From contig MFTV01000016.1 of the NCBI GenBank assembly GCA_001785445.1, positions 6,259 to 70,258 of the forward strand: a DNA stretch of 64,000 bases. The letters are read 5' to 3'. This DNA comes from Candidatus Nomurabacteria bacterium RIFCSPHIGHO2_02_40_30. GTDB lineage: Bacteria > Patescibacteriota > Minisyncoccia > Phycocordibacterales > UBA9973. A program made the position numbers and the translations under genes. The notes below the pieces were generated by a model. It searched no databases, was not told where the DNA came from, and worked only from the letters and a program-made list of their open reading frames with translations. Positions 1 to 64,000 of this stretch are shown here, piece by piece (the first letter of the stretch is position 1; the number at the start of each line of letters is the position of its first letter).

Positions 1-541
1 TTATTTCTTCCACACCTTCAATATGGCTTGCGATGCGAGCAAGAGCGTAAAGCAAACTCGACAGACGATTCAAGTATTGTAAAGTTTCGGCACTCACTGT
101 GATTTTGCCTTCTTCTTTAGCAGCTATTACTCGCCTCTCGGCTCGTCTGGCTAAAGTTCTGGTGATATCAAAGACAGCTCCGTCTTTGGTCGCGCCGCTG
201 ATGAAAAAAGTTTTAATCGGTGGCAAAACTTTTTCAATTTCATCTACTATATATTCAACTTTTTTAATCTTGTCTTGTGTGATTGTTTTATCCGAGCCTG
301 CCACTTCGGCCTGCACAATAAACAAATTCTGCTGAACTTCGAGAATAATTTCGGCAAAATTCATTTTTTCTTTTTCGATGTCAAAACTTTTACCCTCCGT
401 CCTTGCTCGCGCTAGACCCAAAAAAGAATTGGTCTCATCCAGCGCACCAAGCGCTTCGGCTACGGCCGAGCTTTTAGAGATACGCTGGTTACAGCCAAAA
501 GTTTTAGTGGTGCCGTCATCTCCTTTCCTTGTGTAAAGCAT
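1..541 (-). CDS. ATP:cob(I)alamin adenosyltransferase, PduO type (C-terminal 1-2 residues and stop run off window edge)
   Basis: Reverse-strand translation from ATG at 539-541 reads MLYTRKGDDGTTKTFGCNQRI..., the characteristic PduO-type adenosyltransferase N-terminus. Not in ORF track because the stop lies outside the window. Confidence 0.75.
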   Translation of the reverse strand, partial: MLYTRKGDDGTTKTFGCNQRISKSSAVAEALGALDETNSFLGLARARTEGKSFDIEKEKMNFAEIILEVQQNLFIVQAEVAGSDKTITQDKIKKVEYIVDEIEKVLPPIKTFFISGATKDGAVFDITRTLARRAERRVIAAKEEGKITVSAETLQYLNRLSSLLYALARIASHIEGVEEI

Positions 542-566
542 AAATTATAAATTGATATTTATAAAT

Positions 567-2858
567 TTATATCTCACAAACACCAGACACACAAGCAAAT
601 TCTTTGGCACCGGTGGTATTGTCTGTCATTTCATATTGAGAGAGCTTAGAGAAATCAATTTTACCTATAGCTTTCGCACGTCTTTCATATTCTTCTTTAG
701 TGATAACTTCATAGGGGGCGAGCTGGTACACATGCTCGGAGCGTGGCAGAAAAGACATTCCTCCGACAAAATCCCAGTTTTCGTAAACAAAGTTCCCCAC
801 AGCCAGCCATTCATCCGGTCCCACGTAAATGGTTGCAGATGGATTGTGCTCCACAAAATGTTCTTTCAGCCTTTTCCATTCTTTCAATAAATCAAGCGCA
901 GTAACTTCGTCTTTGAATATTGCTCCTTCTGGCGCTTTGACCGGAAATTCTAAAACAAATGTGGTAGCAGAGTCGAGGGACTGGCCGACTTCCGGCACGC
1001 AAGGAATACCTTGGTCGCGAGCCATCTGCAGTAATGTGTCTGTGTGATTAATTCTAACTCTTCTCACAAAGTACGGAGCAAACCAAGGATGCATCCCAGA
1101 GCCGACAGCGAGGAGCTGACCGGAGTTGCCATGAGGTTTTACGCAAGTGATAGCGGTGGAAGCATTAATGCCGAAACGCTTGGCATATTTTTTATTTGTC
1201 TCAATAGAAGAAAGGCGCAGAGCATCGAGCACTTTGTCGTCTCTGATAACTGGATTATCGTAGTAACCGGTGAGCGATACCCCCAAGAGTCTTTCCGCCT
1301 CGCAATTCTCTTTCCATTTTTTTGAAAGGTAGCCGAAGTTTGTCAAAGTGGATTGGTATGTGCCAAGCAATGTCGCCAAGTCTATCTTTCTTTTAAGAGT
1401 TGCCACGGTATCCGAAGGGCGAATTACAATACTGGTAAGATTGCAAAATTGCTTAGAACGCAAATAAATTTCTCCGCAAGGATTTAATCCTACTTGTCTT
1501 TCGTCCTTGATAGCTTCCCACCTGCGAGCTGGTACTTGCTTCTCTAGTCCCCCACGATTGAAAATCCCGCGTTCGCCGGAGCGAGATTTTACTAATGCCG
1601 TCCATTCATTTAAAAATTCTTCGGCAGATGGCTTACTGTTATACACGGCTGAGTTGTTGGCCATAGAGCGCTGTCCTTCATTTAAGTAAAATTGCCCTTT
1701 CTTGGCATCTCGCATTTCTAAATCCTCAAGTTCGGACACGGAAATAAGAGCACTGCGTCTTACCCCGCCGGCTACCACAATCATGCCGATCTGGCAGATG
1801 ATGTCGTGCATATCCAAGTTGGAAAGGCGCCTGCCTTGTTTAGCTAAGATTTTTCTTTTAGCGAAATCCATCAAGTCCATCAGTGGCTGTGGTCCGGATG
1901 CTTTGCCACCGGCTGTCTCTAGGCGCGCTCCGGCTGGTCTGATATTAGAATAGTCAAATTTTATGTCTCTGCCATCAAACCAAGTTTTAAGTCCCAAAAC
2001 AAAAGCATCTGCCCAGCCTTCTTTGCTGTCGTGAACAATATGCATTATTGGTTTTTCTTTTACTTGTTTTTTAATTTGCGGAAACTGTTGGACATTTTCC
2101 CACTCCACGGCAAAGCCGAGCCCCGCGCCACACATGGAAACATACATAATTTCACCCAAATCTTGTGGACAAGTCGGAGCAATATACGAACAATTATAAG
2201 CCCAGACATTGGACTGGCGGCAAGCCTTGCCGGAAGACCATAAAAGCCGCATGGAAGGGCAAATATCTTGATTCAAGATAGCTTCTCTCACTTCGTCATA
2301 CTCTTTTTTAGAAAGCTTATCGCCCATATTCTCTTTCATATAGTCCATATATCGGTCGATAGTCTCTATCCAAGTTTCTCTGCGGCCCAGCTCCGGAATC
2401 CAGCGTGCGTAAAACTGATAAAAGATAAATTCTGAATAAGGACTGGCAAAATACTTACTGGATTCTTCCACGAGCGCTCTGGTCGCCTCTGGCACGGGTC
2501 CAAAAGCCGCGCGCAATTTTGAACGTTGGCTGCGATACAGAATATATTTTTTAGCCGTCTCGGTAAAACCTTTTTTCATCAATTCTTTCTCCACTAAATC
2601 CTGCGTCATTTCAACCGTCGGCAAAAATTTGGCTTTTTTATTTATATTCACCAGTTCAGTCCGCAAACCAAGCATTGTTTTAAAGACACTGTTAGCCACA
2701 ATGTTAGATTCTTCTTCTTTGCCTTCGCCTGTAACTTCAAAAGCTTTGAAAATAGCCCCAGCAATACGGCTTAAATCAAAAGCCACCACCTCGCCGGTTC
2801 TTCTTCTTATTGATTTTATTTTGGCTAAATCATTTTTTGAAATTTTTTCTTTTTTCAT
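567..2858 (-). CDS. nrdJ: Adenosylcobalamin-dependent (class II) ribonucleotide reductase with N-terminal ATP-cone
   Basis: 763 aa. ATP-cone-like N-terminus (IRRRTGEVVAFDLSRIAGAIFKAF), large RNR catalytic core, Cys-rich C-terminal tail (CVSGVCEI). Confidence 0.85.
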   Translation of the reverse strand: MKKEKISKNDLAKIKSIRRRTGEVVAFDLSRIAGAIFKAFEVTGEGKEEESNIVANSVFKTMLGLRTELVNINKKAKFLPTVEMTQDLVEKELMKKGFTETAKKYILYRSQRSKLRAAFGPVPEATRALVEESSKYFASPYSEFIFYQFYARWIPELGRRETWIETIDRYMDYMKENMGDKLSKKEYDEVREAILNQDICPSMRLLWSSGKACRQSNVWAYNCSYIAPTCPQDLGEIMYVSMCGAGLGFAVEWENVQQFPQIKKQVKEKPIMHIVHDSKEGWADAFVLGLKTWFDGRDIKFDYSNIRPAGARLETAGGKASGPQPLMDLMDFAKRKILAKQGRRLSNLDMHDIICQIGMIVVAGGVRRSALISVSELEDLEMRDAKKGQFYLNEGQRSMANNSAVYNSKPSAEEFLNEWTALVKSRSGERGIFNRGGLEKQVPARRWEAIKDERQVGLNPCGEIYLRSKQFCNLTSIVIRPSDTVATLKRKIDLATLLGTYQSTLTNFGYLSKKWKENCEAERLLGVSLTGYYDNPVIRDDKVLDALRLSSIETNKKYAKRFGINASTAITCVKPHGNSGQLLAVGSGMHPWFAPYFVRRVRINHTDTLLQMARDQGIPCVPEVGQSLDSATTFVLEFPVKAPEGAIFKDEVTALDLLKEWKRLKEHFVEHNPSATIYVGPDEWLAVGNFVYENWDFVGGMSFLPRSEHVYQLAPYEVITKEEYERRAKAIGKIDFSKLSQYEMTDNTTGAKEFACVSGVCEI

Positions 2859-2863
2859 AAAAT

Positions 2864-3409
2864 TTAAATTGTTTTAGGCTGAAGGGTTTTAATAAGGGGC
2901 ACGGTATATAATTTCTTTTTCTTAACCAGATAACTGTATATGACCGGAGAGAGAATAAACGCAAATGATACATTGCCAACTAGATGTAGAATGGTGAATG
3001 GAATTTGCCCAACAAGTGCAACCAAGATTGGTTGGTCAAAAAATAACGGACCGGTTAATAAGCCGGTAAAAGCGTCAAAAAATAACGTCCCTAAAATTGC
3101 AAAATAAACAAAATTCTTTCGGGACGGCTCGCGATTCTTAAAGTAATAGGCTGATGCATAGCCAACAACTCCATAAGAAGCTGAAGTGAGCATTGTCCAC
3201 TTGCCCAATGTTCCTGTCGCCAAGTCGTAGAGAATAATACTTAAAAAAGCGAAGAAAAATCCAACAGATGCGCCATACGCTTTGCCGAAAGGCATAACCG
3301 TAGACATTATTGGTTCGATATTCGGAGCGCGAAAAGGAAGAAGTCGAAAGAGGAGGCATCCAAATATGCCGAGAGTGAATTTCAGCCAATTTTTTTTGTA
3401 CGGAGTCAT
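2864..3409 (-). CDS. Small polytopic membrane protein, ECF-transporter S-component-like (possible vitamin/B12 uptake)
   Basis: About 6 predicted TM segments in about 180 aa. TATAAT lies about 9 nt upstream of the Met at 3409; the longer ORF to 3493 is probably an over-extension. The substrate assignment is only from neighbouring B12 genes. Confidence 0.4.
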   Translation of the reverse strand: MTPYKKNWLKFTLGIFGCLLFRLLPFRAPNIEPIMSTVMPFGKAYGASVGFFFAFLSIILYDLATGTLGKWTMLTSASYGVVGYASAYYFKNREPSRKNFVYFAILGTLFFDAFTGLLTGPLFFDQPILVALVGQIPFTILHLVGNVSFAFILSPVIYSYLVKKKKLYTVPLIKTLQPKTI

Positions 3410-3543
3410 AGCTAAGTTATTATACACGAGAAGAGTGCCCTTGTGTAAAGTGGATAACTCTAATTTTTTAGAGAAAATTACAAAACAAAACAAAGAAAAA
3501 TTCTTGTCAAAAAATATGGTCAGAAAGCTATGTATAAGTGGGT

Positions 3544-3617
3544 ATTTTTAGTGTCCGTCCTCTTGGATTCGAACCAAGGACCCCAGAGGTATAAGCTCTG
3601 TGCTCTAACCAACTGAG
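3544..3617 (-). tRNA. tRNA-Ile with anticodon UAU
   Basis: Cloverleaf read by hand: acceptor CCGTCCT/AGGACGG, D arm GCTC-AGTTGGTTA-GAGC, anticodon stem CAGAG/CTCTG with loop CTTATAC (34-36 = TAT), T arm CTTGG-TTCGAAT-CCAAG, discriminator A. Confidence 0.7.
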
Positions 3618-3638
3618 CTAAGGACGGAAGATTGACTA

Positions 3639-5549
3639 TTATACCTTTATATCATCTTTCTTCTTTAAAACAATACCATGAGCTGTCAATATTTTCTCAT
3701 ACTCTTCTTGTTCCAGAGTTTCCACTTCAATTAACTTTTGGGCTATGGCATTGAATGCTTTTTTATGTTCTTTCAGTACTTTTTCTGCAGTTTTTAAGCC
3801 GTCATTTATCATTCTGGAAACTTCCGCATCCACTTTCACTCCGACTGCTTCAGAATATTCTTTCTCCATAATCTCACCAAATTGTGTCCTGCCGAGAGCG
3901 GGAGCTAGGGCAATAGGGCCGATGGCATCCGACATCCCGAAACGGGTGACCATGGCGCGAGCTAGGTTTGTCGCCACCGATAAATCAGAGGACGGTCCGG
4001 TCGTAATATCTCCGAAGATCATTTGCTCGGCGACGTAGCCACCGAGAGACATGGCGATGTCATCTATGAATTCTTTTTTTGACTGCAATCTTTTTTCTTC
4101 AAGCGGTAATTTGAGAGTATACCCTCCGGCATTGCCGCGAGAGATGATGGAAACTTTGTGCACTGGGTCGGCATACGGCAATACTGAAGCGACAAGCGCA
4201 TGCCCTGCTTCGTGATACGCGGTAATTTCTTTTTCTTTTTTGGATAGCAAATGGCTTTTGCGCTCCGGACCTAACATAACTTTCTCAATAGCGCGAATTA
4301 AGTCAAACTGAAAAACTTTTTTTCTATTTTCTCGCGCCGCCAATATCGCCCCTTCGTTCATCAGTGAATACAAATCCGCACCGGAGAATCCGGGAGTGCG
4401 CTCGGCCACTAATTTCAAATTAATATCTTCCGCCAATGGCTTTTGGGCTGCGTGAATTAATAGTATCGCTTCGCGGTCAGCACGATCCGGCAGATCAAGA
4501 ATTACTTTTCTGTCAAAACGCCCAGGACGAATGAGAGCTGGGTCTAAAACATCCGGCCTATTGGTGGCCGCCATCACTATCACTTTGTCATTCGGCTCAA
4601 AGCCATCCATTTCCACCAAGATTTGATTTAAGGTCTGCTCACGCTCATCGTTGCCTCCGCCAAACCCACCTCCACGCGTACGTCCTATAGCATCTATTTC
4701 ATCCACGAAGATTATGGCTGGCGCAGCTTTTTTGGCCATTTTAAAAAGGTCTCGCACCCGAGAAGCCCCCACTCCTACAAACATTTCTACGAACTCACTT
4801 CCAGATAAATGGAAAAATGGCACGCCGGCCTCCCCTGCCACCGCCCTCGCCAGCAAAGTCTTGCCTGTCCCCGGAGCGCCGGTTAGTATCACGCCTTTGG
4901 GAATTCTAGCCCCAATGTCTAGAAATTTCTTCGGGCTTTTCAAAAAATCCACGATTTCTTTTAATTCCTCTTTGGCTTCCTTGCAGCCGGCCACATCTTT
5001 AAAAGTTACTTTATTGTTTTTATCATTCGGGTCGGTGATGCGAGCTTTAGACTGACCGAAGGAAAGCGCCTGCATGCCCGCGCCTTTCACTTGCCGAGAT
5101 ATATACCAAAAGAAAATTAATATAAAAAATATCGGCAATAAAAACGGCAAAATATTTAAAAGCCAGAACATGAACCCACTTTCATCTTTTATTTGTATTT
5201 CAGTTTTTGCGAGAGCCTCATTCGTTACTCCATAATTAAAAAGTGTCTGCGAAAATGCCAAGCCTACTTCTTTTTTCGCTGTCTTCACGTCATTGTTCTG
5301 GTAAGTAATAGAGAGCTTGTCGCCCTCAACTAAAATAGTTTTTACATCTCCTGCTCCCACACTTTTTGCTAAATCAGAAATTGCAACTTCCGGCATAACT
5401 TTGCCGTCGCCGGAAATCACTAAATAGGCTGCGGTAATAAGCATAAAGATAAGTACTGCTCCGGCAATACTACTCGGCAAATTCGCTCCTTGTTTCATCT
5501 TTTTGCCTTTATTTTGCAGGTCGTTTTTATTTAGAAAATTAAAATCCAT
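3639..5549 (-). CDS. ftsH: ATP-dependent zinc metalloprotease FtsH
   Basis: N-terminal TM region, Walker [16 protein letters not shown] zinc site, 636 aa. Confidence 0.95.
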
Positions 5550-5597
5550 TGCTACACATTAGCATAAAACAAACTGAAAGAAAAGACTGAAAAATTT

Positions 5598-6059
5598 ATG
5601 GTAAGATTAAATATGGCTCATTATGCGGAAAATAGAAAAGCGAGATTTGATTATGAAATTCTAGAAAAATACGAATCGGGTATTGAGCTTTTGGGTTCGG
5701 AAGTAAAGAGTGTGCGAGGGGGGCAAATGTCGCTTGAGGGAGCTTTTGTCATTGTTCGTGGAGGCGAATGTTTTTTAATCAATGCCAATGTTCCAGCCTA
5801 TCAACCTAAAAATGCGCCAAAGGATTATGACCCTTTGCGAAATAGAAAACTTTTGCTAACCAAAAAAGAAATTGCCGAACTGGCAGGCAGTGAAAAAAAC
5901 AAGAGTTTGACAATTGTGCCTATTTCAGTGTATAATAAAGGTAGAAAAATCAAAGTAGAAATTGCTTTGGTTAAAGGAAAAAAGAAACGCGACAAGCGTG
6001 AGACTATAAAAAAACGTGAGACTGATAGAGAAATCAGAAGAGAAATAAAAGAACGTTGA
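5598..6059 (+). CDS. smpB: SsrA-binding protein SmpB (true start may be Met at 5613)
   Basis: AENRKARFDYEILEKYESGIELLGSEVKSVR matches the SmpB N-terminal signature. Lys/Arg-rich C-terminal tail. Confidence 0.9.
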   Translation: MVRLNMAHYAENRKARFDYEILEKYESGIELLGSEVKSVRGGQMSLEGAFVIVRGGECFLINANVPAYQPKNAPKDYDPLRNRKLLLTKKEIAELAGSEKNKSLTIVPISVYNKGRKIKVEIALVKGKKKRDKRETIKKRETDREIRREIKER

Positions 6060-6070
6060 AAAATAAATTT

Positions 6071-6458
6071 GGGGATGCAAGGCATAGACAGTTGGTCTAT
6101 TTGCATTGATGCATACCGAGCATGAACATAACCTCGTAAAAATTTGTTCAAATGTTAATTGCAAAATTAGCTACTAAAGTGAAAAACGCTGTTTCTCCAT
6201 ACTTCGGTATGAATGACTTCGCTTTCGCTTCGGTTTCCGCTTACGCGTAACCGATGTCTCTCTTATAGACTTCCGATATATGAGATGGGGCATAATATTA
6301 TCGGGATAGGAGAAAGACTTTCCTGACTTTTTTCCAAAACAAAAGGAATCGATTAAAAAATATTTGGCTCGTTTCTTAATTTTTTAATTTAAACAAAAAG
6401 CGCGCTACGTATGTAGACTTCACTGCAAACTCCCTCTGCACTGGGATTCAATTTCCCA
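6071..6458 (+). ncRNA. ssrA: tmRNA (ssrA)
   Basis: 5' GGGGATG pairs with 3' CATCTCC (one G-U). tRNA-like T arm TGGGA-TTCAATT-TCCCA sits immediately before the acceptor 3' strand. Internal TGCATACCGAG...CCTCGTAAAAA resembles the conserved PK1/resume-region sequence of E. coli tmRNA. An alanine-rich tag frame ends ...FAFASVSAYA then TAA near 6246. Directly downstream of smpB. Confidence 0.7.
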
Positions 6459-6606
6459 CATCTCCACTCGACTCATTCTGTCTATGACAGAATTCGCTCG
6501 TGGCAAGCCACAGCGGAAAATACCCTGAAGAATTTGAAGGGTGTTTTGAGGCGAGTGCCCTGAGCGACGAGTTGAACGAGGAGTCGAATGGGCATATAAT
6601 CCTATT

Positions 6607-6879
6607 ATGTATTTTTTATATATGATCAAAAATGACTTTGGGAAATTGTATGTTGGTATTACTGAAAATCTAAAGGAAAGACTTTATTATCATAATTCGA
6701 AAACAGGAGCACAATTCACAAAAGGTAAAGCAAAATTCAGGTTAGTTTTTTCTGAAGAATATAACACCTTAGCAGAAGCTAGAAAAAGAGAAATTCAAAT
6801 CAAAAGATGGCGTAGAGATAAAAAGGAAAAATTAATCGATTTTTATGGTCAAAATATATCTACAAAATTGCAATTATGA
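6607..6879 (+). CDS. GIY-YIG nuclease superfamily protein (UPF0213/YhbQ-like)
   Basis: GKLYVGITENLKERLYYHN is a GIY-YIG motif. 90 aa. Confidence 0.75.
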   Translation: MYFLYMIKNDFGKLYVGITENLKERLYYHNSKTGAQFTKGKAKFRLVFSEEYNTLAEARKREIQIKRWRRDKKEKLIDFYGQNISTKLQL

Positions 6880-6889
6880 TGTTTGACAA

Positions 6890-7399
6890 CTATTTTTGAC
6901 TCAAGTGCCAAGCTGTTTCAGTGCTTTTCTTTACCCCTTCACCAAGGTTCTCACCAAGTTTTAAAAATTCATCAATTATTTCAACTTTAGTTTGTTCTTC
7001 TTCAATTTTTTTGTTACCCCACATTAACTCTTTAAATTTAAAATGAGCAATTTTATTTCTAGAATCGTTTAGCTTTTTTAAAAAATTTATAAAGGGTTTC
7101 CATTGTGGCACATCGCTTCCATACAATTCAGTCATTTTCTCCATAATTTTTATTTTCCCCATAAAACTAATTTCCTCAAACACATATTCAAAAAATTCAT
7201 CACTCTTTGGCATACCTCCTAGTTTTGCCCAATTAGAAAGTTCTACCCACATAGCGGTAGTGGCTATTTGTTTTTCACATAAACAGGTAAGCCAAAAAAT
7301 AAAATTAACTGTTTCTATTTCTTTCTTAGTAATAGATAATTTATCTTCCACAGCACCCATTAGTCCTTTCAAATATTCGCTTTCTTTTTCAGTTTCCAT
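6890..7399 (-). CDS. Hypothetical protein with HEPN/Abi_2-like R-x4-H motif
   Basis: 169 aa. C-terminal LNDSRNKIAHFKF fits the Rx4-6H HEPN signature seen in Abi-type proteins. No other family signal. Confidence 0.35.
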   Translation of the reverse strand: METEKESEYLKGLMGAVEDKLSITKKEIETVNFIFWLTCLCEKQIATTAMWVELSNWAKLGGMPKSDEFFEYVFEEISFMGKIKIMEKMTELYGSDVPQWKPFINFLKKLNDSRNKIAHFKFKELMWGNKKIEEEQTKVEIIDEFLKLGENLGEGVKKSTETAWHLSQK

Positions 7400-7568
7400 G
7401 GAATTTATGTTAGCACATTAACCTACTATTTAATACTTTTATTGTGAGTAGCTTTTTGCAGGTTTTTATTGTTCTGATAGAAAAACCAAAACATAACTAG
7501 GCAACCTTTTAAGCGGTTCAGCAAATTTTCCCTCTTCTCCACAAAACAAAAATGCTATAATTAAATAT

Positions 7569-8264
7569 ATGGTAATACCAACAGAGTACGCTTACTTATT
7601 TGCCACTCTCCTATTTTTGGTTTTTTGGCTGGTGCTTTTTTATCACAGAAAAGATTTAAGAAAAGAAATGCTTTTCATGAGCATATGCATAGCGATAGCC
7701 GGACTTTTTGCCGAATATTTCTGGTGGACGACAGACTGGTAGCGGCCAATTACTATCACAGGGACAAAGATAGGCATTGAAGACTTTTTACTCGGATTTA
7801 CCAATGGAGGCATTGCCGCAGTTATCTTCGAAGAAATTTTTAAGGAGAGATTTTATAAAAGAAAAAATTTAGAGCGCCACTGGTCAGGAGTTTTTTTAAT
7901 TATCTTAAATTTTACTATCATGGCCGGCAGTTTTTGGTATTTACACTATACTTCTTTTTGGGCTACTACTTTTGGACTATTCATTACTGGGTCTTTGATT
8001 ATATTTTTTAGACACGACTTATGGATAGATGCAGTGATGAGCGGAGTTTTGGTAGCAGTATTATTTCTGCCATTCTATTGGATTTTAATTTTAATTTCTC
8101 CGGAAGGAACCATGGAGAAAATCTGGCTCTTTGAACACTTAACTGGAATAAAAATAACTGGTGTCCCACTCGAAGACATAGTCTTTTACTTTCTAGTTGG
8201 TTTCTCTGTGGGTCCTTTTTATGCCTACTGGCAAGGAGAAAGACTAAGGGCTTTTAAATCCTAG
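7569..8264 (+). pseudogene. Lycopene-cyclase-domain membrane protein interrupted by an in-frame TAG at 7740-7742
   Basis: A single reading frame runs 7569-8264 with one internal amber codon. Two repeats of the PxEE-type motif (IGIEDFLLGF and GVPLEDIVFYFLVGF) occur on either side of the stop. Extended -10 (TGCTATAAT) upstream. Confidence 0.5.
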
Positions 8265-8265
8265 T

Positions 8266-8294
8266 TTGACTTTATAGTCTAAATACGCTATATT
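8266..8294 (+). promoter_or_regulatory. sigma70-type promoter for infC operon
   Basis: TTGACT, 17-nt spacer, TATATT. Confidence 0.45.
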
Positions 8295-8314
8295 TCTCTA
8301 GTCAACTTAATCAC

Positions 8315-8821
8315 TTGCGTGAACGAATAAACAACCAAATACGTGCCAAAGAACTTCGGGTTTTGGACAGTGAAAACAAAAATCTCGGTATTTTAAGCAT
8401 AAGAGATGCCTTGGAATTAGCCCAAAGTAAGGGTCTAGATTTGATTGAAATTGCCCCAAATGCCAATCCCCCATTAGGTAAAATAATGGATTTCGGCAAA
8501 TATCAATACGAAGCGAACAAAAAACTGAAGAAATCCAAAGCCGGCGCAAAGCATACCGAGACCAAATCAATCCAGATAAAAATAGGCACCGGTGACCATG
8601 ACTTAGAGCTTAAAGCGAAAACAGCGTCCAAGTGGCTGAAAGAAGGCCACAGAATCAAAGTTGAACTTTTCCTTGCCGGACGCGCCAAGTATATGGATGA
8701 GAAATTCCTAAGGGAGCGATTAGACAGAGTACTGCATTTAATTACAGAAGAATATAAAGTTTCTGATAGCTATAAAAAGGGTCCGAAGGGCTTAACTACA
8801 ACCATAGAAAAAGCAAAATAA
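8315..8821 (+). CDS. infC: Translation initiation factor IF-3
   Basis: 168 aa, TTG start in ORF track. KELRVLDSENKNLGILSIRDALELAQSKGLDLIEIAPNANPP is typical of IF-3. Confidence 0.9.
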   Translation: MRERINNQIRAKELRVLDSENKNLGILSIRDALELAQSKGLDLIEIAPNANPPLGKIMDFGKYQYEANKKLKKSKAGAKHTETKSIQIKIGTGDHDLELKAKTASKWLKEGHRIKVELFLAGRAKYMDEKFLRERLDRVLHLITEEYKVSDSYKKGPKGLTTTIEKAK

Positions 8822-8835
8822 CAAAAAGCAAAATT

Positions 8836-9030
8836 ATGAAAGGAATGAAAACAAATAAATCATATAGCAAGAGGCTGAAGCTTACCAAAAACGGGAAGAT
8901 ACTTTCTCGCAAGCCCGGCTTTAACCACTTCAATGCCAAACAGTCTCGCACTAAACAGCTCGCCGGCCATAGGGGTCAAAGTTTTACTATCAAGAACAAG
9001 CCAAAATCACATTTATTACCATTTAGTTAA
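8836..9030 (+). CDS. rpmI: 50S ribosomal protein L35
   Basis: 64 aa, basic, MKGMKTNKSYSKRLKLTKNGKI...; canonical position between infC and rplT. Confidence 0.8.
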   Translation: MKGMKTNKSYSKRLKLTKNGKILSRKPGFNHFNAKQSRTKQLAGHRGQSFTIKNKPKSHLLPFS

Positions 9031-9038
9031 AACAAAAA

Positions 9039-9383
9039 ATGACACGAGTAAAAAAGGGAGTACATGCATTAAAAAGAAGGAGAAGTGTATTGAAGCAGAC
9101 TAAAGGCTTCCGCCATGGACGCTCTACTAAAGAGCGCCAAGCCAAAGACGCGCTTCTGCATGCCGGAGCTTATGCTTTCGCACATAGACGCGACAAGAAG
9201 TCGCATAACAGAAAGCTTTGGAATATCAAGATAAACGCTGGCAGCCGCGAGCTAGGCATGTCTTACTCACGATTCATCGATGCCCTTAAAAAGAAAAACA
9301 TATTGCTCGACCGTAAAATTCTGGCGGACTTTGCCGAGCATCACCCAAGAACTTTTGCAAAAGTCCTGGAAGCAGTTAAATAA
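9039..9383 (+). CDS. rplT: 50S ribosomal protein L20
   Basis: MTRVKKGVHALKRRRSVLKQTKGFRHGRS... is L20. Confidence 0.9.
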   Translation: MTRVKKGVHALKRRRSVLKQTKGFRHGRSTKERQAKDALLHAGAYAFAHRRDKKSHNRKLWNIKINAGSRELGMSYSRFIDALKKKNILLDRKILADFAEHHPRTFAKVLEAVK

Positions 9384-9404
9384 AGTTTGCTTCTTATTTT
9401 TATT

Positions 9405-9995
9405 TTAAATCTTGTATTCAGCTATTTTATCTTTTTTCACCAGAGCAATTACATCTTCCAAGAGCTTTTTGGGGTCTCCTCCTACAACAATTTTCGTATT
9501 AGGACGATGACTTTTTTCTATAATTTCCTCAAGCTGACCTCCCATCTCCCATGGTCCTTCAAAAATACCGATGGGTTTATTGTCTTCAAAGGCAATGGTA
9601 AATTCGTGAATAGTGCCGATACGTCCGCACCCGCAAATGACTGCATCACTCGAGCGAGTGAGGAGGATGTCGCGGCCGGCATACCCAAAGCCTGTATACA
9701 TAATTAAATCCATATAATCAAGCGGGAGCTTATAAACTTCCACATGCTCTTTTTCTGACGCCGCCGGTGATACGCCGATAGAAACTCCGCCTACTTCTTT
9801 CAGTCCCATCGCGACCCAAAGCGGAAAACCAGTTGTTGCTCCTGTTACCAGCACTGCCCCTTGGCGAGCAATCTCGCGACCGAGTTCTTTGGCCTTCTCT
9901 AATGCATCGAGACCGCAATGACCGGTCTCCGCCGCCCCAGAAACACAGATTTTTATCTGGCTGTGTCCGTGTTTAGTATTTAAAATAGATTCCAT
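9405..9995 (-). CDS. LOG/TIGR00725-family Rossmann-fold protein
   Basis: GAVLVTGATTGFPLWVAMGLKEVGGVSIGVSP...ICGCGRIGT pattern. Start trimmed to MESILNTK because the longer ORF overlaps the repeat element. Confidence 0.55.
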   Translation of the reverse strand: MESILNTKHGHSQIKICVSGAAETGHCGLDALEKAKELGREIARQGAVLVTGATTGFPLWVAMGLKEVGGVSIGVSPAASEKEHVEVYKLPLDYMDLIMYTGFGYAGRDILLTRSSDAVICGCGRIGTIHEFTIAFEDNKPIGIFEGPWEMGGQLEEIIEKSHRPNTKIVVGGDPKKLLEDVIALVKKDKIAEYKI

Positions 9996-10017
9996 GGAAA
10001 TATTATAGCATAATTGT

Positions 10018-10174
10018 GAAACTCGTCGAAGGCGCACTTTTTAGAAAGCCTTGCGCAGGAAATTAGAAAATAAAGAAAGTATTCTTTCTATTATTTTCTT
10101 GATTGACGAGGTTTCGCTCCGCAAGCTTGCGGAGATAGATTGCTTTATAAAAAGTTGTGCCAAGAAAGAGTTTC
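10018..10174. repeat. MITE-like intergenic element, copy A (7-bp terminal inverted repeats GAAACTC/GAGTTTC)
   Basis: Shares two near-identical blocks with copy B at 16981-17100, including the perfect 9-bp-stem palindrome CTCCGCAAGCTTGCGGAG. Copy A has a 56-bp internal insertion relative to B. Confidence 0.7.
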
Positions 10175-11551
10175 TTAGCAGTTAAGTGTCACGCTCTCCC
10201 CTTGCTCCGGCGCGTAAGCATTAATGCCTAAATTGTCGCGCAGTTTCTGCACTAAAAACAAAGCTCCCTTCGGCTCCCCCATGACCACAAAAACCTTTTT
10301 AACTGAATCTTGCATATCTTCGACAAAGTTAATTAATTCATCCGAATCTTTATGTCCCGAGTATCCTGAAATTGTGACAACGTGTGCTCGAACTACCACA
10401 TCTTCCCCTGTTATACGGACAGTCTTTACTCCCTCTTGAATTAAACGCCCCGGAGTGCCTACAGCCTGATAGCCGGTTAGAAGCAGGGTATTGTTGGGGT
10501 CCGGCAAGTAATGTCTTTCATGGTGCACAATGCGTCCCCCTGTGGACATGCCGCTCCCAGCGATAACTATTTTAGGATTTGGCACATTGCCGATCATTTT
10601 CGACTCTTCTGACTTCAGAGTACTATGCAGTCCCGAAAAATCAAATAAATACTTGTCGCTCTTCATCGCCTTTTGAGCATTTTCGTTGAAATAACTTTTA
10701 TATTGTTTAAAAACTTCAGTTAAACGAATAGCGAGTGGTGAGTCGAGGAAAATAGGCATAATGGGTATTCGGTTATTTTCCACCAAAGCATTAAGTTCAA
10801 AAAGAAGTTCCTGCGAGCGTTCGAGTGAAAAAGTGGGTATGATAAGTGTTCCCTTTCTTTTGTAGTTGTCTTCAATTATTTCCTCTAATAATTTCCTGCG
10901 GTCATCCCTAGACTCATGATTTCTGTCACCATACACAGACTCCATTACCAAATAATCCACACCGGCAACTTTTTCAGTATCCGGCAGGATCGGTGAAGGA
11001 CTGTTGCCCAAATCTCCGGTAAAAAGAATTTTCTTGCCATTATAAACAAACAAAATCATAGCGGAACCTAAAATATGACCGGCGTTAAAAAAAGAAACTT
11101 CCAGACTAGAAGTTATCTTTATTTTTTCATGATACTCAAAACCTTGCCAGAGAGATAAAGCCAGCTTAACATTCTCCGGCGTGTAAATTTTATCCAACCC
11201 CAAGTCTTTATTTTTCTGCAGTATCTGCATAGTGTCCTCGAGCATCGGCAATGCCAGCCCCTTGGTTGGCAGAATAGAATAAATTTTTCCGCGAAAGCCT
11301 TCACTGATGAGTTTGGGGATGCGGCCCAAATGGTCCACATGCGCATGAGTAATAAAAAGGATGTCCACTTCTTTCGGGTTATAAGTAAATGGGTCCCAGT
11401 TAATATCGTCTGCCAATTTTTCCCCTTGAGTCAGCCCACAGTCAACCAATATTTTTTTACCGTCGGCCTCAAAAAGGAAATTCGAGCCCGTGACTGAGCC
11501 TGTTCCCCCGTAAAAAGTTATTCTGACTGTTTTATTTGCTGTTTTTCCCAT
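10175..11551 (-). CDS. beta-CASP family MBL-fold ribonuclease (RNase J/TTHA0252-like)
   Basis: HAHVDH metallo-beta-lactamase motif and beta-CASP region. About 458 aa without the RNase J C-terminal domain. Confidence 0.7.
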   Translation of the reverse strand: MGKTANKTVRITFYGGTGSVTGSNFLFEADGKKILVDCGLTQGEKLADDINWDPFTYNPKEVDILFITHAHVDHLGRIPKLISEGFRGKIYSILPTKGLALPMLEDTMQILQKNKDLGLDKIYTPENVKLALSLWQGFEYHEKIKITSSLEVSFFNAGHILGSAMILFVYNGKKILFTGDLGNSPSPILPDTEKVAGVDYLVMESVYGDRNHESRDDRRKLLEEIIEDNYKRKGTLIIPTFSLERSQELLFELNALVENNRIPIMPIFLDSPLAIRLTEVFKQYKSYFNENAQKAMKSDKYLFDFSGLHSTLKSEESKMIGNVPNPKIVIAGSGMSTGGRIVHHERHYLPDPNNTLLLTGYQAVGTPGRLIQEGVKTVRITGEDVVVRAHVVTISGYSGHKDSDELINFVEDMQDSVKKVFVVMGEPKGALFLVQKLRDNLGINAYAPEQGESVTLNC

Positions 11552-11904
11552 AAATAAAGAATAGCACATAACCCACCTAATAAATCAAAGAATATATCTG
11601 AAGCAGTATCAACTATATTAAACTGTTCCTTCGCGATAATATTCAAAAAGAATTCGAAAGCCTCCCATAATACTCCAATTAATAAAACACCTAAAATAAC
11701 AGTTAGAATTTGCTTCAAAAAAAGATTTTCATTGTAAAAAACATACAAGAAAAAAAGCCCTACCCAAAAGCCACTTAAAAAGTGCATGATTATGTCAAAA
11801 TACCAAATGGTAAAATACCAATAAAACTCTTGCGCTATTAAATTCAGTATAAAAAGAAAAAACATCAGAAACACTAGATGTTTTAAAATCCTTTTCCTAT
11901 TCAT
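11518..11904 (-). CDS. Small membrane protein (VanZ-like motif D-x3-D-x2-GG, uncertain)
   Basis: 128 aa, 4 TM. WEAFEFFLN...DTASDIFFDLLGG near the C-terminus. Confidence 0.4.
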   Translation of the reverse strand: MNRKRILKHLVFLMFFLFILNLIAQEFYWYFTIWYFDIIMHFLSGFWVGLFFLYVFYNENLFLKQILTVILGVLLIGVLWEAFEFFLNIIAKEQFNIVDTASDIFFDLLGGLCAILYLWEKQQIKQSE

Positions 11905-11929
11905 AGCAACATTTTAGCACATTTCTAAG

Positions 11930-11950
11930 AAAAAACCCCGCGCGACGGGG
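11930..11950 (-). terminator. Rho-independent terminator (CCCCG-tcgcg-CGGGG then T6) about 25 nt upstream of the 11904 start codon
   Basis: Perfect 5-bp GC stem followed by TTTTTT on the minus strand. Confidence 0.6.
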
Positions 11951-12084
11951 TGCCTTCTTAGGACTATTTCTAATGTATTACCGTAGCTCAAAGCTAAGTG
12001 GGTGCTAGACGCGTGAGGCCAAGACCAAAAGCGATCGAAGCTCCCATAAAATAGTGTTCTAGGTAATAATTGGAAATAACCCTA
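11951..12084 (-). ncRNA. Candidate small RNA or cis-regulatory leader (function unknown)
   Basis: Minus-strand TTGCCT-16 nt-TATACT promoter at 12090-12117; about 155-nt transcript ending at the terminator above, with no ORF. Sits between the HAD hydrolase stop and the membrane-protein start. Confidence 0.3.
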
Positions 12085-12170
12085 CTTAAAGTATAGCAAG
12101 TATAAAAACTAAGGCAACTAGACAAGAATAATTTTCTGTTTTTGAATGAGATTGCAACTAAAAATGCCTA

Positions 12171-12764
12171 TTACGGCATATATTGCTTCATTTTTTCTTT
12201 GAAATCTTCAAAAGATGTGTAAAGTTCTGTCTGTATGCCAAAATCTTTCGCTCCTTGTATGTGTCCGGCTGTGTCGTCCCAAAATAATATTTCTTCTTTT
12301 TGTATATTTTTTAAATCTTCAAATATTTTTAGGAAAAATTCTTGATTTGGTTTTTTGTGCCCTAAATGAGCAGAGGAATATGTCTTATCAAAACTATTTT
12401 TGAAACCCATCTTGTTGAGCATATACTCAAAACGGTACCTTTCGTTGTTAGTAGCTAAAAAACATAATATTCCTTTATGTCTTAAACCTTGTATATACTC
12501 TACCAATTCTGAATTTATCTTATGTTCACGCTCAAACCAATATTCCATAAAAGCGTCTAGGCCTTTATTCCAGCCCCAGAGAGTTAAATAAGGGGAAATG
12601 GTTTCTTTTAAGTCACACTTACCCACTAAACAATCTTGAAACGGTCCATTGAAGAATGGGAGAGTTTTTTCTATAGTAATTCCGTAGTCTTTCTCAAGAG
12701 CGACACTAAATCTCTCTTGATTTGTCAGTAAACCATCGGCGTCAAAAATAACTACTTTTATCAT
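12171..12764 (-). CDS. HAD-superfamily hydrolase
   Basis: VIFDADGLL DxD motif. 197 aa. Confidence 0.8.
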   Translation of the reverse strand: MIKVVIFDADGLLTNQERFSVALEKDYGITIEKTLPFFNGPFQDCLVGKCDLKETISPYLTLWGWNKGLDAFMEYWFEREHKINSELVEYIQGLRHKGILCFLATNNERYRFEYMLNKMGFKNSFDKTYSSAHLGHKKPNQEFFLKIFEDLKNIQKEEILFWDDTAGHIQGAKDFGIQTELYTSFEDFKEKMKQYMP

Positions 12765-12775
12765 TAGAAAATATT

Positions 12776-13360
12776 TTACTCATCCACCCCAAAGCGCTTA
12801 TAGTCGTATGTTGTACTATTGCCAAACCAGTGCTTGATTTCGTGTTCCGCTTCTTCGGGAGTTTCTGAACAGTGCATGATATTCATCACTGCTCGCTTTT
12901 CCTTATTAGCCATAGCCGGAGAATCAATAGAGAAGTCTCCACGAATAGTGCCCACGGCTGACTTATAAGGCAATGTATCACCTGCAATCTTTCTAACCAC
13001 ATCTACTGCATGTGTACCCTGGACTACCATTTTCACCAGTGGAGCTGACTTCATATAGTCAATGAGCCATTTTCTTATTTCAGGGCCAATTTTAGAAGTA
13101 TCAGTCGTCCCAAAATCTGCCAGCATATCATAGCCGTACTTTTCGTACGTAGACTTAGTTTTCTCTCCAAGTCTGGTAATCCACGCTTCGTCTTTTGGAT
13201 AATGATCGTTGAGCTGTTCATGTTCCGGTTGAAACATCTCAAGCGCTACAACTTTAAGATCTCGTCGCTCAAATCTGCTTATGACTTCGCCTATTAACCC
13301 TTTCCTAACCCCATCAGGTTTAATCATGACATATGTCTTCTCTTCCTTTGGATGTTTCAT
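12776..13360 (-). CDS. ndk: Nucleoside diphosphate kinase (long form)
   Basis: KTYVMIKPDGVRKGLIGEVISRFE and NIMHCSET match NDK signatures. Confidence 0.8.
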   Translation of the reverse strand: MKHPKEEKTYVMIKPDGVRKGLIGEVISRFERRDLKVVALEMFQPEHEQLNDHYPKDEAWITRLGEKTKSTYEKYGYDMLADFGTTDTSKIGPEIRKWLIDYMKSAPLVKMVVQGTHAVDVVRKIAGDTLPYKSAVGTIRGDFSIDSPAMANKEKRAVMNIMHCSETPEEAEHEIKHWFGNSTTYDYKRFGVDE

Positions 13361-13405
13361 ATTTGGGTATTCTAGCAGAAAAAATTACTTTTGCAAAATT
13401 AAAAA

Positions 13406-16189
13406 TTACTCCATACTCTTATACCTGCCCATGATTTCGGCTTCTACTTCGGCGCGGTCGCGACCGTATTTTATATAAGAAAGTTCTTTCAAGCTGTCTA
13501 CTATACCTACAGTACCCTTTTCAGGGGCTAAAGTTTTCAAATTAAAAGGCTTGGTCGGCTGGCCATTGACCAGCATGCTCATGTAGGCATTGTAATTATC
13601 AAGTTTAGTTATATCTTGGGCCGTAAATTGAGGCTTAAATTTCGGCTCGAGAAAACTCGCATCTTCAGTGCCCACGCGGAATACCGCCATAGAGCCGACA
13701 TTGCCGAAAACAGCATTTTTAATATTTTCTTCCAATTGGGTAATATATTGATGAGCAATGTTAAGAGAAAGCCTGTATTTGCGAGCTTCAGACAAGATAG
13801 AAGCAATAGAATCAGTGGTAACATTCTGGAATTCGTCAATGTATAAATAAAAATCATTCATGGGTTTACCGAACATATCCACGCGCGAGAGCGCCGCCAT
13901 TTGAATCTTGCCCACCAGCACCAAACCAATCAAATTCGCATTAATATCTCCGAGCCTGCCCTTGGAAAGATTAACCAAGAGAATCTTTTTCTCATCCATT
14001 ATTTTACGAAAATTAAAAACAGAGTTCTGCTGCAGCACTACCGGACGCATAATGTCGTTGGAAATAAAATTATCAAATTTTGAAGAAATATACGGCACGA
14101 AGTTTGCCAAAGACTGGTCGCCTGTCGTCTGTTCGGCCGAAACCCAGAATTGTTTGATGATAGGATTCTGGCATCTAGCTAATTTCAAATCTCGAAATTG
14201 TTTATCAGCCAGCACTCTGGTAATCTCTAAGAGAGTCGAGCCCGACTCCGGATCCTCCATTACCAGAAAGGCGCTGTTTCTGAAATATTGTTCGAACATT
14301 GCCCCGCCACCGACTTTCATATCAAAAAGTTTGTTGAAGATTCCCATCATTTCATTTACCACGAAAGTTTTCTGCTCCGGATATTTCGGATCATACTCAA
14401 GCATATTTAGCCCAATAGGACGAGCTGTATAAGCAGGGTCGAAATATATTACATCATCAATACGTTCTTTTGGAATTCGCGACAAAATAGTCTGAATGTC
14501 TGTGCCGTGCGGGTCAATATAACAGCAACCGTCACCATTCTTGATGTCCTGCGTAATCATATTGAGCATAATATTGGTCTTGCCGGTGCCCGTCTGGCCT
14601 ATGCAATAGAAATGCCGCATCCGGTCTTCCCGAGCCATGTGGATTTCCGTGTCTTTGCCTCGGTAACTATTAACCCCTAAGACTATGCCGGCAGTACCCA
14701 TCTCAAGTGGCGCAGGGGCAATACCAGCCTTGGCTTCTTTCAGTTGGGGCTGGCTGCCTATGCCTATAGGGAAATGAAATACCGAAGCCAGCTCTTTCAA
14801 ATTCATAGGTAAAATTTTATCAGGTGAAAAAGAACGGTAGGAAAAGTCATGGAAAAGTTTTTTCAAAATACTGCCCTGAGCTTTTTCGAAAACAAAAGAT
14901 TGACTGGCGGCTTCGGAAAATTGATTAAAGGAGGACTCTATCTCGGTTAGTATCGCTTCTGCCCGCTCAATGCTCTCACCGGAAGCAATGACGCGAATAT
15001 TAGCCTTCATGATAGTGCTTTTCATCTTATTGCCTATTTTTTCGGTGGCGCCTTCATCCACCGCTTTTCGGCCCGGAGTGTATTTTTCATCTTTTTCCCC
15101 CTTTTTTTCTTTTACACCAAAAAGAAGCTCTTTGCCAACGGAGAGGAAAGCTTTATGAAATTTATAAAAATTATCCGACGCATGTTTGACAGACATACCA
15201 CTTTTTACGTCATCTAGAATCATATGGAATTCGTTTATGAATTTATTGCCCGCGGGCGCCACTACGAGCTGGATCGCGGCGCCTTCGCCTTTGGTCTTTA
15301 ACTTAGAGAAAACATTTAGTATCGTATTCATGGGGTCATGATCTATATTGTCGTAAGTCTTGATAGGCATAACTTCACGCTGTGAGAATGCGCCATAGGC
15401 TCCAGCTGAACCGCCTTTTTCGTTAAAAATATTATAGTCATCCGTAACTTCGCGGATTTTAGCATTATGATAAAAAGCTAAAATTTGTTTTTCAAAAAGT
15501 GAAAGATGTTTATTCGGAATTCCGGCATAGACAACCACTTCATCACTTTGGTTGCCAAGCGCAACTTCAAGAGTGAAGTAAATTTCTTTGGCATTACTTT
15601 TGCCTTCGGAAATAGACTGCATTCCTGCGTAAAATTGCTCCATCGCGCCGATGAATTCTTTAAAGCCTTTTGACTTGTCGGCTTCGTCCATCGGTGGTGG
15701 CAAAGTTATTTCAAAAAGGGTCATATGCAGAGACTTATACATGGGTGTACCTTCCTTGAAACCAATTTCTACTTGACCTGTTTTAAGATACTGAATCAAG
15801 ATTCTATGGAAATCGTCATCCACATGCGGGTTACCCATGGATTCTACAACTGCAAGCGCATTTTTAACCCCTTTTGTTATGACAATACCCAGAAGTTCTT
15901 CCATCACAGCATCATGTGGCTCGGGTTTCAGAGCCAGAACTATGTCTTCTGTTTGTTTTTTTTCTAAAATACTATTTTTATGTATTACCTCTTCTATGGG
16001 TATATTCTTGTATGCGCCTACCACGTCCTGCACTGCATTGTCTTTGGCATTCTCAAAGTGGCCTAGTGTTACTAGTTCTTCTTCGCGCTTTCTAACATGC
16101 GCGCGCAAATAGTCGAGCTCTTCTTCTGGAGTCCTAAACTTCGGCATTTCCCTAAAAAATGACGGATGCATTGCTCTTAAATTATACAC
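13406..16189 (-). CDS. Large P-loop ATPase, VirB4/TraG/HerA (AAA_10/DUF87)-like C-terminal half with uncharacterised about 500-aa N-terminal half
   Basis: 927 aa. Walker A GQTGTGKTNIML, Walker B YLYIDEFQNV, distal ARKYRLSLNIAHQ motif typical of VirB4/TraG-type ATPases. Confidence 0.55.
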   Translation of the reverse strand: MYNLRAMHPSFFREMPKFRTPEEELDYLRAHVRKREEELVTLGHFENAKDNAVQDVVGAYKNIPIEEVIHKNSILEKKQTEDIVLALKPEPHDAVMEELLGIVITKGVKNALAVVESMGNPHVDDDFHRILIQYLKTGQVEIGFKEGTPMYKSLHMTLFEITLPPPMDEADKSKGFKEFIGAMEQFYAGMQSISEGKSNAKEIYFTLEVALGNQSDEVVVYAGIPNKHLSLFEKQILAFYHNAKIREVTDDYNIFNEKGGSAGAYGAFSQREVMPIKTYDNIDHDPMNTILNVFSKLKTKGEGAAIQLVVAPAGNKFINEFHMILDDVKSGMSVKHASDNFYKFHKAFLSVGKELLFGVKEKKGEKDEKYTPGRKAVDEGATEKIGNKMKSTIMKANIRVIASGESIERAEAILTEIESSFNQFSEAASQSFVFEKAQGSILKKLFHDFSYRSFSPDKILPMNLKELASVFHFPIGIGSQPQLKEAKAGIAPAPLEMGTAGIVLGVNSYRGKDTEIHMAREDRMRHFYCIGQTGTGKTNIMLNMITQDIKNGDGCCYIDPHGTDIQTILSRIPKERIDDVIYFDPAYTARPIGLNMLEYDPKYPEQKTFVVNEMMGIFNKLFDMKVGGGAMFEQYFRNSAFLVMEDPESGSTLLEITRVLADKQFRDLKLARCQNPIIKQFWVSAEQTTGDQSLANFVPYISSKFDNFISNDIMRPVVLQQNSVFNFRKIMDEKKILLVNLSKGRLGDINANLIGLVLVGKIQMAALSRVDMFGKPMNDFYLYIDEFQNVTTDSIASILSEARKYRLSLNIAHQYITQLEENIKNAVFGNVGSMAVFRVGTEDASFLEPKFKPQFTAQDITKLDNYNAYMSMLVNGQPTKPFNLKTLAPEKGTVGIVDSLKELSYIKYGRDRAEVEAEIMGRYKSME

Positions 16190-16974
16190 TAAACCTTCGT
16201 CAAAATCTCTGGATCATTTTCTGTAATCAATATTGTGTGTTCAAAATGGGCGCTTCGTTTGCCATCAGCAGTGTGAAATGTATAGCCATCTTTATCTAAA
16301 GTTACATTTTTTGTGCCATTGTTGAGCATCGGCTCGATGGCTATGACCATCCCTGGCACAAGCTTGGCGCCTGTCCTGGCTTTGCCAAAATTCGGTATAT
16401 AAGGGTCCTCATGTATGGCTCGCCCCACTCCATGCCCAGCCAAGACTTCCACAATGCCGTATTTCTTTTTCTCTGATTTTCCTTTTGAACGAACAAACTG
16501 CTCTATGGCGTAGCCTATGTCCCCCACGGTGTTGCCAACTCTCGCCATATTTATACCCACTTGTAGAGCTTGCTCTGTCACTGCCATAAGCTCCATGCTT
16601 GCAGAGTTTACCTTGCCTACAGGCGCAGTGAGTGCCATGTCCGTAAAAAGCCCTTTGTGTTTTACCCCTAAATCAATAGACACAATATCTCCCTCTTTTA
16701 AAATTCTGTTTCCTTTAGGAATACCATGAACAACTTCGTCGTTGACTGACACACATAGTGATGCAGGGAACGGAATCTTAGCTCCTTCTGGTTTATAATT
16801 TAGAAATGCAGGCTCATCACCCATTTCTCTAATTAACTTAAGAGCATACAAGTCTAATTCTTTCGTGGAAACCCCCACGGCAATTTTGTCCCGCACTTTG
16901 TACAGGACAGTCGCTAAACGTTTCCCGCATTCTCGCAGTATTTTTATCTCTTCTGGTGTTTTGATTATTATCAT
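16189..16974 (-). CDS. map: Methionine aminopeptidase type I
   Basis: Full-length MAP with metal-binding D/H/E residues. 261 aa. Confidence 0.95.
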   Translation of the reverse strand: MIIIKTPEEIKILRECGKRLATVLYKVRDKIAVGVSTKELDLYALKLIREMGDEPAFLNYKPEGAKIPFPASLCVSVNDEVVHGIPKGNRILKEGDIVSIDLGVKHKGLFTDMALTAPVGKVNSASMELMAVTEQALQVGINMARVGNTVGDIGYAIEQFVRSKGKSEKKKYGIVEVLAGHGVGRAIHEDPYIPNFGKARTGAKLVPGMVIAIEPMLNNGTKNVTLDKDGYTFHTADGKRSAHFEHTILITENDPEILTKV

Positions 16975-16980
16975 AAATAT

Positions 16981-17100
16981 GAAACTCGTCGCAGGCGCAC
17001 TTTTTAGAAAGCCTTTCGCAGGGCGACGGCCCGAGAAGTTCGCTCCGCAAGCTTGCGGAGATAGATTGCTTTATAAAAAGTTGTGCCAAGAAAGAGTTTC
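16981..17100. repeat. MITE-like intergenic element, copy B
   Basis: Same termini and core as copy A. Begins 6 nt upstream of the map start codon and ends 4 nt after the pyrH stop. Confidence 0.7.
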
Positions 17101-17104
17101 ATAT

Positions 17105-17794
17105 TTATGAAATTATTGTCCCTAGAAATTGCTCCCCATTTAGACACTTGGTCAAATTATCAATCGGCTTGCCGTTCATTATCATTACTTGGATGCCTTC
17201 TTTTTGCGCTACTTCCGAAGCCACTGGGTCAAATGGAGAGCTTAGCCTCGAGGTCCATTGCGCAGGTATAATTGCTCGATAATCAGCCCAAGAAATTTTC
17301 TCAATTTTTTTGGCGTCCGGATTTACCTTGGGGTCTTTATCGTAGACATAATCAATATTGGAAAGATTTATGATTTTTTTGGCCTTCAAGTGCTTGGCCG
17401 CCAGCACGGCATCCCAGTCTGTGCTTTTCCCCGGCTCGTAGGCGGAGCCTATGACTACATTTTTTTCAAAAGAAAAAGGAACACCCAAGTTGGCTATCAC
17501 TTTATTATGAGCAACATCTGCGAAAATAACACGGAGCAACTCCGCATTGAGCTTCAGTGACGCAATGCCTATCCAGTCTAAGTCTTCACTAGTCGGACTC
17601 CCAAGTTCTTTGGCCACTTTATTATACCTGCGATTAATTTCTCCTCCGCCGGTTATAATTACAAATTTTTTACGCTGATTGTTATCTTTGGCAACATGCG
17701 AAAGTATTAAAGCTTTAAATTCTTTTAAAAAATCTATGTCTATGCTGTCGGGTACTATAAGTGAGCCGCCCAGTGAAATTATTATTGTTTCCAT
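17105..17794 (-). CDS. pyrH: UMP kinase, archaeal type
   Basis: IISLGGSLI amino-acid-kinase fold N-terminus. About 229 aa, typical of archaeal-type UMPK. Confidence 0.7.
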   Translation of the reverse strand: METIIISLGGSLIVPDSIDIDFLKEFKALILSHVAKDNNQRKKFVIITGGGEINRRYNKVAKELGSPTSEDLDWIGIASLKLNAELLRVIFADVAHNKVIANLGVPFSFEKNVVIGSAYEPGKSTDWDAVLAAKHLKAKKIINLSNIDYVYDKDPKVNPDAKKIEKISWADYRAIIPAQWTSRLSSPFDPVASEVAQKEGIQVMIMNGKPIDNLTKCLNGEQFLGTIIS

Positions 17795-17797
17795 GTG

Positions 17798-18385
17798 TTA
17801 ATACCCTAAAGCTTTAATAATATCTTTATGAACATCCGGTATAGATTGCTCTCCATTAATTGTGTAAATTGTGTAACCCGTTTTATTTTTGAAATAATTC
17901 ATCGCCGGAACCACATTGTTTATATATTCATCAAATCTTTTGGCAATGCCTTGTACTGTGTCATCACTTCTACCCCGTAATAAATTTCTGTTCATTGCTT
18001 CCTCTTTACCCACTTCAATATAAATAACACTTACTTTGTCGTGCTTGAAAAACTTCATCATTTGTTCAAAAAGTTCTGATTGCGGCACTGTGCGAGGATA
18101 GCCGTCAGCCACCAGATTCTTTTCGGCTGTCAGAGAAGAGATGAGGATGTTGGTAAAAATTGCATCGGTTAAAAAGTCCGCTACCAACTCTCCCCGAGCT
18201 ATGGTGTCTTTTATCAAATTTCCCGTATAACTCCCAGAAGCTATCAATGACCTGAAGCCTTCACCAGTGCCAGCATATACAGACTCTAATCCGCCTTTAG
18301 ACTTGAGATATTCCATCAAGAGCTTCACTTGTGTCCCCTTACCGGAACCCACTATTCCAAAAAATACAAATGCCTGTGGTTTCAT
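17798..18385 (-). CDS. adk: Adenylate kinase (start trimmed to MKPQAFVFFG)
   Basis: P-loop GIVGSGKGTQ. Confidence 0.8.
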   Translation of the reverse strand: MKPQAFVFFGIVGSGKGTQVKLLMEYLKSKGGLESVYAGTGEGFRSLIASGSYTGNLIKDTIARGELVADFLTDAIFTNILISSLTAEKNLVADGYPRTVPQSELFEQMMKFFKHDKVSVIYIEVGKEEAMNRNLLRGRSDDTVQGIAKRFDEYINNVVPAMNYFKNKTGYTIYTINGEQSIPDVHKDIIKALGY

Positions 18386-18407
18386 CTGTGTTATAATAAC
18401 ACAAATC

Positions 18408-18974
18408 ATGAAAAAAGAAATCATCACTATTTGCGGAGGGCTCGGCAGTGGCAAGTCCAGCACGGCGAAGAAAGTTGCGCAAACTTTAGGCTATAAGCAT
18501 TTCTCTTCCGGAGACTTTTTTCGAGAAGTGGGGCTGAAGCTTGGGCTGTCAGTCAACGAAGTCAACATACGAGCCGAGACTGACCCCAGAATAGATGAAA
18601 TGACTGACCAGAAACTGCGCGACATGGGCAAAGAAAATAAAGTTGTCATAGATTCTCGCACTGCCTACCACTGGATACCAGAATCTTTTAAAGTTTATCT
18701 TGACTTGCCGACAGAAATAGCCAAGGGAAGAATCTTAAATAGTGTCAAGGCGGATAAATTACGCGAGCAGTCCGAGCAAGTATCAACTAGTGAAGAAGTC
18801 TTTCAAAAAATGCATGAACGGTTCCAAAGCGAGCAAAAGAGATATTGGGATTTATATAAAATAAATAATACTGACAAAAACCAATTTGACCTCGTAGTAG
18901 ACACAAACAAAAACAATCTTGAGCAAGTTGTCGCTATCGTCGTATCAGAATACAAAAAGTGGAGAGAAAAATAA
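18408..18974 (+). CDS. cmk: Cytidylate kinase family protein
   Basis: ITICGGLGSGKSSTAKKVAQTLGY P-loop. Start trimmed from the over-extended ORF 18267. Confidence 0.75.
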   Translation: MKKEIITICGGLGSGKSSTAKKVAQTLGYKHFSSGDFFREVGLKLGLSVNEVNIRAETDPRIDEMTDQKLRDMGKENKVVIDSRTAYHWIPESFKVYLDLPTEIAKGRILNSVKADKLREQSEQVSTSEEVFQKMHERFQSEQKRYWDLYKINNTDKNQFDLVVDTNKNNLEQVVAIVVSEYKKWREK

Positions 18975-19016
18975 TATGTTTCAATCAAAAATACTTTTGA
19001 ACAACTTCTAACTTCT

Positions 19017-19050
19017 GTCGTGAAATCACGCATATGCGTGATTTCACGAC
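19017..19050. repeat. 34-bp perfect palindrome P1 (GTCGTGAAATCACGCATATGCGTGATTTCACGAC)
   Basis: Perfect inverted symmetry, checked base by base. 37 bp downstream of the PaaX-like gene stop. Confidence 0.9.
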
Positions 19051-19087
19051 TATATCACACCATTAAAAACATACATATTACTACTTC

Positions 19088-19621
19088 CTACAAACCAAAG
19101 TAAGTCTTTAATTTCTTGTCGTCCAAAATTTTATCCACCTCCAAAATTTCTATGTGTCTACGAACTCCGAAAAAGTCAGCCACAAAGAGTATCTCCCCTT
19201 CGCATGGATACGGATAGATCCATGCGCTTTTTTGGAATTTGAAAAAGCCTAGATCTTTTAGTTTCCATCTAAATGCATCGCGCGCTTTTTTAAATCTAAT
19301 AGGCAGGTCATACATTACTAAACTCCATTTTCCGTCCCATTTCTTTGGATTTTTTATCATAACCTCATCAATCAAAATATCCTGCAATTTATTTTCGCCT
19401 TTTGGGGTAAGCACGTTTGTATTTTCCCCTGCTACATGCCTTATAAATCTATAGCGCCTAAATCCATAGAGAATCCGTCTAGCCTCCCGGCTTTCATGCA
19501 AATGGGGCGGTAACTTTTCTCCAAGCGCAATAGAACAAAGAATGCTTTGCGCCAAATTTATCCCCTCGCCTCCAGCGCTAAACAATTTCTTAAGTTTTAT
19601 GACATGTTTTCGTTCAACCAT
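19088..19621 (-). CDS. PaaX-family-like small regulator (wHTH plus WDGKW middle domain; Cas2/VapD-like motif V-MYD...Q-S-W)
   Basis: 177 aa. KKWDGKWSLVMYDLP...FQKSAWIYPYP resembles the PaaX middle region. Paralog of 39042-39446. Confidence 0.5.
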   Translation of the reverse strand: MVERKHVIKLKKLFSAGGEGINLAQSILCSIALGEKLPPHLHESREARRILYGFRRYRFIRHVAGENTNVLTPKGENKLQDILIDEVMIKNPKKWDGKWSLVMYDLPIRFKKARDAFRWKLKDLGFFKFQKSAWIYPYPCEGEILFVADFFGVRRHIEILEVDKILDDKKLKTYFGL

Positions 19622-19628
19622 ATGTATG

Positions 19629-19660
19629 TAGTGAATTCTAGCATATGCGTGATTTCACTA
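19629..19660. repeat. Imperfect palindrome P2 (shares 18-bp GCATATGCGTGATTTCAC with P1)
   Basis: Located 8 bp upstream of the PaaX-like start codon. Likely operator or cassette boundary. Confidence 0.8.
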
Positions 19661-19775
19661 CAAGAGAAAATGGAACGCAGATGAAGAGAGATTAATTTTT
19701 ATTGAAAATAGAAAAAGGTGTCGGCAACCTTTTTCAGATTACGCAACACCTTTGATATTTCTGCCGAATTTTTCT

Positions 19776-20009
19776 TCAGTGAACTGATACTAACTCGTCA
19801 GCTTTAACTTGAATGCGTTCACCTTGATAGGAGATCAAGACTCTTACGTGATGGCTAGAATATCCACAAAAGAAGCCCACGCAGACTGCTCTGGTTTTTG
19901 ATGCCTTGCTATACACCAAAAATTTTCTGATTCCTTCAGCAGTAGCTAAGGAAAAGGTAGTGCCCTTTTTTAGAAGCTTGAATTGTACATTCTTTGTTTT
20001 GCCTGCCAT
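19776..20009 (-). CDS. Hypothetical small protein (77-87 aa)
   Basis: ORF overlapping or abutting the stop of 20015-20431, suggesting translational coupling. No recognisable family. Confidence 0.4.
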   Translation of the reverse strand: MAGKTKNVQFKLLKKGTTFSLATAEGIRKFLVYSKASKTRAVCVGFFCGYSSHHVRVLISYQGERIQVKADELVSVH

Positions 20010-20014
20010 TTTGC

Positions 20015-20431
20015 CTACTCCTTCAAAATTTTGATGCACCGATCAAGTTTGCCGAGAGATGCCTTCATGTCACAAGAATCCATGATCTGTTTTCGAATGA
20101 ACTCTAAGATCTCATGAGCAAGAAAGTTCCAAGATTTTCGATTAGTCGATTCATTTTGATCATTATAGTGGTGAACAGAACCCCACCCATCTTTTAAAAA
20201 TATAAACATGTGTCCATCATGGGGTCCCAGGAGGCCCTGATATTCGAACAGGATGAATGGGTACCCCTGTTTTGTAGAATCATTGATTCTGGACCACATT
20301 CCAAATTCTGCCATGAATTGAACAACTTGAGTCAAAAACCCATCGCGCAGCTCATGAATCGCCTTTTTGCTATTGGCAATGTCACTAGAAAATGCTGATG
20401 GTACATCAAAAGCAACTTGTCTTGTTTCCAT
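20015..20431 (-). CDS. Hypothetical protein (138 aa), visibly GC-richer than surroundings
   Basis: Clean ORF, divergent from the TrmB-like gene. No recognisable motifs. Confidence 0.45.
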   Translation of the reverse strand: METRQVAFDVPSAFSSDIANSKKAIHELRDGFLTQVVQFMAEFGMWSRINDSTKQGYPFILFEYQGLLGPHDGHMFIFLKDGWGSVHHYNDQNESTNRKSWNFLAHEILEFIRKQIMDSCDMKASLGKLDRCIKILKE

Positions 20432-20594
20432 TGTCAGTCTCCTTTTTTTGGATAAAATCTTTGTTTTCTCAAGGAACTTTTATAAGACCCTAACATATTA
20501 GAAGCTAATTGTCAAGAAATTTTACCAATTTAATTTATTTCTAGCCATATATAATCAGGTTAAAAAGATATCTACATAATTTTGTTATATTTTA

Positions 20595-20623
20595 TTGACA
20601 CAAAACGAGTGTTGGTATATAAT
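20595..20623 (+). promoter_or_regulatory. Consensus sigma70 promoter TTGACA-17 nt-TATAAT
   Basis: Exact consensus hexamers with a 17-nt spacer, ending about 9 nt before the ATG at 20632. Confidence 0.7.
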
Positions 20624-20631
20624 GGCTAAAT

Positions 20632-21414
20632 ATGAAGGAACAATTAATAAAAATCAAAGAATTATTGAAAAATAGTGGTTTTTTAGACAAAGAAATAGCT
20701 ATATATTTGACTATTTTGGAACTTGGCAGAGGCACTGTGGCAGAGATATCTCGAAAAGCAGGCATTAATCGCTCGACTGGCTATGTGATTTTAGACAGTT
20801 TGGCTGGCAAGAACTTAGTAAGTATTTCCGGCAAAGAACCGAAGCAAGAATATGTAGCCCTTTCCCCTTCCAACCTTGTTGAGTACTTAAATAGGGAAGC
20901 ATCCAAACAAAAAAAGCTCACAGAAAGTGCAAGAGAGATTTTGCCAGAGCTGACTTCTATATACAATGTCGGAGACAGACCAAAAGTATTTTTTTACGAA
21001 GGTCTCGCTGGACTAGAACATGTGTATGAAGACTCGCTAACATCAAGTGGAGATATTTATTCCACTTCCACATATGAGGAAATGCACGAGACTCTGCCAA
21101 AATATTTTTCTACCTATTATGAACGCAGAGCCAAGAAAAAAATTTTCGTTCACACCTTTGTGGCTGATACTCCGCTCGCCCGAGAAAGAAAAGCGAACGA
21201 CATAAAAGAGTATCGCGATACTTCTCTCATTCCGCAAGATCAATTCCCTGTCCCAACTGACATAGAAATATATAACAATAAAGTTATGATTGCTTCCTGG
21301 AAAGAAAAGCTTGGCATCATAATTGAATCAGAAGAAATTGCCACAACCTTAAGAAGCGTATTCAAACTCGCTCTAATTGAAGCAAAGAAACACGATAAAA
21401 TTTTAGAGAATTAG
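20632..21414 (+). CDS. TrmB-family transcriptional regulator
   Basis: N-terminal wHTH (LTILELGRGTVAEISRKAGINRSTGYVILDSLAGKNLV) and a TrmB-type C-terminal domain. 260 aa. Confidence 0.7.
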   Translation: MKEQLIKIKELLKNSGFLDKEIAIYLTILELGRGTVAEISRKAGINRSTGYVILDSLAGKNLVSISGKEPKQEYVALSPSNLVEYLNREASKQKKLTESAREILPELTSIYNVGDRPKVFFYEGLAGLEHVYEDSLTSSGDIYSTSTYEEMHETLPKYFSTYYERRAKKKIFVHTFVADTPLARERKANDIKEYRDTSLIPQDQFPVPTDIEIYNNKVMIASWKEKLGIIIESEEIATTLRSVFKLALIEAKKHDKILEN

Positions 21415-21447
21415 TCGTGAATTTTCGCATATGCGAAAATTCACGAC
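21414..21447. repeat. 34-bp perfect palindrome P3 (GTCGTGAATTTTCGCATATGCGAAAATTCACGAC)
   Basis: Same outer arms and CATATGCG core as P1. Inner positions differ but remain self-complementary. Overlaps the TrmB stop codon. Confidence 0.9.
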
Positions 21448-21472
21448 AAGGGCTAAAGAAAAAAGCACAATT

Positions 21473-22744
21473 TTAGTACTCCCTCATGGAGACTTGGGCG
21501 TCGATTTTTTTGATGAGGTCGAGGACGACGGAGACAACAATGAGGATGGACGTACCGCCTATTGCCAGAGATGCTATTCCTGTAGCGTATTGCATAATAA
21601 GCGGCAAGACAGCGATGAAGCCGAGGAAAACTGCGCCTAGAAGCGTGATGCGAGAGAGAACATTGGAAATATAGCTAGAAGTCGGCACTCCAGGGCGAAT
21701 CCCTGGAATGAAGGCGCCATTTTTCTGCAAATTTGTAGACAATGCTTCGGGGTCGAAGGTGACAGCTGTATAGAAGTAAGTAAAAAGAAATACAAGAATA
21801 AAATAGAGCACGGCATATAGAATTGATGTCTGATTGAATAAGGTAAATATTTGAGAAATTTTCAGGAGAATAGCATTGCTGAATCGCCCGAGGAAAGCGC
21901 CAATCATTTGCGGAAAAGAAAGAATAGAGAGAGCGAATATTATCGGTATCACTCCGGCTTGGTTTACGCGTAGTGGCAGATAGGTTGAGCCACCGCCGTA
22001 CATCTTCATGCCCCGCACCCGCTTGGCATAGGTGACAGGGATAGGGCGTTCAGCTTCAGTTACCAAAACAATGCCGGCGATAACCAGCACCCCCACTACA
22101 GCAAATACTAGGTAAAGCGGAATTTGAGAAACATCGAAAGTGAAAACAAGCTGGCTGACTTCTGCCGGAAGTCTAGAAACAATGCCGGCAAAAATTATAA
22201 GCGATACGCCATTGCCGATGCCAAATTCCGACATAAGCTCGCCAAGCCACATTACAACTACTGACCCTGCGACCACGATGAATAAGTTGGTAATGCGGTC
22301 AAAAGTTGTTAAATTTACTAAAATACTTTGGTTCTCAAGAATAGCCAGAAGAGTAAAGCCTTGAATAGCGGCAAGTGGTATGGTTAAAAGTCTGGAATAT
22401 TGAGTAAACTTTTTCCTGCCAGCTGCGCCCTCTTCATGGTAAATCTTCTTTAAGCTTGGGACCATAATAGTCAGAAGCTGCATGATTATTGAGCCGGTAA
22501 TATATGGTCCGACACCAAGCATGATTATAGATAAATTGGAAAGTCCGCCGCCGGAAAATATATTTAAAATGCCAAAGAATTGGTTATTGGATAGGAAACG
22601 ATTAAGTTCGAGCGTATCAATGCTTGGGATCGGAATAGTGGAGAGCAGTCTGAATATTATCAACGAAAAAAGCACAAAGAGAACTCTCTTCCTTAGAGTC
22701 GTATCTGTCCAAACTAATTTCAGTTTATTTAAAAAATTCTGCAT
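21473..22744 (-). CDS. secY: Preprotein translocase SecY
   Basis: 10-TM SecY, 423 aa. Confidence 0.95.
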   Translation of the reverse strand: MQNFLNKLKLVWTDTTLRKRVLFVLFSLIIFRLLSTIPIPSIDTLELNRFLSNNQFFGILNIFSGGGLSNLSIIMLGVGPYITGSIIMQLLTIMVPSLKKIYHEEGAAGRKKFTQYSRLLTIPLAAIQGFTLLAILENQSILVNLTTFDRITNLFIVVAGSVVVMWLGELMSEFGIGNGVSLIIFAGIVSRLPAEVSQLVFTFDVSQIPLYLVFAVVGVLVIAGIVLVTEAERPIPVTYAKRVRGMKMYGGGSTYLPLRVNQAGVIPIIFALSILSFPQMIGAFLGRFSNAILLKISQIFTLFNQTSILYAVLYFILVFLFTYFYTAVTFDPEALSTNLQKNGAFIPGIRPGVPTSSYISNVLSRITLLGAVFLGFIAVLPLIMQYATGIASLAIGGTSILIVVSVVLDLIKKIDAQVSMREY

Positions 22745-23059
22745 TTATTTTATGATTATATGCCTGCCTTTTATGCCGAGACGCTTGCGAATTTCAGAAA
22801 ATTTTTCTCGCTGGCCTTTTTCTCCGGCTATGATTTTACTTACCGTCAAAATAAAGGGTTTCTTTTTTGACTTAAAACTATAGCCACGATTCTTCGGCAA
22901 TTTCTTTATGATATCACGAAGTTCCGGACGGCGCTTATTGCCGGCGCGCGCTGTCTGCCCCTTGCCTCCGCGGCCGGAAGTCTTCGCATGCTTGCCTCCG
23001 CGACCTACCAGCCGGTCTTTTTTATTCTTGTGTTGTCTCTTTAATTTATGTATTTGCAT
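22745..23059 (-). CDS. rplO: 50S ribosomal protein L15 (short form)
   Basis: GRGGKHAKTSGRGGKGQ Gly/Arg-rich N-terminus. Sits between S5 and secY. Confidence 0.8.
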   Translation of the reverse strand: MQIHKLKRQHKNKKDRLVGRGGKHAKTSGRGGKGQTARAGNKRRPELRDIIKKLPKNRGYSFKSKKKPFILTVSKIIAGEKGQREKFSEIRKRLGIKGRHIIIK

Positions 23060-23060
23060 T

Positions 23061-23639
23061 TTATTTTTCTTCTTCGACTAAGGCTTTCGGTAAAACGACC
23101 TCTTTGGTATCAATAACAATTGCTTCCGCAGGAATTTTTCCGGATTTTGTTGAAATGACGGAAAGCGCTTGCATTACTGCTTTAGAATTATTTAATTTAT
23201 TTTTACTGTTGGATAAAATTTTTCCGGTAATATCTTTCATGCCGGAGAGTTTGATAATATCACGAACAACCGACCCCGCCACCAAGCCTCGACCTTTGTT
23301 GGGCAAAAGCTTCACATAGGAACTTGAGAATTTAGCAGAAAGTTCATGAGGGATAGACATAGTCTTGGTTAGGTTTAATTTAACCATATTTTTCTTAGCA
23401 TTTCGTACAGCCTTATTTATGGCTAATGCCGTGTCCCCCGCTTTCCCAAGCCCAAGTCCGATGCGTCCCTTTTTGTCTCCGGCGACCAGTGCCACAGAGA
23501 AAGAGAATCTACGCCCGCCAGCCACCACTCGAGTTACTCGGCGAATATTTAGAATCTTCTGGTCAAACTCTGATTTCACTCTGCCAAAAGAGGAGCCTTT
23601 TCTATTATTCTTTTTTTCGTTTGCCTTTTCCATATACAA
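23061..23639 (-). CDS. rpsE: 30S ribosomal protein S5
   Basis: RRVTRVVAGGRRFSFSVALVAGDKKGRIGLGLGKA. Confidence 0.9.
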   Translation of the reverse strand: MYMEKANEKKNNRKGSSFGRVKSEFDQKILNIRRVTRVVAGGRRFSFSVALVAGDKKGRIGLGLGKAGDTALAINKAVRNAKKNMVKLNLTKTMSIPHELSAKFSSSYVKLLPNKGRGLVAGSVVRDIIKLSGMKDITGKILSNSKNKLNNSKAVMQALSVISTKSGKIPAEAIVIDTKEVVLPKALVEEEK

Positions 23640-23652
23640 AATAAATTATTAA

Positions 23653-23994
23653 CTAAAATTGAAGTCCTCCGGCTCTTGCCTCGTCCGCTAGTAATTTTAT
23701 TCTTCCGGTGTATTTAAATCCATTGCGGTCAAAAACAACTTTACTAACCTTTATCGCCTTGCAAGCCTCGCTAATCATCTGCCCCACTTCCTTGGCTCTG
23801 GCAGTCTTGGTGCCAGATTTTGCCTTTATATCACTCGCTTCTGCTAGAGTCTTGCCTGTAAGGTCATCAACGATCTGGGCGTAAATAAATTTATTAGAGC
23901 GAAAAACTGTGAGCCTTGGGCGCTCTTTTGTGCCTCTGATTTTCACTCTTATCTTAGCCTTCAGTCTTATTCTTTTTTCGTTTTTCTTTTGCAT
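23653..23994 (-). CDS. rplR: 50S ribosomal protein L18
   Basis: RPRLTVFRSNKFIYAQIVDD. Confidence 0.9.
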   Translation of the reverse strand: MQKKNEKRIRLKAKIRVKIRGTKERPRLTVFRSNKFIYAQIVDDLTGKTLAEASDIKAKSGTKTARAKEVGQMISEACKAIKVSKVVFDRNGFKYTGRIKLLADEARAGGLQF

Positions 23995-24007
23995 TTTTGT
24001 TTAAAAA

Positions 24008-24571
24008 TTACGCAGTCTTTTTACCCTGTTTACGTCTGATAACTTCTCCTTCATAACGCATTCCTTTACCCTTATATGGCTCCGGCTTCTTGAGAGCTCG
24101 AATAGCCGCTGTAAAGCTCCCTACTAATTCTTTATCAGCTCCGGAAATTGTAATAATATTCTTTTCCGCAGTTGCTGTAATACCTGCTGGGATAGACACT
24201 ATAACTGGGTGAGAAAATCCTAATGCGAAATGAAGCTCTTTCCCTTTGACGTCAGATTTGAATCCGACTCCTTCGAGGATTAATTTCTTTTGATATGGTG
24301 TCTCTACCCCCGCAATCATGTTTTTTATATGTGAAGCATAAGTGCCCCAGAGAGATTTAGAAAATTTGTCATTTCTCTTTATATTCAAATTCACAGCCTT
24401 GCCTGCCCCGTCCTTGGCGGGGTCAGTGATAGCGATAGTGATGTCATCTTTAAAAACTTTGGAGAGGGTGCCCTTGGGACCGGCAACGGTAACTGTGTTA
24501 CCAAAAGAAGACGCACTTTGGGTGACTTTGACTCCGGTCGGTATTAATATTTCTTGTTTGCCTATTCTGCT
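24008..24571 (-). CDS. rplF: 50S ribosomal protein L6
   Basis: MSRIGKQEILIPTGVKV...; start trimmed to this Met. Confidence 0.9.
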   Translation of the reverse strand, partial: SRIGKQEILIPTGVKVTQSASSFGNTVTVAGPKGTLSKVFKDDITIAITDPAKDGAGKAVNLNIKRNDKFSKSLWGTYASHIKNMIAGVETPYQKKLILEGVGFKSDVKGKELHFALGFSHPVIVSIPAGITATAEKNIITISGADKELVGSFTAAIRALKKPEPYKGKGMRYEGEVIRRKQGKKTA

Positions 24572-24594
24572 CATAAATTTTTTGTATATTGAAA

Positions 24595-24981
24595 TTACCA
24601 AAGTCTGAATAATGCTTCACCGCCGACTTGTTCCTTGCGGGCATCTTTGCCGGATAAAATACCTTTCGGCGTTGAAAGAACCAACAACCCCGAGCCATTT
24701 CTAACGCTATGAATATCTTTGACCCTGAAATAAATTCTTTTTGATTGTTTGGAAATTCTTTCGACTTCCGTTATTTTTGGATTTTTGTCCACATATACAA
24801 GACCTACTTCCAATATTGGCTGGTCCTTTTTAACTTTTTTAGCAACACTAGAAACATATCCTTCTTTTTTTAAAGTTTCAGCAATGGCTTCTTTCATTTT
24901 AGAATACGGAAAAGTCACAGACTCTTTGGAGGCGAGTGAGCCATTCTTCATTATTATTAACATGTTTGAAATTGAATCCAT
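24595..24981 (-). CDS. rpsH: 30S ribosomal protein S8
   Basis: MDSISNMLIIMKNG, 128 aa. Confidence 0.9.
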   Translation of the reverse strand: MDSISNMLIIMKNGSLASKESVTFPYSKMKEAIAETLKKEGYVSSVAKKVKKDQPILEVGLVYVDKNPKITEVERISKQSKRIYFRVKDIHSVRNGSGLLVLSTPKGILSGKDARKEQVGGEALFRLW

Positions 24982-24996
24982 GGTGAGTTTTACGAA

Positions 24997-25182
24997 CTAC
25001 CAGCTTGATTTACGAACACCTGGAAGCATTCCTTCATTGGCCAACTCTCTAAAGCAAATACGACAGATGCCGAAGTCTCGCATAAAAGCATTCCCTCGAC
25101 CACAGCGAAAACATCTGTTTTTCTGCCGAGTGGAAAATTTAGGTTTTTTTAAAGCTCTTGCTTTTACTGATGTTTTAGCCAT
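24997..25182 (-). CDS. rpsZ: 30S ribosomal protein S14 type Z (zinc-binding)
   Basis: 61 aa with CxxC...CxxC. Confidence 0.9.
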
Positions 25183-25327
25183 AAATAAAATATCGCCTTA
25201 TGTAGATGATATCGTGTATTTTTTCTTAAAATCTCGTAGGAACATACTGATAGACCTTAAGGAGAAACACAGATCAAGCCACTTTTAGGCTTTTTTATAC
25301 TAGCAAAATAAGCACTCATAGTCAATA

Positions 25328-25915
25328 CTATTTTTTCTTACTATCTTCCTCTATTTTAAACGGAATACCCAGAATTTCAAAAAAAGCTGTGCCTTCTTTT
25401 TTATTTTTTGCTGAAGAAACGAGAGTAATGGCTAGGCCGAAAACATCTCGTATGTCTTCGTCTGCGGTTTCTGGGAAAATTGTATGTTCTTTGATACCGA
25501 TAGTTAAGTTGCCAATATTATCTACTGCACCACGACTAATCCCGCGGAAGTCTTTGGTGCGAGGCAGAGCCACATTTATGAGCTTCTCTAGGAAAGTATA
25601 CATTCTACTCCCACGCAAAGTTACCACCACGCCGATAGGGTCGCCCTTTCTGGTTTTAAAAGATGCCACCGACTGCTTGGCGCCTCGTAAGGCTCCTTTT
25701 TGACCGGTAATTTTAGCTAGGCGTAGAGCAATAGCGTCATTCTTGTTTTTATCTTTTTTCATTGCCGTGCCCGTGCCGACATTTACCACGATCTTCTTCA
25801 TTCTGGGTGCAGCAAAAGCATTCTTGTAATGAAACTCCGAGCTTAGTGCCCCAGTAGAGTTTTTCATTTTCTCATATGCCTCTTTTTCTTTTTCTTTTAC
25901 AGTTAAATGTTTCAT
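25328..25915 (-). CDS. rplE: 50S ribosomal protein L5
   Basis: KIVVNVGTGTA...FRGISRGA. Confidence 0.9.
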   Translation of the reverse strand: MKHLTVKEKEKEAYEKMKNSTGALSSEFHYKNAFAAPRMKKIVVNVGTGTAMKKDKNKNDAIALRLAKITGQKGALRGAKQSVASFKTRKGDPIGVVVTLRGSRMYTFLEKLINVALPRTKDFRGISRGAVDNIGNLTIGIKEHTIFPETADEDIRDVFGLAITLVSSAKNKKEGTAFFEILGIPFKIEEDSKKK

Positions 25916-25922
25916 ATATTAT

Positions 25923-26141
25923 TTATTCCGCTTTTTTAACATTGGAAGCATGTATGGGCATAGCTACGTTTATCATAGACCCTTTCTCTCCGGACTTCCT
26001 TGGACGCTGGTGTTTTTTGCTCATATTTATTCCTTCAATAATAACTTTATTCAAAGATACTAAAACACGGACAATTTTGCCTTTTTTGCCTTTGTCTTTC
26101 CCTGCGATTACTATTACATTATCTCCTTTTTTTACTTTCAT
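25923..26141 (-). CDS. rplX: 50S ribosomal protein L24
   Basis: MKVKKGDNVIVIAGKDKGKKGKI KOW motif. Confidence 0.9.
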   Translation of the reverse strand: MKVKKGDNVIVIAGKDKGKKGKIVRVLVSLNKVIIEGINMSKKHQRPRKSGEKGSMINVAMPIHASNVKKAE

Positions 26142-26153
26142 ATTTTTAAAAAA

Positions 26154-26525
26154 TTAAATCACTTCCTGCGCTAAAGAAATTATCTTTTGAAAACCTTTCT
26201 CCGCAAGTTCTCTTGGTATCGGCCCGAAGACACGCCCAGCCTTTGGGTCTTTTTTACCTTTCTCTAATATGACTACCGCATTGTCGTCGAAACGAATATA
26301 CGAGCCGTCTTTTCGGCGGTAAGCGCCTCTGGTGCGGACCACCACTGCCTGATGTACATCTTTCTTTTTGACTCCTTTTCGAGGACTTGCCACTTTGACT
26401 GAAATAATAACCAGCTCGCCCAAAGTCGCATATCTCTTTTTGGAAGAACCTAAAATCTTAAACACCTTCCCCACGGTGCCTCCAGCATTGTCTGTTATTT
26501 TTACTAATGTCTCGTTTTGTATCAT
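26154..26525 (-). CDS. rplN: 50S ribosomal protein L14
   Basis: MIQNETLVKITDNAGG. Confidence 0.95.
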   Translation of the reverse strand: MIQNETLVKITDNAGGTVGKVFKILGSSKKRYATLGELVIISVKVASPRKGVKKKDVHQAVVVRTRGAYRRKDGSYIRFDDNAVVILEKGKKDPKAGRVFGPIPRELAEKGFQKIISLAQEVI

Positions 26526-26529
26526 AAAT

Positions 26530-26787
26530 TTAAACTACCTTAAATCTTTTATCTTTTGAAATCGGCTTAGTTTCTACTATTTCCACATTGTCGCCTGTTT
26601 TGTATTTATTCTCTTCGTCATGCGCTTTGTACTTCTTGCTGACTTTATAAAATTTACCATATAGCGGATGCTTGATAAATCTTGAAACAGAAACGACTAC
26701 TGTCTTATCCATCTTATCTGAAACCACTATGCCTTTTAGTGTGTTGCTTTTACTTTTCAATATTTCTTTTTTTATTTTTGCTGTCAT
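26530..26787 (-). CDS. rpsQ: 30S ribosomal protein S17
   Basis: 85 aa, [14 protein letters not shown]. Confidence 0.9.
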
Positions 26788-26793
26788 GTATTT

Positions 26794-27222
26794 TTATTGT
26801 TTGTGGGCTCTCGACATAATTCTGGTTTTAATTGGTAGTTTAGACCCGGCTTTTCGGAGAGCTTCATGAGCTATTTTTTCGTCCACCCCATCCACTTCGA
26901 AGATAATACGTCCCGGAAAAACATCGAAGCAATATCCTTGCGGGTCACCCTTGCCTTTTCCCATTCCGACTTCTGCAGCTTTGGCGGTAAAAGGTCGGTC
27001 CGGAAAAATGCGAATCCAATATTTACCGGCTTTAGTCAAAGTGCGAGAGATAACTTTTCTGGCAGATTCAATTTGGGTTGATTTCACGCGGGCTTGTGAC
27101 TCGGACTTCAAGCCATAAGAACCAAAGGAAAGCTTAGAGCCTCGAGTGTCCGGCGTAAAAGACTTTGGATTGCTGCGTCCTGTTTGCCATTTTCTAAATT
27201 TTACTTTTTTCGGTATTAACAT
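26794..27222 (-). CDS. rplP: 50S ribosomal protein L16
   Basis: MLIPKKVKFRKWQTG. Confidence 0.95.
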   Translation of the reverse strand: MLIPKKVKFRKWQTGRSNPKSFTPDTRGSKLSFGSYGLKSESQARVKSTQIESARKVISRTLTKAGKYWIRIFPDRPFTAKAAEVGMGKGKGDPQGYCFDVFPGRIIFEVDGVDEKIAHEALRKAGSKLPIKTRIMSRAHKQ

Positions 27223-27245
27223 ATGATTAACATAAGAATAATTCT

Positions 27246-27965
27246 TTAATCCATTTTAATGGCTTTTTTGTCACTTATGGAAGCCTCGCCAAAGGAACGG
27301 GTAGTTTTCTTGTCAGCAAAAATTTTACCGCGATAAATCCAAACCTTAATGCCGATAACTCCGTAAGACAAAGTGGCGCGCTCGCGCTTGAAGTCTATAT
27401 CCGCTCGGAAACTCTGGAGTGGGACAGATCCACGTTTCAGCTCTTCCGTCCGAGCAATTTCTGCTCCGCCTAAACGCCCTGACAATACTATCCTAGCCCC
27501 CTCGACGCCCCTCGCTTGCATTACTTTTTCTATCATTTGCTTAATCACTCTGCGGTAAGGCAATCTTTTTTCCAACCCTTCGGCAATCATGTAGGCCACG
27601 ATAGCGGCATCAGCTTCTGGATTTGAGACTTCTGTAATTTCCAGTTTAAAATCTTCAGGTTTTGGAAGTTTTAATTTACCCATTTTATTTAAAATATCCA
27701 TTTTCAACTTTGTTGCGCCTTCGCCGTTGCGACCGATTAAAAGACCAGGGCGAGAAGTTTTTACTATAAATCTTGTAGCTTTATTACTTCTTTCTATTTC
27801 TATAGAAGATATATACATACCACGCAATTTCTTTTCCAAATACTGACGTATTAAGACATCTCCCTTAAGATAAGTGACATATTTTTTAGGGTCGGCAAAC
27901 CAGCGAGACTTCCAGTCTCGGAGGATTATCAATCTATGCGCATATGGATGGACTATTTTTGACAT
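27246..27965 (-). CDS. rpsC: 30S ribosomal protein S3
   Basis: KH domain and GRNGEGATKLK. Start trimmed to MSKIVHPY. Confidence 0.9.
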   Translation of the reverse strand: MSKIVHPYAHRLIILRDWKSRWFADPKKYVTYLKGDVLIRQYLEKKLRGMYISSIEIERSNKATRFIVKTSRPGLLIGRNGEGATKLKMDILNKMGKLKLPKPEDFKLEITEVSNPEADAAIVAYMIAEGLEKRLPYRRVIKQMIEKVMQARGVEGARIVLSGRLGGAEIARTEELKRGSVPLQSFRADIDFKRERATLSYGVIGIKVWIYRGKIFADKKTTRSFGEASISDKKAIKMD

Positions 27966-27969
27966 ATAA

Positions 27970-28356
27970 TTATTTTTTTGTCCCGACCTTAACTCGGGAT
28001 CCCGACTTTGGTCGGTACTTTTTAACTGCCACAACTTTCTCACCCAAAAGAAGATTCAAATGACTTGTGCGCTTGTTTATCCTGTGTCCGGTGCCCATAG
28101 CCGCAGGCATCATGCGTTTCATTGTTATGCCTTTATCTACTCGCAATTCTTTTATAAACAAATTCTCTACGTCTACCCCCATACTCTTTGCATTCGCTAC
28201 AGCTGAAAGCAAAAGTTTCTTAATAGGTAGCCCAGCGCGCTTAGCCAAAAAATCAAGCTCAGCAATTGCTTCCACCACTTTCTTGCCTTTTACTAATCCG
28301 GCAACTAAGCGAACTTTTCTAGGAGACTGTCTATAATTTTTCAAAAATGCTTTCAT
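27970..28356 (-). CDS. rplV: 50S ribosomal protein L22
   Basis: MKAFLKNYRQSPRKVRLVAGLV. Confidence 0.9.
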   Translation of the reverse strand: MKAFLKNYRQSPRKVRLVAGLVKGKKVVEAIAELDFLAKRAGLPIKKLLLSAVANAKSMGVDVENLFIKELRVDKGITMKRMMPAAMGTGHRINKRTSHLNLLLGEKVVAVKKYRPKSGSRVKVGTKK

Positions 28357-28365
28357 ATTATTAAA

Positions 28366-28722
28366 TTATTTTTTTGCTGCGCCTTTGGCATCAGCGGCTG
28401 CAGCAGTGGCACCCTTAGCAGCTATTATCTCTGCTTCTTTTTTCTTTTGTTCAAGTTCTTTCTGCATCTTTCCACCGTGCTTCATAAATTTCTTAGTCGG
28501 AGAAAATTCGCCTAGTCTGTGGCCCACCATGTCCTCAGTTACCAATACATCTACATGAACTTTACCGTTATAAACACCAAAGGTAAAACCAAGCATCTCC
28601 GGAGAAATCACAGAGGCTCTCTTCCAAGTCTTAATGGTGGGAGTCTGGAGCGGGTTTTTGCCGGCAATCTTTTTCAAGAGCCCTTCGTCCACATATATGC
28701 CTTTTTTGATACTTCTGGTCAT
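28366..28722 (-). CDS. rpsS: 30S ribosomal protein S19 (Ala/Lys-rich C-terminal extension)
   Basis: [19 protein letters not shown]. Confidence 0.9.
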
Positions 28723-28832
28723 TGGTTACTTTCTTATATAAACAAAATGGCTCTCATTTGAGCCTTAAAATATACTACCAAATTCAAGAATAAAGTCAAA
28801 TAAAAAAACACCCCGTTTTACAGGGTGTTTTT

Positions 28833-29672
28833 TTATTTATTCTTACCAGTCTTTCTGCGGGAAACGATAAATATATTCGAGTATTTCTTTGGTCCACGAG
28901 TCTTGCGCCCACCGGTAACCTTGCCCCACATCGTCTTCGGGCGCTTGGTGCCTCGGCCTTGTCTGCCTTCACCTCCACCATATGGGTGGTCTACTGGGTT
29001 CATGGCAGTACCACGCACAGTTGGGCGGATACCCTTCCAGCGGCTGCGTCCGGCTTTACCATAATTTTCCAAATGATGTTCTTCATTTGAGACCGTGCCG
29101 ATGGACGCCCAGCATTCTTCATTAATTTTTCTAATTTCTGTCGAAGGCATTTTCAAATTAGTATAGCCGTCAGCATTGGCCACCACTTGCGCAAAAATTC
29201 CTGCCGAACGGCCAATTTTAGCTCCACCTCTTGGTTTGATTTCAATATTGTAGACAAAAGTTCCAACTGGAATATTTCGGAGTGGCAGTCTGTTCGCAGA
29301 TGTAAGCGGCGCTTTTTCGGAAACAATAAAAGAGTCTCCGGCTTTTACAGATTTCGGCAAGACTACATACCTTTTTTCCCCGTCCTTATACACAGCAAGC
29401 CCGATAAAAGCTGAACGATTCGGGTCATATTCTATAGATGTTATTTTTGCCGGAATGTCTTTTTTGTCATACAAAAAGTCCACTTCACGATAAAGTCGTT
29501 TGTGCCCGCCACCCTTGTGTCGCATGGTTATGCGCCCTTGGCTATTTCTGCCGACTGAACGACGGAAGCCATGGGTCAGAGATTTGACAGGAGAAGACTT
29601 GGTCAAAATCTCTGCATAATTCACATTGGTCATTTGTCTCCTTGATTTGCTTGTAGGTTTGTATGTTTTCAT
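28833..29672 (-). CDS. rplB: 50S ribosomal protein L2
   Basis: 279 aa, GGGHKRLYR. Confidence 0.95.
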   Translation of the reverse strand: MKTYKPTSKSRRQMTNVNYAEILTKSSPVKSLTHGFRRSVGRNSQGRITMRHKGGGHKRLYREVDFLYDKKDIPAKITSIEYDPNRSAFIGLAVYKDGEKRYVVLPKSVKAGDSFIVSEKAPLTSANRLPLRNIPVGTFVYNIEIKPRGGAKIGRSAGIFAQVVANADGYTNLKMPSTEIRKINEECWASIGTVSNEEHHLENYGKAGRSRWKGIRPTVRGTAMNPVDHPYGGGEGRQGRGTKRPKTMWGKVTGGRKTRGPKKYSNIFIVSRRKTGKNK

Positions 29673-29674
29673 AT

Positions 29675-29980
29675 TTATGCAATTTCAATTTTATCTCCCT
29701 TCTTTAAATATACAAGAGCCTTTCTGCCTCCACCTCTTGTAGAAGGTTTCCCCTTAAAAGTAGTATTTTTCTTTGGGATAGGCAATACATTTACTTTAAT
29801 AGGCTTCACTTTATAAAGTGCAAAGATTTTTTTCTTTATCTCTGTCTTATTCTCTCCTTTTTCTACATTAAAAGTATAGACATTTTGCTCTTGCGCAAAA
29901 GACGCTTTTTCTGTAACTCTACCTTTCATTTTAGGAGCTACTTTTACTTCTTCTTTTTTTATACTTTTTTTCTTTGCCAT
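29675..29980 (-). CDS. rplW: 50S ribosomal protein L23
   Basis: Position between L4 and L2. Basic, 101 aa. Confidence 0.85.
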   Translation of the reverse strand: MAKKKSIKKEEVKVAPKMKGRVTEKASFAQEQNVYTFNVEKGENKTEIKKKIFALYKVKPIKVNVLPIPKKNTTFKGKPSTRGGGRKALVYLKKGDKIEIA

Positions 29981-29984
29981 AAAA

Positions 29985-30656
29985 TTATCCTCGTGATTCT
30001 AAGAATTCAATACTTTCTTTCGGATTTTCTATTACAAGGTACTGGTAATTTAAAACGTCTAGCGGATTTAGATTTTTCAAAAATACCAATTCCAGTTGAG
30101 GTAAATTTCTGAAGCTTTTTTCTGTCTTTTCACTTCGTCCATAAATCGCAATAAGTACTCTCTTTTTTTTGGAATTAGCCAATGATTTAAATCCGGTGGC
30201 TTTGGCTAAATTTTCCATAACTCTCACAGCCTGTTTGGTTTTTATGTCGGTTAACGCAAGCGAATCCACAAAAATTATTTCATTATCTTTCAACTTACGA
30301 GAGAGAACAGAGAAAAGAGCTTGGGCGCGCATTTTTTTTGAAATTTTTCTTTTATAATTTTTCTCGGCAAGAGGACCATGAGTCACACCTCCACCAACCC
30401 AGATGGGGCTACGAGATGAGCCGTGCCTGGCGCGTCCAGTGCCCTTTTGTTTCCAAGGTTTCCTTCCACCACCACGAACCTCTCCTCTGTCCTTAGTGTC
30501 TGCCGTACCTGCGCGCTTATTACTGCGCATGCCTTCTACGACTTGATGCACCAAGTCACTGCGCCATTTGGCAGCAAAAACTTTTGCCGGAAGTTCAATA
30601 CTCCCAGCCTCTACTCCATTTTTGTCATATATTTTTTTTGATATCTTTGCTTCCAT
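29985..30656 (-). CDS. rplD: 50S ribosomal protein L4
   Basis: RGEVRGGGRKPWKQKGTGRAR. Confidence 0.9.
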   Translation of the reverse strand: MEAKISKKIYDKNGVEAGSIELPAKVFAAKWRSDLVHQVVEGMRSNKRAGTADTKDRGEVRGGGRKPWKQKGTGRARHGSSRSPIWVGGGVTHGPLAEKNYKRKISKKMRAQALFSVLSRKLKDNEIIFVDSLALTDIKTKQAVRVMENLAKATGFKSLANSKKKRVLIAIYGRSEKTEKSFRNLPQLELVFLKNLNPLDVLNYQYLVIENPKESIEFLESRG

Positions 30657-30685
30657 GATTTGTTTCCCAGATAGAGGTTTAGCCT

Positions 30686-31300
30686 CTATCTGGCTACTAT
30701 CTCCACCAAAGTTCCACGCTTGCCGGCAATTGCTCCTTTTACGAGCATCAGATTATTCTCTGCATCCACGAAAACAACCTTCAAATTTTTTTGGGTGATG
30801 CGATCAGAGCCCATGCGTCCGGCCATTCTCATCCCTTTTGGAACATGAGTTCGAAGTCCGCCTCCGATAGACCCCGGCTCCCTTTCAGAGTGTTTCTGCC
30901 CGTGGGTACGCGGACCACCGGAGAAACCATGGCGCTTGACCACGCCTTGAAAACCCTTTCCCTTGGACACACTGGTGACTTGAAGCTTGTCTCCGGGAGA
31001 AAAGGCCGACACATCAATAACTCGTCCTTCTTTTACCTCTACTGTGTCACTAGGTTTAAGTCTGAATTCTTTAAGAGTTTTATAAAACCCGCCCTTCATG
31101 GATTTGATTTGCGCTTTATTGATCCTCTCTTTTTTCTGAATGCCGTAACCTACTTGCACAGAGTTGTAGCCATCTTTTTCCTTTTCGAAAACTCTAGTCA
31201 CGGTTACCGGCCCCGCCGAAAGTATGGTAACAGGAATGACTGTCCCATCTTGCTCGAAGTACTCTGTCATATTTTCTTTTGTAGCCAGAATGAATTTCAT
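30686..31300 (-). CDS. rplC: 50S ribosomal protein L3
   Basis: 204 aa, first large gene of the S10 operon after rpsJ. Confidence 0.9.
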   Translation of the reverse strand: MKFILATKENMTEYFEQDGTVIPVTILSAGPVTVTRVFEKEKDGYNSVQVGYGIQKKERINKAQIKSMKGGFYKTLKEFRLKPSDTVEVKEGRVIDVSAFSPGDKLQVTSVSKGKGFQGVVKRHGFSGGPRTHGQKHSEREPGSIGGGLRTHVPKGMRMAGRMGSDRITQKNLKVVFVDAENNLMLVKGAIAGKRGTLVEIVAR

Positions 31301-31304
31301 AATT

Positions 31305-31754
31305 TTATAGCATCTTTACATCTATCTCCACGCCAGAAGGCAACGACAAATTGGTGAGGGCCTCGACGGTCTTTGCATTTGGGTTGACTATGTCTATAAG
31401 TCTTTTATGAACTCGTATTTCGAATTGTTCTCTGGTGTTTTTGTAAATAAATGGAGAACGGTTGACTGTATACTTTTTTATCTCGGTCGGCAATGGCACC
31501 GGCCCGACAATCACGGCATCATAGCGCATGGCTGTGTCCATGATTTGTTTCACCGAAGCATCTAATATCTTGCTTTCGTAAGCTCGTACACGTATGCGCA
31601 GTACTACTTTGCCATCTGTGATGCCAACTTTTTCTTTTTTCACGGAAATTTTCGGAGCCTTCGTCTTGGCTTTGGCAGACTTAACTAGAGGAGTTTTCGG
31701 CACTTTAGGCTTTTTTGTTTTTTTCTCTGTTGTTGGCATAATTTTAAAGTACAA
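31305..31754 (-). CDS. rpsJ: 30S ribosomal protein S10 (about 50-aa Lys-rich N-terminal extension)
   Basis: C-terminal 100 aa (IRVRAYESKILD...) is canonical S10. Confidence 0.9.
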   Translation of the reverse strand: MYFKIMPTTEKKTKKPKVPKTPLVKSAKAKTKAPKISVKKEKVGITDGKVVLRIRVRAYESKILDASVKQIMDTAMRYDAVIVGPVPLPTEIKKYTVNRSPFIYKNTREQFEIRVHKRLIDIVNPNAKTVEALTNLSLPSGVEIDVKML

Positions 31755-31784
31755 TCACTTACAAACTGAAAACGTTTAAGTAGA

Positions 31785-32978
31785 TTACCCGAGAATTTTT
31801 GTTACCACTCCGGCGCCTACTGTCTTGCCTCCTTCTCGTATTGCAAATCTCTGCGATTCCTCAAGCGCAACCGGAGTAACTAATTTAACGGTAATTTTTA
31901 CTGTGTCTCCCGGCATAACCATTTCAGTGCCATCTGCTAAAGTCACATCTCCCGTCACATCCGTAGTACGAATGTAAAACTGAGGCTTGTAACCCTTGAA
32001 GAATGGAGTGTGTCTTCCGCCTTCTTCCTTTTTCAAAACGTAAATTTCAGCTGTGAAATTATCATGCGGAGTAGTCGTGCCTGGCTTACAAAGAACTTGC
32101 CCGCGAGTAATGTCTTCCTTTTTAAGACCACGGAGAAGAATGCCGGCGTTGTCTCCCGCCATACCCTCTTGAAGATTCTTGTTGAACATTTCAATACCGG
32201 TAACTGTAGACTTGGCAGTTGGCTTGATGCCGACAATTTCTACATCTTCACCAACCTTCACTACTCCTCTTTCAATCTTTCCGGTTACCACCGTGCCTCG
32301 TCCTTCGATAGAGAAAATGTCTTCGACAGGCATTAGGAAAGGCTTGGAAATATCTCGTTCTGGAATAGGAATATAAGTATCAAGAGCGTTGGTAAGCTCG
32401 AGAATTTTCTTAGCCCATTCGTCATCAACAGATTTTGACTCCAGAGCCTTAAGCCCTGAACCGCGTATAACCGGTGCGCCAGCTCCGTCAAAGCCTTGCT
32501 TGGTCAAAAGTTCGCGAATTTCTTCTTCCACTAGGTCGATCATATCTTTATCGTCCACCATGTCGCACTTGTTCAGAAAAACAATTATTTTGGGCACGCC
32601 AACTTGCTTCGCAAGGAGCACGTGTTCACGAGTTTGAGGCATAGCGCCGTCTGTAGCCGCAACTACAAGAATAGCGCCGTCCATTTGCGCGGCACCAGTA
32701 ATCATATTCTTTATGTAGTCTGCGTGTCCGGGAGCATCGATGTGCGCGTAGTGGCGAGCATCTGTAGAGTACTCGTTGTGGGAAATGTTAATCGTAATTC
32801 CACGAGCTTTTTCTTCAGGAGCGTTATCAATCTGATCAACACCGCGAAGCCGCACAGTCTTCCCAGCCATGTTTAACACATGCAAAATTGCCGCAGTAAG
32901 TGTGGTCTTGCCGTGGTCGACGTGACCAATGGTACCTACGTTTACGTGCGGTCTGTCTCTTTTAAATTCTTCTGCCAT
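31785..32978 (-). CDS. tuf: Elongation factor Tu
   Basis: [21 protein letters not shown] motifs. Confidence 0.95.
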
Positions 32979-33220
32979 ATTTTTACTTGAGTTAACAATC
33001 AAAACTCAGTGTACGATAACCAGTCACTAAGGCTTGATTACTAACGATATTATTAATAATTTATAATAGAAATAAAACAAAAAACCCAAAAGGGCTTTGA
33101 AACATACTAACAAATTAAAAAATATTGTCAACTAAAGAAAACGGGCACAAATAGGAAGCCGCCTGCAGGAGCCAAACGGTCCTACAAGCGGCATATGTAT
33201 GCGCACTTTTGTTCCCACTT

Positions 33221-33775
33221 CTAGTGGGAACGTACCAACACAAACTCTCTTGTCGGCTGGGATTCTTGGCAAGCAGACTCGAGTTTCTCGATAATTCCGA
33301 TCATGGCGCTGGCGCGTCGTGTGATGAAATCTTTTGCAAACGCCGAATCGCAGAGAATGAGGTCTTCTTTTGCTGGCCTCGTGGCCGTGCTACCGAGGTG
33401 TCGATCAAGTATTGAGATGTCCTCAATCACTTCATCGAATCTGTCGTCAACGCGAGTTTCAAGAAGTTTGACCAGAATTGCCCGCAGTTCTACTTGCTTG
33501 TTAGCCCATGCGGTCGTCGCATCGTAGAATGGGCCAATAGCCAGAAGCCCATCTCCGTGCCACGTGTGTTCCAACAAAAAAAGCACACTTTCGAGTCTGA
33601 AACGCAATTCCAGTCCGAGCTCCGGCATCAACGCCTTAAGCTCCGCGAGCGGATCGACCTTCGCCAAGAAAACGATGCTGTCGAATTTTTCCCGAAGTTT
33701 GGGAAACGTGATGACGATCGCGATCCCCGTCACGACCACCAAAACGAAAAAAGAAACAACTGTCAATGGACTCAT
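33221..33775 (-). CDS. Hypothetical membrane-anchored protein in a visibly GC-rich segment
   Basis: 184 aa, N-terminal TM helix then helical soluble part. Base composition by eye is much GC-richer than the flanking tuf and pyrF. Palindrome GTTCCCACT-TCTAG-TGGGAAC overlaps the stop. Confidence 0.5.
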   Translation of the reverse strand: MSPLTVVSFFVLVVVTGIAIVITFPKLREKFDSIVFLAKVDPLAELKALMPELGLELRFRLESVLFLLEHTWHGDGLLAIGPFYDATTAWANKQVELRAILVKLLETRVDDRFDEVIEDISILDRHLGSTATRPAKEDLILCDSAFAKDFITRRASAMIGIIEKLESACQESQPTREFVLVRSH

Positions 33776-33851
33776 AACTTTACCCTCCTACACAAACCAT
33801 ATCATGTTTTATTCATTCTGTCAACTATTTTTGACTTTGGCTAGTTCTTGC

Positions 33852-34655
33852 CTAGTTAGTTTGGTATTTTCTAATTTCTTCGCAAAGTTTTTGCGCTTCT
33901 TTTTTAGGGTCTTCGGAGAAGATAATTCCGCGGGAAGAATTAATCATAAGTCCTAGTCCATCGCTATCCAAGCCATTTCTCATGACCATCTCCAAGTCTC
34001 CTCCTTGAGATCCAATACCTGGTACCAAGAATGTTGCACCTGTCATACTTCGAGCTTCTTTCATTTCCTCAGGATGCGTTGCTCCCATAACAATCATACA
34101 ATTATTGTTTGTATTCCATTTAGTAGATACATTCTCAACAACTTGTTGCCAAAGTTTTTTACCTCCACCTACATCTAAATTTTGAAATTCTCCTGCCCCA
34201 GGATTTGAGTTTAAAGCTAAAACACTAGAAATCTTATCGATCCTATTAAGAAATGGCTGTACTGCCTCTTGACCCAAGTATGGATTAATAGTTATTCCGT
34301 CAACTTTTAATAAATCAAAGGCTTCAGTTACATAGCCTGTATTAGTATTACCAACATCAGCTCGTTTTGCGTCTAACATTATAAAAATATCAGGATGATT
34401 TTTTTGTATGTAGTCAGTTGTCATTTGTAACTCTGATATACCTTTGGCCCCTTTAGCTTCATAAAAAGCAATATTAGGCTTGTATGCTGCGGCATATTCG
34501 TGAGTTTCATTAATAATATATTTATTAAATTCAAATTGTGGAAACGGCGTTGCCTTAAATTTCTCTGGAATCTTTTCAAAATCAGGATCTAGCCCCACGC
34601 ATAAAAGTGAATTTATTTTCTTTGCTCTTTTATTGTATTTGTCTATTGCGCTCAT
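33852..34655 (-). CDS. pyrF: Orotidine-5'-phosphate decarboxylase
   Basis: CVGLDP...DAKRADVGNT motifs. 267 aa. Confidence 0.85.
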   Translation of the reverse strand: MSAIDKYNKRAKKINSLLCVGLDPDFEKIPEKFKATPFPQFEFNKYIINETHEYAAAYKPNIAFYEAKGAKGISELQMTTDYIQKNHPDIFIMLDAKRADVGNTNTGYVTEAFDLLKVDGITINPYLGQEAVQPFLNRIDKISSVLALNSNPGAGEFQNLDVGGGKKLWQQVVENVSTKWNTNNNCMIVMGATHPEEMKEARSMTGATFLVPGIGSQGGDLEMVMRNGLDSDGLGLMINSSRGIIFSEDPKKEAQKLCEEIRKYQTN

Positions 34656-35288
34656 TTATTTTTTAGAATTTAAATATTCCTTGCCATGACCAACATTTGG
34701 GTTTATTGGTACATTGGCTTTGCATAATGGGCAATCTTTTTCATCAAAAGTTTCCGCCGGTATCTCGCACAATGAAGAAAAAGTTATACCTAATGTTTTT
34801 GCATTTACCTCTTCGGGGATGCGGTTAACCATAACTCCCATAGCCATAATCTTCCCACCAAATGCACGGACAACGTCAATCATCTTGTTCACGGAAAATC
34901 CTGTGGCAATAGTATCGTCAATAATTAAAACTTTTTTACCTTTTATTAAATTCTCATATCCTCTTTTGAAAACCATCGGTCCTTCGGTAGTTTTTTCTGC
35001 ATAGACACTAAGAATTTCTTTTTTTTGCAAGAGAGAAAGATGGTACGCCACCAAATGCCCAAGAATTACTCCGCCTACTACCGGCGCCGTTACCACATCT
35101 ATATCCAAATCTTTATGCTTTTCGGCAAACAATTGAGTAACTCTGAAAGTTTCTGCAGTATGTGGCAGTAAATAATCTTTATTAACATAGACAGCCATAT
35201 GCCTGCTCGAAGTACCAACAAAATGACTATTCCTGATTACAGCTCCTGTTTTCTCCAGTATATTTATTACTTCTTCGGATACATTCAT
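34656..35288 (-). CDS. pyrE: Orotate phosphoribosyltransferase
   Basis: PRTase motif VLIIDDTIATG. Confidence 0.85.
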   Translation of the reverse strand: MNVSEEVINILEKTGAVIRNSHFVGTSSRHMAVYVNKDYLLPHTAETFRVTQLFAEKHKDLDIDVVTAPVVGGVILGHLVAYHLSLLQKKEILSVYAEKTTEGPMVFKRGYENLIKGKKVLIIDDTIATGFSVNKMIDVVRAFGGKIMAMGVMVNRIPEEVNAKTLGITFSSLCEIPAETFDEKDCPLCKANVPINPNVGHGKEYLNSKK

Positions 35289-35294
35289 GTTGTT

Positions 35295-36359
35295 TTATCT
35301 TAACCTTTCTTTTATCTCTTTCGCAAGATACGGGTTCCACATTGCTCCCGTAGCCGACATGACGATGTCTGCGCCGGCATCTCTGTATTCAAAAAAGTCA
35401 TCTGCGTTCATAACTCCCCCGACGCCGATAATAGCGTAAGAGTAGCCATATTCTTCACGTAATTTTTTCAGTCTTTTTACCATATCAAGCCCTGCCCATT
35501 TTATGGAAGCTCCGCAGACTCCGCTATGAGTGCGCCCCGGAAGAGCTTCCCCTCCCTTCTCGTCCACTATTTCAGAAAAGATTGTGTTAATGGCAGAAAT
35601 TCCTTGCACCAGAGAACCAACTTCTCTTACAAAATTGCCAAGTATCGTGTCGTCTTTGAAATAAGAAATTTTTACAATCAGCGGAACATTTTTAATTTCA
35701 GCTTTGATGGCTTTAACTACTTTTACACTATTTTGAGTGTCATAACACAAGAGCTCGCTGGTGCCCTCATTCGGACAGCTAAAATTTACCTCCATAATCT
35801 TTATGCCGGTTTCTTTCATGAGCCTAGCTGCTAAAACGAAGTTATCAACATATCCTTCCGTACTTTGTCCTTCCTTTTTTGTTCTTTGAAAAGCGCCGAC
35901 GAGAATTTGACCTTTGCGAATATTTTTTAATACTTTTTTTATATCTTCTTGCCAAAATTCAGGAGTTCGTGATGGCACACCGAAGGAGTTGGTGATAGAA
36001 AGAGGCTCTTTGTAATCATTATTAGCAACTAATTTTTCTTCATCTTTGCCCAGAGTCAAGCTTTCAGGAACTTTTACAGCTAAAACATTTGGCCATGGAT
36101 GACAAGAATATTTTTCTGTGCGCACAGTTTTGTAGGTAACAATGTCGAAACCTTTGTCGAGAGATGCCTGCGCAAATTTCCCATTAATAAGGGGTCCTGC
36201 CGGAATGCCGAAAGGAGAATTTACTTTAAACCCCATAAAGTAAAACTTGAGCGAGGACTCCCCTTGCTCAACAACTTCCCCGTCTGCGAAGGCACCAAAA
36301 GGACCTTGTTCAAAATTCTCTTCGTAGGATTTATTCGGATCGTAAAAAGGGGTAAGCAT
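35295..36359 (-). CDS. pyrD: Dihydroorotate dehydrogenase
   Basis: TIM-barrel DHODH motifs (NFSCPN, GGV...GAD). Confidence 0.8.
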   Translation of the reverse strand: MLTPFYDPNKSYEENFEQGPFGAFADGEVVEQGESSLKFYFMGFKVNSPFGIPAGPLINGKFAQASLDKGFDIVTYKTVRTEKYSCHPWPNVLAVKVPESLTLGKDEEKLVANNDYKEPLSITNSFGVPSRTPEFWQEDIKKVLKNIRKGQILVGAFQRTKKEGQSTEGYVDNFVLAARLMKETGIKIMEVNFSCPNEGTSELLCYDTQNSVKVVKAIKAEIKNVPLIVKISYFKDDTILGNFVREVGSLVQGISAINTIFSEIVDEKGGEALPGRTHSGVCGASIKWAGLDMVKRLKKLREEYGYSYAIIGVGGVMNADDFFEYRDAGADIVMSATGAMWNPYLAKEIKERLR

Positions 36360-36399
36360 TGTTTATATCTTAACAAAAAACTACTCTGTTGAGTAGTTT

Positions 36400-38580
36400 T
36401 TATTTTCTGGCAGCAATTATGGTCTCGGCGACATTGTTTGGCACAATGTCATAGCGGAAGAATTCCATTGTGAATGACGCTCGGCCTTCGGTCATAGACC
36501 TTAGACCGGTCATGTAGCCGAACATTTCAGAGAGGGGCACGATAGCTCGGATGACTTTATTCATCCCACGATCTTCCATCCCCTCAATAAGGGCGCGCTT
36601 GCTTGAGAGGTTGCCGGTGACGTCACCCATGAATTTGTCCGGAGTTACCACTTCCACTTTCATCATCGGCTCTAGGATTACTGGGTTAGCTCTCTTACAC
36701 GCGTCCTGCACAGCCATGGAGGCGGCAATTTTGAAAGCCATTTCATTGGAGTCAACTTCGTGGTAACTTCCGTCCCAAAGTTCCACAGAAACATTTACCA
36801 TTTTAAATCCGGCCAATATTCCACGGTCTAGTCCTTCCTTGAAACCTTTTTCACAAGGAGCAATATATTCCTGCGGAATAACTCCACCTTTAATAGTATT
36901 CACAAATTCGAAGCCGACAGACCGCTTGGTATTTTTCGGCAAATCTTCCAACTCTTCTTTAGTCAAAATTTCCATTGGCTTAACTTTGATCTTTACGTGT
37001 CCGTAGTTTCCGCGTCCACCGGACTGCTTGATATATTTTCCTTCAGCTTCACTGGTGCCACTAATTGTCTCACGGTAGGCTACTTGAGGTTTGCCAACAT
37101 TGGCTTCCACGGTAAATTCACGCTTCATACGATCCACAATAATTTCTAAATGAAGTTCTCCCATGCCGGCAATGATAGTCTCGCCTGTTTCTTGGTCAGT
37201 AGATACTTTGAAGGTTGGGTCTTCTTGCGCCAGTCTGTTTAAAGCCATACCCATTTTTTCTTGGTCGGCTTTGGTCTTCGGCTCGATGCGAAGAGAGATA
37301 ACTGGTTCTGGAAAGACAATTCTGTCTAGAATAATTGGTTTATCTTCATCACAAAGAGTGTCGGATGTTATGGTATCTTTAAGTCCTACTGCTGCCGCTA
37401 TTTCTCCAGCAAAAACTTTTTTAACTTCTTCCCGGTCGTTGGCATGCATTCGCAGTATTCGGCCGATGCGTTCTTTGTTGCGAGTGCGAGGATTATAAAC
37501 ATAACTACCAGCAGAAAGAGTTCCGGAATAAACTCGGAAGAAAATAAGCTGACCAACGAATGGGTCCGTAGCCACTTTGAAAGCAAGCGCTGAAAATGGT
37601 TCAGAATCAGATGCTTGTCTTACTATAGGTTGTTCTGTATTTTCATCAATACCAGTAATAGGTGGGATGTCGGTCGGAGCTGGTAAATAATCCACAACTC
37701 CATCGAGCACGAGCTGAACACCTTTATTCTTCAAAGCAGAGCCGGCAAAGACTGGAAAGATTTCATTTGCAATCACGGCCTTGCGTAGAGTTTTCTTCAA
37801 GACATCAACATCTGGAACCATGCCTTCTAAGTATTCTGTCATCATCACATCATCCGTCTCAACAATTTTTTCTACAAGGTCATTGCGAAAACCTTCTGCA
37901 ACTTTTTTCATATCTTCTGGCAAAGAACTTAAGTCTTTTTCGACAACAGTGTTCCCCATCTCGCCTTCGAAGTAATATGCCTTCATGTGAAGCAGGTCAA
38001 CAACTCCTTCGAATTTGTCCTCAAGACCGATAGGTATCTGCATGCGAACTGCTTTCTTGGAAAGTCTGTCTAAAATAGTTGCATAAGAATGTTCAAAAGA
38101 TGCGCCAGTACGGTCTAACTTATTTATGAAACAAATACGAGGCACTTTCGCTTCATCAGCATAGCGCCAATTTGTCTCGGATTGTGGTTCTACGCCAGCT
38201 ACCCCGTCAAAAACGACAACTGCGCCGTCGAGCACACGCAAAGAACGCTTTACCTCTACGGTAAAGTCTATGTGTCCCGGAGTGTCGATGATATTGAAAC
38301 GGTGTTTAAATTCATTCTTTGCACCCGCCTTCGTCAAGACTTCGGCGGGCACGTATGTCGGAGTCCAGAAACAAGTCACTGCGGCAGAAGTAATAGTAAT
38401 TCCCCGTTCTCTTTCCTGTTCCATCCAGTCGGTGGTAGTTTCTCCGTCATGCACCTCACCTATTTTGTGTGATACTCCGGTATAAAAAAGCACACGCTCG
38501 GTCGTCGTAGTTTTGCCGGCATCAATGTGCGCAATAATTCCAATATTTCTAACTTTTTCTAGAGGATAATCTCGTTCCAT
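36400..38580 (-). CDS. fusA: Elongation factor G
   Basis: AHIDAGKTT, 726 aa. Confidence 0.95.
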
Positions 38581-38653
38581 AAAAAAAGCGCTTTACGCGC
38601 TAAGAATAATATACATTATTAGATGTTTTTTTGCAAATTACTTATAAAAATTT

Positions 38654-38911
38654 TTAAGGTGATTTTTGTTTTAGTTGTTTTTCAAGATTATATATTTCGT
38701 CGTCAACTTCATCCATTTGTTTATTTAACAAATCCAACCCTTCTTGATACGCTTGAACCAAATCCCCATGACCAGGGAATGGTACTCTGTCTTGTGCTTC
38801 TTGCATTGACTCCCTTCTTTGTCTCATTGAATCAAATTTCCTTCTTAAACCTTCTAACTTCAGACTAATTTCATTAGTTCCTTTATTTACCTGTGGCCCT
38901 TCCATTCCCAT
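38654..38911 (-). CDS. Hypothetical coiled-coil protein
   Basis: 85 aa, charged and helical. Part of the insertion between fusA and rpsG. Confidence 0.4.
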   Translation of the reverse strand: MGMEGPQVNKGTNEISLKLEGLRRKFDSMRQRRESMQEAQDRVPFPGHGDLVQAYQEGLDLLNKQMDEVDDEIYNLEKQLKQKSP

Positions 38912-38989
38912 AAATTTTTAAGTCAAATTAAAAAAGCTTTAATAATACCTAAAGTATACGCCCACCATGTAGCAAGTCAAGAAAGAATC

Positions 38990-39028
38990 TAGTGAATTGC
39001 TAGAATTACATATATGCGCGATAGCGTA
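38990..39028. repeat. CATATGCG-family repeat P4 (TAGTGAATTGCTAG...ATATGCGCGATAGCG)
   Basis: Left half matches P2 (TAGTGAATTCTAG). ATATGCGC-ATAGC is repeated at 39444-39460. Confidence 0.6.
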
Positions 39029-39041
39029 AATGTGTAAATAC

Positions 39042-39446
39042 TTAAATATTCCCCTCTTTTCCTGTATACGATTTCGCTAGCTTAAAAGTTTTCAGGTGAG
39101 CTTTGAGTCCAATAGCTTTTACATAATCCAAAAAATCTTTTGGCAGTGGCGATGGTCCTACCCACACACTTCTTTGAATCATTTCGTAATTAAATTTCTG
39201 CAAGTGTCGACGAAACCAGTCTCTTTCTTTTTTCTTATCATCTGTAATGTCATACATTACTATCAGATTTTTAGGTGCATCTTTAGTAAAATGACAAGAA
39301 AATGCTAGGTGATAAAATTTCCTTTTGCGATCTTTCTTCTTTGCCCGACTCTCATCAAGCCAAATAGGTAAACCAAAAGCGTTAACTTTGACTCCTTTGT
39401 AGTTAAAAGTTCTTCCCATGGGTAAATTATACCTCCGACTACACAT
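39042..39446 (-). CDS. PaaX-like/Cas2-like small protein, paralog of 19088-19621
   Basis: 134 aa. LIVMYDITDDKKKERDWFRRHLQKFNYEMIQRSVWVGPSP aligns with WSLVMYDLPIRFKKARDAFRWKLKDLGFFKFQKSAWIYPYP. Confidence 0.5.
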   Translation of the reverse strand: MCSRRYNLPMGRTFNYKGVKVNAFGLPIWLDESRAKKKDRKRKFYHLAFSCHFTKDAPKNLIVMYDITDDKKKERDWFRRHLQKFNYEMIQRSVWVGPSPLPKDFLDYVKAIGLKAHLKTFKLAKSYTGKEGNI

Positions 39447-39460
39447 ATGCGCTATAGCAG
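39444..39460. repeat. CATATGCG-family repeat P5 (CATATGCGCTATAGCAG), includes the start codon of 39042-39446
   Basis: Direct repeat of the core of P4. Confidence 0.6.
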
Positions 39461-39494
39461 ATATATGTATAATTATTTTTGAGTTCTAAAAACT

Positions 39495-39755
39495 CTAAAA
39501 CTGTAGCGATGTAACTGCACATGCACACAAAGCTAAAATCAAGGAGAGTATCAAAAACTTTGTACGATGGCTACCTATAAATGCAGATCGGTTTCCAAAC
39601 CAAGTTTTTGGTAAAAGCCAGATGATTAAAAAAGCCAAAGAAAAAAACCACAATATTAATACAGCTTGAAAATACGCTACGCAGAGATAGTTCTCTGGGT
39701 TATCACACGAATTGTTGAGACCGAAAATCATAATTATATTATAACAATAATACAA
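39495..39755 (-). CDS. Hypothetical small membrane protein
   Basis: 86 aa, two hydrophobic helices. Confidence 0.35.
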   Translation of the reverse strand: MYYCYNIIMIFGLNNSCDNPENYLCVAYFQAVLILWFFSLAFLIIWLLPKTWFGNRSAFIGSHRTKFLILSLILALCACAVTSLQF

Positions 39756-39760
39756 CAGAC

Positions 39761-40231
39761 CTACCAGGCAAAATGCGCAAAAGCTTTGTTAGCTTCAGCC
39801 ATTTTGTGAGTGTCTTCTTTCTTTTTAATAGCCGAGCCTTCGTTCTTCGATGCAGCAATTAATTCATCCGCTAATTTTAAATGCATTGGTTTGCCTTTAC
39901 CACCACGGGCTGCGTCACGAATCCACCGCATAGCGAGCGCTAGGCGGCGTTCTGGTCGCACTTCTATGGGCACTTGGTAGTTCGCACCTCCTATGCGCTT
40001 AGAGCGCACTTCCGTAGAAGGACCAGCATTTTTCATTGCGAGGTCAAAAATCTCAAGTGGATTGGGATTGCCTGTTTTTTCTTTTATTACATCAAAGGCC
40101 GCGTACATAACTTTTCTGGAAGTTTCTTTCTTGCCGGACCACATGATGTAATTTATAAATTTCTCCAACTTTTGAGAGTTGTAGATAAAGTCAGGCTGGA
40201 CTATATTTCTATTTTTTACTTTACGTCTCAT
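39761..40231 (-). CDS. rpsG: 30S ribosomal protein S7
   Basis: 156 aa, canonical S7. Confidence 0.95.
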   Translation of the reverse strand: MRRKVKNRNIVQPDFIYNSQKLEKFINYIMWSGKKETSRKVMYAAFDVIKEKTGNPNPLEIFDLAMKNAGPSTEVRSKRIGGANYQVPIEVRPERRLALAMRWIRDAARGGKGKPMHLKLADELIAASKNEGSAIKKKEDTHKMAEANKAFAHFAW

Positions 40232-40237
40232 AAATAA

Positions 40238-40654
40238 TTATTTGGCTTTAGGTTTCTTATTTCCATAAAGTGAACGACTTTGTCTCCTCTTTTCCACTCC
40301 TTGGGTATCGAGTACTCCACGCACGATATGATATCTCACTCCAATCAAGTCCTTCACACGCCCTCCACGAAGCATCACCACTGAGTGTTCTTGCAGATTG
40401 TGTCCTTCCCCAGGAATATATGCAGTAACTTCCATTCCATTAGTCAGACGAACACGGGCAATCTTTCGGAGAGCAGAGTTTGGCTTCTTTGGAGTGGTAG
40501 TTGAAACTTTCGTACAAACACCACGCTTGAAAGGCGCAGGGAAATAGACCGGTCGATTTTTCAAGACATTGAATCCTTTCGCCAGAGCTACGGTCTTGTG
40601 CTTGGAGCGGACTTTAACTCTATTTTTCTTAATTAATTGGTTGATTGTTGGCAT
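40238..40654 (-). CDS. rpsL: 30S ribosomal protein S12
   Basis: [10 protein letters not shown]..., 138 aa. Confidence 0.95.
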
Positions 40655-40729
40655 AAAATTTGCAAAAAAGACTATAGAGAAACAAAATAGCCCACATGGG
40701 ACTATGCGAGTAATATACTATGAAATAGT

Positions 40730-41356
40730 CTAGAGCGCAAGACCAGTTAAGAGGTGAAATAGATAAGCTAGGATTGGGTACAAATAATCAGAAAAGAAAA
40801 CGATGAAAATTAGCAGTAAAATCAGTGACTGTTGTTCGTAAGCCAGAATGAAGTTAAAAGCTGATTCTGGAAGAAAAGAAAAGAGTATTTTCGAGCCATC
40901 AAGAGGCGGAATTGGAACTAGGTTAAATACCCCTAAAGCTAGATTCACAATAACAATTGTAGAAGTTATGAAGTAAAAACTCTCTGGCAAGGCATACTGC
41001 ATAAGAAAAGTAAGGCGAATAATAATACCGAAGATAACTGCAATAGAAAAATTTGCCAAAACTCCCGCGCAGGCCACAGCCATAGTTCCCCATCTTCTAT
41101 TGCTTAAATTGTTCGGATTGTATGGCACCGGTTTTGCCCAGCCGAAAAGAAATGGGGAGTGAGAAATTATCAAAACCACCGGTAAAATTATTGAGCCGAA
41201 TAAATCCAAATGTTTCAAAGGATTTAAAGTGAGCCGTCCGGCATAGCGGGCAGTCTTGTCGCCAAAATATTCTGCCATAAAGCCATGCGAGACTTCGTGT
41301 ATCACCACAGACATAATAAGTATGACTATATAAAATAGGCCGTTGGTTGCATCCAT
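40730..41356 (-). CDS. Site-2 protease family (M50) membrane metalloprotease
   Basis: HEVSHG HExxH in TM1. Start trimmed so it does not overlap rpmB. Confidence 0.7.
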   Translation of the reverse strand: MDATNGLFYIVILIMSVVIHEVSHGFMAEYFGDKTARYAGRLTLNPLKHLDLFGSIILPVVLIISHSPFLFGWAKPVPYNPNNLSNRRWGTMAVACAGVLANFSIAVIFGIIIRLTFLMQYALPESFYFITSTIVIVNLALGVFNLVPIPPLDGSKILFSFLPESAFNFILAYEQQSLILLLIFIVFFSDYLYPILAYLFHLLTGLAL

Positions 41357-41387
41357 GTAATTTCTATGATAGCATGTGGGAACTATT

Positions 41388-41636
41388 ATGAAAACTTGCG
41401 TCATAACCAAAAAGAGCTCAATCGTCGGGGGCGGATATTCTAACAGAACCCGTGCCACTCAATTCAACCCGACTGGCAAAAAGCGAAAATACTTAAATCT
41501 TCAAAAGAAGAAGATTTTTATTCCGGAACTCAACAAATCCATGAGAATCAAAGTTTCCGTGCAGGGCATGCGCACCATGAAAAAAAATGGCGCCTACGCC
41601 ACTCTCCTCAAAGCCGGATTAATACAAGCGAAGTAG
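41388..41636 (+). CDS. rpmB: 50S ribosomal protein L28
   Basis: MKTCVITKKSSIVGGGYSNRTRATQ...VSVQGMRTMKKNG. The 3' end lies in a 26-bp sequence duplicated at 42264-42289. Confidence 0.8.
   Translation: MKTCVITKKSSIVGGGYSNRTRATQFNPTGKKRKYLNLQKKKIFIPELNKSMRIKVSVQGMRTMKKNGAYATLLKAGLIQAK
41593..41618. repeat. 26-bp direct repeat, copy 1 (CCTACGCCACTCTCCTCAAAGCCGGA), inside the rpmB 3' end
   Basis: Identical to 42264-42289. Confidence 0.9.
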
Positions 41637-41730
41637 GCTTGCATCGATTTTTACTACATGGTATATTATAAGTGTACCTGTGGGCGCAAGCCCCTTATCG
41701 GCTAAGGATTTTCCAAAGCTGAAGACAGGT

Positions 41731-41762
41731 ATATAAAAGAAACCAAGCCCACGCTTGGTCTT
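41731..41762. terminator. Bidirectional rho-independent terminator (ACCAAGC-ccacg-GCTTGGT with T-runs on both sides)
   Basis: Hairpin followed by CTTTTTTATTTT on plus and TTCTTTT on minus. Confidence 0.6.
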
Positions 41763-41769
41763 TTTTATT

Positions 41770-42264
41770 TTAGTCTTCGTCTATTCCAGAAATATAAAGT
41801 CTTTGATCATAAGGCATTACACTCCAAAATATTATATGGCCGTCACCTACTTGTTTTATGATAATTTTTATTTTATGTTTTTTGTCACTCAAGATGGCGT
41901 GAAAACCCCAATATTGAACTTGCTTCATTTTATAAAAACCACTCTGTTGCGGTTTGCCATACTTTTCTATTTGTATCCTATATTCTTGAAGAGTTCCACA
42001 TTTAGGAATTATTTCTACTGCTTTTTTTATAAGTATAAGCTTTAGTGTCTGTTCTTTTATATTTCTTGGAACACGATTAGGCTTATATTGAAGATGGTTG
42101 AACCCATCTGAATTTAGAATTATCTTAGCTTGAAAATATGGACAATAAATTTCTTTGTTGGTTTCGTAAATTAATTTTGCTTTTTCGTGAACACTCTTAA
42201 AATCTTTCATAGCAAAAAGTATAACATAAAAAATGAGAACTAAAAAAAATGAGGAAAAAGACAC
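41770..42264 (-). CDS. Hypothetical protein (164 aa, N-terminal TM anchor), cargo of the rpmB-3' insertion
   Basis: GTG start per ORF track. No recognised family. Confidence 0.45.
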   Translation of the reverse strand: MSFSSFFLVLIFYVILFAMKDFKSVHEKAKLIYETNKEIYCPYFQAKIILNSDGFNHLQYKPNRVPRNIKEQTLKLILIKKAVEIIPKCGTLQEYRIQIEKYGKPQQSGFYKMKQVQYWGFHAILSDKKHKIKIIIKQVGDGHIIFWSVMPYDQRLYISGIDED

Positions 42265-42289
42265 CTACGCCACTCTCCTCAAAGCCGGA
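42264..42289. repeat. 26-bp direct repeat, copy 2
   Basis: Would give an alternative L28 C-terminus ...KAGLV-stop if joined to the rpmB body. Confidence 0.9.
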
Positions 42290-42308
42290 CTGGTTTAAAA
42301 CCAGTAAA

Positions 42309-43631
42309 CTATTTTACGTTAATTGTTTCTATAATTTTCTCTATCTCTTTTTCATAACTTTCGTAATCTGGGTATGTTGCCTCTACTCTCAAAATACTAA
42401 TATTATTTGCTACAGTTTCGTAATGAACAGATTCGTTTGATTCTTTTTTTTCTTTCCGTTTATAAAATTCGTATTTACCAATTTTGATTAATTGTGTATT
42501 TGGGGGACGATTTTTTACTACGGCTTCAATAGAACTACTATCATTAAACTTGGTCAACGAGATGACTGCCTGAAATGGATCCTGAATAAGATATAGACTC
42601 ATGGATACTTCGTCCCTAGCCTGCTCATAAAGCTTATAAACTGAAGAATAATTAAATGAAACAAAATAGCTATCAAAAAATTTTACAGAACTGGCATCTT
42701 GTTGAATAAAACCAGTTTTTGGATCAACTATATAACGTCTATGATTTTTTATACTCATCAAACACTGTTCTTCCGTATGCGAAATAAGTTGATTTGTTTC
42801 ACAGAAATTTGGATCTATATATTTCCAATACCTTGAAGAATCCATAGAAAATAGTTCAGTCTCTGTAATTGGAACACTTTTGTCAATTTGGTTATACACT
42901 TTCAATTTACAGAGTTTATTAAATTCTTCACCCGGCTTAACTGAAGCAATCATTCTATTACTAAAATCTGGACCTTCTAAATACTTAATACCAACTAATT
43001 TATATAGAACGTTCAATTTTTTCTTAGTAACCAAAAAACTATCATGAAACTCAAAGAGTATTACACCAGTATTTTTTAAATATTTTTCACCACTCTTATT
43101 ATCAAATTCTTCTTTCAAAATATCTGGGTCGGTTGAAATTCCCAAAGTCGTACTTTTGAGAATTTCTTTGTTGCCATAAACTGGAATGGTGATTTGCTTG
43201 CCATCAGAAGTACTAAGTATACGATTACTATCATTACTATCTTGTGTATAACCTAAATTATATTCACATAATTTCTGTTCACCTATTCCGCCAAGGATTG
43301 CTAAAATAAGTATAATAATTAAAGAAACAACAAATTTATATCTTATGTTAAGTTTATCGACGATATAATAAAGAATTCCAGAAAGTTTATAAAATAAGAC
43401 TAACATTAAAATAACCCCAGGGATAATAGTGATGGGGTTAGGTAAACCGGGAAAGTAACCACCAGTTAAAAAAAGCTCTGGAAGAAAGTAAAACGGAAAC
43501 CAAAAAATATGCAAGAGAAAATCCAACGAAGGATTCCAGAAATATATTGACCACGGGGAAAAATAATAAAAAGTAAGAAATATTGGCAAAACTGATAGGA
43601 AAAATATTCCTTTAGTTTTTATCTTGTCCAT
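42309..43631 (-). CDS. Hypothetical membrane protein (4 N-terminal TM, large extracytoplasmic domain)
   Basis: 440 aa, Lys/Asn/Tyr-rich. No recognisable domain. Confidence 0.55.
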   Translation of the reverse strand: MDKIKTKGIFFLSVLPIFLTFYYFSPWSIYFWNPSLDFLLHIFWFPFYFLPELFLTGGYFPGLPNPITIIPGVILMLVLFYKLSGILYYIVDKLNIRYKFVVSLIIILILAILGGIGEQKLCEYNLGYTQDSNDSNRILSTSDGKQITIPVYGNKEILKSTTLGISTDPDILKEEFDNKSGEKYLKNTGVILFEFHDSFLVTKKKLNVLYKLVGIKYLEGPDFSNRMIASVKPGEEFNKLCKLKVYNQIDKSVPITETELFSMDSSRYWKYIDPNFCETNQLISHTEEQCLMSIKNHRRYIVDPKTGFIQQDASSVKFFDSYFVSFNYSSVYKLYEQARDEVSMSLYLIQDPFQAVISLTKFNDSSSIEAVVKNRPPNTQLIKIGKYEFYKRKEKKESNESVHYETVANNISILRVEATYPDYESYEKEIEKIIETINVK

Positions 43632-43652
43632 GATTAGTATTTTATCATAGAT

Positions 43653-44954
43653 TTACGCTGGCACGAAGGTCAGGGCTGTGCCAGCTTTGCCGGAGCGGCC
43701 AGTGCGGCCGATGCGATGCACGTAGGTATCGTAGGTTTGTGGCACATCATAGTTTATGACATGAGTCACATCAGGAATGTCTAGCCCCCTAGCTGCCACA
43801 TCTGTCGCAATCAGTATATTTATTTTGTCCTGCTTGAAAGAGTCCAATATGCGGATGCGTTCTCGGCTTCTTTTATCACCATGAATGCCGCCCACTTTGA
43901 AGCCCATATGAGAAAGTTCTTTGGCTAGTGTATCTACGCTGTGTTTCATCTCACGGAAAATTAAAACTTTGTCCGAGCCGTCTTTTTTCAAAACTTCATG
44001 AAGTTTTTCTAATTTTTCTTCTTTACTTCTGGTACGAATCACATCTTGGTGGATGTTTTTTGCTGTTTCCCCAGAAATTACGGAAATAAACGCAGGATTT
44101 TTCAAATATTGTTCGGTTAACTTTTTAATTTCCGGAGAAAGTGTAGCAGAGAAGAAAAGTGTCTGCCTTTCTTTATTGGTTTTGCCGATTATGTAAATCA
44201 TGTCGTCACGAAAGCCCATGTCGAGCATACGGTCAGCCTCGTCTAGCACCACGCTGTGGCATGTCGAGAGGTCGAGAATTTTTTTCTCTATTAGGTCGCG
44301 AAGTCTTCCTGGAGTTCCGATGACGAAAGACACACCAAGTTTTATTTCACGGATTTGCTTCATAATAGGCAGACCTCCTACGCATGCTACAGAAAACATC
44401 CCGAACCCGAATGCAAGATTTTTAAAATCAGATTCTATCTGCAGTGCCAGCTCGCGAGTCGGCGCCATGATAAGAATCATTTCTCTTTTATTCTGTCCTC
44501 TGGTCTTTGCAACTTTCTCAATCAACGGTAAAAGAAATGCTGCAGTCTTGCCGGTACCGGTATTGGCCATACCGAAAACATCCCTGCCCTCGAGTATTGT
44601 AGGAATGGATTGGTCTTGAATCGGACGTGGATGAACATAGCCTGCTTTCGAAATATTTTTATGTAGTTGAGCATTAAAAGGAAAATTAGCAAAAGTATGT
44701 TTCGACACATAAGGCTTTTCTTCTACATGAGTTCCCTTCTTTATGAAACGAGAAAAATCTATTCTCTCTCCACGAGAACGCTTGTTACTACTTGGTCGTC
44801 TATTTCCGCCACTCTTAAAACCACCACTTTTGAAAGTAGGCCTAGAAGTATTGCTGTATATTCTTTTTGTTCCTCCACCAAAACTAGGTTTAGTTTTAAA
44901 AGCAGAAGTGTGATTGCCGAATTTCTTCGGAGAAGCCGAATGAGTTTTGTACAT
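43653..44954 (-). CDS. DEAD-box ATP-dependent RNA helicase
   Basis: Q motif, GTGKTAAF, VLDEADRMLDMGF, HRIGRTGR. Gly/Ser/Arg-rich N-terminal tail. Confidence 0.9.
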   Translation of the reverse strand: MYKTHSASPKKFGNHTSAFKTKPSFGGGTKRIYSNTSRPTFKSGGFKSGGNRRPSSNKRSRGERIDFSRFIKKGTHVEEKPYVSKHTFANFPFNAQLHKNISKAGYVHPRPIQDQSIPTILEGRDVFGMANTGTGKTAAFLLPLIEKVAKTRGQNKREMILIMAPTRELALQIESDFKNLAFGFGMFSVACVGGLPIMKQIREIKLGVSFVIGTPGRLRDLIEKKILDLSTCHSVVLDEADRMLDMGFRDDMIYIIGKTNKERQTLFFSATLSPEIKKLTEQYLKNPAFISVISGETAKNIHQDVIRTRSKEEKLEKLHEVLKKDGSDKVLIFREMKHSVDTLAKELSHMGFKVGGIHGDKRSRERIRILDSFKQDKINILIATDVAARGLDIPDVTHVINYDVPQTYDTYVHRIGRTGRSGKAGTALTFVPA

Positions 44955-45015
44955 AATGGGTCACTCCCAGTTATGTATTAGATGAGAATGATGTATAAAG
45001 TATAGCATTTTAACA

Positions 45016-45459
45016 CTATTTTGTCAACACTTCTAAAGTTTTCTTAATTATATCTTCTACAGAATTATAGTAATAAAATTGGAAATTTTTATGGTCAATT
45101 CCTCGAATAAGATTCGAGACGGTAGAGTCTTTATGAGCCACAGCTAAGACAGGTATTCCCATTTTCTCCACAGCTGTTGCTATTTCATAACCAAGACCAA
45201 GTGAGGCATGGTCACATATCGCAAGGAGGTAATCGGCTTTCATCACGGAATTCTTAATGTCGTGGTCATAGACCATTTTAGGCATGGCTGTAGACGGACC
45301 GGTAATTCCCAGAAATTCCATGACCTCAAAATGTTCTCCGAGCTCTTTTCTTATTTGCGTAATCATTTTCAAAAAATTATCTTTTTGATCCAATGGAAGT
45401 TTGGTGAGCGCGCAACCGATATATAATTTCCTCTTAAGATTATTTGCCATATTATTCAA
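45016..45459 (-). CDS. Nucleoside 2-deoxyribosyltransferase-like (Ndt/Rcl/LOG-fold) protein
   Basis: KLYIGCAL...DYLLAICD...GLGYEIATA...GIPVLAV resembles the Ndt-family catalytic Glu region. Confidence 0.45.
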   Translation of the reverse strand: MNNMANNLKRKLYIGCALTKLPLDQKDNFLKMITQIRKELGEHFEVMEFLGITGPSTAMPKMVYDHDIKNSVMKADYLLAICDHASLGLGYEIATAVEKMGIPVLAVAHKDSTVSNLIRGIDHKNFQFYYYNSVEDIIKKTLEVLTK

Positions 45460-45460
45460 A

Positions 45461-45952
45461 TTAACGGCCTATTATATTGTCTGGGTCTTTTTTATTAAAA
45501 AGAATTTCACTGTCTTCAAGTAAATACACATCTTTGATGCCGGCAGAAATAATATTATCCCAGCAACTCTTGCAACACCACCAATGTCCCCACATGTATA
45601 AGTCTGCCTCTTTTAGATCATGGCCTTGGTCTTTGGCATTTTTAATTGCGCGACTCTCGCCATGATTTTTCGGATGGCAGCCCTCGCAGAGTTCATAGCC
45701 CTCTCCTGTGGGAATATTTCGTTTTACACGCTCACAAATATGAGTTTGATGATATGTACTGCCGTTAGCCCCACGGCCTATGATAACTCCATCTTTAACA
45801 ATCACACTTGTGTTAGGCATTTCTTTATCAAGAGAATTTACTCGGGCATATTCCTTTGCTTCTGCCATAAATTGATTGGAAATTGGCATATATAAAATAG
45901 TTCGTCCTTCGGGTATATATGGAGCTGTGTATTTAGAGTTTTTTGTTTCCAT
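45461..45952 (-). CDS. CDA-fold (cytidine/deoxycytidylate-type) zinc deaminase, divergent
   Basis: VIVKDGVIIGRGANGS, HGE and CCKSC zinc motifs. Confidence 0.65.
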   Translation of the reverse strand: METKNSKYTAPYIPEGRTILYMPISNQFMAEAKEYARVNSLDKEMPNTSVIVKDGVIIGRGANGSTYHQTHICERVKRNIPTGEGYELCEGCHPKNHGESRAIKNAKDQGHDLKEADLYMWGHWWCCKSCWDNIISAGIKDVYLLEDSEILFNKKDPDNIIGR

Positions 45953-45977
45953 AAAGTTATATTGTATACTCTACTAT

Positions 45978-46811
45978 ATGACATCTTTCGACACAATCTA
46001 TCAAAATATCATCAAGAGAATCATGGAAGAAGGAGAGGAAGAACTCAATGAACGCACAGGTCACAAGACAAAAGCTTTGGCTGGGACAACCTTTTCTATT
46101 GATATTGAGAAAGATGGTTTCCCTGTATTAACCCTTCGTAAGCAACCATTAAAGTCCCCTATTGCTGAACAGGTCTGGTTTATACAAGGAGAAAAAGATG
46201 CCACATTTTTGCGAAAATTTACCAAAATATGGGATGCGTTTTTAGAAACAGACGGCACTCTCTCTTCGGCTTACGGTTGGCGTTGGCGAAATCATTTCGG
46301 AAGGGACCAACTCGGCAAAGCAATTGAGCTTTTGGAAAAAGAACCAAGTTCCCGACATGGAGTAATTGTGACTTGGGATCCAAGTGATGACGGTCATGGA
46401 GGAACTCCTAAGAAAAATGTTCCTTGCCCCTACACCTATACCATAAATATTATTGGGGGTAGGCTCAACATGCACAACATAGTTCGCTCCAATGATATGA
46501 TACTTGGTTGTCCATTTGATGTATTCGGTTTTGCCCTTTTGCAATGCATGATTGCAGAGAGGCTTGGCGTCCGCCCCGGAGTATATACTCATTCAATATC
46601 TAACGCTCATGTGTATGACAACCACTACGAGGGAGCCAAAGAAATTATTGGAAGAACGAATGACCATCAAAAAATAGAGCTGCATTTACCAAAAGATGCA
46701 TTTCGCCGAGCCGAACAAAAAGACGAAAATCTAGTCGGAGAAATTCTAGCAGATTTACAAGCTCAATATAACCCTCTTCCGCCTATCGGCGGGCTCGAAA
46801 TTGCTTTATGA
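45978..46811 (+). CDS. thyA: Thymidylate synthase ThyA
   Basis: Catalytic PCPYTY... with ThyA-wide conservation. Start taken at the MTSFDTIYQNII Met. Confidence 0.9.
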   Translation: MTSFDTIYQNIIKRIMEEGEEELNERTGHKTKALAGTTFSIDIEKDGFPVLTLRKQPLKSPIAEQVWFIQGEKDATFLRKFTKIWDAFLETDGTLSSAYGWRWRNHFGRDQLGKAIELLEKEPSSRHGVIVTWDPSDDGHGGTPKKNVPCPYTYTINIIGGRLNMHNIVRSNDMILGCPFDVFGFALLQCMIAERLGVRPGVYTHSISNAHVYDNHYEGAKEIIGRTNDHQKIELHLPKDAFRRAEQKDENLVGEILADLQAQYNPLPPIGGLEIAL

Positions 46812-47311
46812 ACAAAAAAATTATCTCGCTTATCGCGGCAATTGGTAAGAATAATGAATTGGGTAAAAACAATAATCTTGTCTGGAGTATGCCGACAGAT
46901 TTAAAATATTTTAGAGAAAAGACATCTGGTCATCCGGTAATCATGGGTAGGAAAACTTTTGAAGCCATCGGCCGACCAATGCCAAATAGAAAAAATATTG
47001 TTATTACTCGAGACAAAAGCTATCTACGCCATGGCGTAGATGTAGTAAATTCGTTGGAAGAAGCATTGAGTTTAGCGAAACTAGAAAAAAATGAAGAAAT
47101 ATTTATTATTGGTGGCGAAGAAATTTTCAAACAAGCCATGCCTATAGCAGAGAGGCTTTACATAACTCACATAGAAGCAGAAGACAAAGATGCTGACACC
47201 TTTTTCCCCGAAATTGTTCGGATAGTCTGGAACGAGGTCTCGCGCAAAGAACATCAGCCGGATGAAGACAATCCTTTTGCTTACACTTTTTCAGTCTACG
47301 AAAAAATTTAA
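46808..47311 (+). CDS. folA: Dihydrofolate reductase
   Basis: ISLIAAIGKNNELGKNNNLVW...GRKTFEAIGRP, 167 aa. 4-bp overlap with thyA. Confidence 0.9.
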   Translation: MNKKIISLIAAIGKNNELGKNNNLVWSMPTDLKYFREKTSGHPVIMGRKTFEAIGRPMPNRKNIVITRDKSYLRHGVDVVNSLEEALSLAKLEKNEEIFIIGGEEIFKQAMPIAERLYITHIEAEDKDADTFFPEIVRIVWNEVSRKEHQPDEDNPFAYTFSVYEKI

Positions 47312-47637
47312 GGATCCTTGCGAGTTCTAATCCGGAGAAAAATATCCTTGCCATCGGGAGACTTACTTTTTTTATATTTTCTGTTTTTGTTGATTTTAAT
47401 TTTTCGAATGAGTTCCTTTTCCAGATCGAAGCCCATAGTCTCGCACATTCCCAAAAGAAATATCGTTACATCCGCAAACTCTTCCGCTACGCCTTTTTCT
47501 CCCTTATTAAATTTGGAAAATGCTTCCGAAAGTTCTTCATGCGCTCGGCAAAATTCCAAAGCCGTATCGCTAAGATTAAAACCTTTTTCTATTTTATTGC
47601 GCATTACTTCTTTCTGAAGTTTTTTGAGATTTATCAT
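47308..47637 (-). CDS. MazG-like all-alpha NTP pyrophosphohydrolase
   Basis: HEELSEAFSKFNKGE...EEFADVTIFLLGMCE motifs. Confidence 0.65.
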   Translation of the reverse strand: MINLKKLQKEVMRNKIEKGFNLSDTALEFCRAHEELSEAFSKFNKGEKGVAEEFADVTIFLLGMCETMGFDLEKELIRKIKINKNRKYKKSKSPDGKDIFLRIRTRKDP

Positions 47638-47641
47638 AAAT

Positions 47642-47992
47642 TTATTCTGTGACAACTCTTTTAACGCCCAGACTATTGGCCATTTTAGCGCAGGCAACGC
47701 ACGGCTTCACCTTACAGTACATCGTAGCCCCATTTAGTGAAATTCCGAACTTCAGAGCTTGAGTAATAGCATTGTGTTCAGCATGGACTGTCCTTTGACA
47801 CTGCCCCAACTTTATATCATGCCCAACTTCATCACAATGCGGCAGTCCCGAAAGCGAGCCGGTATACCCAGTGGCAATCACTCTATTGTCGGAAACAATC
47901 ACGCACCCGCTTCCATTTTTATCACAGGTAGCTCGGGAGCCCACACAGTCGGTCATCGTCATAAAATATTCATCCCAAGAAGGTCGTTTCAT
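47642..47992 (-). CDS. dCMP deaminase (ComEB type)
   Basis: HAEHNAI and PCVACAKM zinc motifs. Confidence 0.8.
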   Translation of the reverse strand: MKRPSWDEYFMTMTDCVGSRATCDKNGSGCVIVSDNRVIATGYTGSLSGLPHCDEVGHDIKLGQCQRTVHAEHNAITQALKFGISLNGATMYCKVKPCVACAKMANSLGVKRVVTE

Positions 47993-48034
47993 TTCTTTAA
48001 TATACTCCGAGTGCAAGAAAAAGGAAAGCAAAAC

Positions 48035-49045
48035 TCAATTAGCATCTTTCTTTCCAAGTGCCTTTAGAACCTTTAGATACATAGCTTCAACAATTTTTCT
48101 CTGGGTCTTGCCAGTGGTAACATAGTGGTCGAGTCCCGGAGCCGCATTTATTTCAATAATATAATAAGAACAATTTTTTGGATTCTTGGTAATATCTCCT
48201 CTTCTGACCATAACGTCCACTCCGGCAATACGAAGCCCCATATTTCTGGTAAGCTTTGTGGCAATTTTACGGAAACCTTTATGAATAGTATTAGTTACAT
48301 CTAGGGAATCCCCGCCAGTAGAAAGATTGGCATTATCAAGCAAATATATTTTTTTATTTTTTGGAAGAACAGTCTTAAATGAATAGCTTTGTTGTTGCAG
48401 TTTTATTTTTATTCTTTTATCTTCGAAATTTATTCTGGTATCTCGTTCCTGCAAAACAAAAGATTTTTGTTTTCGTTTCAAAAGTGCAAGTATAGAACTT
48501 TTACCATCTCCGACGACAGAAAGCGCCATCCGCTCATAAGCAGAAATTATTTCTCCATCCAAAACGACAATACGGTAGTCTCTCCCAGGCAAATATCGCT
48601 CAATGATAGCTATTTTATCCACCTTGAAAACTTCTTGTAAAGCATTTTTTAATTCTTTCTCACTACCAACAAGGCATACTCCATTGCCCTGACTTTTGCT
48701 ATTAGGTTTTACAATGACCGGATAGCCAAGACTTTTAGCATATTTTATTCCATAAGAGATAGTGCGGTTGCTTTTCACTGTTTTCGCCCAGTTGTCTTCA
48801 AACACAGTTTGCCCTTCCGCTACGGGAAAGCCTCTTTTGGCCATAAAAAATTTTGCATAATCTTTATCTCGAGCAATATCACTTGAAGCTATATGATTTA
48901 AGTCCAGCGAATACATACGAAGTGAACGAACTACGCCATTGGAGTAAATTATTTGTGCTGCAATACCCCATTCGGGTTCTACCACAACTTTTGCACCGAC
49001 TTTTGGGGCAAGTTTTTTAATTAATTTTGTTAAATAAGGGAGCAT
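48035..49045 (-). CDS. ATP-grasp ligase, cyanophycin-synthetase-N-domain/RimK-like
   Basis: LGYPVIVKPNSKSQGNGV, RDYRIVVLDGEIISAYER and NLSTGGDSLDVTNTIH closely resemble the CphA ATP-grasp module. No MurE-like domain. Confidence 0.6.
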   Translation of the reverse strand: MLPYLTKLIKKLAPKVGAKVVVEPEWGIAAQIIYSNGVVRSLRMYSLDLNHIASSDIARDKDYAKFFMAKRGFPVAEGQTVFEDNWAKTVKSNRTISYGIKYAKSLGYPVIVKPNSKSQGNGVCLVGSEKELKNALQEVFKVDKIAIIERYLPGRDYRIVVLDGEIISAYERMALSVVGDGKSSILALLKRKQKSFVLQERDTRINFEDKRIKIKLQQQSYSFKTVLPKNKKIYLLDNANLSTGGDSLDVTNTIHKGFRKIATKLTRNMGLRIAGVDVMVRRGDITKNPKNCSYYIIEINAAPGLDHYVTTGKTQRKIVEAMYLKVLKALGKKDAN

Positions 49046-49715
49046 AAATATCTTCTTTTTTCTTAAAATTTATTTCTTTTTTATTTGTTTTGGCAGTAAA
49101 TATAACAGGCGCATTCTTTACTAAGACCAAAGGCTGACGTTCGTTGCCTTCACCCATACAAAGAGTTGCGGCAGTAGCTAGGCTGTCAGCTACATTTACT
49201 TTTTGATATATAAATTTTCTACCGAAAATATCTTTTTTACCTTTATAGCTTTTTACCCCTTTGAAACCAGCATATCCAAGCGCCAGACCAATGACTCCAC
49301 TACGAAAAGGTACTAAGCCACTATCTGAAATAATGACACCTAGATTTTTTACTTTATACTTAGCGCAAAGAAGAGCTCTTATTTTCTTCGCAGAGAAAAA
49401 GCTCTTTTTTGGTAAAAAAATAAGCTGGCCGTCTCCATTTGATTCGTCAATACCGGCATCCGCCATAACAATACCATCTTTAATGGTAAGCCAGACAAGC
49501 TTAGTATTGATTGCCAAGCTACTCTCCTTTTTTATGAGCTCAACTTTTTGTTTTTTATTTTTATACTCTATAGTTCTGCCTTCCGCAAGAGAGACTACCT
49601 TGGAAGTTACAACTAAGACAGACTTTTCAGGAATTTTTTTAACGTACTTAAAAATAAAAGAAAATAAATCTTCGTTCTCGTGAAATATTCTGGTTTTAAT
49701 TGCTTTGATTTGCAT
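49017..49715 (-). CDS. CofE-like (F420-0:gamma-glutamyl ligase family) protein
   Basis: VVTSKVVSLAEGR...DESN pattern of the CofE/FbiB N-domain. Confidence 0.55.
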   Translation of the reverse strand: MQIKAIKTRIFHENEDLFSFIFKYVKKIPEKSVLVVTSKVVSLAEGRTIEYKNKKQKVELIKKESSLAINTKLVWLTIKDGIVMADAGIDESNGDGQLIFLPKKSFFSAKKIRALLCAKYKVKNLGVIISDSGLVPFRSGVIGLALGYAGFKGVKSYKGKKDIFGRKFIYQKVNVADSLATAATLCMGEGNERQPLVLVKNAPVIFTAKTNKKEINFKKKEDIYAPLFNKIN

Positions 49716-50349
49716 TTTTACCTTTCAGTAAATAAATACCGAGGTATGAGAGAGGTGTATATAAGAACCCCATCAAAACTTTGTAAAGCCACCATGGAAT
49801 TATGATGGCAATAATCGTGGCAAAAGGATAGATTCCAAGGAAAGCAACAAACATAAAAATTACAGTATCTAAAAACTGAGACCAGATGTTTGAAAGATTG
49901 GAACGAAGCCAAAATTTCTTTTCTCCGATTTTCTTTCGAAAAAAGAAAAAAGCTATGACGTCTTGATATTCAGCAATAAAGAAAGCCGTAAGCGAAGCAA
50001 TGGATATACGTGCTGATAGACCAAAAACTTGGTTGTAGCTATCTTTAACCCAAAGACCTTTCTCCGCCCAAGGCATGGAAGTTGAAATAAGAGAATAAAA
50101 TAAAAATAAAACAATACTGATAACGCCGGCAAGGACAAAATTCTTCGCCATTTTCTTGCCGTAAATTTCCCCTATCATATCTGTCATGATAAACACGATA
50201 GGAAAACAAAAAACACCCACCGAGAGGTTTGTGCCGAAAATAAAAGGCATGAGCTTCATCCCCAAGGTGTTGGCGGCAAAAAGCGAAGTAAGATATAGTG
50301 TTAAGCAAATAAGAATCTTCTTATAATCTCTTTCAGTAAGAGTTTGCAT
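49696..50349 (-). CDS. Queuosine-precursor transporter, YhhQ/DUF165 (VUT family)
   Basis: FCFPIVFIMTDMIGEIYG matches the YhhQ signature. 6 TM. Confidence 0.7.
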   Translation of the reverse strand: MQTLTERDYKKILICLTLYLTSLFAANTLGMKLMPFIFGTNLSVGVFCFPIVFIMTDMIGEIYGKKMAKNFVLAGVISIVLFLFYSLISTSMPWAEKGLWVKDSYNQVFGLSARISIASLTAFFIAEYQDVIAFFFFRKKIGEKKFWLRSNLSNIWSQFLDTVIFMFVAFLGIYPFATIIAIIIPWWLYKVLMGFLYTPLSYLGIYLLKGKNANQSN

Positions 50350-50352
50350 ATA

Positions 50353-50775
50353 TTATTTCACTTCAATACCCATTGAGCGAGCAGAGCCGGCAATTATGTT
50401 GATGGCCCCTTCATCATCTTTCGCGTTTAAATCTACTCTTTTTTTGTTGGCTACTTCCAGTGCTTGAGCTCGAGTTATTTTGCCAGCTTTAATGGCAACA
50501 TTTTTGCCCGAGCCCTTTTCTACTCCGGCAGCTTTTAAAATAAGCCCTGTAACAGGAGGGGTTTTTATAACAAAGTCGTAGCTTCTATCTTCATATACAG
50601 TAATGGAAACCCCAACTTTGTCCCCTGCCATCTTGGCAGTAGCAGCGTTAAACTTAGTAACAAAGTCTCCTATATTTATGCCAGCTTGTCCGAGCGCAGG
50701 ACCAAGTGGCGGCGCTGGTGTAGCCTTAGCAGCAGCAATTTGTAACTTTATTTTTTTAGTAATTTTCTTTGCCAT
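50353..50775 (-). CDS. rplK: 50S ribosomal protein L11
   Basis: [14 protein letters not shown]. Confidence 0.95.
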
Positions 50776-50789
50776 ACAGTGAGATTAGC

Positions 50790-51335
50790 TTAAATTTTCT
50801 TAACTTGCAAGAAATCGAGCTCTACCGGGGTTTCACGGCCAAACATTGAAACCAGTACCTTTATTTTCCCGCGTTCTTCGTCAACTGAATTTATTTTGCC
50901 TTCTAAGTCTTTAAACGGTCCGTCGGTTATTAAAACACTTTCACCGACAGCCATATCAATTTTGTGTTTGGCCATGCCGGCATCCATCTTTTTAAAGAGG
51001 TAGTCCACTTCTTCATTTTTAAGTGGAACGGGATTCACTCCGGCGCCCACGAAGCCGGTAACTCGCGGAGTGTTCCTGACCACATACCAAGAATCATCAG
51101 TTACAATCATGTCCACTAACACATAACCGGGATAAATTTTTTCCTCAACCTCTACTCTTTTGCCTCCTTTAATTTTTATTTTCTTATCAACCGGAACAAT
51201 GACATTGAAAATTTTATCATGCATGCCCAGTGAGTCAATTCTCTGTTTCAAATTGCGAAGAACAACGTTTTCATATCCGGCATAAGTATGGATGGCATAC
51301 CAATTGCGAGCTCCTTGTGTTTCTTGTTTTGACAT
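50790..51335 (-). CDS. nusG: Transcription antiterminator NusG
   Basis: NGN and KOW domains (WYVV...; [15 protein letters not shown]). Confidence 0.9.
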
Positions 51336-51419
51336 CCCAGTACTAAAATTTTAATTAATAATCTGTATCTTTATGTCCCGTAATCAAAAATTTAGTACGG
51401 GACAAGTATAATTGAAAAA

Positions 51420-51605
51420 CTAAAAGGAAATTATTTTCTCCAAACCTTTTGAAAAAATAAAGTCAAAAATACCTAAGTAATATGCCACTAATACAGACAA
51501 TACAATAACTATTAAAGTATAGTAAATGGTCTGGCTCCTAGAAGGCCAGACAACGTGCTTTAGTTCTGTTCTGGTCTCTTTAAAGTAATCAGTAATTTTA
51601 GACAT
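51420..51605 (-). CDS. secE: Preprotein translocase SecE
   Basis: 61 aa, single TM. Position upstream of nusG. Confidence 0.75.
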   Translation of the reverse strand: MSKITDYFKETRTELKHVVWPSRSQTIYYTLIVIVLSVLVAYYLGIFDFIFSKGLEKIISF

Positions 51606-51629
51606 AAAAAAATTTACCCTCTTAAAAAA

Positions 51630-51655
51630 GCCCCTTGCAGGGCTCTTTAAGACTA
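51630..51655 (-). terminator. Rho-independent terminator after the surface-protein gene
   Basis: AGCCCTGCAAGGGGCT followed by TTTTTT on the minus strand. Confidence 0.6.
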
Positions 51656-51744
51656 CTCCTCTAGAACGAAAAAGTCAAACAAAAATCAGTACATAAAACT
51701 TGTCAACCTGCCACATCGACAAGTCATTATATGATCTACGTCGA

Positions 51745-53448
51745 CTAATTAACCGTAAAAAAGTTATCAGAACCTTCAGTAACACTACCAACCCCCGTTT
51801 CGTAGCCAATAATTTCTATTTTGAACTGGGTATTGGTGGTATTCCATTTACTGACATTCCAACTATAACTGCCGGTGTTGGGAATATTATAAGCGATCCA
51901 ATCTCCGGTGCCGTTACTGTCCTTGAGCATAATTGATATTTGATTGATGTTGGAACTATTCGTCCAGGTAATGGACTTGGCGGAGCCTTTAGTCAAACAC
52001 TCTCCGCCATTTGGCGAAGTAATGGTGATGGAACCAACGGAATTTATGGACGCTGTTGGCGCCACGGAATTTTGAGACGGCGTACAACCTGTCGGTGCAG
52101 GTGTTATGACAACATCCGCTGGATCCACCGTCGAAGTAAATTGCTTGGCGACGGCTTGAGAACCAGAAGTGGCAGTAATAGTAAAAGTATAAGTACCAGC
52201 GATTGTAGGAGTGCCTGTAATTACACTAGAGGAACTGCCCGCTGTGAAAGATAATCCATTAGGTAATGAACTATCAGCACCTAAAGCCCAAATATATGAA
52301 CCAACCCCGCCAGTGGCTTCTATATTAACTGAATACGACTGCCCCACTTTTGCATTGGGAAGTGGAGAAGGGGTGGTAATGGTAAGATTGGAAGGTTGAG
52401 CAGATGTTGAAGAAATAGTAAAAGAGGAGTTACTTTCGTCTAGAAGAGTACCGTCACTTTTTTCTATACGAAGAAAATAACTACCGGTAGCATAAGAGGA
52501 AGGCAGAGTGAATGTAACTGACCCTGTGTTCGACGCCAAAAGATAAAGGTCGTTCGTTGCACCTGTGTACCCTACCCTGCGCAATGTAAGGTTAACTTGG
52601 CTAATACTAGAGTCGCCCACATTCCAGCGTACAGTTTGAGTAGAACCAGCTTGCCACACTTCGCCGCCATTAGGCGAAAGAACAGTGGTAGCTGTTGATC
52701 CACAAAAGTAGACATTTTCATTTTTTCCGTCTATCGTAGTATTCAACTTTCCCTCACAAGAACTAAGCCAAGTAAGCGATGTATTTATTGGTCCATTAAC
52801 CTTTGTTGTACACGAACCAATGCCACTACAGGAAAAGGAAAAACGTGTTTCGGTAGTAGAACTTGTGGTTGTAGGCGTTAGATACCCATAACATTGCACC
52901 TCTGTTGTAATCGGATTAGTAGAACTTGAAAAGACACAAGTTACGAGCTCTGACGCTGATACATAAGGAGGCTGTGGTGAAACCGGTTTAGATATCACTG
53001 TTAGGTTATTATCATCCTGAAAATCTTTTACCGCTCTAGCTGATATTTTCCCATATTTCCCGTCAATTTTTCCAAAATAATAACCCTCGTCTTTTAAGAA
53101 TTGCTGAAGTATTTTAACGTCATTACCTTTTGAACCAACCCTAAAGCTACTTTTGAATACAGAATTAAACTGGGAGATAGTTGAAGAATTGTCTTGAGAA
53201 TCATTATTACTGCCACTGTTACTACCACCGCAAGCCTGACCGGTAACAGGACTAAACAAATAACCAGTCTGACACCCGGCAACTGCTGTAGTATCACGAC
53301 AGGATTGACCACTTGTAGTGCTATAGTTTGAAGTTTCAGTGCACCCAGGAATATCTCTGTACGTGCCAACAAGAGCGCTGGCAAAATTAAGATTAAAATT
53401 AAACAAAGCAAAGGCCAAAACAAACAAAAATAAAGTATATTTTTTCAT
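51745..53448 (-). CDS. Secreted Ser/Thr-rich protein with peptidoglycan-binding domain
   Basis: Signal peptide MKKYTLFLFVLAFAL. PG_binding_1-like DVKILQQFLKDEGYYFGKIDGKYGKISARAVKDFQ. Long S/T-rich repeats. Confidence 0.6.
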   Translation of the reverse strand: MKKYTLFLFVLAFALFNFNLNFASALVGTYRDIPGCTETSNYSTTSGQSCRDTTAVAGCQTGYLFSPVTGQACGGSNSGSNNDSQDNSSTISQFNSVFKSSFRVGSKGNDVKILQQFLKDEGYYFGKIDGKYGKISARAVKDFQDDNNLTVISKPVSPQPPYVSASELVTCVFSSSTNPITTEVQCYGYLTPTTTSSTTETRFSFSCSGIGSCTTKVNGPINTSLTWLSSCEGKLNTTIDGKNENVYFCGSTATTVLSPNGGEVWQAGSTQTVRWNVGDSSISQVNLTLRRVGYTGATNDLYLLASNTGSVTFTLPSSYATGSYFLRIEKSDGTLLDESNSSFTISSTSAQPSNLTITTPSPLPNAKVGQSYSVNIEATGGVGSYIWALGADSSLPNGLSFTAGSSSSVITGTPTIAGTYTFTITATSGSQAVAKQFTSTVDPADVVITPAPTGCTPSQNSVAPTASINSVGSITITSPNGGECLTKGSAKSITWTNSSNINQISIMLKDSNGTGDWIAYNIPNTGSYSWNVSKWNTTNTQFKIEIIGYETGVGSVTEGSDNFFTVN

Positions 53449-53516
53449 ATACCTAAAGTGTACCCCCCCCCACGTTTTTAGCAAGTAAAGTTACCCACAC
53501 TGCAAGTTCAGAATGA

Positions 53517-53792
53517 TTATACTCTTCCGCCAATAATTTCATAGACTACCCTGCGGTGAGCAATTGCAAAAATTTTAACTTTATTATTTTCTATGCGAAA
53601 AATTATTCTATAATCACCAACTCTTAATTTGAAATAACCCTTAAGCGATTTTCGTAATGGTTTTCCGTATAAGTCTGGTTCGGTTACTAACTTTGTTTCA
53701 ATAGCCTGTTTGATGCGACTTTTATACGAACCTGATATTTTAGGAATATCATTTTTTACAACTTTTCCCACATATAATATTTCATAGCCCAT
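53517..53792 (-). CDS. relE: RelE/ParE-family toxin
   Basis: YRIIFRIENNKVKIFAIAHRR. Confidence 0.75.
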   Translation of the reverse strand: MGYEILYVGKVVKNDIPKISGSYKSRIKQAIETKLVTEPDLYGKPLRKSLKGYFKLRVGDYRIIFRIENNKVKIFAIAHRRVVYEIIGGRV

Positions 53793-53798
53793 AGGAGT

Positions 53799-54020
53799 TT
53801 ATGCCCATGCCTGTTTGTGATTTAAAAAACGAGCATTTTTTGTATCACGCTCCCGCGCGATTTTATCAAGAACAATATCTTCCTCTAGCTCAAGAGCTAT
53901 GCCCAAAAGATACAGCGCTTTTGTGGCCTGTGGAATATTATCGCGTTTTGCTATGCGAGATAACATTATATCCAAATCCGGCGGCAAAGAAATGTTTATC
54001 CTCTTTTTTATTGTTGGCAT
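53799..54020 (-). CDS. RHH/RelB-type antitoxin
   Basis: 73 aa, RINISLPPDLDIMLSRIAKRDNI ribbon-helix-helix. 6-bp gap to relE. Confidence 0.6.
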   Translation of the reverse strand: MPTIKKRINISLPPDLDIMLSRIAKRDNIPQATKALYLLGIALELEEDIVLDKIARERDTKNARFLNHKQAWA

Positions 54021-54064
54021 ATTAATCAGTGTACCAAAAGTGTATCACTTGTGTCAAGTGAAAT

Positions 54065-54871
54065 CTATCGTATCTCGTAAGTTATCGTCACATCCGAGCT
54101 GATGGTATTCTCCCCTTTAGGGATTACAGCAGGAGTAGATGCCCCGTATGCTCCGTCTTCCATCATATTAGCCTTGCCATACATAATAGGATAGTTCTCA
54201 GACTCATTGAAATCTATAATTTTCACCAAACTAACACCTAAATCTTTGGCTAAAATTTTTGCTTTGCTTTTAGCTTCATCAATTGCCAGTTTTCTAGCTT
54301 CTATTTTTAATGCGTCTTCGTCGTCAATAGAAAAATTCGGACCACTTAAATTTGAAACACCGACAGTGCCTAAGCCTTGCATAATGGCTCCAACATCATC
54401 TGTATTCCTTACCTTTACAGTAATGCTTTCAGAAGAAATGTAGCCAGTTAGTATTTGTTTGCCATTCCCACAATCATACATCCCTCCCTCTATCCCAATT
54501 TGTGGACACATCTTACGCACATAATCATATTTTGGATAAAAAGAGCTATCAGTAGTTTTAATATCTTTCTCATTTACATTTCTTGTTTTCAAAAAATCCA
54601 ACGCTTTCTTCTCAACAACAGCCACTCCTTCCTGCGCTTCCTTTACCGTTTTACTTTCTTTGGATATTGTAAAATAAACACTGGCAATATCCGGTACGGC
54701 CTGCACTTCTCCGTGACCTGATATGACAATAGTGCTTACATTTACATTCCCCAAGATGCTGTAAGATTTAACTTCAGACAAAAATTTTGCTGCAAAATAA
54801 AGAGACAATATTATCAAGAGACCGAGTAAAGCCCTGTAGAGATTTGTTTTATTTTGTTCTGGTATTTCCAT
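54065..54871 (-). CDS. SIMPL-domain (DUF541) protein
   Basis: Signal anchor plus SIMPL-like repeats. Confidence 0.65.
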   Translation of the reverse strand: MEIPEQNKTNLYRALLGLLIILSLYFAAKFLSEVKSYSILGNVNVSTIVISGHGEVQAVPDIASVYFTISKESKTVKEAQEGVAVVEKKALDFLKTRNVNEKDIKTTDSSFYPKYDYVRKMCPQIGIEGGMYDCGNGKQILTGYISSESITVKVRNTDDVGAIMQGLGTVGVSNLSGPNFSIDDEDALKIEARKLAIDEAKSKAKILAKDLGVSLVKIIDFNESENYPIMYGKANMMEDGAYGASTPAVIPKGENTISSDVTITYEIR

Positions 54872-54966
54872 CCCGTTAGAAGTTATTAAAAATAATTTTC
54901 ATACCACAATTCCCGCTAGTGAACTTCTAACGGGATCCATATTTATAATTGTACACTAAGATTTTT

Positions 54967-55980
54967 TTAAATCAAATTAACTTCCGCAATAAGCTTCAAG
55001 CCAAATTTTGCAAAAACTGAAGCAATTATTTGTTCGGCTAAATTTTTTATTTCTGCCCCACTGGCGGCGCCATAATTGACTAAAACCAACGCCTGCTTTT
55101 CGTGCACGCCTGCATTGCCTACTCTTTTTCCTTTCCAGCCGGCCTGTTCAATTAGCCATGCTGCGGGGATTTTGGTCATTTCATCTTCTTCGAAGTGCGG
55201 CGCATTCGGGTACTGCTTAAAAAATTTAGCCGCTTTATTTTTCTGTAAAAATACATTCTTGAAAAAACTTCCTGCGTTCGGGATGAAAGCTGGGTCAGGC
55301 AATTTACTACGACGTATGGCCGAGACAGCATCACTGATGTCTCTTGAGCTCTTTACTTGTATTTTATTTTTTTCTAAATATTCTTGCAGAACTTTATAGC
55401 TGATATTTTTCTTTTCTTTCTTAGAGAGTTTAACAGTGATAGCTGAAATAAAATACTTTCCTTTTAACTTATTTTTAAAAACGCTGTCTCTGTAACCCAA
55501 TTCACATTCTTCTTTGGTAAAAATTATTTTCGCAGTACTTTGTATGTCATATACTTCGATATTTTCCAAAACATCTTTAAGTTCCGCGCCATAAGCTCCG
55601 ACATTCTGCATGGGCGCAGCCCCGACAGTGCCGGGAATCAGTGATAAGTTTTCTATCCCCCAATACCCCCGCTTTGTGGCAAAGTTTACAAGGTCGTGCC
55701 AAATTTCTCCTCCCAAAGAACGGACCCAAACATTTTCAGGGTTTTCCCTTAGAATCTCTATTCCTTTTAGTTTATTTAAAATAACAATACCGTTAAAATC
55801 ACGAGTAAATAAAACATTGCTTCCCCCTCCTAAAAAAAATTTTGGGTTATCTTTAAAACAACCAGACAAAAAAAGATCTTTCAAGTCAGATTCTTTTTCA
55901 AGTATGAAGAAAAACTTGGCGTGAGCAGATATACCTAAAGTGTTCAATGTGGTCAAGTCATAATTCTCTAAAATTCTCAT
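54967..55980 (-). CDS. murB: UDP-N-acetylenolpyruvoylglucosamine reductase
   Basis: FAD-binding FLGGGSNVLF and MurB C-terminus. Confidence 0.9.
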   Translation of the reverse strand: MRILENYDLTTLNTLGISAHAKFFFILEKESDLKDLFLSGCFKDNPKFFLGGGSNVLFTRDFNGIVILNKLKGIEILRENPENVWVRSLGGEIWHDLVNFATKRGYWGIENLSLIPGTVGAAPMQNVGAYGAELKDVLENIEVYDIQSTAKIIFTKEECELGYRDSVFKNKLKGKYFISAITVKLSKKEKKNISYKVLQEYLEKNKIQVKSSRDISDAVSAIRRSKLPDPAFIPNAGSFFKNVFLQKNKAAKFFKQYPNAPHFEEDEMTKIPAAWLIEQAGWKGKRVGNAGVHEKQALVLVNYGAASGAEIKNLAEQIIASVFAKFGLKLIAEVNLI

Positions 55981-55984
55981 TTTG

Positions 55985-56599
55985 TTATTGCAAAATCTCT
56001 TTCTCTAGTCTTTTTTCTATTTCTTCTTCACTGATTGGCTTGAGCATTTTTTGCAACTCTGGATCTTGAGACAAGTCAAGTCCTTGTTTTTCGAGTAGAA
56101 TAGCCATCATTTTCATAAGTTTAGTGAGCTCCCTTTCAGTAATAAGGTTAATTTGTAAGTGAGTTTCTTCACGCAAATCATCTACTTTGGCTGTGCGGTT
56201 TTGAGATATAAGCACAAAAATTGCAAGGATGATCGCTTCTAATGAAACTATATTTGTTAAGAGATTGAAGGGAAAAGGATCAAAGGTTGGAATTATTTTT
56301 ATTTGGTTGGTATTAATAAGTATCCAACCAATAAACAAAAATACATTGAGCAATAAGAATGTGTTGCTACCAAAGTTAGAAGTCATGGAGTCTGCCATTT
56401 TTTCCATGATTGTCCGCTTGGCGTCAGCTTTTGCTTTTATACTGCGAAAGATTCTTCTTTTAGTCTCTTCACTTTCACCGAATAAAGACTTTAAAAATGA
56501 AATGTGGTTTTGTAACATATTATTCTCTAATTGTACTAAATCTTCCATCGCTCTGCAATTTAATAATTCTAGATGCTTTACCCGAGAGGGTTCCACCAT
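55985..56599 (-). CDS. DUF1003 membrane protein
   Basis: FDPFPFNLLTNIVSLEAIILAIFVLISQNR matches the DUF1003 core. N-terminus may start at a later Met to avoid overlap with tsaC. Confidence 0.55.
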   Translation of the reverse strand: MVEPSRVKHLELLNCRAMEDLVQLENNMLQNHISFLKSLFGESEETKRRIFRSIKAKADAKRTIMEKMADSMTSNFGSNTFLLLNVFLFIGWILINTNQIKIIPTFDPFPFNLLTNIVSLEAIILAIFVLISQNRTAKVDDLREETHLQINLITERELTKLMKMMAILLEKQGLDLSQDPELQKMLKPISEEEIEKRLEKEILQ

Positions 56600-57098
56600 C
56601 TACGTACAAATCAACTAAATTGTCGAAATATTTTTTAGCTTCCGAAATTGTTTGAGCCGGAGGAAAGTCCTCTATATTGGCCGAAGGCGCAATGAGTGGT
56701 CCGGTTTTCGTAATCAAGTCTCGGAGAGCTTGCTCTCTAGGCACACGAAAAGCAAGCGAGTTTGTGCCTCTATGTAAATATGTAAGAGATTCATCAGGGC
56801 AATCTAAAATAAAACTTGTAGGTTCGTTATTTTTTTCAATCACACTTTTCTGGTTTTCTGTAAGAAATATGCCGAGCCTTTCGAGATTGCCAATATCCTC
56901 AATCAATATTATGCAGGGCTTGTTTACATCTCGCTTTCTTATGGCATAAATCTTATTAACCACAGACTCATTATTAGCTTGTCCCACAATACCATACAAG
57001 GTGTCAGTGGGCATGACGACTACCCCTCCCCCTTTAATAATTTTTATTAAATTTTCATCATTCCAGACCATAGAAATTATTCTACTCTTAGTGTACAA
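56520..57098 (-). CDS. tsaC: L-threonylcarbamoyladenylate synthase (YrdC/Sua5 family)
   Basis: VVVMPTDTLYGIVGQA. Confidence 0.85.
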   Translation of the reverse strand: MYTKSRIISMVWNDENLIKIIKGGGVVVMPTDTLYGIVGQANNESVVNKIYAIRKRDVNKPCIILIEDIGNLERLGIFLTENQKSVIEKNNEPTSFILDCPDESLTYLHRGTNSLAFRVPREQALRDLITKTGPLIAPSANIEDFPPAQTISEAKKYFDNLVDLYVDGGTLSGKASRIIKLQSDGRFSTIRE

Positions 57099-57107
57099 TT
57101 ACGCAAT

Positions 57108-57503
57108 ATGGTGCTGATAAAAAAAATTGTAAAATTTTTCGATAGACTAGAAGACAAAATACGCGGAAAATTGAGTCATTACCCTATTCTTTATGGATTT
57201 ATAGGGGGCATAGGGATAGTGCTATTTTGGCGTGGAGTCTGGCATACTGCGGATGATCTGAACATTGGCAGTGTTACTTCATTAGTTATCGCAGTAACAA
57301 TTCTGCTGGTAACAGGGGTATTCGTCTCCGCTTTTATCGGGAATCGGCTCATTATATCGGGCCTTATTGGAGAAAAAAAATTGGAAGAAAAAGAAATGAA
57401 GGATATTGAGACAGAAGAAACCCAGCTTAAAAATCTGCAGAGTACTCTAAGTAGACTAGAAAAAAAACTGGAGCATCTTGATACTGATGTACACAAAAAA
57501 TAA
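57108..57503 (+). CDS. Hypothetical membrane protein with C-terminal coiled coil
   Basis: 131 aa, 2 TM. Confidence 0.4.
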   Translation: MVLIKKIVKFFDRLEDKIRGKLSHYPILYGFIGGIGIVLFWRGVWHTADDLNIGSVTSLVIAVTILLVTGVFVSAFIGNRLIISGLIGEKKLEEKEMKDIETEETQLKNLQSTLSRLEKKLEHLDTDVHKK

Positions 57504-57513
57504 TTAGGTTTTT

Positions 57514-57876
57514 TTACTTTCCAGATTTATAAAAATAATACAAGGCAAGCGGTGCTGCCCAATTTGCGAAACGTTCTATAAAGTCCCATATTGGCAGACC
57601 TACCAACGGCCTGACCAGTGCAGTCCAAAAACCCCAGAATGCCATCCATAACAAAATCGGCCTAATTGGCTTAAGAAGCACTAAAATTGCTAACAAAATA
57701 TCTGCTACTCCAACCGCCAGCATAAATGTCGTGGCGGTCGCCGTATCAAGACCAGTTAATTGCTCGGTCCATTTTATCCAATCCGCCTTGCCTAAAACGG
57801 CAAAAACTCCGTGCCCTAAAAATTCTCCCGCTACACCAATCCTTAAAATCCATTCTATTTTTTTGTCATTTGTCAT
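57514..57876 (-). CDS. Small membrane protein (DoxX-like, uncertain)
   Basis: Start trimmed because the longer ORF overlaps tRNA-His. Confidence 0.4.
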   Translation of the reverse strand: MTNDKKIEWILRIGVAGEFLGHGVFAVLGKADWIKWTEQLTGLDTATATTFMLAVGVADILLAILVLLKPIRPILLWMAFWGFWTALVRPLVGLPIWDFIERFANWAAPLALYYFYKSGK

Positions 57877-57934
57877 ACATAAAATTATAACAAAATAAAA
57901 ATTAAAAAATTTTAAATTAAGTGGATAACTTTGG

Positions 57935-58006
57935 GTGCCTACAGGGATTCGAACCCTGACTAAGAGCTCCACAAGCTCTAGTGCTAACCATTACACCATA
58001 GGCACC
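57935..58006 (-). tRNA. tRNA-His (GTG)
   Basis: Anticodon loop TTGTGGA, extra 5' G(-1), T arm CAGGG-TTCGAAT-CCCTG. Confidence 0.8.
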
Positions 58007-58020
58007 ATGTGTATTGGTAT

Positions 58021-58446
58021 TTATACACCAAAAATAGAAAAAAGAAAAATACAAAGACAAATAACTGCGGAGACTATGCACCAAGAGCATCCTTTTTTTA
58101 ATATAAAAATTTGTACCCCAAGAAGATAAATTGAAAAAAGAAAAGCTCCAAAAGTTATCAGTACTAAAAAACTAGAAAAGACAACTGGGATAATGTCAGA
58201 TATAAAGATAGAAAATAGATAGAAAATAGATAGAAAAGCATAATAAATCATGCCAAAAATTTCCAGTGGCACATGCATGAATTCAGAATAATTACTGTGA
58301 ATCACAGCATGGCAGTCAAATCCTACTGGACAAACCAGGATTTTATTAGCCTTTTTATGTTTATGGATACGCCTAGCCACCCAAAACCCGCATAAACCTA
58401 GAACAAAAATAATTATCCGTATTAAAGTGTCATCTGGAAATTGCAT
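58021..58446 (-). CDS. Vitamin K epoxide reductase (VKOR) family protein
   Basis: Loop cysteines (CPVGFDC) and CSWC redox motif in the last TM. Confidence 0.65.
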   Translation of the reverse strand: MQFPDDTLIRIIIFVLGLCGFWVARRIHKHKKANKILVCPVGFDCHAVIHSNYSEFMHVPLEIFGMIYYAFLSIFYLFSIFISDIIPVVFSSFLVLITFGAFLFSIYLLGVQIFILKKGCSWCIVSAVICLCIFLFSIFGV

Positions 58447-58473
58447 GGGTAGAGTATACTAGTAATTCTTTAA

Positions 58474-60231
58474 TTAACCAAATGTGAAAGTAAAAACTTG
58501 CATACCCCCTTTTTTAATTTTTAACATAAGTGTATGCTCTTCGTAATCTATTCCTTGAATAATTTTATAAAGCATTTCACTTTTAATGAAAATTGTTCTA
58601 TCTAATTTTCCGTCAATAAAAATTTCAATCTCGGCTTCTGTTTTAGAACTGGCAACCATATATACATTTTTTGCTTTATATTTGAAAACAACACTTCCCC
58701 CACCGAAATTTTCCGCATATTCGGCAGTTATAGACCATGCTCCACCCAAGTAAAGATTATTTATTTTTATCTCATCTGGAATGGTTAAATTTTGGGTGCC
58801 AGAAATACCAGCATTGCCATTGGACAGCCTCTCATTTCGCGTTGAGCCAAAGTAAATTTCCGGACTGCCTATACCACTAAACAAAACTTCTATCTTATTT
58901 GCTGGATTTGAAATATCTAGCGGCATTGTGTCTGCGTTGCCTAATTTATAACTCCTTTCTTGCAATGCTTTCTGTATTTCTTTTTCTGTTTCTGTGTATT
59001 TTCCTTCTCCCGCATGGTCGTAAATAATATAGCCGTCTATGTCAATCAGGTACTTACGCGGCCAGTATTGGTTTTTATACGCCTGCCAAGTGGAAAAATC
59101 GTTATCTAGCACAACAGGATATTTGATACTAAAATCTTTAACCGCTTCTTCTACATTTTTCAAAATCCTTTCAAAAGAGAATTCTGGAGTATGCAGACCT
59201 ATAATTACTAGCCCCTTGTCCTCATACTTCTTATGCCATTCATTCAGATACGGTATTGTTCTTTGGCAGTTAATACAACTGTAAGTCCAAATATCGAGCA
59301 ATACCACTTTTTTGCCCTTGAACTCTGAAATAGTAATAGGTTTATTGTCGGTATTTATATAACCATCAATGGAGCTTAGGTCTGGCGCCAAAATAAATTT
59401 TTTGCTTTTCTGTTCAGGAGTTAGAAAATTGTTTTTACCTTGTTCTTCTTCAGGTTTTTCAGTTTTAAGTTCTATTACAGTTTTATCTTCTAAATTTGTT
59501 TGTGAATTTAAGTCTAGTAAATTCTGTTCTACTTTAGTAACATCAAAAAACCCCGCATCCAGAAGAGAAATTTGCAGTTGTTTGTCATAACCGGTAAGTA
59601 TGCCAAGACTGACCAAGATAAAAATTACGCCTAGAGTCCTTTTAAACCAGCCATATGGATCTAGGGTAAAATTTAGTTTGTTCATAATTCTTTGGCCCAA
59701 AATTGACACAAGTAGAAGCGCCAAGCACAAGCCGACAGTGTAAGTAAAAAGATAAAGTATTCCCACTGCCGGTCGCACCGGCAGCACAGTTGCAAGAATT
59801 ACAAAATAAGTCGGGCTACAAGCCGAAAAAATAGGGCCAAGAGATGCGCCGACAATTATATCCCCCCAGATGTCATTTCTCTGATAACCACTCATCAGAA
59901 CTTTATTTCCCCCTGTATTTAGCCTCCAAACAAAAGGTAAGTTCTCCCAAAGGTTTGGGAAAAGAGTAACAAGACCGAAAATAAAAATTATTCCGCCTGA
60001 TATATATTTCCAAAAGTCTTGCGGAATATTTACAAAAAAAGTACTGACTTTAAGAATTAAAGTAAAAAGAATAACTGAAATACCAAGAGATGTAATTACT
60101 ACAAACACCCTTCTTTGACTTAGAGTGGGGTCAGATAAAGAACGCCCGACAATTACTGGCAATAGCGGCAGTATGCACGGCGCCAAAATTGTAAGTACAC
60201 CAGCGACAAAAGATATAATAAAAAACGCCAT
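58474..60231 (-). CDS. DsbD/CcdA-type thiol-disulfide transporter fused to thioredoxin-like domain
   Basis: N-terminal CcdA-like TM core (APCILPLLP). C-terminal Trx fold with CINC motif. Confidence 0.7.
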   Translation of the reverse strand: MAFFIISFVAGVLTILAPCILPLLPVIVGRSLSDPTLSQRRVFVVITSLGISVILFTLILKVSTFFVNIPQDFWKYISGGIIFIFGLVTLFPNLWENLPFVWRLNTGGNKVLMSGYQRNDIWGDIIVGASLGPIFSACSPTYFVILATVLPVRPAVGILYLFTYTVGLCLALLLVSILGQRIMNKLNFTLDPYGWFKRTLGVIFILVSLGILTGYDKQLQISLLDAGFFDVTKVEQNLLDLNSQTNLEDKTVIELKTEKPEEEQGKNNFLTPEQKSKKFILAPDLSSIDGYINTDNKPITISEFKGKKVVLLDIWTYSCINCQRTIPYLNEWHKKYEDKGLVIIGLHTPEFSFERILKNVEEAVKDFSIKYPVVLDNDFSTWQAYKNQYWPRKYLIDIDGYIIYDHAGEGKYTETEKEIQKALQERSYKLGNADTMPLDISNPANKIEVLFSGIGSPEIYFGSTRNERLSNGNAGISGTQNLTIPDEIKINNLYLGGAWSITAEYAENFGGGSVVFKYKAKNVYMVASSKTEAEIEIFIDGKLDRTIFIKSEMLYKIIQGIDYEEHTLMLKIKKGGMQVFTFTFG

Positions 60232-60233
60232 AA

Positions 60234-60704
60234 CTATTTTTTAATTTCAGAAACAAGTGAAAGGAGTGTGGGACTACCGCTCCATTTTTTTATCAGATTC
60301 CCATCTTTATCTACTTGCACCAAAGTATGCTGATAGGTTACCCCGTATTTTCTCTTTAGTTCACTTGAATTATCGTAGTCCACATCAAGGATGGTGAGAC
60401 TTTCCGGAATATTATTCGCCTTGATATCAGCATCTAGAGCCCTACAAGTCGGACACCAAGAGGCTCGGAAAAATAAAACTACATTATCAGCATTCTTTTG
60501 CATAGCAACTTTTTCTGCACTGTACGCCACGTAAGAATCAGATGCCGTCATTGTATCAACTTCATTCTTCATAGAACTCTTTTCTTTTAGTGTTCCCATG
60601 TTTGTTTTCACTGTTTCTTCTTCTTTTGAATTACCAGAAAAAAGAACACTCCCTCCAATGAGTGCTAAAACAACCAAAATGCAAATAATAATTTTTTGAT
60701 TCAC
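60234..60704 (-). CDS. Secreted thioredoxin-like protein (WCPTC)
   Basis: Signal peptide and FFRASWCPTC active site. Confidence 0.75.
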   Translation of the reverse strand: MNQKIIICILVVLALIGGSVLFSGNSKEEETVKTNMGTLKEKSSMKNEVDTMTASDSYVAYSAEKVAMQKNADNVVLFFRASWCPTCRALDADIKANNIPESLTILDVDYDNSSELKRKYGVTYQHTLVQVDKDGNLIKKWSGSPTLLSLVSEIKK

Positions 60705-60758
60705 AAAAAGAATATATTACTTGTAATAACTAATAAGCATCTTAATTATAACATGTTC

Positions 60759-60843
60759 TGGTGCTCGGGGGGAGACTTGAACTCCCACGGCTTGCGCCAT
60801 ACGCACCTCAAGCGTACATGGTTACCAATTACATCACCCGAGC
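60759..60843 (-). tRNA. tRNA-Leu (GAG), CCA encoded
   Basis: Acceptor GCTCGGG/CCCGAGC, anticodon loop TTGAGGT, long variable arm, T arm GGGAG-TTCAAGT-CTCCC. Confidence 0.8.
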
Positions 60844-60862
60844 GTTTTAATAGTATAACAAA

Positions 60863-61285
60863 TTACTCTGCAACTTTTTCTTCTGTTTCTGTGTCTAGGG
60901 TAGATGAGCGCATCTTGCGACGAACATCTTTGACTGCCTTAGTGCGAATATAGTAAAGCTTTGACCTCTTGGCATGAGACTTTTTAGTCGTTTCAATTTT
61001 GTCTATCATTGGAGAGTATAATGGAAAGATTCTTTCCACTCCGACGCCTGAAGCCACTTTGCGTACAGTAAAAGTTGCGCCAATTTCTTTGCCATGTTTT
61101 CGTCCGAGCACCATGCCCTCAAAAGCCTGCAAGCGATATTTGCTTGCCCCGCCCTTGGCGGGGCTTTTTTCGTCTAAAATTTTGGACGAAACACGCACCA
61201 CATCACCGGCTCTAAAATCAAGCTTGGCGCGAGCCTCCATGTCTACTGGACTAAGTTTAATATTGCCAATCTTATTTCCTGTCAT
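60863..61285 (-). CDS. rplS: 50S ribosomal protein L19
   Basis: FTVRKVASGVGVERIFPLYSPMIDKIE. Confidence 0.9.
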   Translation of the reverse strand: MTGNKIGNIKLSPVDMEARAKLDFRAGDVVRVSSKILDEKSPAKGGASKYRLQAFEGMVLGRKHGKEIGATFTVRKVASGVGVERIFPLYSPMIDKIETTKKSHAKRSKLYYIRTKAVKDVRRKMRSSTLDTETEEKVAE

Positions 61286-61324
61286 AGTTGGTACAATCTA
61301 ACATAAAAAAATTTCAAAAGCAAT

Positions 61325-63031
61325 TTAAGAAACCTCTTCTTGATAACACTTTTCGCAGTATACTATCTCTAGTCTTTCGGGCGCGTAAGAAGTTTTTATG
61401 GGAGTACTGCATTTCATACAGATACGATCGTAAAGCTTTGGCAGTTGAATTTTACCAAAACGTTCTTTGTATCTACACTCTGGGCAGCTTCTCGGTATAG
61501 GAAGATTAAATTTTCGCAAGAAAGAAAGCTCATTGGGCACAATTTTGAAACCTCTTTTGCAAATAGCGCACTCTATAGTATCTTCTAGAATGCTATCTGA
61601 TACATTGTTTATCATATCCGGCAAATCTTCTGCTTTTATCGTAATTGTATAGACCGGCTTCTCGGATTCAAACCAAGTAAATCCTTTTTGTAATGCTTGA
61701 CTTTCATTTAATGGAAAATATTCTTGCGCCATTGTTTCATTGTAGCCAAATGGCGATATTATCGTAGGGAAAAATTCTCCATATTTATATACCCCGCCTT
61801 TTTCATCTACATATGGATTTTTATCCATGTCAGAAATAATTTTAGCTTTTAGTTTCTCATATTCTTCTTTTGAGTACTCTTTATTTAAAATACAATATTG
61901 TTTCTTCTTGAGATTTATACAGCCAAAAGAATTTTTACAGCCATTAATGGCATACGTGCAGTATTCCAGATTCATTGCATTTGGAAAACACTCATCGCTA
62001 AAACGACAATTCGAAGCTCCTTCACCAACAATACTACACTCATAAATCTTTTCTGAGTTGTTGCCCCAGCCAGTATAATCATAGGCGTCTTTAGTCTTGG
62101 GTAGTGTCAAAAATTGAGCAAATCGAGTATCTTCTGCACCTGAACATATATATACATCGTGAGCATTTTTTGACTGAAAAACATATTCACCAGTAATATT
62201 TTTGTTTCGACTATCTCCCCTATAAAACCTACGTGGAAATTGTAAGGAAAAATTTTCTAATTCTTTTAAAGTTGATTGAACAGTCTGCCATGAAGCCATG
62301 TTAATCTCGACCATTTTTTCCTTGTATTCTTCTTTAGTGTATTGAACATTCCAAATACAATAATTTTTCTTGCGAAGGTTTACACAACCAAAACAATTGG
62401 AGCAATCAAAACAATTTCTGGAAAAATACACATCATGACAATCTCCACAATCAATAGTGAAATGACAATTATACAATTTGTGTCCACCAATAGACCCATA
62501 ACAAAGTTCAGATTCATGTAGATAATAACAGTCTACACAGTCACGAATTTTAGCTAACATCATGCTATAAAGAGAATTTTCTACGTAATCAGCATAGTAA
62601 GTAAAGTAAGAATTTTTCTGCCAACCTGTAAAATTTGTGTAGGGAGTGTTAATATTTGAAGTGTAGGTGCATTGAAGCGCCATATAAGGAGTTTGGTGTG
62701 TTAATTCTTCCATTTGTTCAAAAAAAGTTCTTGATGGATCATAATCCATTCCATATTCAGTCCCATCCCAAGTATCTCCCCACCAGCAAGGATTGCAATA
62801 AACTTTTATTTTCTTTTCATTAGGGTACATTGAGATTACACTTTTTCCACAAAGATCACATAGTCTTTTATAAAGTGTGCGCACATTTAAAAAAGAAAGA
62901 CGCCTTATCAACCGGCATTCCGAACACCAAGTCGGTGGCGGGACTTTCATTTTTTTGTAGAAATTAAAATCTTCCGATTCTAGGGTGAAGTCTTTTTTGC
63001 AGTTCTGGCATTTTTTAGTCTCTGCTTCCAT
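61325..63031 (-). CDS. Cysteine-rich multi-zinc-ribbon protein, unknown function
   Basis: 568 aa. Similar CxxC-x(17-20)-CxxCR...CxxC...YCxxC modules at both termini. Central internally duplicated Cys cluster (KNYCIWNVQYTKEEYKEKM vs KQYCILNKEYSKEEYEKLK). Confidence 0.55.
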   Translation of the reverse strand: MEAETKKCQNCKKDFTLESEDFNFYKKMKVPPPTWCSECRLIRRLSFLNVRTLYKRLCDLCGKSVISMYPNEKKIKVYCNPCWWGDTWDGTEYGMDYDPSRTFFEQMEELTHQTPYMALQCTYTSNINTPYTNFTGWQKNSYFTYYADYVENSLYSMMLAKIRDCVDCYYLHESELCYGSIGGHKLYNCHFTIDCGDCHDVYFSRNCFDCSNCFGCVNLRKKNYCIWNVQYTKEEYKEKMVEINMASWQTVQSTLKELENFSLQFPRRFYRGDSRNKNITGEYVFQSKNAHDVYICSGAEDTRFAQFLTLPKTKDAYDYTGWGNNSEKIYECSIVGEGASNCRFSDECFPNAMNLEYCTYAINGCKNSFGCINLKKKQYCILNKEYSKEEYEKLKAKIISDMDKNPYVDEKGGVYKYGEFFPTIISPFGYNETMAQEYFPLNESQALQKGFTWFESEKPVYTITIKAEDLPDMINNVSDSILEDTIECAICKRGFKIVPNELSFLRKFNLPIPRSCPECRYKERFGKIQLPKLYDRICMKCSTPIKTSYAPERLEIVYCEKCYQEEVS

Positions 63032-63035
63032 GAGA

Positions 63036-63698
63036 TTATTTTATCATCTTTTTAAACTCTGCTGGTACGGATGATTCCACTTTTACAATTTTGCCTTTTA
63101 AGTTTTTAAATTCTATAGATCTGGCGTGAAGTGCTAGACGTGAGATGCCTTTAGGACAAGGGCCATTTGGGTTGTAAAGCGAATCACAGGCGACAGGATA
63201 GTTTAAGAATTTCATATGCACACGGATCTGATGCGTGCGGCCAGTTTTAGGTTTAATCTCAAGATAAGTAAATTTTTCTTTTTGACTAAAGAATCTCTTA
63301 AGAATCTTATACTCTGTAACAGCTTCTCTCATCTCTCCTCTTGCTCCTCGGCCGGCCAGATGCCGACGGAAATCTTTCGGGCTTCTGCCTATAGGCTTAT
63401 TTATAACCCCTCGATCATTTTTTACCCAGCCATTTACAATAGCAATATAAGTTTTCTTCACTTCCCTGTTCGCAAACTGTTGCTTTAAAAATTCGTGAGC
63501 TTTGCGATTTTTAGCTAAAAGCATAACTCCGGAAGTTTCTTTATCTAGTCTATGCACTAATTCGATTTTAGGATATTTTTTTAAAAACAAATCAAGAATA
63601 GTTTTTTCCTTTGTTCTTTGGTCTCCATGCACTAAAATACCAGATGGTTTTTCAATCGCTAAAATATTAACATCTTCGTACAAAACTTTTATTTTCAT
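63036..63698 (-). CDS. RluA-family pseudouridine synthase
   Basis: HRLDKETSGVMLLAK catalytic-Asp motif. Confidence 0.9.
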   Translation of the reverse strand: MKIKVLYEDVNILAIEKPSGILVHGDQRTKEKTILDLFLKKYPKIELVHRLDKETSGVMLLAKNRKAHEFLKQQFANREVKKTYIAIVNGWVKNDRGVINKPIGRSPKDFRRHLAGRGARGEMREAVTEYKILKRFFSQKEKFTYLEIKPKTGRTHQIRVHMKFLNYPVACDSLYNPNGPCPKGISRLALHARSIEFKNLKGKIVKVESSVPAEFKKMIK

Positions 63699-63801
63699 AA
63701 AATTTGTGGCTACAAATAATTTCTCGCCGTCGCTCGAAATTTTCGCAGCCCGCCCCTCGTGGTTTTGCGTGTTCGCAAAACATCACTGCGGTCGGCACAA
63801 A

Positions 63802-63833
63802 AGTTAGAAAAATAAAGCAGTTTATTTTTCTAA
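63802..63833. terminator. 14-bp-stem hairpin flanked by T-runs on both strands (bidirectional terminator)
   Basis: GTTAGAAAAATAAA-gcag-TTTATTTTTCTAAC. Confidence 0.55.
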
Positions 63834-63839
63834 CTTTTG

Positions 63840-63911
63840 TGCCCCCGGCAAGAATCGAACTTACATTAGAAGGTTAGAAACCTTCTGTTCTATCCATTAA
63901 ACTACGGGGGC
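63840..63911 (-). tRNA. tRNA-Arg (TCT)
   Basis: Acceptor GCCCCCG/CGGGGGC, anticodon loop TTTCTAA. Confidence 0.8.
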
Positions 63912-63913
63912 AG

Positions 63914-63986
63914 TGCGCGATGCAGGACTCGAACCTGCGACCTTGATGGTGTAAACATCCTGCTCTACCAACTGAGCTAATCGCGC
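63914..63986 (-). tRNA. tRNA-Val (TAC)
   Basis: Acceptor GCGCGAT/ATCGCGC, anticodon loop TTTACAC, T arm GCAGG-TTCGAGT-CCTGC. Confidence 0.8.
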
Positions 63987-64000
63987 ATTTTGCTTATTTA

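Follow-up and report, generated by a model that had tools for sequence, protein, structure and literature searches.

The window (the whole 64-kb stretch of DNA analyzed, from a “Candidatus Nomurabacteria” genome) contains two copies of one family of intergenic element, both lying between minus-strand genes (Table 1). Copy A begins 1 nt past the TAA of an RNase J-like gene (beta-CASP/metallo-beta-lactamase) and is located 22 nt ahead of the ATG of a LOG-like gene (LDcluster4). Copy B is located 4 nt past the TAA of a pyrH-like gene (AA_kinase) and 6 nt ahead of the map ATG. An earlier note on this DNA had described two related intergenic segments in this gene context, and both points hold, the latter by coordinates and Pfam domains. 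The copies share a 42-nt 5′ block (two mismatches) and an identical 61-nt 3′ block. Both also have the features the note had pointed out, i.e., a GAAACTC start, a GAGTTTC end and the perfect palindrome CTCCGCAAGCTTGCGGAG, and their middle segments are dissimilar. A repeat search on the window aligned them over 65 nt at 98% identity plus 54 nt at 91%. A 35-nt pattern of the 5′ part and a 30-nt portion of the 3′ block each gave exactly two matches in the window at ≤3 mismatches, with none expected from 100 shuffles. The copies are 6.9 kb apart, their flanking sequences are unrelated to each other, and housekeeping genes, e.g., map and NDK, lie between them. A search of the 64 kb with a covariance model (CM) retrieved these two copies and none further. 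A weak repeat-search match within the EF-G gene (38095-38131) was considered as a third copy and discarded as chance.

Table 1. Coordinates of the two elements, their structural parts and the neighboring genes (all positions are those of the window)
Feature	Position	Strand	Description
LOG-like gene	9405-9995	-	
Copy A, long-P2 form (A-type)	10018-10174	+	157 nt; + is the folded strand, antisense to both neighbors; CM 98.8 bits, E 2e-18
Copy A, P1 5′ arm	10018-10049	+	
Copy A, extended arm P2	10051-10112	+	conserved base (A)UUAGAAAAU / AUUUUCUUGAU; covarying tip AAGAAAG-UAU-UCUUUCU, then GACGAGG
Copy A, arm P3	10117-10134	+	same sequence as P3 of copy B
Copy A, P1 3′ arm	10142-10174	+	ends 1 nt short of the TAA of the RNase J-like gene (10175-10177, minus strand)
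RNase J-like gene	10175-11569	-	
map	16189-16974	-	
Copy B, outward extension of P1 (locus specific)	16971-16980	+	TCATAAATAT; holds the complement of the map start codon (16972-16974); pairs with 17101-17110
Copy B, short-P2 form (B-type)	16981-17100	+	120 nt; + is the folded strand, antisense to pyrH and map; CM 162.7 bits, E 3e-32
Copy B, P1 5′ arm	16981-17012	+	GAAACTC GTCGCA GGCGCAC TTTTTA GAAAGC; includes the conserved internal-loop strand YGUYGMA
Copy B, arm P2	17014-17038	+	UUUCGC-A-GGGC GACG GCCC-GAGAAG; short hairpin with GNCG loop and internal loop
Copy B, arm P3 (perfect palindrome)	17043-17060	+	CTCCGCA AGCT TGCGGAG; 7-bp stem, ARYA-type loop
Copy B, P1 3′ arm	17068-17100	+	GCTTTATAAAAAG TTGTGCC AAGAAAGA GTTTC; contains the purine strand AAGAAAGA, which is nearly invariant, and the conserved G.U partner
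Copy B, partner of the P1 extension	17101-17110	+	ATATTTATGA; holds the complement of the pyrH stop codon (17105-17107)
pyrH-like gene	17105-17794	-	

All family members share one fold, in which a long closing stem (P1) leads into a three-way junction with two arms, P2 and P3. P1 has a conserved purine-rich internal loop, P2 carries a GNCG loop followed by GAG(A/C)AG and can be expanded to a hairpin of ~20 bp, and P3 has a stem of 7 bp capped by an ARYA loop. Copy B has P2 as a short GACG hairpin and copy A as one of ~20 bp, so that the middles once taken as unrelated do differ between the copies but are alternative forms of a single arm, each recurring in other genomes. Similarly, the 7-bp terminal inverted repeats of the earlier note are present, although they are merely the outermost conserved part of a closing stem with ~32 nt per arm, which in copy B reaches 10 nt further into the flanks. 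Covariation of the conserved blocks, a check that the note had suggested, is strong. RNAalifold on eight sequences gave 50 pairs, 20 of them compensatory. Over 30 distinct elements, in an alignment fitted to a model built on the + strand, 94.4% of the cells are paired (35 to 51% with the partner slid), 30 of the 50 pairs show compensatory changes on both sides, and the covariation score reaches 0.452 compared to 0.05 to 0.10 for slid partners and 0.147 for shuffles (none of 500 shuffles attained the observed values). In P2, helices 4 and 5 have 99% and 98% of their cells paired, and pair 49-118 is U-A in 17 elements and G-C in 12. All seven pairs of P3 (helix 6) vary on both sides with 98% of the cells paired. 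Outer helix 1 is paired in 77% of the cells and all eight of its pairs vary on both sides, i.e., it is locus specific yet complementary. Within the extended P2 of the seven A-type elements, 8 of 26 pairs are compensatory. For the window copies, folding z scores range from -4 to -5.8 and both strands fold stably. A tertiary pairing between the GACG loop of P2 and a CGUC in the P1 internal loop was also considered, and rejected for showing no covariation and two violations.

The fold belongs to one strand. The core helices contain 85 G.U or U.G cells compared to only four A.C or C.A, indicating that the + strand of the window is the folded one, whatever the orientation of the neighbors. Pair 47-121 is U.G in 29 of the 30 sequences and pair 29-167 is G.U in 23, and the favored strand stays the same regardless of the direction of the neighboring genes. 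The GC skew of the window + strand is negative throughout; inferring the replication direction from it, the folded strand is probably the leading-strand template and not the lagging-strand one.

Beyond the window, word scans and the covariance model recovered 28 distinct homologues in other Nomurabacteria/Paceibacterota genomes and in groundwater metagenomes. A 19-mer scan of species-representative genomes detected 10 loci in nine other MAGs, with never more than two exact matches per genome, and an independent 21-mer metagenome scan detected 25 loci, 23 of them real. Altogether, the searches yielded 30 distinct sequences of one subfamily, six of a second, and a covariance model. Elements measure 120 to 182 nt. 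Three copies of the second subfamily are found in the 8 kb of L014, at whose edge there is also a truncated copy of the first. Both the A-type and the B-type forms were found at the L31-RF1 locus, where the locus-specific outer helix is kept across four species and its 5′ arm also in a fifth. The proteins of the species compared are only 75 to 85% identical, yet the element is very highly conserved, some stretches and a U.G pair being invariant and the loops conserved. There is no conserved reading frame (in L007, stops interrupt both of the frames checked, and the A-type is longer by 37 nt); a small ORF or type I toxin was discarded on account of frames that vary between copies. None of the 4,227 models of Rfam 15 matched the window copies at the gathering score, and a relaxed cutoff gave only chance-level matches to snoRNA, miRNA and sroB models (E of 1 to 7; given elsewhere in the analysis as no match at E ≤10). 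The closing stem, the three-way junction, a CAGG...AGCAG motif and an AGAA/NGUC-like loop invited comparison with SRP RNA, 6S, Y RNA, 5S and the hammerhead, twister-sister and hairpin ribozymes. No Rfam match was obtained even at E ≤10, junction sequences differ between subgroups, and there is no equivalent of loop B. Three viral scans gave no match, or one chance match in GC-rich coding DNA, and blastn against E. coli genomes, plasmids and phages gave none; a phage, plasmid or E. coli origin was rejected. No transposase was found in the Pfam-annotated ±10 kb around nine loci, and no RAYT gene within the annotated regions of the window. A literature search on repeats and RNA motifs of the CPR retrieved nothing relevant, and to our knowledge neither a non-coding repeat nor a small-RNA family has been described in Patescibacteria (CPR). 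The element is a previously undescribed family, specific to Nomurabacteria/Paceibacterota, of a broadly known kind, the small structured intergenic repeats.

The element has been gained, lost and inverted at orthologous positions. The pyrH-map site is empty in four relatives (L044, L047, L048, and L049), where only 2 to 10 nt separate TAA from ATG, and the spacer between the RNase J-like and LOG-like genes is empty in the same four and in L042. Opposite orientations in different species were found at four orthologous loci: pyrH-map (the window and L016), L31-RF1 (L008, L009, L010, and L012 compared to L040), the 3′ end of a UvrD gene (L013 and L029) and the 3′ end of an M48 peptidase gene (L035 and L019). 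In L016, 12 nt left over from the opposite orientation, GAAACTCTTTCT, precede a complete element that has an outer helix of its own, an arrangement that one inversion by recombination within P1 would not produce. The occupied spacers include co-directional, convergent and divergent ones. P1 usually starts 0 to 7 nt from a stop codon; in L011, L023 and L034 the element exactly fills the gap between convergent stop codons, and in L028 and L014 it lies between divergent gene starts. At L021, two inverted copies flank a GmrSD-HNH/EcoRI-methylase pair, a candidate composite transposon; L021 and L023 are homologous on one side only.

Several known repeats share part of these properties. REP and REPIN sequences, mobilized by RAYT (Y1 HUH) transposases, are non-autonomous intergenic hairpin repeats with intrinsic polarity, without terminal inverted repeats (TIRs) or target-site duplications, and found in both orientations. 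They are reported to act as single-stranded hairpins and to be long-lived with a single trans-acting enzyme. The present element likewise forms hairpins with polarity and occurs in both orientations, shows neither conserved TIRs nor a consistent target-site duplication, and would be non-autonomous. However, a REPIN consists of two short palindromic REPs as an inverted doublet; here neither P1 arm is self-palindromic, internal palindromes are limited to P2 and P3 at the tip, which carries the three-way junction, and the copy number is low. IS200/IS605-derived PATEs depend on hairpins of a single DNA strand, make no target-site duplication and are non-autonomous, properties that the present element would share. 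Each end of a PATE, however, has a subterminal hairpin, and its target is a fixed tetra- or pentanucleotide; the two hairpins of the present element are internal and adjacent, no common word flanks it, and going by the GC skew, the lagging-strand template would not be the strand that folds. The “motif” non-coding RNA candidates of Rfam are likewise known by covariation alone, without an assigned function, sometimes multicopy and in mobile contexts, although none of them matches the window copies. The bcr4-6-type repeats of the Bacillus cereus group may be comparable in these respects.

ERIC and YPAL are further parallels. ERIC locations reportedly differ between species. ERIC (also IRU or RU-1, 127 bp) is a small non-coding intergenic imperfect palindrome whose transcript forms a long stem by pairing of its 5′ and 3′ ends, ~7 bp of it contiguous and terminal; it is found in either orientation, highly conserved across species, with size variants through internal insertions and no known transposase, and it is cotranscribed with its neighbors with orientation-dependent effects on mRNA stability (PMC2229807). 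In size, intergenic location, end-paired stem, both orientations and size variants, the present element matches it. The two have no sequence similarity: with copy A as the query, blastn (word size 11) retrieved nothing at E ≤0.01 from 5,426 complete E. coli genomes. ERIC is also listed with TA termini and a target duplication (PMC2229807), which are not demonstrable here, and the present element differs by its three-way junction, conserved loops, documented compensatory changes and phylum (CPR/Patescibacteria). YPAL (RU-2, the Yersinia palindromic sequence, 168 bp) has no TA termini, carries internal inverted repeats, is known from empty and filled sites, and targets regions that span or adjoin dyad symmetries (PMC2229807), which resemble the locus-specific complementary flanks seen here. 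Nevertheless, its target duplications of 3 to 26 bp (PMC2229807) have no counterpart among our copies, and compared by eye the sequences show no resemblance, the present element being AT-rich and YPAL not.

We tentatively favor, while putting it at not quite an even chance, a new family of non-autonomous insertion elements, structured as a single strand and resembling ERIC and REPIN, that was gained twice in the source lineage. The unit of selection would be the single-stranded fold. Because no fixed termini, target-site duplication or partner enzyme was found, we can only infer how it spreads: it would move, or be exchanged, from spacer to spacer by way of a single strand (ssDNA or RNA) on which a trans-acting enzyme encoded elsewhere would act, as proposed for REPIN, ERIC and YPAL-type repeats. 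Copies within one genome would swap modules by recombination, as the identical 3′ halves and different P2 arms of copies A and B suggest. Both insertions would have entered a tightly packed operon region in antisense, one separating pyrH from map and the other the RNase J-like gene from the LOG-like gene's promoter, and the operon mRNA would carry the complement of the element. This complement has a predicted fold as a long hairpin (-43 and -49 kcal/mol for the two window copies) that would loop the insert out of the mRNA; in copy B, the pyrH UAA would face the map AUG at the foot of the stem. By this model, looping-out is probably what makes the insertion tolerated, and the element might plausibly also have a secondary influence, in cis, on how the mRNA is processed or how stable it is. 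Against an insertion element, we counted the low copy number (two in 64 kb; at most two exact 19-mer matches per genome) and the folded strand, which is probably not the lagging-strand template preferred by IS200/IS605-type ssDNA transposition. The cross-species sequence conservation is also closer to what purifying selection on an RNA useful to the host would leave than to the pattern of a selfish repeat.

That conservation leads to a serious rival, even if a less probable one, namely, a multicopy gene family for a trans-acting structured small RNA (or a self-processing RNA). The + strand would be transcribed, P1 would be a processing or stability stem, the internal loop, the GNCG and ARYA loops and the invariant U.G would make protein or tertiary contacts, and the genes would be duplicated, inverted and lost as other small-RNA genes are. 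The strong covariation in every helix, with conserved loops, bulges and wobble pairs, agrees with this, as do a strand asymmetry intrinsic to the element and independent of gene context, a conservation above that of the neighboring proteins, the persistence at L31-RF1 in several species, and the two P2 forms, which act like an optional variable RNA arm. However, we detected no conserved promoter at a fixed distance and no enrichment of promoter sites in the flanks; sigma70-like sites are not commoner upstream of the + strand (mean best score, 7.55) than on the other side (6.93). Nor is there a consistent terminator or U-run after P1, which closes in an AU-rich helix. Most copies are antisense within tight operons (the ancestral pyrH-map spacer had just 2 to 10 nt), orthologous loci show flipped orientations and empty sites, and no Rfam model matched. 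An internal sigma70 or sigma54 promoter was also discarded: the TTGGCAC of the minus strand has no properly spaced -10 or -12 box, and TATAAA is absent in the GCCTATCA variant.

A further reading, which we consider doubtful, is a mobile functional RNA. It would form a new class of structured non-coding RNAs specific to Patescibacteria, built around the three-way junction and the conserved internal loop, and might bind proteins as a small RNA or be a new self-processing ribozyme, copying itself into spacers through an RNA or ssDNA intermediate, its closing stem growing into the flanks and the insert looped out of host mRNAs.

A host cis-regulatory “operon punctuation” seems rather unlikely. The element would be a bidirectional terminator or attenuator, an RNase III/E site, or a device for mRNA stability or translational coupling, active in either orientation. 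The closeness of P1 to stop codons and the exact filling of convergent gaps (L011, L023, and L034) suggest such a role, as do the locus-specific but complementary outer helix, which in copy B pairs the pyrH stop-codon region with the map start-codon region, the stable folding of both strands, and the orientation-dependent effect of ERIC on mRNA stability (PMC2229807). In contrast, elements also lie between divergent gene starts (L028 and L014), and the G.U pairs track the element rather than the direction of transcription. The GC-rich stem is not followed by a U-tract, and the terminator scan gave a match in copy A only, on the minus strand, through a stem that includes the stop codon of the neighbor; the source genome does use canonical terminators elsewhere (28798-28838), and one at pyrH/map would uncouple genes that four relatives keep tightly joined. 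The proposal that the repeat is a conserved promoter or canonical terminator module is not sustained.

The classical MITE, a deletion derivative of a DDE transposon (e.g., IS630-like, with a TA target) recognized as double-stranded DNA by its TIRs, is quite improbable. By the definition of bacterial MITEs that we used (PMC2229807), the size below 200 bp, the lack of a protein and the filled and empty sites agree, as do the AT-rich ends. Roughly half of the copies have a TA at each end of the outer helix, the reconstructed targets of copy B, L012 and L040 are TA-centered AT-rich palindromes, and the window copies have (T)GAAACTC...GAGTTTC in common. However, across the 30 elements there are no conserved TIRs at fixed ends: the outer helix is locus specific (5 to 23 bp), with only RAAAYTY semiconserved. 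The putative TA lies 5 to 21 nt from the conserved core, and with such a variable distance it cannot be told from an AT-rich stem that is simply two base pairs longer; in copy A, neither such a TA nor a flanking repeat is present. Among the family copies compared, we found no shared flanking word, no fixed termini and no consistent target-site duplication. Recognition of TIRs as double-stranded DNA would not predict the strand asymmetry, nor does it fit the compensatory changes in the internal hairpins, and neither a related transposase nearby nor a match in phages, plasmids or viral contigs was found. What remains of the “MITE-like” label is a repeated, non-coding, hairpin-forming element with filled and empty sites. 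An integron attC site was also rejected, comparing the GAAACTC...GAGTTTC ends with the R″/R′ core (RYYYAAC ... GTTRRRY, one site per cassette) and given the housekeeping genes between the copies. Finally, a local segmental duplication or chance similarity, to which the note would have returned had only these two copies existed (two in 64 kb, 6.9 kb apart, with an identical 3′ half), can be dismissed given the 28 further homologues at unrelated loci, the filled and empty sites, the structural covariation, the unrelated flanks and the zero chance matches expected.

The covariance model can be used to annotate such spacers and avoid spurious ORF calls. Examples of the latter are 81- to 83-aa ORFs at 16838-17110 and a 210-aa, GTG-extended form of the LOG-like gene. 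The genomes of Patescibacteria (CPR) are tiny and tightly packed, and in this family gain, loss and inversion are clearly seen within ribosomal-protein and translation operons that are rigid otherwise. As a functional RNA, the element would be a new CPR-specific RNA class; if it is selfish, it shows how a structured insert is tolerated between genes coupled by just 2 to 10 nt.

The two intergenic segments that an earlier note on this DNA had described as copies of one element are indeed present, and they lie, as it reported, between RNase J-like and LOG-like genes (copy A) and between pyrH and map (copy B), with all flanking genes on the minus strand (table). A 35-nt pattern from the 5' block and a 30-nt piece of the 3' block each had exactly two matches in the 64-kb window at up to 3 mismatches, where none is expected by chance, and a repeat search of the window aligned copies A and B over 65 nt at 98% and 54 nt at 91% identity. 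A weak third match from the repeat search, inside an EF-G gene, is chance, and a covariance-model search of the window found no further copy.

Features of the window, with their strand and relation to the element where applicable
Feature	Position	Strand	Remark
tRNA-Ile	3553-3627		anticodon TAT (UAU)
LOG-like (LDcluster4) gene	9405-9995	-	ATG 22 nt beyond copy A end
Extended -10 box, TGCTATAAT	10002-10010	-	6 nt before LOG-like ATG
Copy A	10018-10174	+	A-type (long P2)
beta-CASP/metallo-beta-lactamase (RNase J-like) gene	10175-11569	-	TAA 1 nt from copy A start
map	16189-16974	-	ATG 6 nt from copy B
Copy B	16981-17100	+	B-type (short P2)
AA_kinase/pyrH-like gene	17105-17794	-	TAA 4 nt from copy B
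35-nt palindromes, TGTCGTGAAATCACGCATATGCGTGATTTCACGAC	19016-19050, 19627-19661, 21413-21447		near-perfect; 17-bp arms, no loop
Canonical terminator	28798-28838		outside the element
Rejected third copy	38095		inside EF-G gene
Inverted repeat, ATCCCGTTAGAAGTT / AACTTCTAACGGGAT	54870-54936		perfect, 15 nt; 37-nt spacer
ORFs around inverted repeat	54065-54871, 54967-55980
81-nt direct repeat	61853-61933, 62318-62398		73% identity, 465 nt apart
ORF holding direct repeat	61325-63031	-
Hairpin, arm GGCACAAAAGTT	63787-63850		30-nt arms, 90% complementary; 4-nt loop
tRNA-Arg	63839-63911	-	3' end adjoins hairpin

Folding predicted one common shape for both copies. The ends of the element pair in a closing stem (P1) of about 32 nt per arm. 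Inside it lies a three-way junction from which a variable arm (P2) and a hairpin (P3) branch off. The 7-bp terminal inverted repeats of the earlier note exist, but as the outer conserved part of P1, and its internal perfect palindrome is P3 in both copies. P2 is a short GGGC-GACG-GCCC hairpin atop an internal-loop stem in copy B, and an AT-rich hairpin of ca. 20 bp in copy A. Folding energies were -50.1 and -55.8 kcal/mol on the plus strand versus -42.7 and -48.8 kcal/mol on the minus strand; the folds had z scores from -4 to -5.8. In copy B, P1 runs 10 nt further into the flanks (TCATAAATAT / ATATTTATGA), so the stem takes in the pyrH stop and map start codons. The two copies are identical in their 3' half, P3 included, and yet differ in P2, which, together with mosaics of other kinds in elements of other genomes, suggests exchange between copies. 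The hairpin adjoining tRNA-Arg has an arm resembling that of P1, yet gives no match to the covariance model.

Relatives were sought with an exact 19-mer from the 5' arm against 185,579 species-representative genomes (10 loci in 9 other MAGs) and, independently, with a 21-mer from the 3' arm against metagenomes (25 loci, 23 of them genuine); the source contig was absent from the output of both scans. With 8 sequences as its basis, a covariance model retrieved 30 distinct elements at E<1e-12. The relatives are labelled Candidatus Nomurabacteria or Paceibacterota. Six other elements have the long P2 seen in copy A, its base conserved and its tip covarying. The model also picked up a second, more distant subfamily, with a nearly invariant core of ca. 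70 nt (GGGGUUUYGAG-GGCUGACGAGCC-GAGAAYUUC-GGAUUUUUU..AAAAAAUCC-GUACCG) and perfectly complementary, locus-specific arms of 20-25 bp. One related locus of 8 kb (L014, on the 813-kb contig JBAZVG010000001.1) holds three copies of this subfamily plus, at its edge, a truncated copy of the first, nearly every spacer being occupied; with four copies so close together, some Paceibacterota genomes may carry the family at high density. The window itself matches, at 100% identity over stretches of 15-21 kb, one JGI contig and contigs from three NCBI MAGs (GCA_001787075.1 MFVI01000001 among them), and its proteins are indexed in >120 sample blocks, so the organism is either unusually widespread or repeatedly sampled.

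Covariation across copies, a check that the earlier note had proposed, points to selection on the pairing. Across the 30 elements, standard pairs occupied 94.4% of cells, versus 35-51% when the 3' partners were slid by 1-3 columns, and 30 of the 50 pairs had changed on both sides; none of 500 shuffles reached the observed values. All P3 pairs covary (e.g., CUCCGCA/UGCGGAG, CUGGCAC/GUGCCAG, AUUUUUC/GAAAAAU) around a constant ARYA loop, the P2 loop is a constant GNCG, and 28 of the 30 elements share an unaltered AAGAAAGA as the 3' strand of the P1 internal loop. Core helices contained 85 G.U/U.G cells versus 4 A.C/C.A cells, counted in an alignment fitted to a model built on the folded strand, with the asymmetry already present in the MAFFT alignment; a U.G pair recurs in 29 and a G.U pair in 23 of the 30 sequences. 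Which strand folds is thus a property of the element itself (in the window, the plus strand) and does not depend on the direction of neighbouring genes.

The element occupies spacers of every kind. It exactly fills the gap between convergent stop codons at three related loci (L011, L023, and L034) and lies between divergent starts at L028 and L014; in co-directional spacers, with orthologues collapsed, ca. 10 loci are antisense versus 4 sense, which is not significant. Orientations are opposite across species at four orthologous loci, with gene identities confirmed by Pfam: pyrH-map (antisense in the window, sense in L016), L31-RF1 (antisense in L008, L009, L010, and L012, sense in L040), the UvrD 3' end (sense in L013, antisense in L029) and the M48 peptidase 3' end (sense in L035, antisense in L019). 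L016 also keeps, immediately after the pyrH stop, a 12-nt remnant of an element in the opposite orientation. At the L31-RF1 locus of L006 (MFUY01000017.1, ~3168-3320), the 5' arm is intact, and a short fold-back and a different 24-bp hairpin (AAGCGTGAAGTTTCTTGTAATTTT ... AAAATTACAAGAAACTTCACGCTT) stand in place of P2, P3, and the 3' arm. Within the 24-bp hairpin is a second, GC-rich one (CCCGG-UAAU-CCGGG); the whole may be either a degraded copy or an element of a third type. In L021, two inverted long-P2 copies, at 279-459 (-) and 3286-3459 (+), flank genes for a GmrSD_N+HNH nuclease and an EcoRI-type adenine methylase, and since homology to the related contig L023 is confined to one side, they mark the edge of an island of defence genes.

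Five related loci, chosen via map homologues (77-83% identity), bear on the origin of the window copies. None of them (L042, L044, L047, L048, and L049) has an element in the RNase J-LOG spacer, and the pyrH-map junction of the last four, likewise without one, is TAA + 2-10 nt + ATG; L042 has one copy of the second subfamily in its adk-map spacer. With both sites empty in relatives, copies A and B are insertions specific to this lineage, in a region that was ancestrally tight. The LOG-like gene has no Shine-Dalgarno sequence, and its extended -10 box is kept 6-10 nt before the ATG in the same five relatives, suggesting a leaderless or near-leaderless mRNA; in the window, copy A takes the place of the -35 region. 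Beyond copy B, three near-perfect palindromes that look like operator sites of a dimeric regulator stand in spacers around genes for TrmB- and PaaX_M-like regulators, which form an insertion between secY and adk. Elsewhere in the window, the inverted repeat between two ORFs may be another structured spacer element, the 81-nt direct repeat is probably an internal protein-domain repeat, and the tRNA-Ile is an uncommon bacterial means of reading AUA.

The element is gained and lost, occurs in either orientation and in any spacer, encodes no protein, has a folded strand of its own and is under selection for pairing. Small structured intergenic repeats known from other bacteria match this combination best, a reading that we hold tentatively. 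The nearest analogues are ERIC/IRU, YPAL and REPIN-type elements, thought to move or persist as single-stranded hairpins with an enzyme encoded elsewhere, and by analogy this element would spread likewise. It shows no relationship to ERIC, blastn against E. coli genomes giving no match. The locus-specific lengthening of P1 at its flanks may have been selected because it loops the insert out of an operon mRNA; in copy B, the pyrH UAA would face the map AUG at the stem foot, mimicking the ancestral coupling of 2-10 nt. Alternatively, template-switch "perfection" of quasi-palindromes, known as a mutational process, could produce it during replication.

Against a purely selfish element stand its very high cross-species conservation, its low copy number, an L31-RF1 outer helix kept across species, and a GC skew that misfits the strand logic of IS200/IS605-type elements. 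These make a mobile small-RNA gene family a serious rival to the structured-repeat reading, albeit one that we consider rather unlikely. A host cis-acting punctuation module seems less likely still, and the three readings are not mutually exclusive. Judged by strict MITE criteria (the Delihas list, PMC2229807), the MITE reading of the earlier note holds for size, absence of a protein, a long 5'-3' stem, and filled and empty sites, but not for fixed terminal repeats, the outer helix being locus-specific and 5-23 bp long. Flanking TA...TA lies at variable distance from the core and is indistinguishable from stem pairs, so target duplication is not demonstrable; none of the Pfam-annotated loci has a transposase in its surrounding +/-10 kb, and sequence scans and blastn found no relative in phage, plasmid and viral collections. 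The earlier promoter/terminator proposal is not supported: the element carries no conserved promoter and, by a terminator scan, is not a canonical terminator, a type that exists elsewhere in the genome (table). It is not coding either: frames are not conserved, and ORFs of 81-83 aa across copy B are artefacts.

The element matched no Rfam family, and no comparable family from the candidate phyla radiation is described in Rfam or in the literature searched. Its kind is known from other phyla; the family itself is new. What sets it apart is the three-way junction, loops that are conserved, a fold specific to one strand and a closing stem prolonged into each locus.

Follow-up and report, generated by a model that had tools for sequence, protein, structure and literature searches.

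A probable anchor-less, DUF8128-bearing ATPase of the coupling-protein clade in a conserved housekeeping operon of Paceibacteria

Results

A conserved gene between map and ndk

We analyzed a 64,000-nucleotide stretch of a contig of Candidatus Nomurabacteria bacterium RIFCSPHIGHO2_02_40_30 (hereafter the window), in which an uninterrupted minus-strand ORF lies between map and ndk (Table 1). An initial annotation had described a 927-aa ORF with Walker A, Walker B and a distal motif in its C-terminal half, flanked by ndk and map and with no other T4SS or pilus genes nearby. All of this holds: the ORF and the three motifs were located in the translation, the two neighbors were confirmed by ORF coordinates and a Pfam scan, and among 30 window ORFs scanned with Pfam, which include all the largest ones, we found no T4SS or pilus component, and no relaxase or integrase. 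The length of 927 aa is counted from a GTG codon. The true start is probably the internal ATG that gives a product of 921 aa, since the opening residues of orthologues are M-x-x-SFFKEMPKF and the database has several 100%-identical entries with a length of 921 aa. Depending on the start, the gene overlaps map by 1 nt (GTG) or follows it after an 18-nt gap (ATG), with no terminator between them; a scan for promoters and terminators gave counts at chance level. The window holds no second copy of the gene. The protein is identical to KKR00358.1 from Candidatus Nomurabacteria GW2011_GWD2_39_12, which carries the UniRef name "DUF8128 domain-containing protein."

Table 1. Coordinates of the ORF, its domains and motifs, and the flanking genes in the window
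Feature	Position	Strand	Description
map (methionine aminopeptidase)	16189..16974	-	directly upstream; stop overlaps the GTG start by 1 nt
Whole ORF	13406..16189	-	927 aa (GTG 16189) or 921 aa (ATG 16171, probable start); stop codon 13406..13408
N-terminal extension	15752..16189	-	residues 1-146; predicted all-helical, soluble; restricted to the ~920-aa "soluble" class; matches nothing in Pfam or among PDB sequences
DUF8128 (PF26449) alpha/beta domain	14780..15742	-	residues ~150-470; disordered loop at ~355-374
RecA-like P-loop nucleotide-binding domain, VirB4/VirD4 (FtsK-HerA) superfamily	13520..14692	-	residues ~500-890
Walker A GQTGTGKT	14576..14599	-	residues 531-538; invariant in family alignment
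All-alpha insertion between Walker A and Walker B	13994..14374	-	residues ~606-732; same position as the TrwB all-alpha domain (AF2 model)
Walker B YLYIDEFQNV	13820..13849	-	residues 781-790; D785 and E786 invariant
Distal motif ARKYRLSLNIAHQ	13748..13786	-	residues 802-814; inside the TraG-D_C Pfam match; R803 and Q814 invariant
Two C-terminal helices	13418..13510	-	residues 894-924; after the nucleotide-binding domain
ndk (nucleoside-diphosphate kinase)	12776..13360	-	45 nt downstream; neighbor in 57/80 related loci

The surroundings are those of a core chromosomal region. The window contains the str/S10/spc ribosomal super-operon together with genes of nucleotide metabolism (RNR, thyA, pyrD/E/F-like genes, adk, cmk, AA_kinase and a SLOG/LOG-like gene). 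We retrieved related loci with an alignment of 12 sequences and found the array secY-adk-(AA_kinase)-map-[gene]-ndk, with the gene under study in square brackets, conserved across Paceibacteria: 55-57 of the 80 loci keep synteny, at protein identities as low as 51%, and the gene stays between map and ndk across genera and families. A beta-CASP nuclease is a further conserved downstream neighbor (49/80 loci). Between relatives, the protein shows identities that follow those of SecY, map and FtsH and are higher than those of adk and ndk. In these comparisons the gene is vertically inherited within the array and conserved about as strongly as SecY.

A viral association was considered and rejected. 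IMG/VR viral contigs yielded only three distant matches, all to the ATPase part; other distant matches (20-24% identity) occur in Bacillus and Geobacillus phages, and phrog_5156, which aligns with residues 155-927, concerns remote relatives.

Domain architecture

The N-terminal half, which had been called unrecognizable over some 500 residues and a novel domain, divides into two parts that fare differently. For the first 146 residues the description stands, no family having been matched. The remainder is DUF8128: precomputed Pfam assigns PF26449 to the exact database entry of our protein and to all 120 listed homologues, and a local Pfam scan of the N-domain returned no family, the copy scanned not including the PF26449 model. 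A fold check, which the initial annotation had proposed, gave the N-terminal domain of TrwK/VirB4 as the best match of the predicted DUF8128 fold (pLDDT is 83 for the AF2 model of the N-domain and 86 for the full-length model). When DUF8128 was compared by hhalign with the N-domains of two plasmid VirB4 proteins, the probability was below 1%, and the likeness to VirB4 is thus at the level of fold only. Literature searches for PF26449 or DUF8128 gave no paper.

The extension carries two conserved motifs, PExHD (residues 89-93) and NPHxxDDFHRxLVxY (residues 120-134). These suggested an HD-type metal or nuclease site, a candidate that we found unsupported, as neither searches of 24 members singly against Pfam nor a profile search against PDB sequences gave a match. 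No transmembrane helix is predicted anywhere in the protein, the maximal 19-residue Kyte-Doolittle mean being 1.54 overall and 1.25 within the N-terminal 154 residues. In the ATPase half, the catalytic residues are invariant across the family alignment.

Assignment to the coupling-protein clade

At the sequence level the ATPase half belongs with coupling proteins (T4CPs), not with VirB4. Pfam matched it to TraG-D_C (23.9 bits; cut-off 22) and TrwB_AAD_bind (21.6 bits; cut-off 20.5), in both cases by narrow margins, and NCBIfam gave only partial TraD/VirD4-type matches, far under their cut-offs (44 versus 366 bits). TrwB and DotL come first when PDB sequences are searched with the family profile; the t4cp1 profile of a 2025 survey of Patescibacteria covers 88% of KKR00358.1 (PMC12102498, Table S3); and tblastn with the ATPase half retrieved plasmid "T4SS DNA-binding / TraM-recognition" proteins, up to E 1e-60. 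The VirB4 families AAA_10, CagE_TrbE_VirB, TraC_F_IV and P-loop_TraG gave no match in the Pfam and NCBIfam scans. As a control, the VirB4 proteins of related plasmids match AAA_10 at E 2e-116. BLAST of the ATPase half against those plasmid VirB4s gave E 0.26 or nothing, and hhalign against two of them also found nothing.

The predicted structure does not separate the two classes in this way. TrwB superposes on the full AF2 model over ~433 columns with a target-normalized TM-score of 0.67, and the Foldseek alignment of this model with TrwK spans ~919 columns; as judged by fold, neither half is closer to TrwB than to VirB4. It is therefore sequence, together with the gene context of relatives, that supports the T4CP assignment.

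Features diagnostic of the individual classes are distributed as follows. The protein shares with T4CPs a RecA-like domain that matches T4CP profiles and carries Walker A and B, and the all-alpha insertion; it has no N-terminal transmembrane anchor, and no relaxase or T4SS is encoded alongside. It shares with VirB4 the type of N-terminal domain, and neither a match to VirB4 ATPase families nor a location beside VirB3/VirB6/VirB8-type genes. Similarity to HerA is confined to the ATPase fold: there is no HAS-barrel, no HerA chain among the listed fold matches of the N-domain, and no NurA-like neighbor. Nor does the protein have the combination of FtsK_SpoIIIE motor domain, N-terminal polytopic membrane domain and gamma domain that marks FtsK/SpoIIIE proteins. 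A defence system was also considered and set aside, PADLOC returning only weak matches to mad8 and to the HerA P-loop. We conclude that the gene product is very probably a cytoplasmic, anchor-less member of a distinct DUF8128-bearing subclass of T4CPs (VirD4/TrwB clade).

Plasmid relatives and a membrane-anchored sister class

The closest relatives with interpretable gene context are plasmid proteins of 812-885 aa that also carry DUF8128, and that adjoin relaxase-family genes in monoderm conjugation clusters with a separate VirB4. Those from a Bacillus licheniformis plasmid (WP_128472464.1, 885 aa) and an Embleya plasmid (WP_331738717.1, 812 aa) have the same layout, DUF8128 and then a T4CP ATPase, and have "replication-relaxation" genes as neighbors; the cluster also encodes an AAA_10 VirB4 as a separate protein. 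The DUF8128 profile matches these two proteins in hhalign with probabilities of 97.9% and 96.8%, and the ATPase halves are 26-28% identical. Like the window protein, the Bacillus relative has no transmembrane helix (Kyte-Doolittle 0.37). The genomic settings differ: the plasmid T4CPs have relaxase-family, VirB3-like (PrgI) and VirB4 (AAA_10) neighbors, whereas the window gene is chromosomal, in the spc operon, with no relaxase nearby. Moreover, the 146-aa extension is present in the window protein but not in the plasmid DUF8128 T4CPs.

Within Patescibacteria, the closest sister class consists of proteins of ~800 aa (e.g., P0254, "type IV secretory pathway TraG/TraD family ATPase VirD4"), which share ~29-31% identity with the window protein in DUF8128 and 46-55% in the ATPase half. 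These have one strong transmembrane helix directly before DUF8128, where the window protein has its soluble helical extension. The paralogue of this class that we examined sits in a cluster of membrane-protein genes, in contrast to the housekeeping operon of the window gene.

Comparison with characterized systems places the protein apart from each of them. TrwB of R388, DotL, Cag-beta and TraD differ from it in having an N-terminal transmembrane domain and a relaxase or T4SS alongside, and TrwB-type proteins lack its ~470 additional N-terminal residues (helical extension plus DUF8128). Most characterized coupling proteins are membrane-anchored, and the window protein is without this typical anchor; some Gram-positive T4CPs are also without one. 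VirB4 proteins (TrwK of R388; VirB4 of Thermoanaerobacter pseudethanolicus) show no sequence-family match to the window protein, whose relatives hold the coupling-protein position instead. CedB and CedD of the crenarchaeal Ced DNA import system are likewise chromosomal, domesticated, paralogous ATPases of the FtsK-HerA superfamily with N-domains resembling that of VirB4, and thus offer a precedent for such proteins within a domesticated T4SS-like machine. The window protein gives a weak NCBIfam match to CedD at the Walker A region, with sequence similarity only at the P-loop; the Ced proteins differ from it in having transmembrane helices, in belonging to the HerA clade and in being induced by DNA damage.

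T4SS genes elsewhere in the genome

The initial annotation had called the ATPase solitary, and had proposed a search of the rest of the genome. The protein is solitary within the window and not genome-wide: in GCA_000993455.1, the genome of KKR00358.1, the 2025 survey lists a cluster of VirB3 (KKR02066.1), VirB4 (KKR02068.1, two genes away from VirB3) and VirB2 homologues, and two further "t4cp2" matches (PMC12102498, Table S3). A T4SS is present in this genome, which speaks for a role of the protein at such an apparatus. In the same genome the survey's VirB4 profile picked another protein, and its t4cp1 profile picked KKR00358.1, which is listed as a VirD4-type T4CP homologue with "VirB4 proximity: No" (PMC12102498, Table S3). 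We found no physical or genetic link of the protein to a T4SS, and this speaks against such a role.

The wider distribution across Patescibacteria points in the same direction. The survey counted 5,713 T4CP homologues, only 148 of them near virB4; they occur in 2,918 of 3,035 genomes (about 96%), and VirB4 in 2,417 of 3,035 (PMC12102498). A t4cp1 match without a VirB4 call occurs in at least one closely related Nomurabacteria MAG, MAGs being incomplete (PMC12102498). In Southlakia epibionticum the t4cp homologue is not essential and the T4SS genes are. The suggestion that a stand-alone T4SS-like component of these reduced genomes deserves attention was reasonable, and had already been raised by the authors of the survey, who wrote of T4CP homologues that "exaptation cannot be ruled out."

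Discussion

Our preferred reading, in which we have moderate confidence as a whole, is that of an anchor-less, DUF8128-bearing ATPase of the coupling-protein clade that has been domesticated for a core function, likely at a T4SS-like apparatus. Its link to such an apparatus is much less certain than the identity and architecture of the protein. Like TrwB, VirB4 and HerA, it would assemble into a ring, probably a hexamer, and spend ATP on threading a polymer or passing it on. DUF8128 may serve as a docking and oligomerization module, by comparison with R388, where the N-terminal domain of VirB4 pairs protomers and binds VirB3/VirB8 (PMC12857230). In lieu of a membrane anchor, the N-terminal extension would provide recognition of a partner or substrate. 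The domesticated protein would then serve a constitutive core function rather than plasmid conjugation, most probably by recruiting or energizing a substrate, either at the T4SS-like apparatus that these epibionts encode chromosomally and without a relaxase, or at the membrane module associated with the transmembrane-anchored paralogue.

The main alternative, possible but to our judgment unlikely, is a T4SS-independent housekeeping motor that acts on nucleic acids inside the cell, for example by delivering nucleic acid, whether imported or damaged, to nucleases and from there to nucleotide salvage, or in chromosome handling. It would account well for a soluble protein with a fixed place in the secY-adk-map operon and SecY-level conservation, downstream of which ndk and a beta-CASP nuclease are conserved, in a region rich in nucleotide-metabolism genes. 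It also agrees with T4CP homologues being commoner than VirB4 and unlinked to it, with the dispensability of a t4cp homologue where the T4SS is essential, and with the domestication of T4SS-derived machinery for DNA import in Crenarchaea. However, the argument from neighborhood is guilt by association: adk-map is the usual end of the bacterial spc operon, and a separate promoter is possible for ndk. Our searches detected no nucleic-acid-binding or nuclease domain, the idea of an HD site having failed, and the fold shared by DUF8128 and the VirB4 N-terminal domain is known as a docking module of membrane complexes, not as DNA-binding. Moreover, deletion of comEC is without effect on the viability of S. 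epibionticum.

We consider it improbable that the protein is instead a second, highly divergent VirB4-type ATPase, that is, a subunit of the Patescibacterial T4SS with an assembly or outer-ring-like role. The long Foldseek alignment to TrwK would fit such a subunit, as would the helices that follow the nucleotide-binding domain, which the literature gives as a usual feature of VirB4 that T4CPs lack, and the solubility of VirB4 in many systems. Against this stand the failure to match any VirB4 sequence family, when the VirB4s of the relatives' plasmids do match, and the empty BLAST and hhalign comparisons with those same proteins. The survey profiles separate the two classes within one genome, and the plasmid relatives occupy the coupling-protein position beside the relaxase.

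A repair or division translocase of the HerA/FtsK type, or a HerA-like defence ATPase, is very improbable: what likeness there is lies in the ATPase fold, whereas there is no HAS-barrel, the N-domain matches VirB4 best, no NurA, Sir2 or other effector partner is found among the neighbors, and a position conserved over such range in a housekeeping operon is unlike a defence island. Finally, membership of the T4CP family by sequence and a MOBC relaxase match somewhere in the same-species genome GCA_000994625.1 (PMC12102498) might recall a coupling protein that came with a conjugative or mobilizable element now integrated, or a decaying remnant of one. Synteny effectively refutes this, the map-ndk position being conserved across genera and families of Paceibacteria; further points against it are the unremarkable GC content, 30 scanned window ORFs that include no gene for an integrase, a relaxase or a T4SS component, an ORF and motifs intact under strong purifying selection, and near absence from viral contigs.

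The family is already catalogued as DUF8128, and the protein is listed among the T4CP homologues of the 2025 survey. What the present case adds is that at least one of these Patescibacteria homologues is of the DUF8128 type, sharing its architecture with real plasmid coupling proteins; that the VirB4 N-terminal fold of DUF8128 bears on the divergence of VirB4 and VirD4; and that a soluble derivative, with an N-terminal domain that is new, exists in Paceibacteria and behaves as a core housekeeping gene. More speculatively, and with still lower probability than the housekeeping motor in general, a Paceibacteria coupling protein with the ancestral, VirB4-like two-domain layout may have lost its anchor, gained the 146-residue helical domain and turned into a cytoplasmic motor that is close to essential, works independently of a T4SS and is expressed together with SecY, Adk and Map; it might handle nucleic acid for the nucleotide-salvage economy that these reduced epibionts rely on. 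If so, it would be the first coupling-protein-derived housekeeping translocase, and the DUF8128 family would stand between VirB4 and VirD4 as an extant intermediate. In either case, a concrete protein with defined domain limits, and with paralogues as controls, is now at hand. It can be used to ask whether a cytoplasmic motor delivers substrate to the T4SS of these epibionts, which is essential and lacks a relaxase, or whether this ATPase has been put to another use.

Gene, start codon and genomic surroundings

The main gene is an uninterrupted ORF in which all three motifs quoted in the initial annotation could be located (Walker A, Walker B and a distal motif; see the table). Its GTG and the map stop codon share one base, and ndk starts 45 nt past its stop. 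An alternative ATG at 16171, 18 nt downstream from the GTG, would yield a 921-aa product; because the N-terminus read from it, MHPSFFREMPKF, agrees with the orthologue start M-x-x-SFFKEMPKF and several 100%-identical database entries carry the 921-aa annotation, sequence comparison favors this ATG as the likelier true start. At 100% identity, its product matches KKR00358.1 (UT27_C0018G0003), an entry from Candidatus Nomurabacteria bacterium GW2011_GWD2_39_12, which belongs to class Paceibacteria (Patescibacteria/CPR).

Features of the main gene, its window and two related loci (window coordinates or protein residues unless a locus is named)
Feature	Position	Strand	Basis or remark
Main ORF	13406..16189	minus	927 aa from GTG
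Helical extension	residues ~9-136		AlphaFold2
Alpha/beta domain, one disordered loop	residues ~150-470		AlphaFold2
P-loop domain, all-alpha insertion at 606-732	residues ~500-890		AlphaFold2
Two C-terminal helices	after P-loop domain		AlphaFold2
Walker A GQTGTGKT	residue 531		motif check
Walker B YLYIDEFQNV	residue 781		motif check
Distal motif ARKYRLSLNIAHQ	residue 802		motif check
phrog_5156 match	13409-15725 (residues 155-927)		profile 27-812 of 824, E 8e-77
Nucleotide-metabolism genes	567-2858, 33852-36359, 45876-46811, 17105-18974, 12776-13360		
adk ORF	17798-18463	minus	mechanically listed, GTG start, 221 aa
Cytidylate-kinase-like ORF	18267-18974	plus	GTG start, probably over-extended
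tRNA-Ile (anticodon TAT)	3553-3627		ARAGORN
tmRNA, full-length	6071-6469		Rfam, 120 bits
568-aa ORF	61325-63031		zf_Tbcl_2, weak
P0254 (TM class)	10001-12415, L081 6933-16573		GCA_046766295.1, contig JBJNWA010000004.1
Extra T4CP-like ATPase	L015 4813-6303		496 aa, no DUF8128
Zinc-finger protein	L015 37-1236		related to 568-aa ORF

The window consists of core housekeeping genes. EF-G, EF-Tu, ribosomal-protein operons, SecY, adk, an AA_kinase-family gene and map precede the main gene; ndk, a HAD hydrolase, a beta-CASP nuclease, FtsH, ribonucleotide reductase, thymidylate synthase and pyrD/E/F-like genes follow it, and one tmRNA and five tRNAs are present, the tRNA-Ile lying between FtsH and the RNR-adjacent gene. 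The earlier observation that ndk and map are the neighbors, with no T4SS or pilus gene nearby, holds among the 30 window ORFs scanned, which also include no relaxase or integrase. The window carries no second copy of the gene, and GC content is unremarkable.

The density of nucleotide-metabolism genes in the window is unusually high for a CPR genome, comprising a class II-like ribonucleotide reductase, OMP decarboxylase, a phosphoribosyltransferase, a DHODH-like protein, thymidylate synthase, adk, the AA_kinase-family (pyrH-like) gene, a cmk-like gene and ndk. The adk ORF begins with ~27 residues of hydrophobic filler ahead of its P-loop MKPQAFVFFGIVGSGKGT, and the 5' end of the cytidylate-kinase-like ORF shares ~200 nt with it on the opposite strand; as listed, both are probably over-extended 5'. 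The sole match of the 568-aa ORF is a weak one to a treble-clef zinc finger at its C-terminus.

A vertically inherited core gene

The main gene is a vertically inherited core gene under strong purifying selection, and its reading as mobile-element cargo is poorly supported. Scanning one genome per species, we found 567 relatives and examined synteny in the best 80. Every one of these, at 51-85% identity, carries a Paceibacteria-type annotation (Nomura-, Yonath-, Taylor-, Campbell- and Zambryskibacteria, Parcubacteria), and 55-57 of the 80 keep secY - adk - (AA_kinase) - map - [gene] - ndk - beta-CASP in this order on one strand. Across identity bins, conservation of the protein matches that of SecY, map and FtsH and exceeds that of adk and ndk; the closest bin gives 83%, versus 82% for SecY, 75% for map and 60% each for adk and ndk. 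Catalytic residues are invariant among aligned relatives, and viral contigs are essentially free of close relatives. The junction with map contains no terminator-like site; the gap ahead of ndk does hold a promoter-like site, but matches of this kind are no more frequent than expected by chance.

Affinity with coupling proteins

Sequence profiles place the ATPase half with type IV coupling proteins (T4CPs; VirD4/TrwB family). In Pfam, TraG-D_C and TrwB_AAD_bind barely exceed their gathering cut-offs and DUF87 is weak; NCBIfam returns only partial TraD/VirD4-type matches, far under cut-offs. TrwB and DotL are the top PDB-sequence matches of a 44-sequence family profile, and the VirB4 families AAA_10, CagE_TrbE_VirB, TraC_F_IV and P-loop_TraG give no match in either database. 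Among 72,556 plasmids, tblastn with the ATPase half matched 408 records (best E 1e-60, up to 33% identity), annotated as "type IV secretion system DNA-binding domain-containing", "TraM recognition domain-containing" or "DUF87 domain-containing", from hosts including Bacillus, Streptomyces and relatives, haloarchaea and Sulfolobus. The homologues on a Bacillus licheniformis plasmid (885 aa) and an Embleya plasmid (812 aa) each adjoin a "replication-relaxation family" gene, in clusters that also encode conjugal-transfer proteins, PrgI (VirB3-like), an NlpC/P60 hydrolase and a second, distinct ATPase. The latter matches AAA_10/P-loop_TraG and is therefore VirB4; BLAST of our ATPase half against these VirB4s found no significant similarity.

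The N-terminal ~500 residues, initially described as unrecognizable, are for the most part DUF8128 (PF26449), with a VirB4-like fold; the description stands for the first 146 residues. PF26449 is present in all 120 homologues among the matches listed, and UniRef names the window protein a DUF8128 protein; Pfam scans of this half came back empty because the copy scanned lacked that model. A full-length AlphaFold2 model built with a diverse alignment (pLDDT 86.2, confident) aligns with the VirB4 TrwK over ~919 columns in Foldseek. With hhalign, the DUF8128 profile does not match two plasmid VirB4s, and the likeness is confined to the level of fold. The same profile matches the N-terminal regions of the Bacillus and Embleya plasmid coupling proteins with probabilities of 97.9% (E 5e-13) and 96.8% (E 2e-10); a subclass of real coupling proteins from monoderm conjugation systems therefore combines DUF8128 with a T4CP-type ATPase, an architecture not peculiar to this genome. 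Such relatives also exist in Firmicutes phages or prophages, given the phrog_5156 match and distant homologues (20-24% identity) in SPO1-like Bacillus phages and Geobacillus phage TP-84.

A soluble and a TM class in Patescibacteria

Residues 1-500, used as query in an exhaustive search, matched 971 cluster representatives, whose full-length members form two classes: a soluble class of ~900-930 aa, aligned from about residue 15, and a TM class of ~800-840 aa, aligned only from about 150. The latter starts with a single strong transmembrane helix (Kyte-Doolittle 2.2-3.2) immediately before DUF8128; hydropathy reveals no such segment at any position in the soluble class, the window protein included. 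Identity between the classes (46-55% in the ATPase half, about 29-31% in DUF8128) lies above that of plasmid coupling proteins to the ATPase half (26-28%), which makes the two classes sister paralogues. The first 146 residues are confined to the soluble class, contain two conserved motifs, PExHD and NPHxxDDFHRxLVxY, and match no Pfam family or PDB sequence.

One TM-class member, P0254, is surrounded on the same strand by a cluster of membrane-protein genes that carry no annotation, and adjoins an FtsQ-like POTRA gene. The cluster also encodes a 597-aa protein with ~8 predicted TM segments, a 529-aa protein whose N-terminus has a single TM or signal segment, and several small membrane proteins; it may represent an envelope or translocation module that has yet to be described. 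In L015, a Nomurabacteria MAG locus, the extra ATPase lies ~3.7 kb upstream of the main gene, is 34% identical to residues 494-887 of the window protein, and adjoins two unannotated ~560-580-aa ORFs and the treble-clef zinc-finger protein. A 395-aa Sulfitobacter plasmid protein has a similar ATPase-only form.

Proposed role

The analysis establishes the domain make-up and family relations of the window protein, the integrity of its catalytic motifs, its lack of a membrane anchor, its conserved operon position and strong purifying selection on it. TrwB, VirB4 and HerA are ATPases that operate as rings. In R388, VirB4 protomers pair through their N-terminal domains, which also bind VirB3 and VirB8 at the membrane (PMC12857230). 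Because these proteins behave so, we suggest by analogy that the window protein would assemble as an ATP-driven ring with DUF8128 as its docking and oligomerization module; the helical extension might recognize a partner or substrate, taking the place of the membrane anchor. Its most likely role is that of a domesticated coupling-protein-type motor, which would serve either the T4SS-like apparatus that is encoded on the chromosome and lacks a relaxase, or the membrane module of the TM paralogue.

A survey of 3,035 Patescibacteria genomes found VirB4 in 2,417 and 5,713 VirD4-type T4CP homologues in 2,918, just 148 of them near virB4, with relaxases nearly absent (Quinonero-Coronel et al. 2025; PMC12102498). 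Its Table S3 lists KKR00358.1 as a T4CP (profile t4cp1, 88% coverage, VirB4 proximity "No") and, in the same genome, VirB3 (KKR02066.1), VirB4 (KKR02068.1), VirB2 homologues and two "t4cp2" hits (PMC12102498). The gene, first taken as solitary, is therefore so in the window alone; its affiliation with T4CPs was already published. The wider occurrence of T4CP homologues than of VirB4 also speaks for the main rival, a housekeeping nucleic-acid motor independent of any T4SS, as do the operon position, the conserved neighbors ndk and beta-CASP, surroundings rich in nucleotide metabolism, and the crenarchaeal precedent of CedB/CedD, a pair of ATPases that bear a VirB4-NTD-like domain and were domesticated for DNA import; we nevertheless regard it as rather unlikely. 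A second, divergent VirB4 would agree with the fold, but sequence and context oppose it and make it improbable. HerA/FtsK and defence readings are poorly supported.

The protein is thus less mysterious than first thought, being a catalogued T4CP homologue with a mostly DUF8128 N-terminal half and a T4SS elsewhere in the genome. We found no mention of DUF8128 in open-access text, and neither of two recent T4SS reviews mentions a VirB4-like N-domain in coupling proteins; this domain appears undescribed so far, as do the soluble class, its new extension and the position in the spc operon. Of lasting interest are the soluble, operon-fixed variant, its SecY-like conservation and the unmatched 146-residue extension, along with the role in Patescibacteria of the near-universal, virB4-unlinked coupling-protein homologues. 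The evolutionary implication is that a whole coupling-protein subclass retains the two-domain plan of VirB4.

Follow-up and report, generated by a model that had tools for sequence, protein, structure and literature searches.

The question raised by this locus is what two perfect 34-bp palindromes are doing at the ends of a 2.4-kb segment next to secY. A preliminary description of the same DNA regarded the segment as a single insert in the secY-adk junction, bounded by the palindromes P1 and P3. Many gene families of CPR bacteria (Patescibacteria) are still without an assigned function, and we know of no regulator-site pair that has been mapped experimentally in these lineages. The palindromes were analysed across the whole 64-kb stretch of DNA (the window) and in related loci. 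Three copies are present:

19017-19050, no strand: P1, GTCGTGAAATCACGCATATGCGTGATTTCACGAC, perfect 34-bp palindrome (17+17)
21414-21447, no strand: P3, GTCGTGAATTTTCGCATATGCGAAAATTCACGAC, perfect 34-bp palindrome (17+17)
19628-19661, minus strand: P2, GTAGTGAATTCTAGCATATGCGTGATTTCACTAC, palindrome imperfect in the inner arm

The sequence bears out the perfect symmetry that had been reported for P1 and P3. P2 had been called a degenerate copy 8 bp from the start of a PaaX-like gene; it is an imperfect third copy, but its 34 bp end 6 bp before the ATG, and its outer-arm change (GTAG/CTAC) is symmetrical in itself. P1 is flanked by two convergent stop codons, that of the PaaX-like gene 37 bp off and that of cmk 42 bp off. 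P3 is likewise situated between convergent stop codons, those of secY (25 bp off) and a TrmB gene, whose stop codon it overlaps, as had been noted, by 1 nt; P3 has no PaaX_M gene beside it and can be regarded as an 'orphan' copy. The motif GTGAA-N5-GCATATGC-N5-TTCAC, with up to three mismatches, has exactly three matches in the 64 kb, which are P1, P2 and P3 (0.03 expected), and this count was reached in 0 of 100 shuffles. Hairpins of 12 or more pairs number only five in the window, and P1 and P3 are two of them; these two have folding energies of -24 to -26 kcal/mol (-26 kcal/mol for P1 as RNA, on either strand) and z-scores of -6.7 to -8.5. On both strands P1 and P3 lack a following T-run or U-tract and hence do not qualify as canonical intrinsic terminators; a terminator scan of the window did not list them either.

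Within one genome, P1 and P3 differ at three inner positions per arm, and each copy is still perfectly symmetric. Among 103 unique sites, 38 of which are perfect 34-mers, the covariation score is 0.312 vs 0.119 in shuffles (none of 500 shuffles as high), and 83.8% of cells are paired vs 72.3% in shuffles. The symmetry-preserving variation described earlier is thus real, and the view that the palindromes are selected, protein-linked sites and not chance is supported. It follows from the inner differences, combined with full symmetry, that one dimeric protein alone is insufficient as an explanation; the differences point to hairpin selection or to symmetrising mutation, for example quasi-palindrome template switching.

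The genes that define the junction are as follows:

17798-18385, minus strand: adk, the true adk of the junction
18408-18974, plus strand: cmk, archaeal-type CMP kinase (TIGR02173, 102.2 bits vs a cutoff of 102.1), convergent with the PaaX-like gene
19088-19621, minus strand: PaaX-like gene, 177 aa, N-terminal winged helix and C-terminal PaaX_M (Cas2-like) domain, proposed binder of P1, P2 and P3
21473-22744, minus strand: secY (338.8 bits), upstream boundary of a variable slot

The gene next to P1 had been read as adk and is in fact the CMP kinase. In 13 related loci (L005-L010, L012-L014, L154-L156) the PaaX-like gene comes directly after secY, and most of these loci continue with a reversed cmk-like kinase, adk and map. 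In this synteny (secY, PaaX-like gene, reversed cmk, adk, map) the PaaX-like proteins are 62-82% identical, comparable to adk (56-67%). P1/P2-type copies bracket the PaaX-like gene in all 13 loci, and a P1-type copy is located 12-68 bp 3' of its stop codon in every orthologous locus. Its neighbours in the window and the 13 loci are secY, cmk, adk, an amino-acid kinase and map, with no paa catabolic genes beside it. By this comparison, the PaaX-like gene and the reversed cmk are fixed, old residents of the secY-adk junction in Nomurabacteria-type relatives. Variation is confined to the slot that separates the PaaX-like gene from secY: some loci have nothing there, others an asparaginase-like gene, orphan ORFs, or orphan ORFs together with TrmB. 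In the window, the slot holds the following features:

20595-20623, plus strand: TrmB promoter TTGACA-17-TATAAT, consensus sigma-70-type, 8 nt to the ATG
20632-21414, plus strand: TrmB-family HTH regulator, 260 aa
20015-20431, minus strand: p138, near-orphan ORF preceded by AGGAG, variable cargo
19776-20009, minus strand: p77, orphan ORF, listed as 87 aa from a GTG at 20039, variable cargo
19711-19735, minus strand: terminator-like hairpin with a T-run, closing the p138-p77 unit upstream of P2

The earlier calls of a TrmB-family regulator and its consensus promoter both stand (Pfam TrmB HTH, 48.3 bits vs a cutoff of 25.6; 12/12 promoter matches), and, compared with sugar-sensing TrmB regulators, the protein scores 28.2 against the NF040851 equivalog with its cutoff of 600. 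The TrmB-like gene is shared with L010 (91% identical) and L013 (75%) only and is missing from the other related loci; occurring in only three loci, it is not the partner of the palindromes. The two small ORFs had been given as 138 and about 80 aa. The former length holds, but the latter ORF most likely has 77 aa, starting from the ATG at 20009 with AAGGAG ahead of it; no homologue of p77 and no Pfam, NCBIfam or PADLOC match was found. Nor are the two ORFs visibly GC-richer, at about 0.40 vs 0.36-0.48 in the flanks.

The PaaX-like assignment is confirmed by Pfam PaaX_M (PF20803), which the 177-aa protein matches with 67.4 bits vs a cutoff of 24. Its Cas2 scores remain below the cutoffs (PF09827, 17.8 vs 23.8; TIGR01573, 18 vs 24.5), as does that for the PaaX equivalog TIGR02277 (18.3 vs 264.55 bits). 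There is no match to PaaX_C, the C-terminal effector (phenylacetyl-CoA) domain; the profile matches are to PaaX_M and Cas2 only, with no HUH/Y1 transposase among them. The 178 homologues, mostly of about 175-190 aa, are found in Parcubacteria; the motif LVxYDxP...QxSxW is invariant. In the AF2 model the winged helix occupies residues 20-85 (pLDDT 80-89) and the C-terminal domain is poorly modelled (pLDDT <50); no related solved structure was found by sequence.

P2 had been suspected to be the operator of the PaaX-like gene, and the sequence agrees with a promoter-operator role: on the minus strand it coincides with a probable core promoter consisting of TTGTAG (19663-19658), a 17-nt spacer and TGc-TAGAAT (-10 at 19640-19635), 11 nt from the ATG. 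All orthologues share this arrangement. Loci L005-L017 and L154-L156, as well as metagenome loci, have the layout cTTGTnG-17-TGnTA[AG]AAT at 6-9 nt ahead of the ATG. Without exception, the arm of the upstream copy that is nearer the gene contains TA[AG]AAT with TGn before it; TTGTnG is located 17 nt further upstream, and the distance to the ATG is 9-11 nt. The palindromes of other lineages extend over the -35/spacer region of a -10 box that is 6-10 nt from the ATG.

The bracketing extends to the family as a whole. Across CPR lineages, 39 of 48 PaaX_M-family loci are bracketed by a palindrome (at least 19 of 24 nt common to the upstream and downstream flanks) vs 26 of 725 control ORFs, and the bracketing palindromes are lineage-specific. 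Metagenome loci likewise carry the motif upstream and downstream of a PaaX-like gene, and downstream copies are often a symmetrised version of one half of the upstream copy. A second family member in the window is bracketed by a palindrome of another type:

39042-39419, minus strand: stand-alone Cas2-like/PaaX_M protein, 125 aa, TATAAT 6 nt before the ATG
39440-39469, no strand: upstream palindrome, 30 bp, TACAYAT-N4-GCKATMGC-N4-ATRTGTA type, over the -35/spacer region
39007-39036, no strand: downstream palindrome, 30 bp, 5 bp 3' of the stop codon

This type has two matches in the window, with 0 expected. The 125-aa paralogue exceeds the cutoffs of both PaaX_M (45.5 bits) and CRISPR_Cas2 (PF09827, 30.9 bits), and no winged helix is recognisable in it. 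As it is bracketed all the same, the Cas2-like domain, and not the HTH, may be what ties protein to palindromes. The family resembles Cas2 in its ferredoxin-like fold, the conserved Asp after beta-1, this paralogue above the Pfam cutoff, and the partly palindromic repeats of about 30-36 bp that flank its genes. However, the 'repeats' here are two copies about 0.4-0.6 kb apart around the gene itself; no CRISPR repeat-spacer array was found in the 64-kb window, and no cas1 or other cas gene among the annotated neighbours. In the literature, we found no paper on a Cas2-like gene bracketed by its own lineage-specific palindrome in CPR.

Copies that are not beside a family gene favour the 3' ends of other genes. 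Nineteen lie between convergent, 17 between tandem and one between divergent genes, that is, 51% convergent vs 20% background (p=2e-5) and 3% divergent vs 22% (p=0.001), at a median of 23 bp after the stop codon. For example, many species have a copy, conserved in position, where a 570-aa gene with a zinc finger ends; copies at this gene, RmuC, CysS and Fmt keep their junction from species to species, with inner arms that differ. At the 570-aa-gene/rplS junction, the palindrome is present in L087, L093 and L116 and absent from the orthologous junction in the window, a pattern that also fits a mobile element. Doublets of copies occur in L113, L075 and L068, and single metagenome samples hold at least 8-12 sites with one outer-arm type; about 170 kb of related loci contained no extra motif copies. 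The idea, considered in the preliminary description, of generic 3'-end elements is correct in that the same motif stands 3' of unrelated housekeeping genes in related genomes, but the motif is still tied to the PaaX_M family.

From the site positions, the bracketing, the 3'-end bias, the promoter overlap and the covariation, we infer binding, repression and a barrier function: P1, P2 and P3 would be DNA sites of the 177-aa protein, an autorepressor whose sites double as 3'-end barriers (hairpins or roadblocks), a reading to which we assign a probability of roughly 0.55. The protein would read the conserved outer arms (GTnGTGAA) and the core (GCATATGC), and the inner 2-5 nt could vary freely as long as the arms stay complementary. 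P2 spans the gene's own probable core promoter (extended -10 TGnTAGAAT in the gene-proximal arm, near-leaderless start), so that a bound dimer would exclude RNA polymerase, giving negative autoregulation like that of E. coli PaaX at Px. P1 is the conserved second copy just 3' of the stop codon, the P1-P2 bracket being a hallmark of the whole family, and P3 is an extra copy like those placed 3' of other genes' stop codons in related genomes, mostly between convergent genes. The 3' copies may act as bidirectional transcription barriers, via a stable RNA hairpin of 15 bp that lacks a U-tract, a protein roadblock on DNA, or both, and would keep read-through away from the regulator gene and a few others. 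As a classical repressor needs no site behind its own gene, this role of the 3' copies is read from position only.

The closest precedent for such autorepression is PaaX of E. coli and Pseudomonas (PDB 3L09), a GntR-type repressor of the phenylacetate catabolon. Both proteins have an N-terminal winged helix followed by a Cas2-like middle (dimerisation) domain (PF20803) and a long split palindromic site, TGATTC-N27-GAATCA in E. coli vs GTGAA-N18-TTCAC here. E. coli PaaX binds its site and, by impeding RNA polymerase, represses its own promoter Px (PMC9493321); the same occlusion of its own promoter is proposed for the 177-aa protein. Unlike PaaX, the latter lacks the C-terminal phenylacetyl-CoA-binding domain and nearby paa genes, its YDxP...QxSxW is closer to Cas2, and a second site is located behind the gene, with further sites at other genes' 3' ends. 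Roadblock or hairpin 3'-end elements (REP mRNA stabilisers; CcpA/LacI-type) similarly have sites or stable hairpins just 3' of stop codons, enriched between convergent genes, but here the same sequence is also a putative operator at the presumed binder's own promoter, without a U-tract.

Several other readings need to be weighed against autorepression with 3'-end barriers. The palindromes could be low-copy, semi-selfish, hairpin-forming extragenic elements, with the Cas2-fold protein as their single-copy cognate nuclease or maintenance factor, in the manner of the REP/REPIN-RAYT systems described by Bertels and Rainey in 2011 (PMC3116915). There, too, extragenic palindromes of 20-40 bp form hairpins at gene 3' ends and flank a single-copy cognate gene (PMC3116915, PMC3337134); protein and palindrome pair clade by clade and are inherited vertically, and long a-palindrome-a^c singlets are known (PMC3337134), matching the symmetrised downstream halves seen here. 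Such a reading also accommodates the invariant YD motif at the Cas2 active-site position, the HTH-less paralogue that is bracketed too, the extra copies in 'safe' 3' spacers, the doublets, the presence or absence at an orthologous junction and a P3 without counterpart. We consider it unlikely, given that the protein is a winged helix plus Cas2-like fold and not an HUH tyrosine (Y1) transposase, that copies are few (three in 64 kb and no extra ones in about 170 kb of related loci, vs tens to hundreds), that junctions conserved with differing inner arms suggest function over recent transposition, and that upstream copies hold a conserved, apparently working promoter. More broadly, a novel partnership in CPR between a Cas2-fold protein and hairpin palindromes, either as a REP/RAYT analogue in which a Cas2-like nuclease would maintain or move the dispersed palindromes that belong to it or as a protein-dependent 3'-end terminator/insulator, is a tentative possibility. 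The Cas2/ferredoxin-like fold is common to RNA-binding and RNase proteins, and the protein might instead bind RNA hairpins at transcript 5' and 3' ends and govern translation or stability of its own and other mRNAs. The hairpins are stable, the inner-arm covariation fits pairing, and, the gene being co-directional with secY, read-through transcripts from secY would hold both hairpins. In several lineages, however, the promoter lies inside the upstream palindrome or overlaps it, so that own-promoter transcripts would lack the upstream hairpin, and the winged helix, like the PaaX precedent, speaks for duplex DNA as the target; RNA-level control is thus distinctly improbable.

A further model has a 2.4-kb island, mobile or regulatory, inserted in the secY-adk junction, its recombination ends being P1 and P3. 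It draws on the slot as a hotspot whose cargo differs between genomes, and on P3 itself: its left half and flank, cccTTGTCGTGAATTTTCGCATATGC, match the PaaX promoter copy of L007 and are placed where the cargo-free L155 and L009 have that promoter, so cargo may have used the palindrome as its entry point and left a second copy of it. As a unit, however, the island is refuted, for the PaaX-like gene, P1 and P2 are kept in all relatives, cargo or no cargo; the comparison for an empty site never found the whole P1-P3 unit missing, only TrmB, p138 and p77 varying. None of the relatives examined has a counterpart of P3, not even the TrmB-carrying L010 and L013, nor has any other cargo-bearing locus. 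The module contains no recombinase, integrase or transposase, its GC content is like that of the flanks, and relatives sought in viral contigs were not found. Crossover would also predict asymmetric hybrid sites, whereas the P2 outer arms and the whole of P3 are symmetric, and the model is very unlikely. Least credible are generic hairpin terminators without a protein link, or sites of chromosome organisation or fork arrest (parS/matS-like, RTP/Ter-like), which would share the 3'-end and convergent-gene bias. B. subtilis RTP, a small winged-helix dimer that autoregulates via Ter sites beside its own gene, is a precedent for the latter, but Ter sites are polar and perfect palindromes are not, and the present sites, in contrast to parS or matS, keep out of coding sequence and of divergent regions. 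Generic terminators would be expected to have neither a conserved 18-nt sequence, nor a seat on one family's promoter, nor lineage co-variation, and these hairpins lack a U-tract.

The regulator-site pair proposed here from sequence alone would combine a widespread small Cas2-like family with exact lineage-specific sites, a near-leaderless extended -10 promoter and few target positions, and the 3'-end copies suggest a way in which reduced CPR genomes may set the boundaries of transcription units where canonical terminators are lacking. Were the REP/RAYT-like reading true, a protein-palindrome partnership would have originated independently on the Cas2 fold, which is relevant to the origin of the CRISPR adaptation module; in either form of a Cas2-palindrome partnership, a palindrome-bracketed stand-alone cas2-like gene would bear on how Cas2 joined repeats. 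In addition, lineage-specific cargo genes can be sought in the slot that separates the PaaX-like gene from secY. It is important to note that perfect palindromes break assemblies: GCA_001787075.1, another assembly of the same organism, has an N-gap at P3.

The window comes from an AT-rich candidate-phyla-radiation (CPR) bacterium and is 100% identical to contigs in GCA_036736305.1 and GCA_001787075.1; among named bacteria, those nearest to it are Candidatus Nomurabacteria. Proteins identical to those of this organism turn up in over 160 indexed assembly-collection blocks. Its spc-type operon lies on the minus strand, and the secY-adk junction is organized as listed below.

Features of the secY-adk junction and its surroundings.
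23061-23639 (-): rpsE, spc-type operon
22745-23059 (-): rplO, spc-type operon
21473-22744 (-): secY, spc-type operon
21414-21447: P3, perfect 34-bp palindrome
20632-21414 (+): TrmB-family gene
20015-20431 (-): p138, small ORF
19776-20009 or 20039 (-): p77 (also counted as p87), small ORF
19628-19661: P2, imperfect palindrome
19088-19621 (-): PaaX_M-domain (PaaX-like) gene, 177 aa
19017-19050: P1, perfect 34-bp palindrome
18408-18974 (+): archaeal-type CMP kinase (cmk)
17798-18385 (-): adk
17105-17794 (-): amino-acid kinase
16189-16974 (-): map

The better-supported reading of this junction is a CPR-wide family of small Cas2-like predicted DNA-binding proteins, with each gene flanked on both sides by a palindrome of its own. 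No description of a Cas2-like gene bracketed in this way was found in the searchable literature, nor any work joining PaaX with Cas2-like or with Patescibacteria; among the papers retrieved on PaaX-like proteins, no title or abstract deals with CPR.

Species-representative genomes were scanned with the family alignment, which gave 50 loci. In all of the Nomurabacteria-type loci (L005-L010, L012-L014), as well as the three closest relatives (L154-L156), whose PaaX-like protein is 76-82% identical, the PaaX-like gene comes after secY; behind it, in most cases, stand a reversed cmk-like kinase, adk, an amino-acid kinase and map. This order of secY, PaaX-like gene and cmk means that the PaaX-like gene and cmk are old residents of the junction. 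Variation is confined to the slot that separates secY from the PaaX-like gene.

Content ("cargo") of the slot between secY and the PaaX-like gene.
Empty (74-263 bp): L005, L006, L009, L012, L155
Asparaginase-like gene: L154
Orphan ORFs: L007, L008, L014, L156
TrmB with differing orphan ORFs: window, L010, L013

The preliminary description had proposed a 2.4-kb island bounded by palindromes. This is largely wrong, since the PaaX-like gene and both its palindromes are present in relatives with or without cargo; an empty site exists only for the slot (five loci), whereas the PaaX-like gene and cmk are fixed. It is also important to note that P2 ends 6 bp, rather than 8 bp, before the PaaX-like ATG, that the GC content of the small ORFs, once thought richer, is no higher than that of the flanks, and that the gene next to P1 is cmk and not adk. 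Within the slot, the TrmB of L010 is 91% identical to that of the window, yet its companions are an XRE-type HTH protein and a 104-aa ORF instead of p138 and p77. secY and TrmB abut or overlap in L010 and L013, and no P3-like copy follows secY in any relative examined. Several other origins of the arrangement were rejected. An invertible switch is at odds with the orientation relative to secY, which never differs among the 13 related loci, and an invertase is lacking; an integron-like cassette array does not fit a third copy that lies on the secY side only in the window genome and is missing from the other cargo-bearing loci. As for a phage or plasmid, neither the exact motif nor relatives of the family were found in viral contigs, and the GC content matches the flanks; for CRISPR, there is no array and no cas1.

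To which protein the palindromes belong is indicated by their positions. Every orthologous locus has a motif copy 6-9 bp ahead of the PaaX-like ATG and another 12-68 bp past the stop codon. Of 48 family loci, 39 have an upstream and a downstream flank with 19 or more of 24 nt in common; for control ORFs of these loci the figure is 26 of 725. The record titles of the family loci include Saccharibacteria, Gottesman-, Curtiss-, Davies-, Vogel-, Giovannoni- and Woesebacteria, among others. The common flank sequence is a lineage-specific palindrome of ~30-50 bp (e.g., ATCACAAATTTTTGCGATCGCAAAAATTTGTGAT in L025, CTGTACGTCTATGAACGGCCGTTCATAGACGTACAG in L042 and TAACTATAACTCTGGATATCCAGAGTTATAGTTA in L051), with a third copy one gene away in L024, L025, L026 and L036. 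The window holds a replicate of this pattern: a stand-alone 125-aa paralogue (39042-39419, minus strand), which scores above both the PaaX_M and CRISPR_Cas2 Pfam cutoffs, lies between two 30-bp palindromes of its own (39440-39469 and 39007-39036). An HTH is not recognisable in it, and its surroundings contain neither cas1 nor a CRISPR array. The bracketing across lineages and its replicate in the window therefore assign the palindromes to the PaaX_M/Cas2-like family rather than to TrmB or to island ends. TrmB was rejected as the binder, since only 3 of the related loci have it.

The 177-aa protein has 178 homologues, mostly ~175-190 aa, all with PF20803 and several named from Parcubacteria, Nomurabacteria or Paceibacterota. 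Invariant residues include W95, W99, Y104, D105, P107, Q130 and S132, and the invariant pattern LVxYDxP...QxSxW resembles Cas2 beta-1/alpha-1; Cas2 models match the protein weakly. AF2, working from too shallow an alignment, supports the N-terminal winged helix but not the C-terminal domain. Foldseek returned only weak winged-helix matches (E > 0.05), and searches by sequence found no solved relative. PaaX proper was dismissed, as there is no effector domain, no paa genes lie nearby, and the TIGR02277 score is 18.3 against a cutoff of 264.55.

The upstream copy coincides with promoter elements. On the gene strand, P2 and its flank read tcTTGTAGTGAAATCACGCATATGCTAGAATTCACTACATACATATG, in which TTGTAG is separated by 17 nt from an extended -10 (TGc-TAGAAT) that lies 11 nt from the ATG. 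Conserved in every orthologous upstream copy are cTTGTnG and the gene-proximal TA[AG]AAT (or TATAAT, TACAAT) after TGn; the distal arm is variable. The palindrome of the paralogue, and those of distant lineages, span the -35/spacer region, with the -10 box 6-10 nt from the ATG. Because the -10 box is gene-proximal to the palindrome, transcripts from that promoter would start downstream of it, and this predicted start favours a duplex-DNA operator and autorepression. The upstream copy would then act as the autoregulated promoter of the family gene, for which the precedent is E. coli PaaX, whose binding to TGATTC-N27-GAATCA hinders RNA polymerase and so represses Px, the promoter of PaaX itself (PMC9493321). 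Activator-type phasing was rejected: the palindromes upstream of rplS have their centres at ~-71 and ~-76, which gives no fixed phase with respect to the promoter. The -10 box is 6-11 nt from the ATG in TrmB, the PaaX-like gene and the 125-aa paralogue, and leaderless or near-leaderless mRNAs seem common in the genome. p138 and p77 are preceded by an AGGAG-type Shine-Dalgarno sequence, and TrmB and the PaaX-like gene instead by the -10 box (~8-11 nt from the ATG).

That the palindromes are real and selected, as first described, is upheld. P1 and P3 are perfect, and GTGAA-N5-GCATATGC-N5-TTCAC occurs three times in the 64 kb with at most three mismatches, against 0.03 expected. Among 103 unique sites, 38 are perfect 34-mers, 83.8% of arm positions are paired (72.3% in shuffles), and the covariation score is 0.312; slid partners score 0.045-0.078 and shuffles 0.119, with 0 of 500 shuffles as high as the real sites. 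Outer letters (GT[N]GTGAA; GTGAA vs GTTAA) are common to the sites of one sample or lineage, which would be the expected product of a co-evolving homodimer. The inner 2-5 nt vary among sites of one genome with self-complementarity kept, for example ATCAC/GTGAT in P1 and TTTTC/GAAAA in P3, and TTCTAG/CTAGAA, TCCTAG/CTAGGA, TTTTCG/CGAAAA and TTCTCG/CGAGAA in one population with GCTGTGAA outer arms. To explain such variation, either hairpin selection or a mutational process that symmetrises the arms is needed. A REP/RAYT-like relationship of protein and palindromes (PMC3116915, PMC3337134) is a less probable alternative.

The downstream copy is often one symmetrised half of the upstream copy (window P1, L008, L009), and in L012 it approximates its reverse complement. 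P3, 25 bp past the secY stop codon, has a left half and promoter-type flank (cccTTGTCGTGAATTTTCGCATATGC) that match the PaaX promoter copy of L007, and in cargo-free genomes the PaaX promoter copy lies at a comparably short distance after secY (~40-65 bp; L155, L009). This resemblance in sequence and placement would suit an entry of the cargo at a palindrome, leaving a copy on each side, but other cargo-bearing loci have no P3-like copy, and internal symmetry is seen both in P3 and in the outer arms of P2, so we hold this origin with low confidence. It may also be that P3 is just an orphan copy that was gained.

Searching metagenomes for the exact motif yielded 98 contigs; 24 sites adjoin a PaaX_M gene, as identified by the family HMM, and many others do not. 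After removal of GC-rich chance matches and duplicates, the copies away from a PaaX_M gene (orphan sites) lie between convergent (19), tandem (17) or divergent (1) genes, inside an ORF (6) or at a contig edge (8). Convergent context is enriched (51% vs 20% background, p=2e-5), divergent context is depleted (3% vs 22%, p=0.001), and the nearest stop codon is a median of 23 bp away. P1 and P3 are each flanked by convergent stop codons and would form 15-bp RNA hairpins, with -24 to -26 kcal/mol whichever strand is read; neither is followed by a U-tract, and Rfam gave nothing at gathering score for the region, the sole weak match having E=0.58. Extra copies at gene 3' ends probably act as hairpin or roadblock barriers.

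Recurrent housekeeping neighbours of orphan sites are a 570-aa cysteine-rich protein (treble-clef zinc-finger match), RmuC, CysS, DapF, Fmt and UvrC. The site after the 570-aa gene is retained in many species with differing inner arms; the orthologous position in the window, the junction with rplS (~61285-61328), has no palindrome. In related genomes, this 565-590-aa protein is the commonest orphan-palindrome neighbour, with 15 sites at its 3' end or promoter (L064, L066, L074, L087, L093, L145 and others); its treble-clef match is weak. The gene may be in the regulon; the window homologue (61325-63031, minus strand) is 41% identical and lacks a palindrome. Adjacent doublets, 40-75 bp apart, occur at L068 529-596, L113 4748-4850, L075 2200-2302 and L024 6685-6790. 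The outer arms of the L068 doublet differ (GTTGGTAA vs GTGGTGAA), as would be seen if two paralogous proteins had their sites side by side.

For p138, the one credible homologue, a distant one, from a full HMMER search of 1.84 billion representatives is P0122; its contig is 1.4 kb long, and the ORFs beside it match nothing in Pfam. Among 5.8 billion indexed proteins, p138 retrieved only itself and p77 no homologue; neither matches Pfam, NCBIfam or PADLOC. The structure model of p138 is a generic alpha-beta sandwich.

Further observations concern the window at large. The start codons of the divergent adk and cmk are only 22 bp apart (18386-18407). In GCA_001787075.1, an older assembly of the same organism, an N-run (L002 4271-4288, equivalent to window ~21334-21423) falls exactly at P3 and ~90 bp of the TrmB 3' end is absent; TrmB was mis-called there as 247 aa with no Pfam match because the perfect palindrome evidently broke the assembly. 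A two-block repeat of ~150 bp (10020-10175 and 16975-17100), containing the 62-bp exact repeat TTCGCTCCGCAAGCTTGCGGAGATAGATTGCTTTATAAAAAGTTGTGCCAAGAAAGAGTTTC, has one copy within the spacer between map and the amino-acid kinase; it has no Rfam match and could be a small RNA or regulatory element. A 50-bp near-perfect palindrome, GGCACAAAAGTTAGAAAAATAAAG-CA-GTTTATTTTTCTAACTTTTGTGCC (63794-63843), unrelated in sequence to P1, P2 and P3, adjoins two tRNA genes (63840-63986, minus strand). Another palindrome type occurs in the ribosomal-protein operon, as CCAGATAGAGGTTTAGCCTCTATCTGG at 30667-30693 and as AGAGCTTTAGACTCTATCTAGAGTCTAAAGCTCT twice in L005 (933-966 and 5416-5449), one of these copies separating rplO from secY; this type may represent the sites of a further factor.
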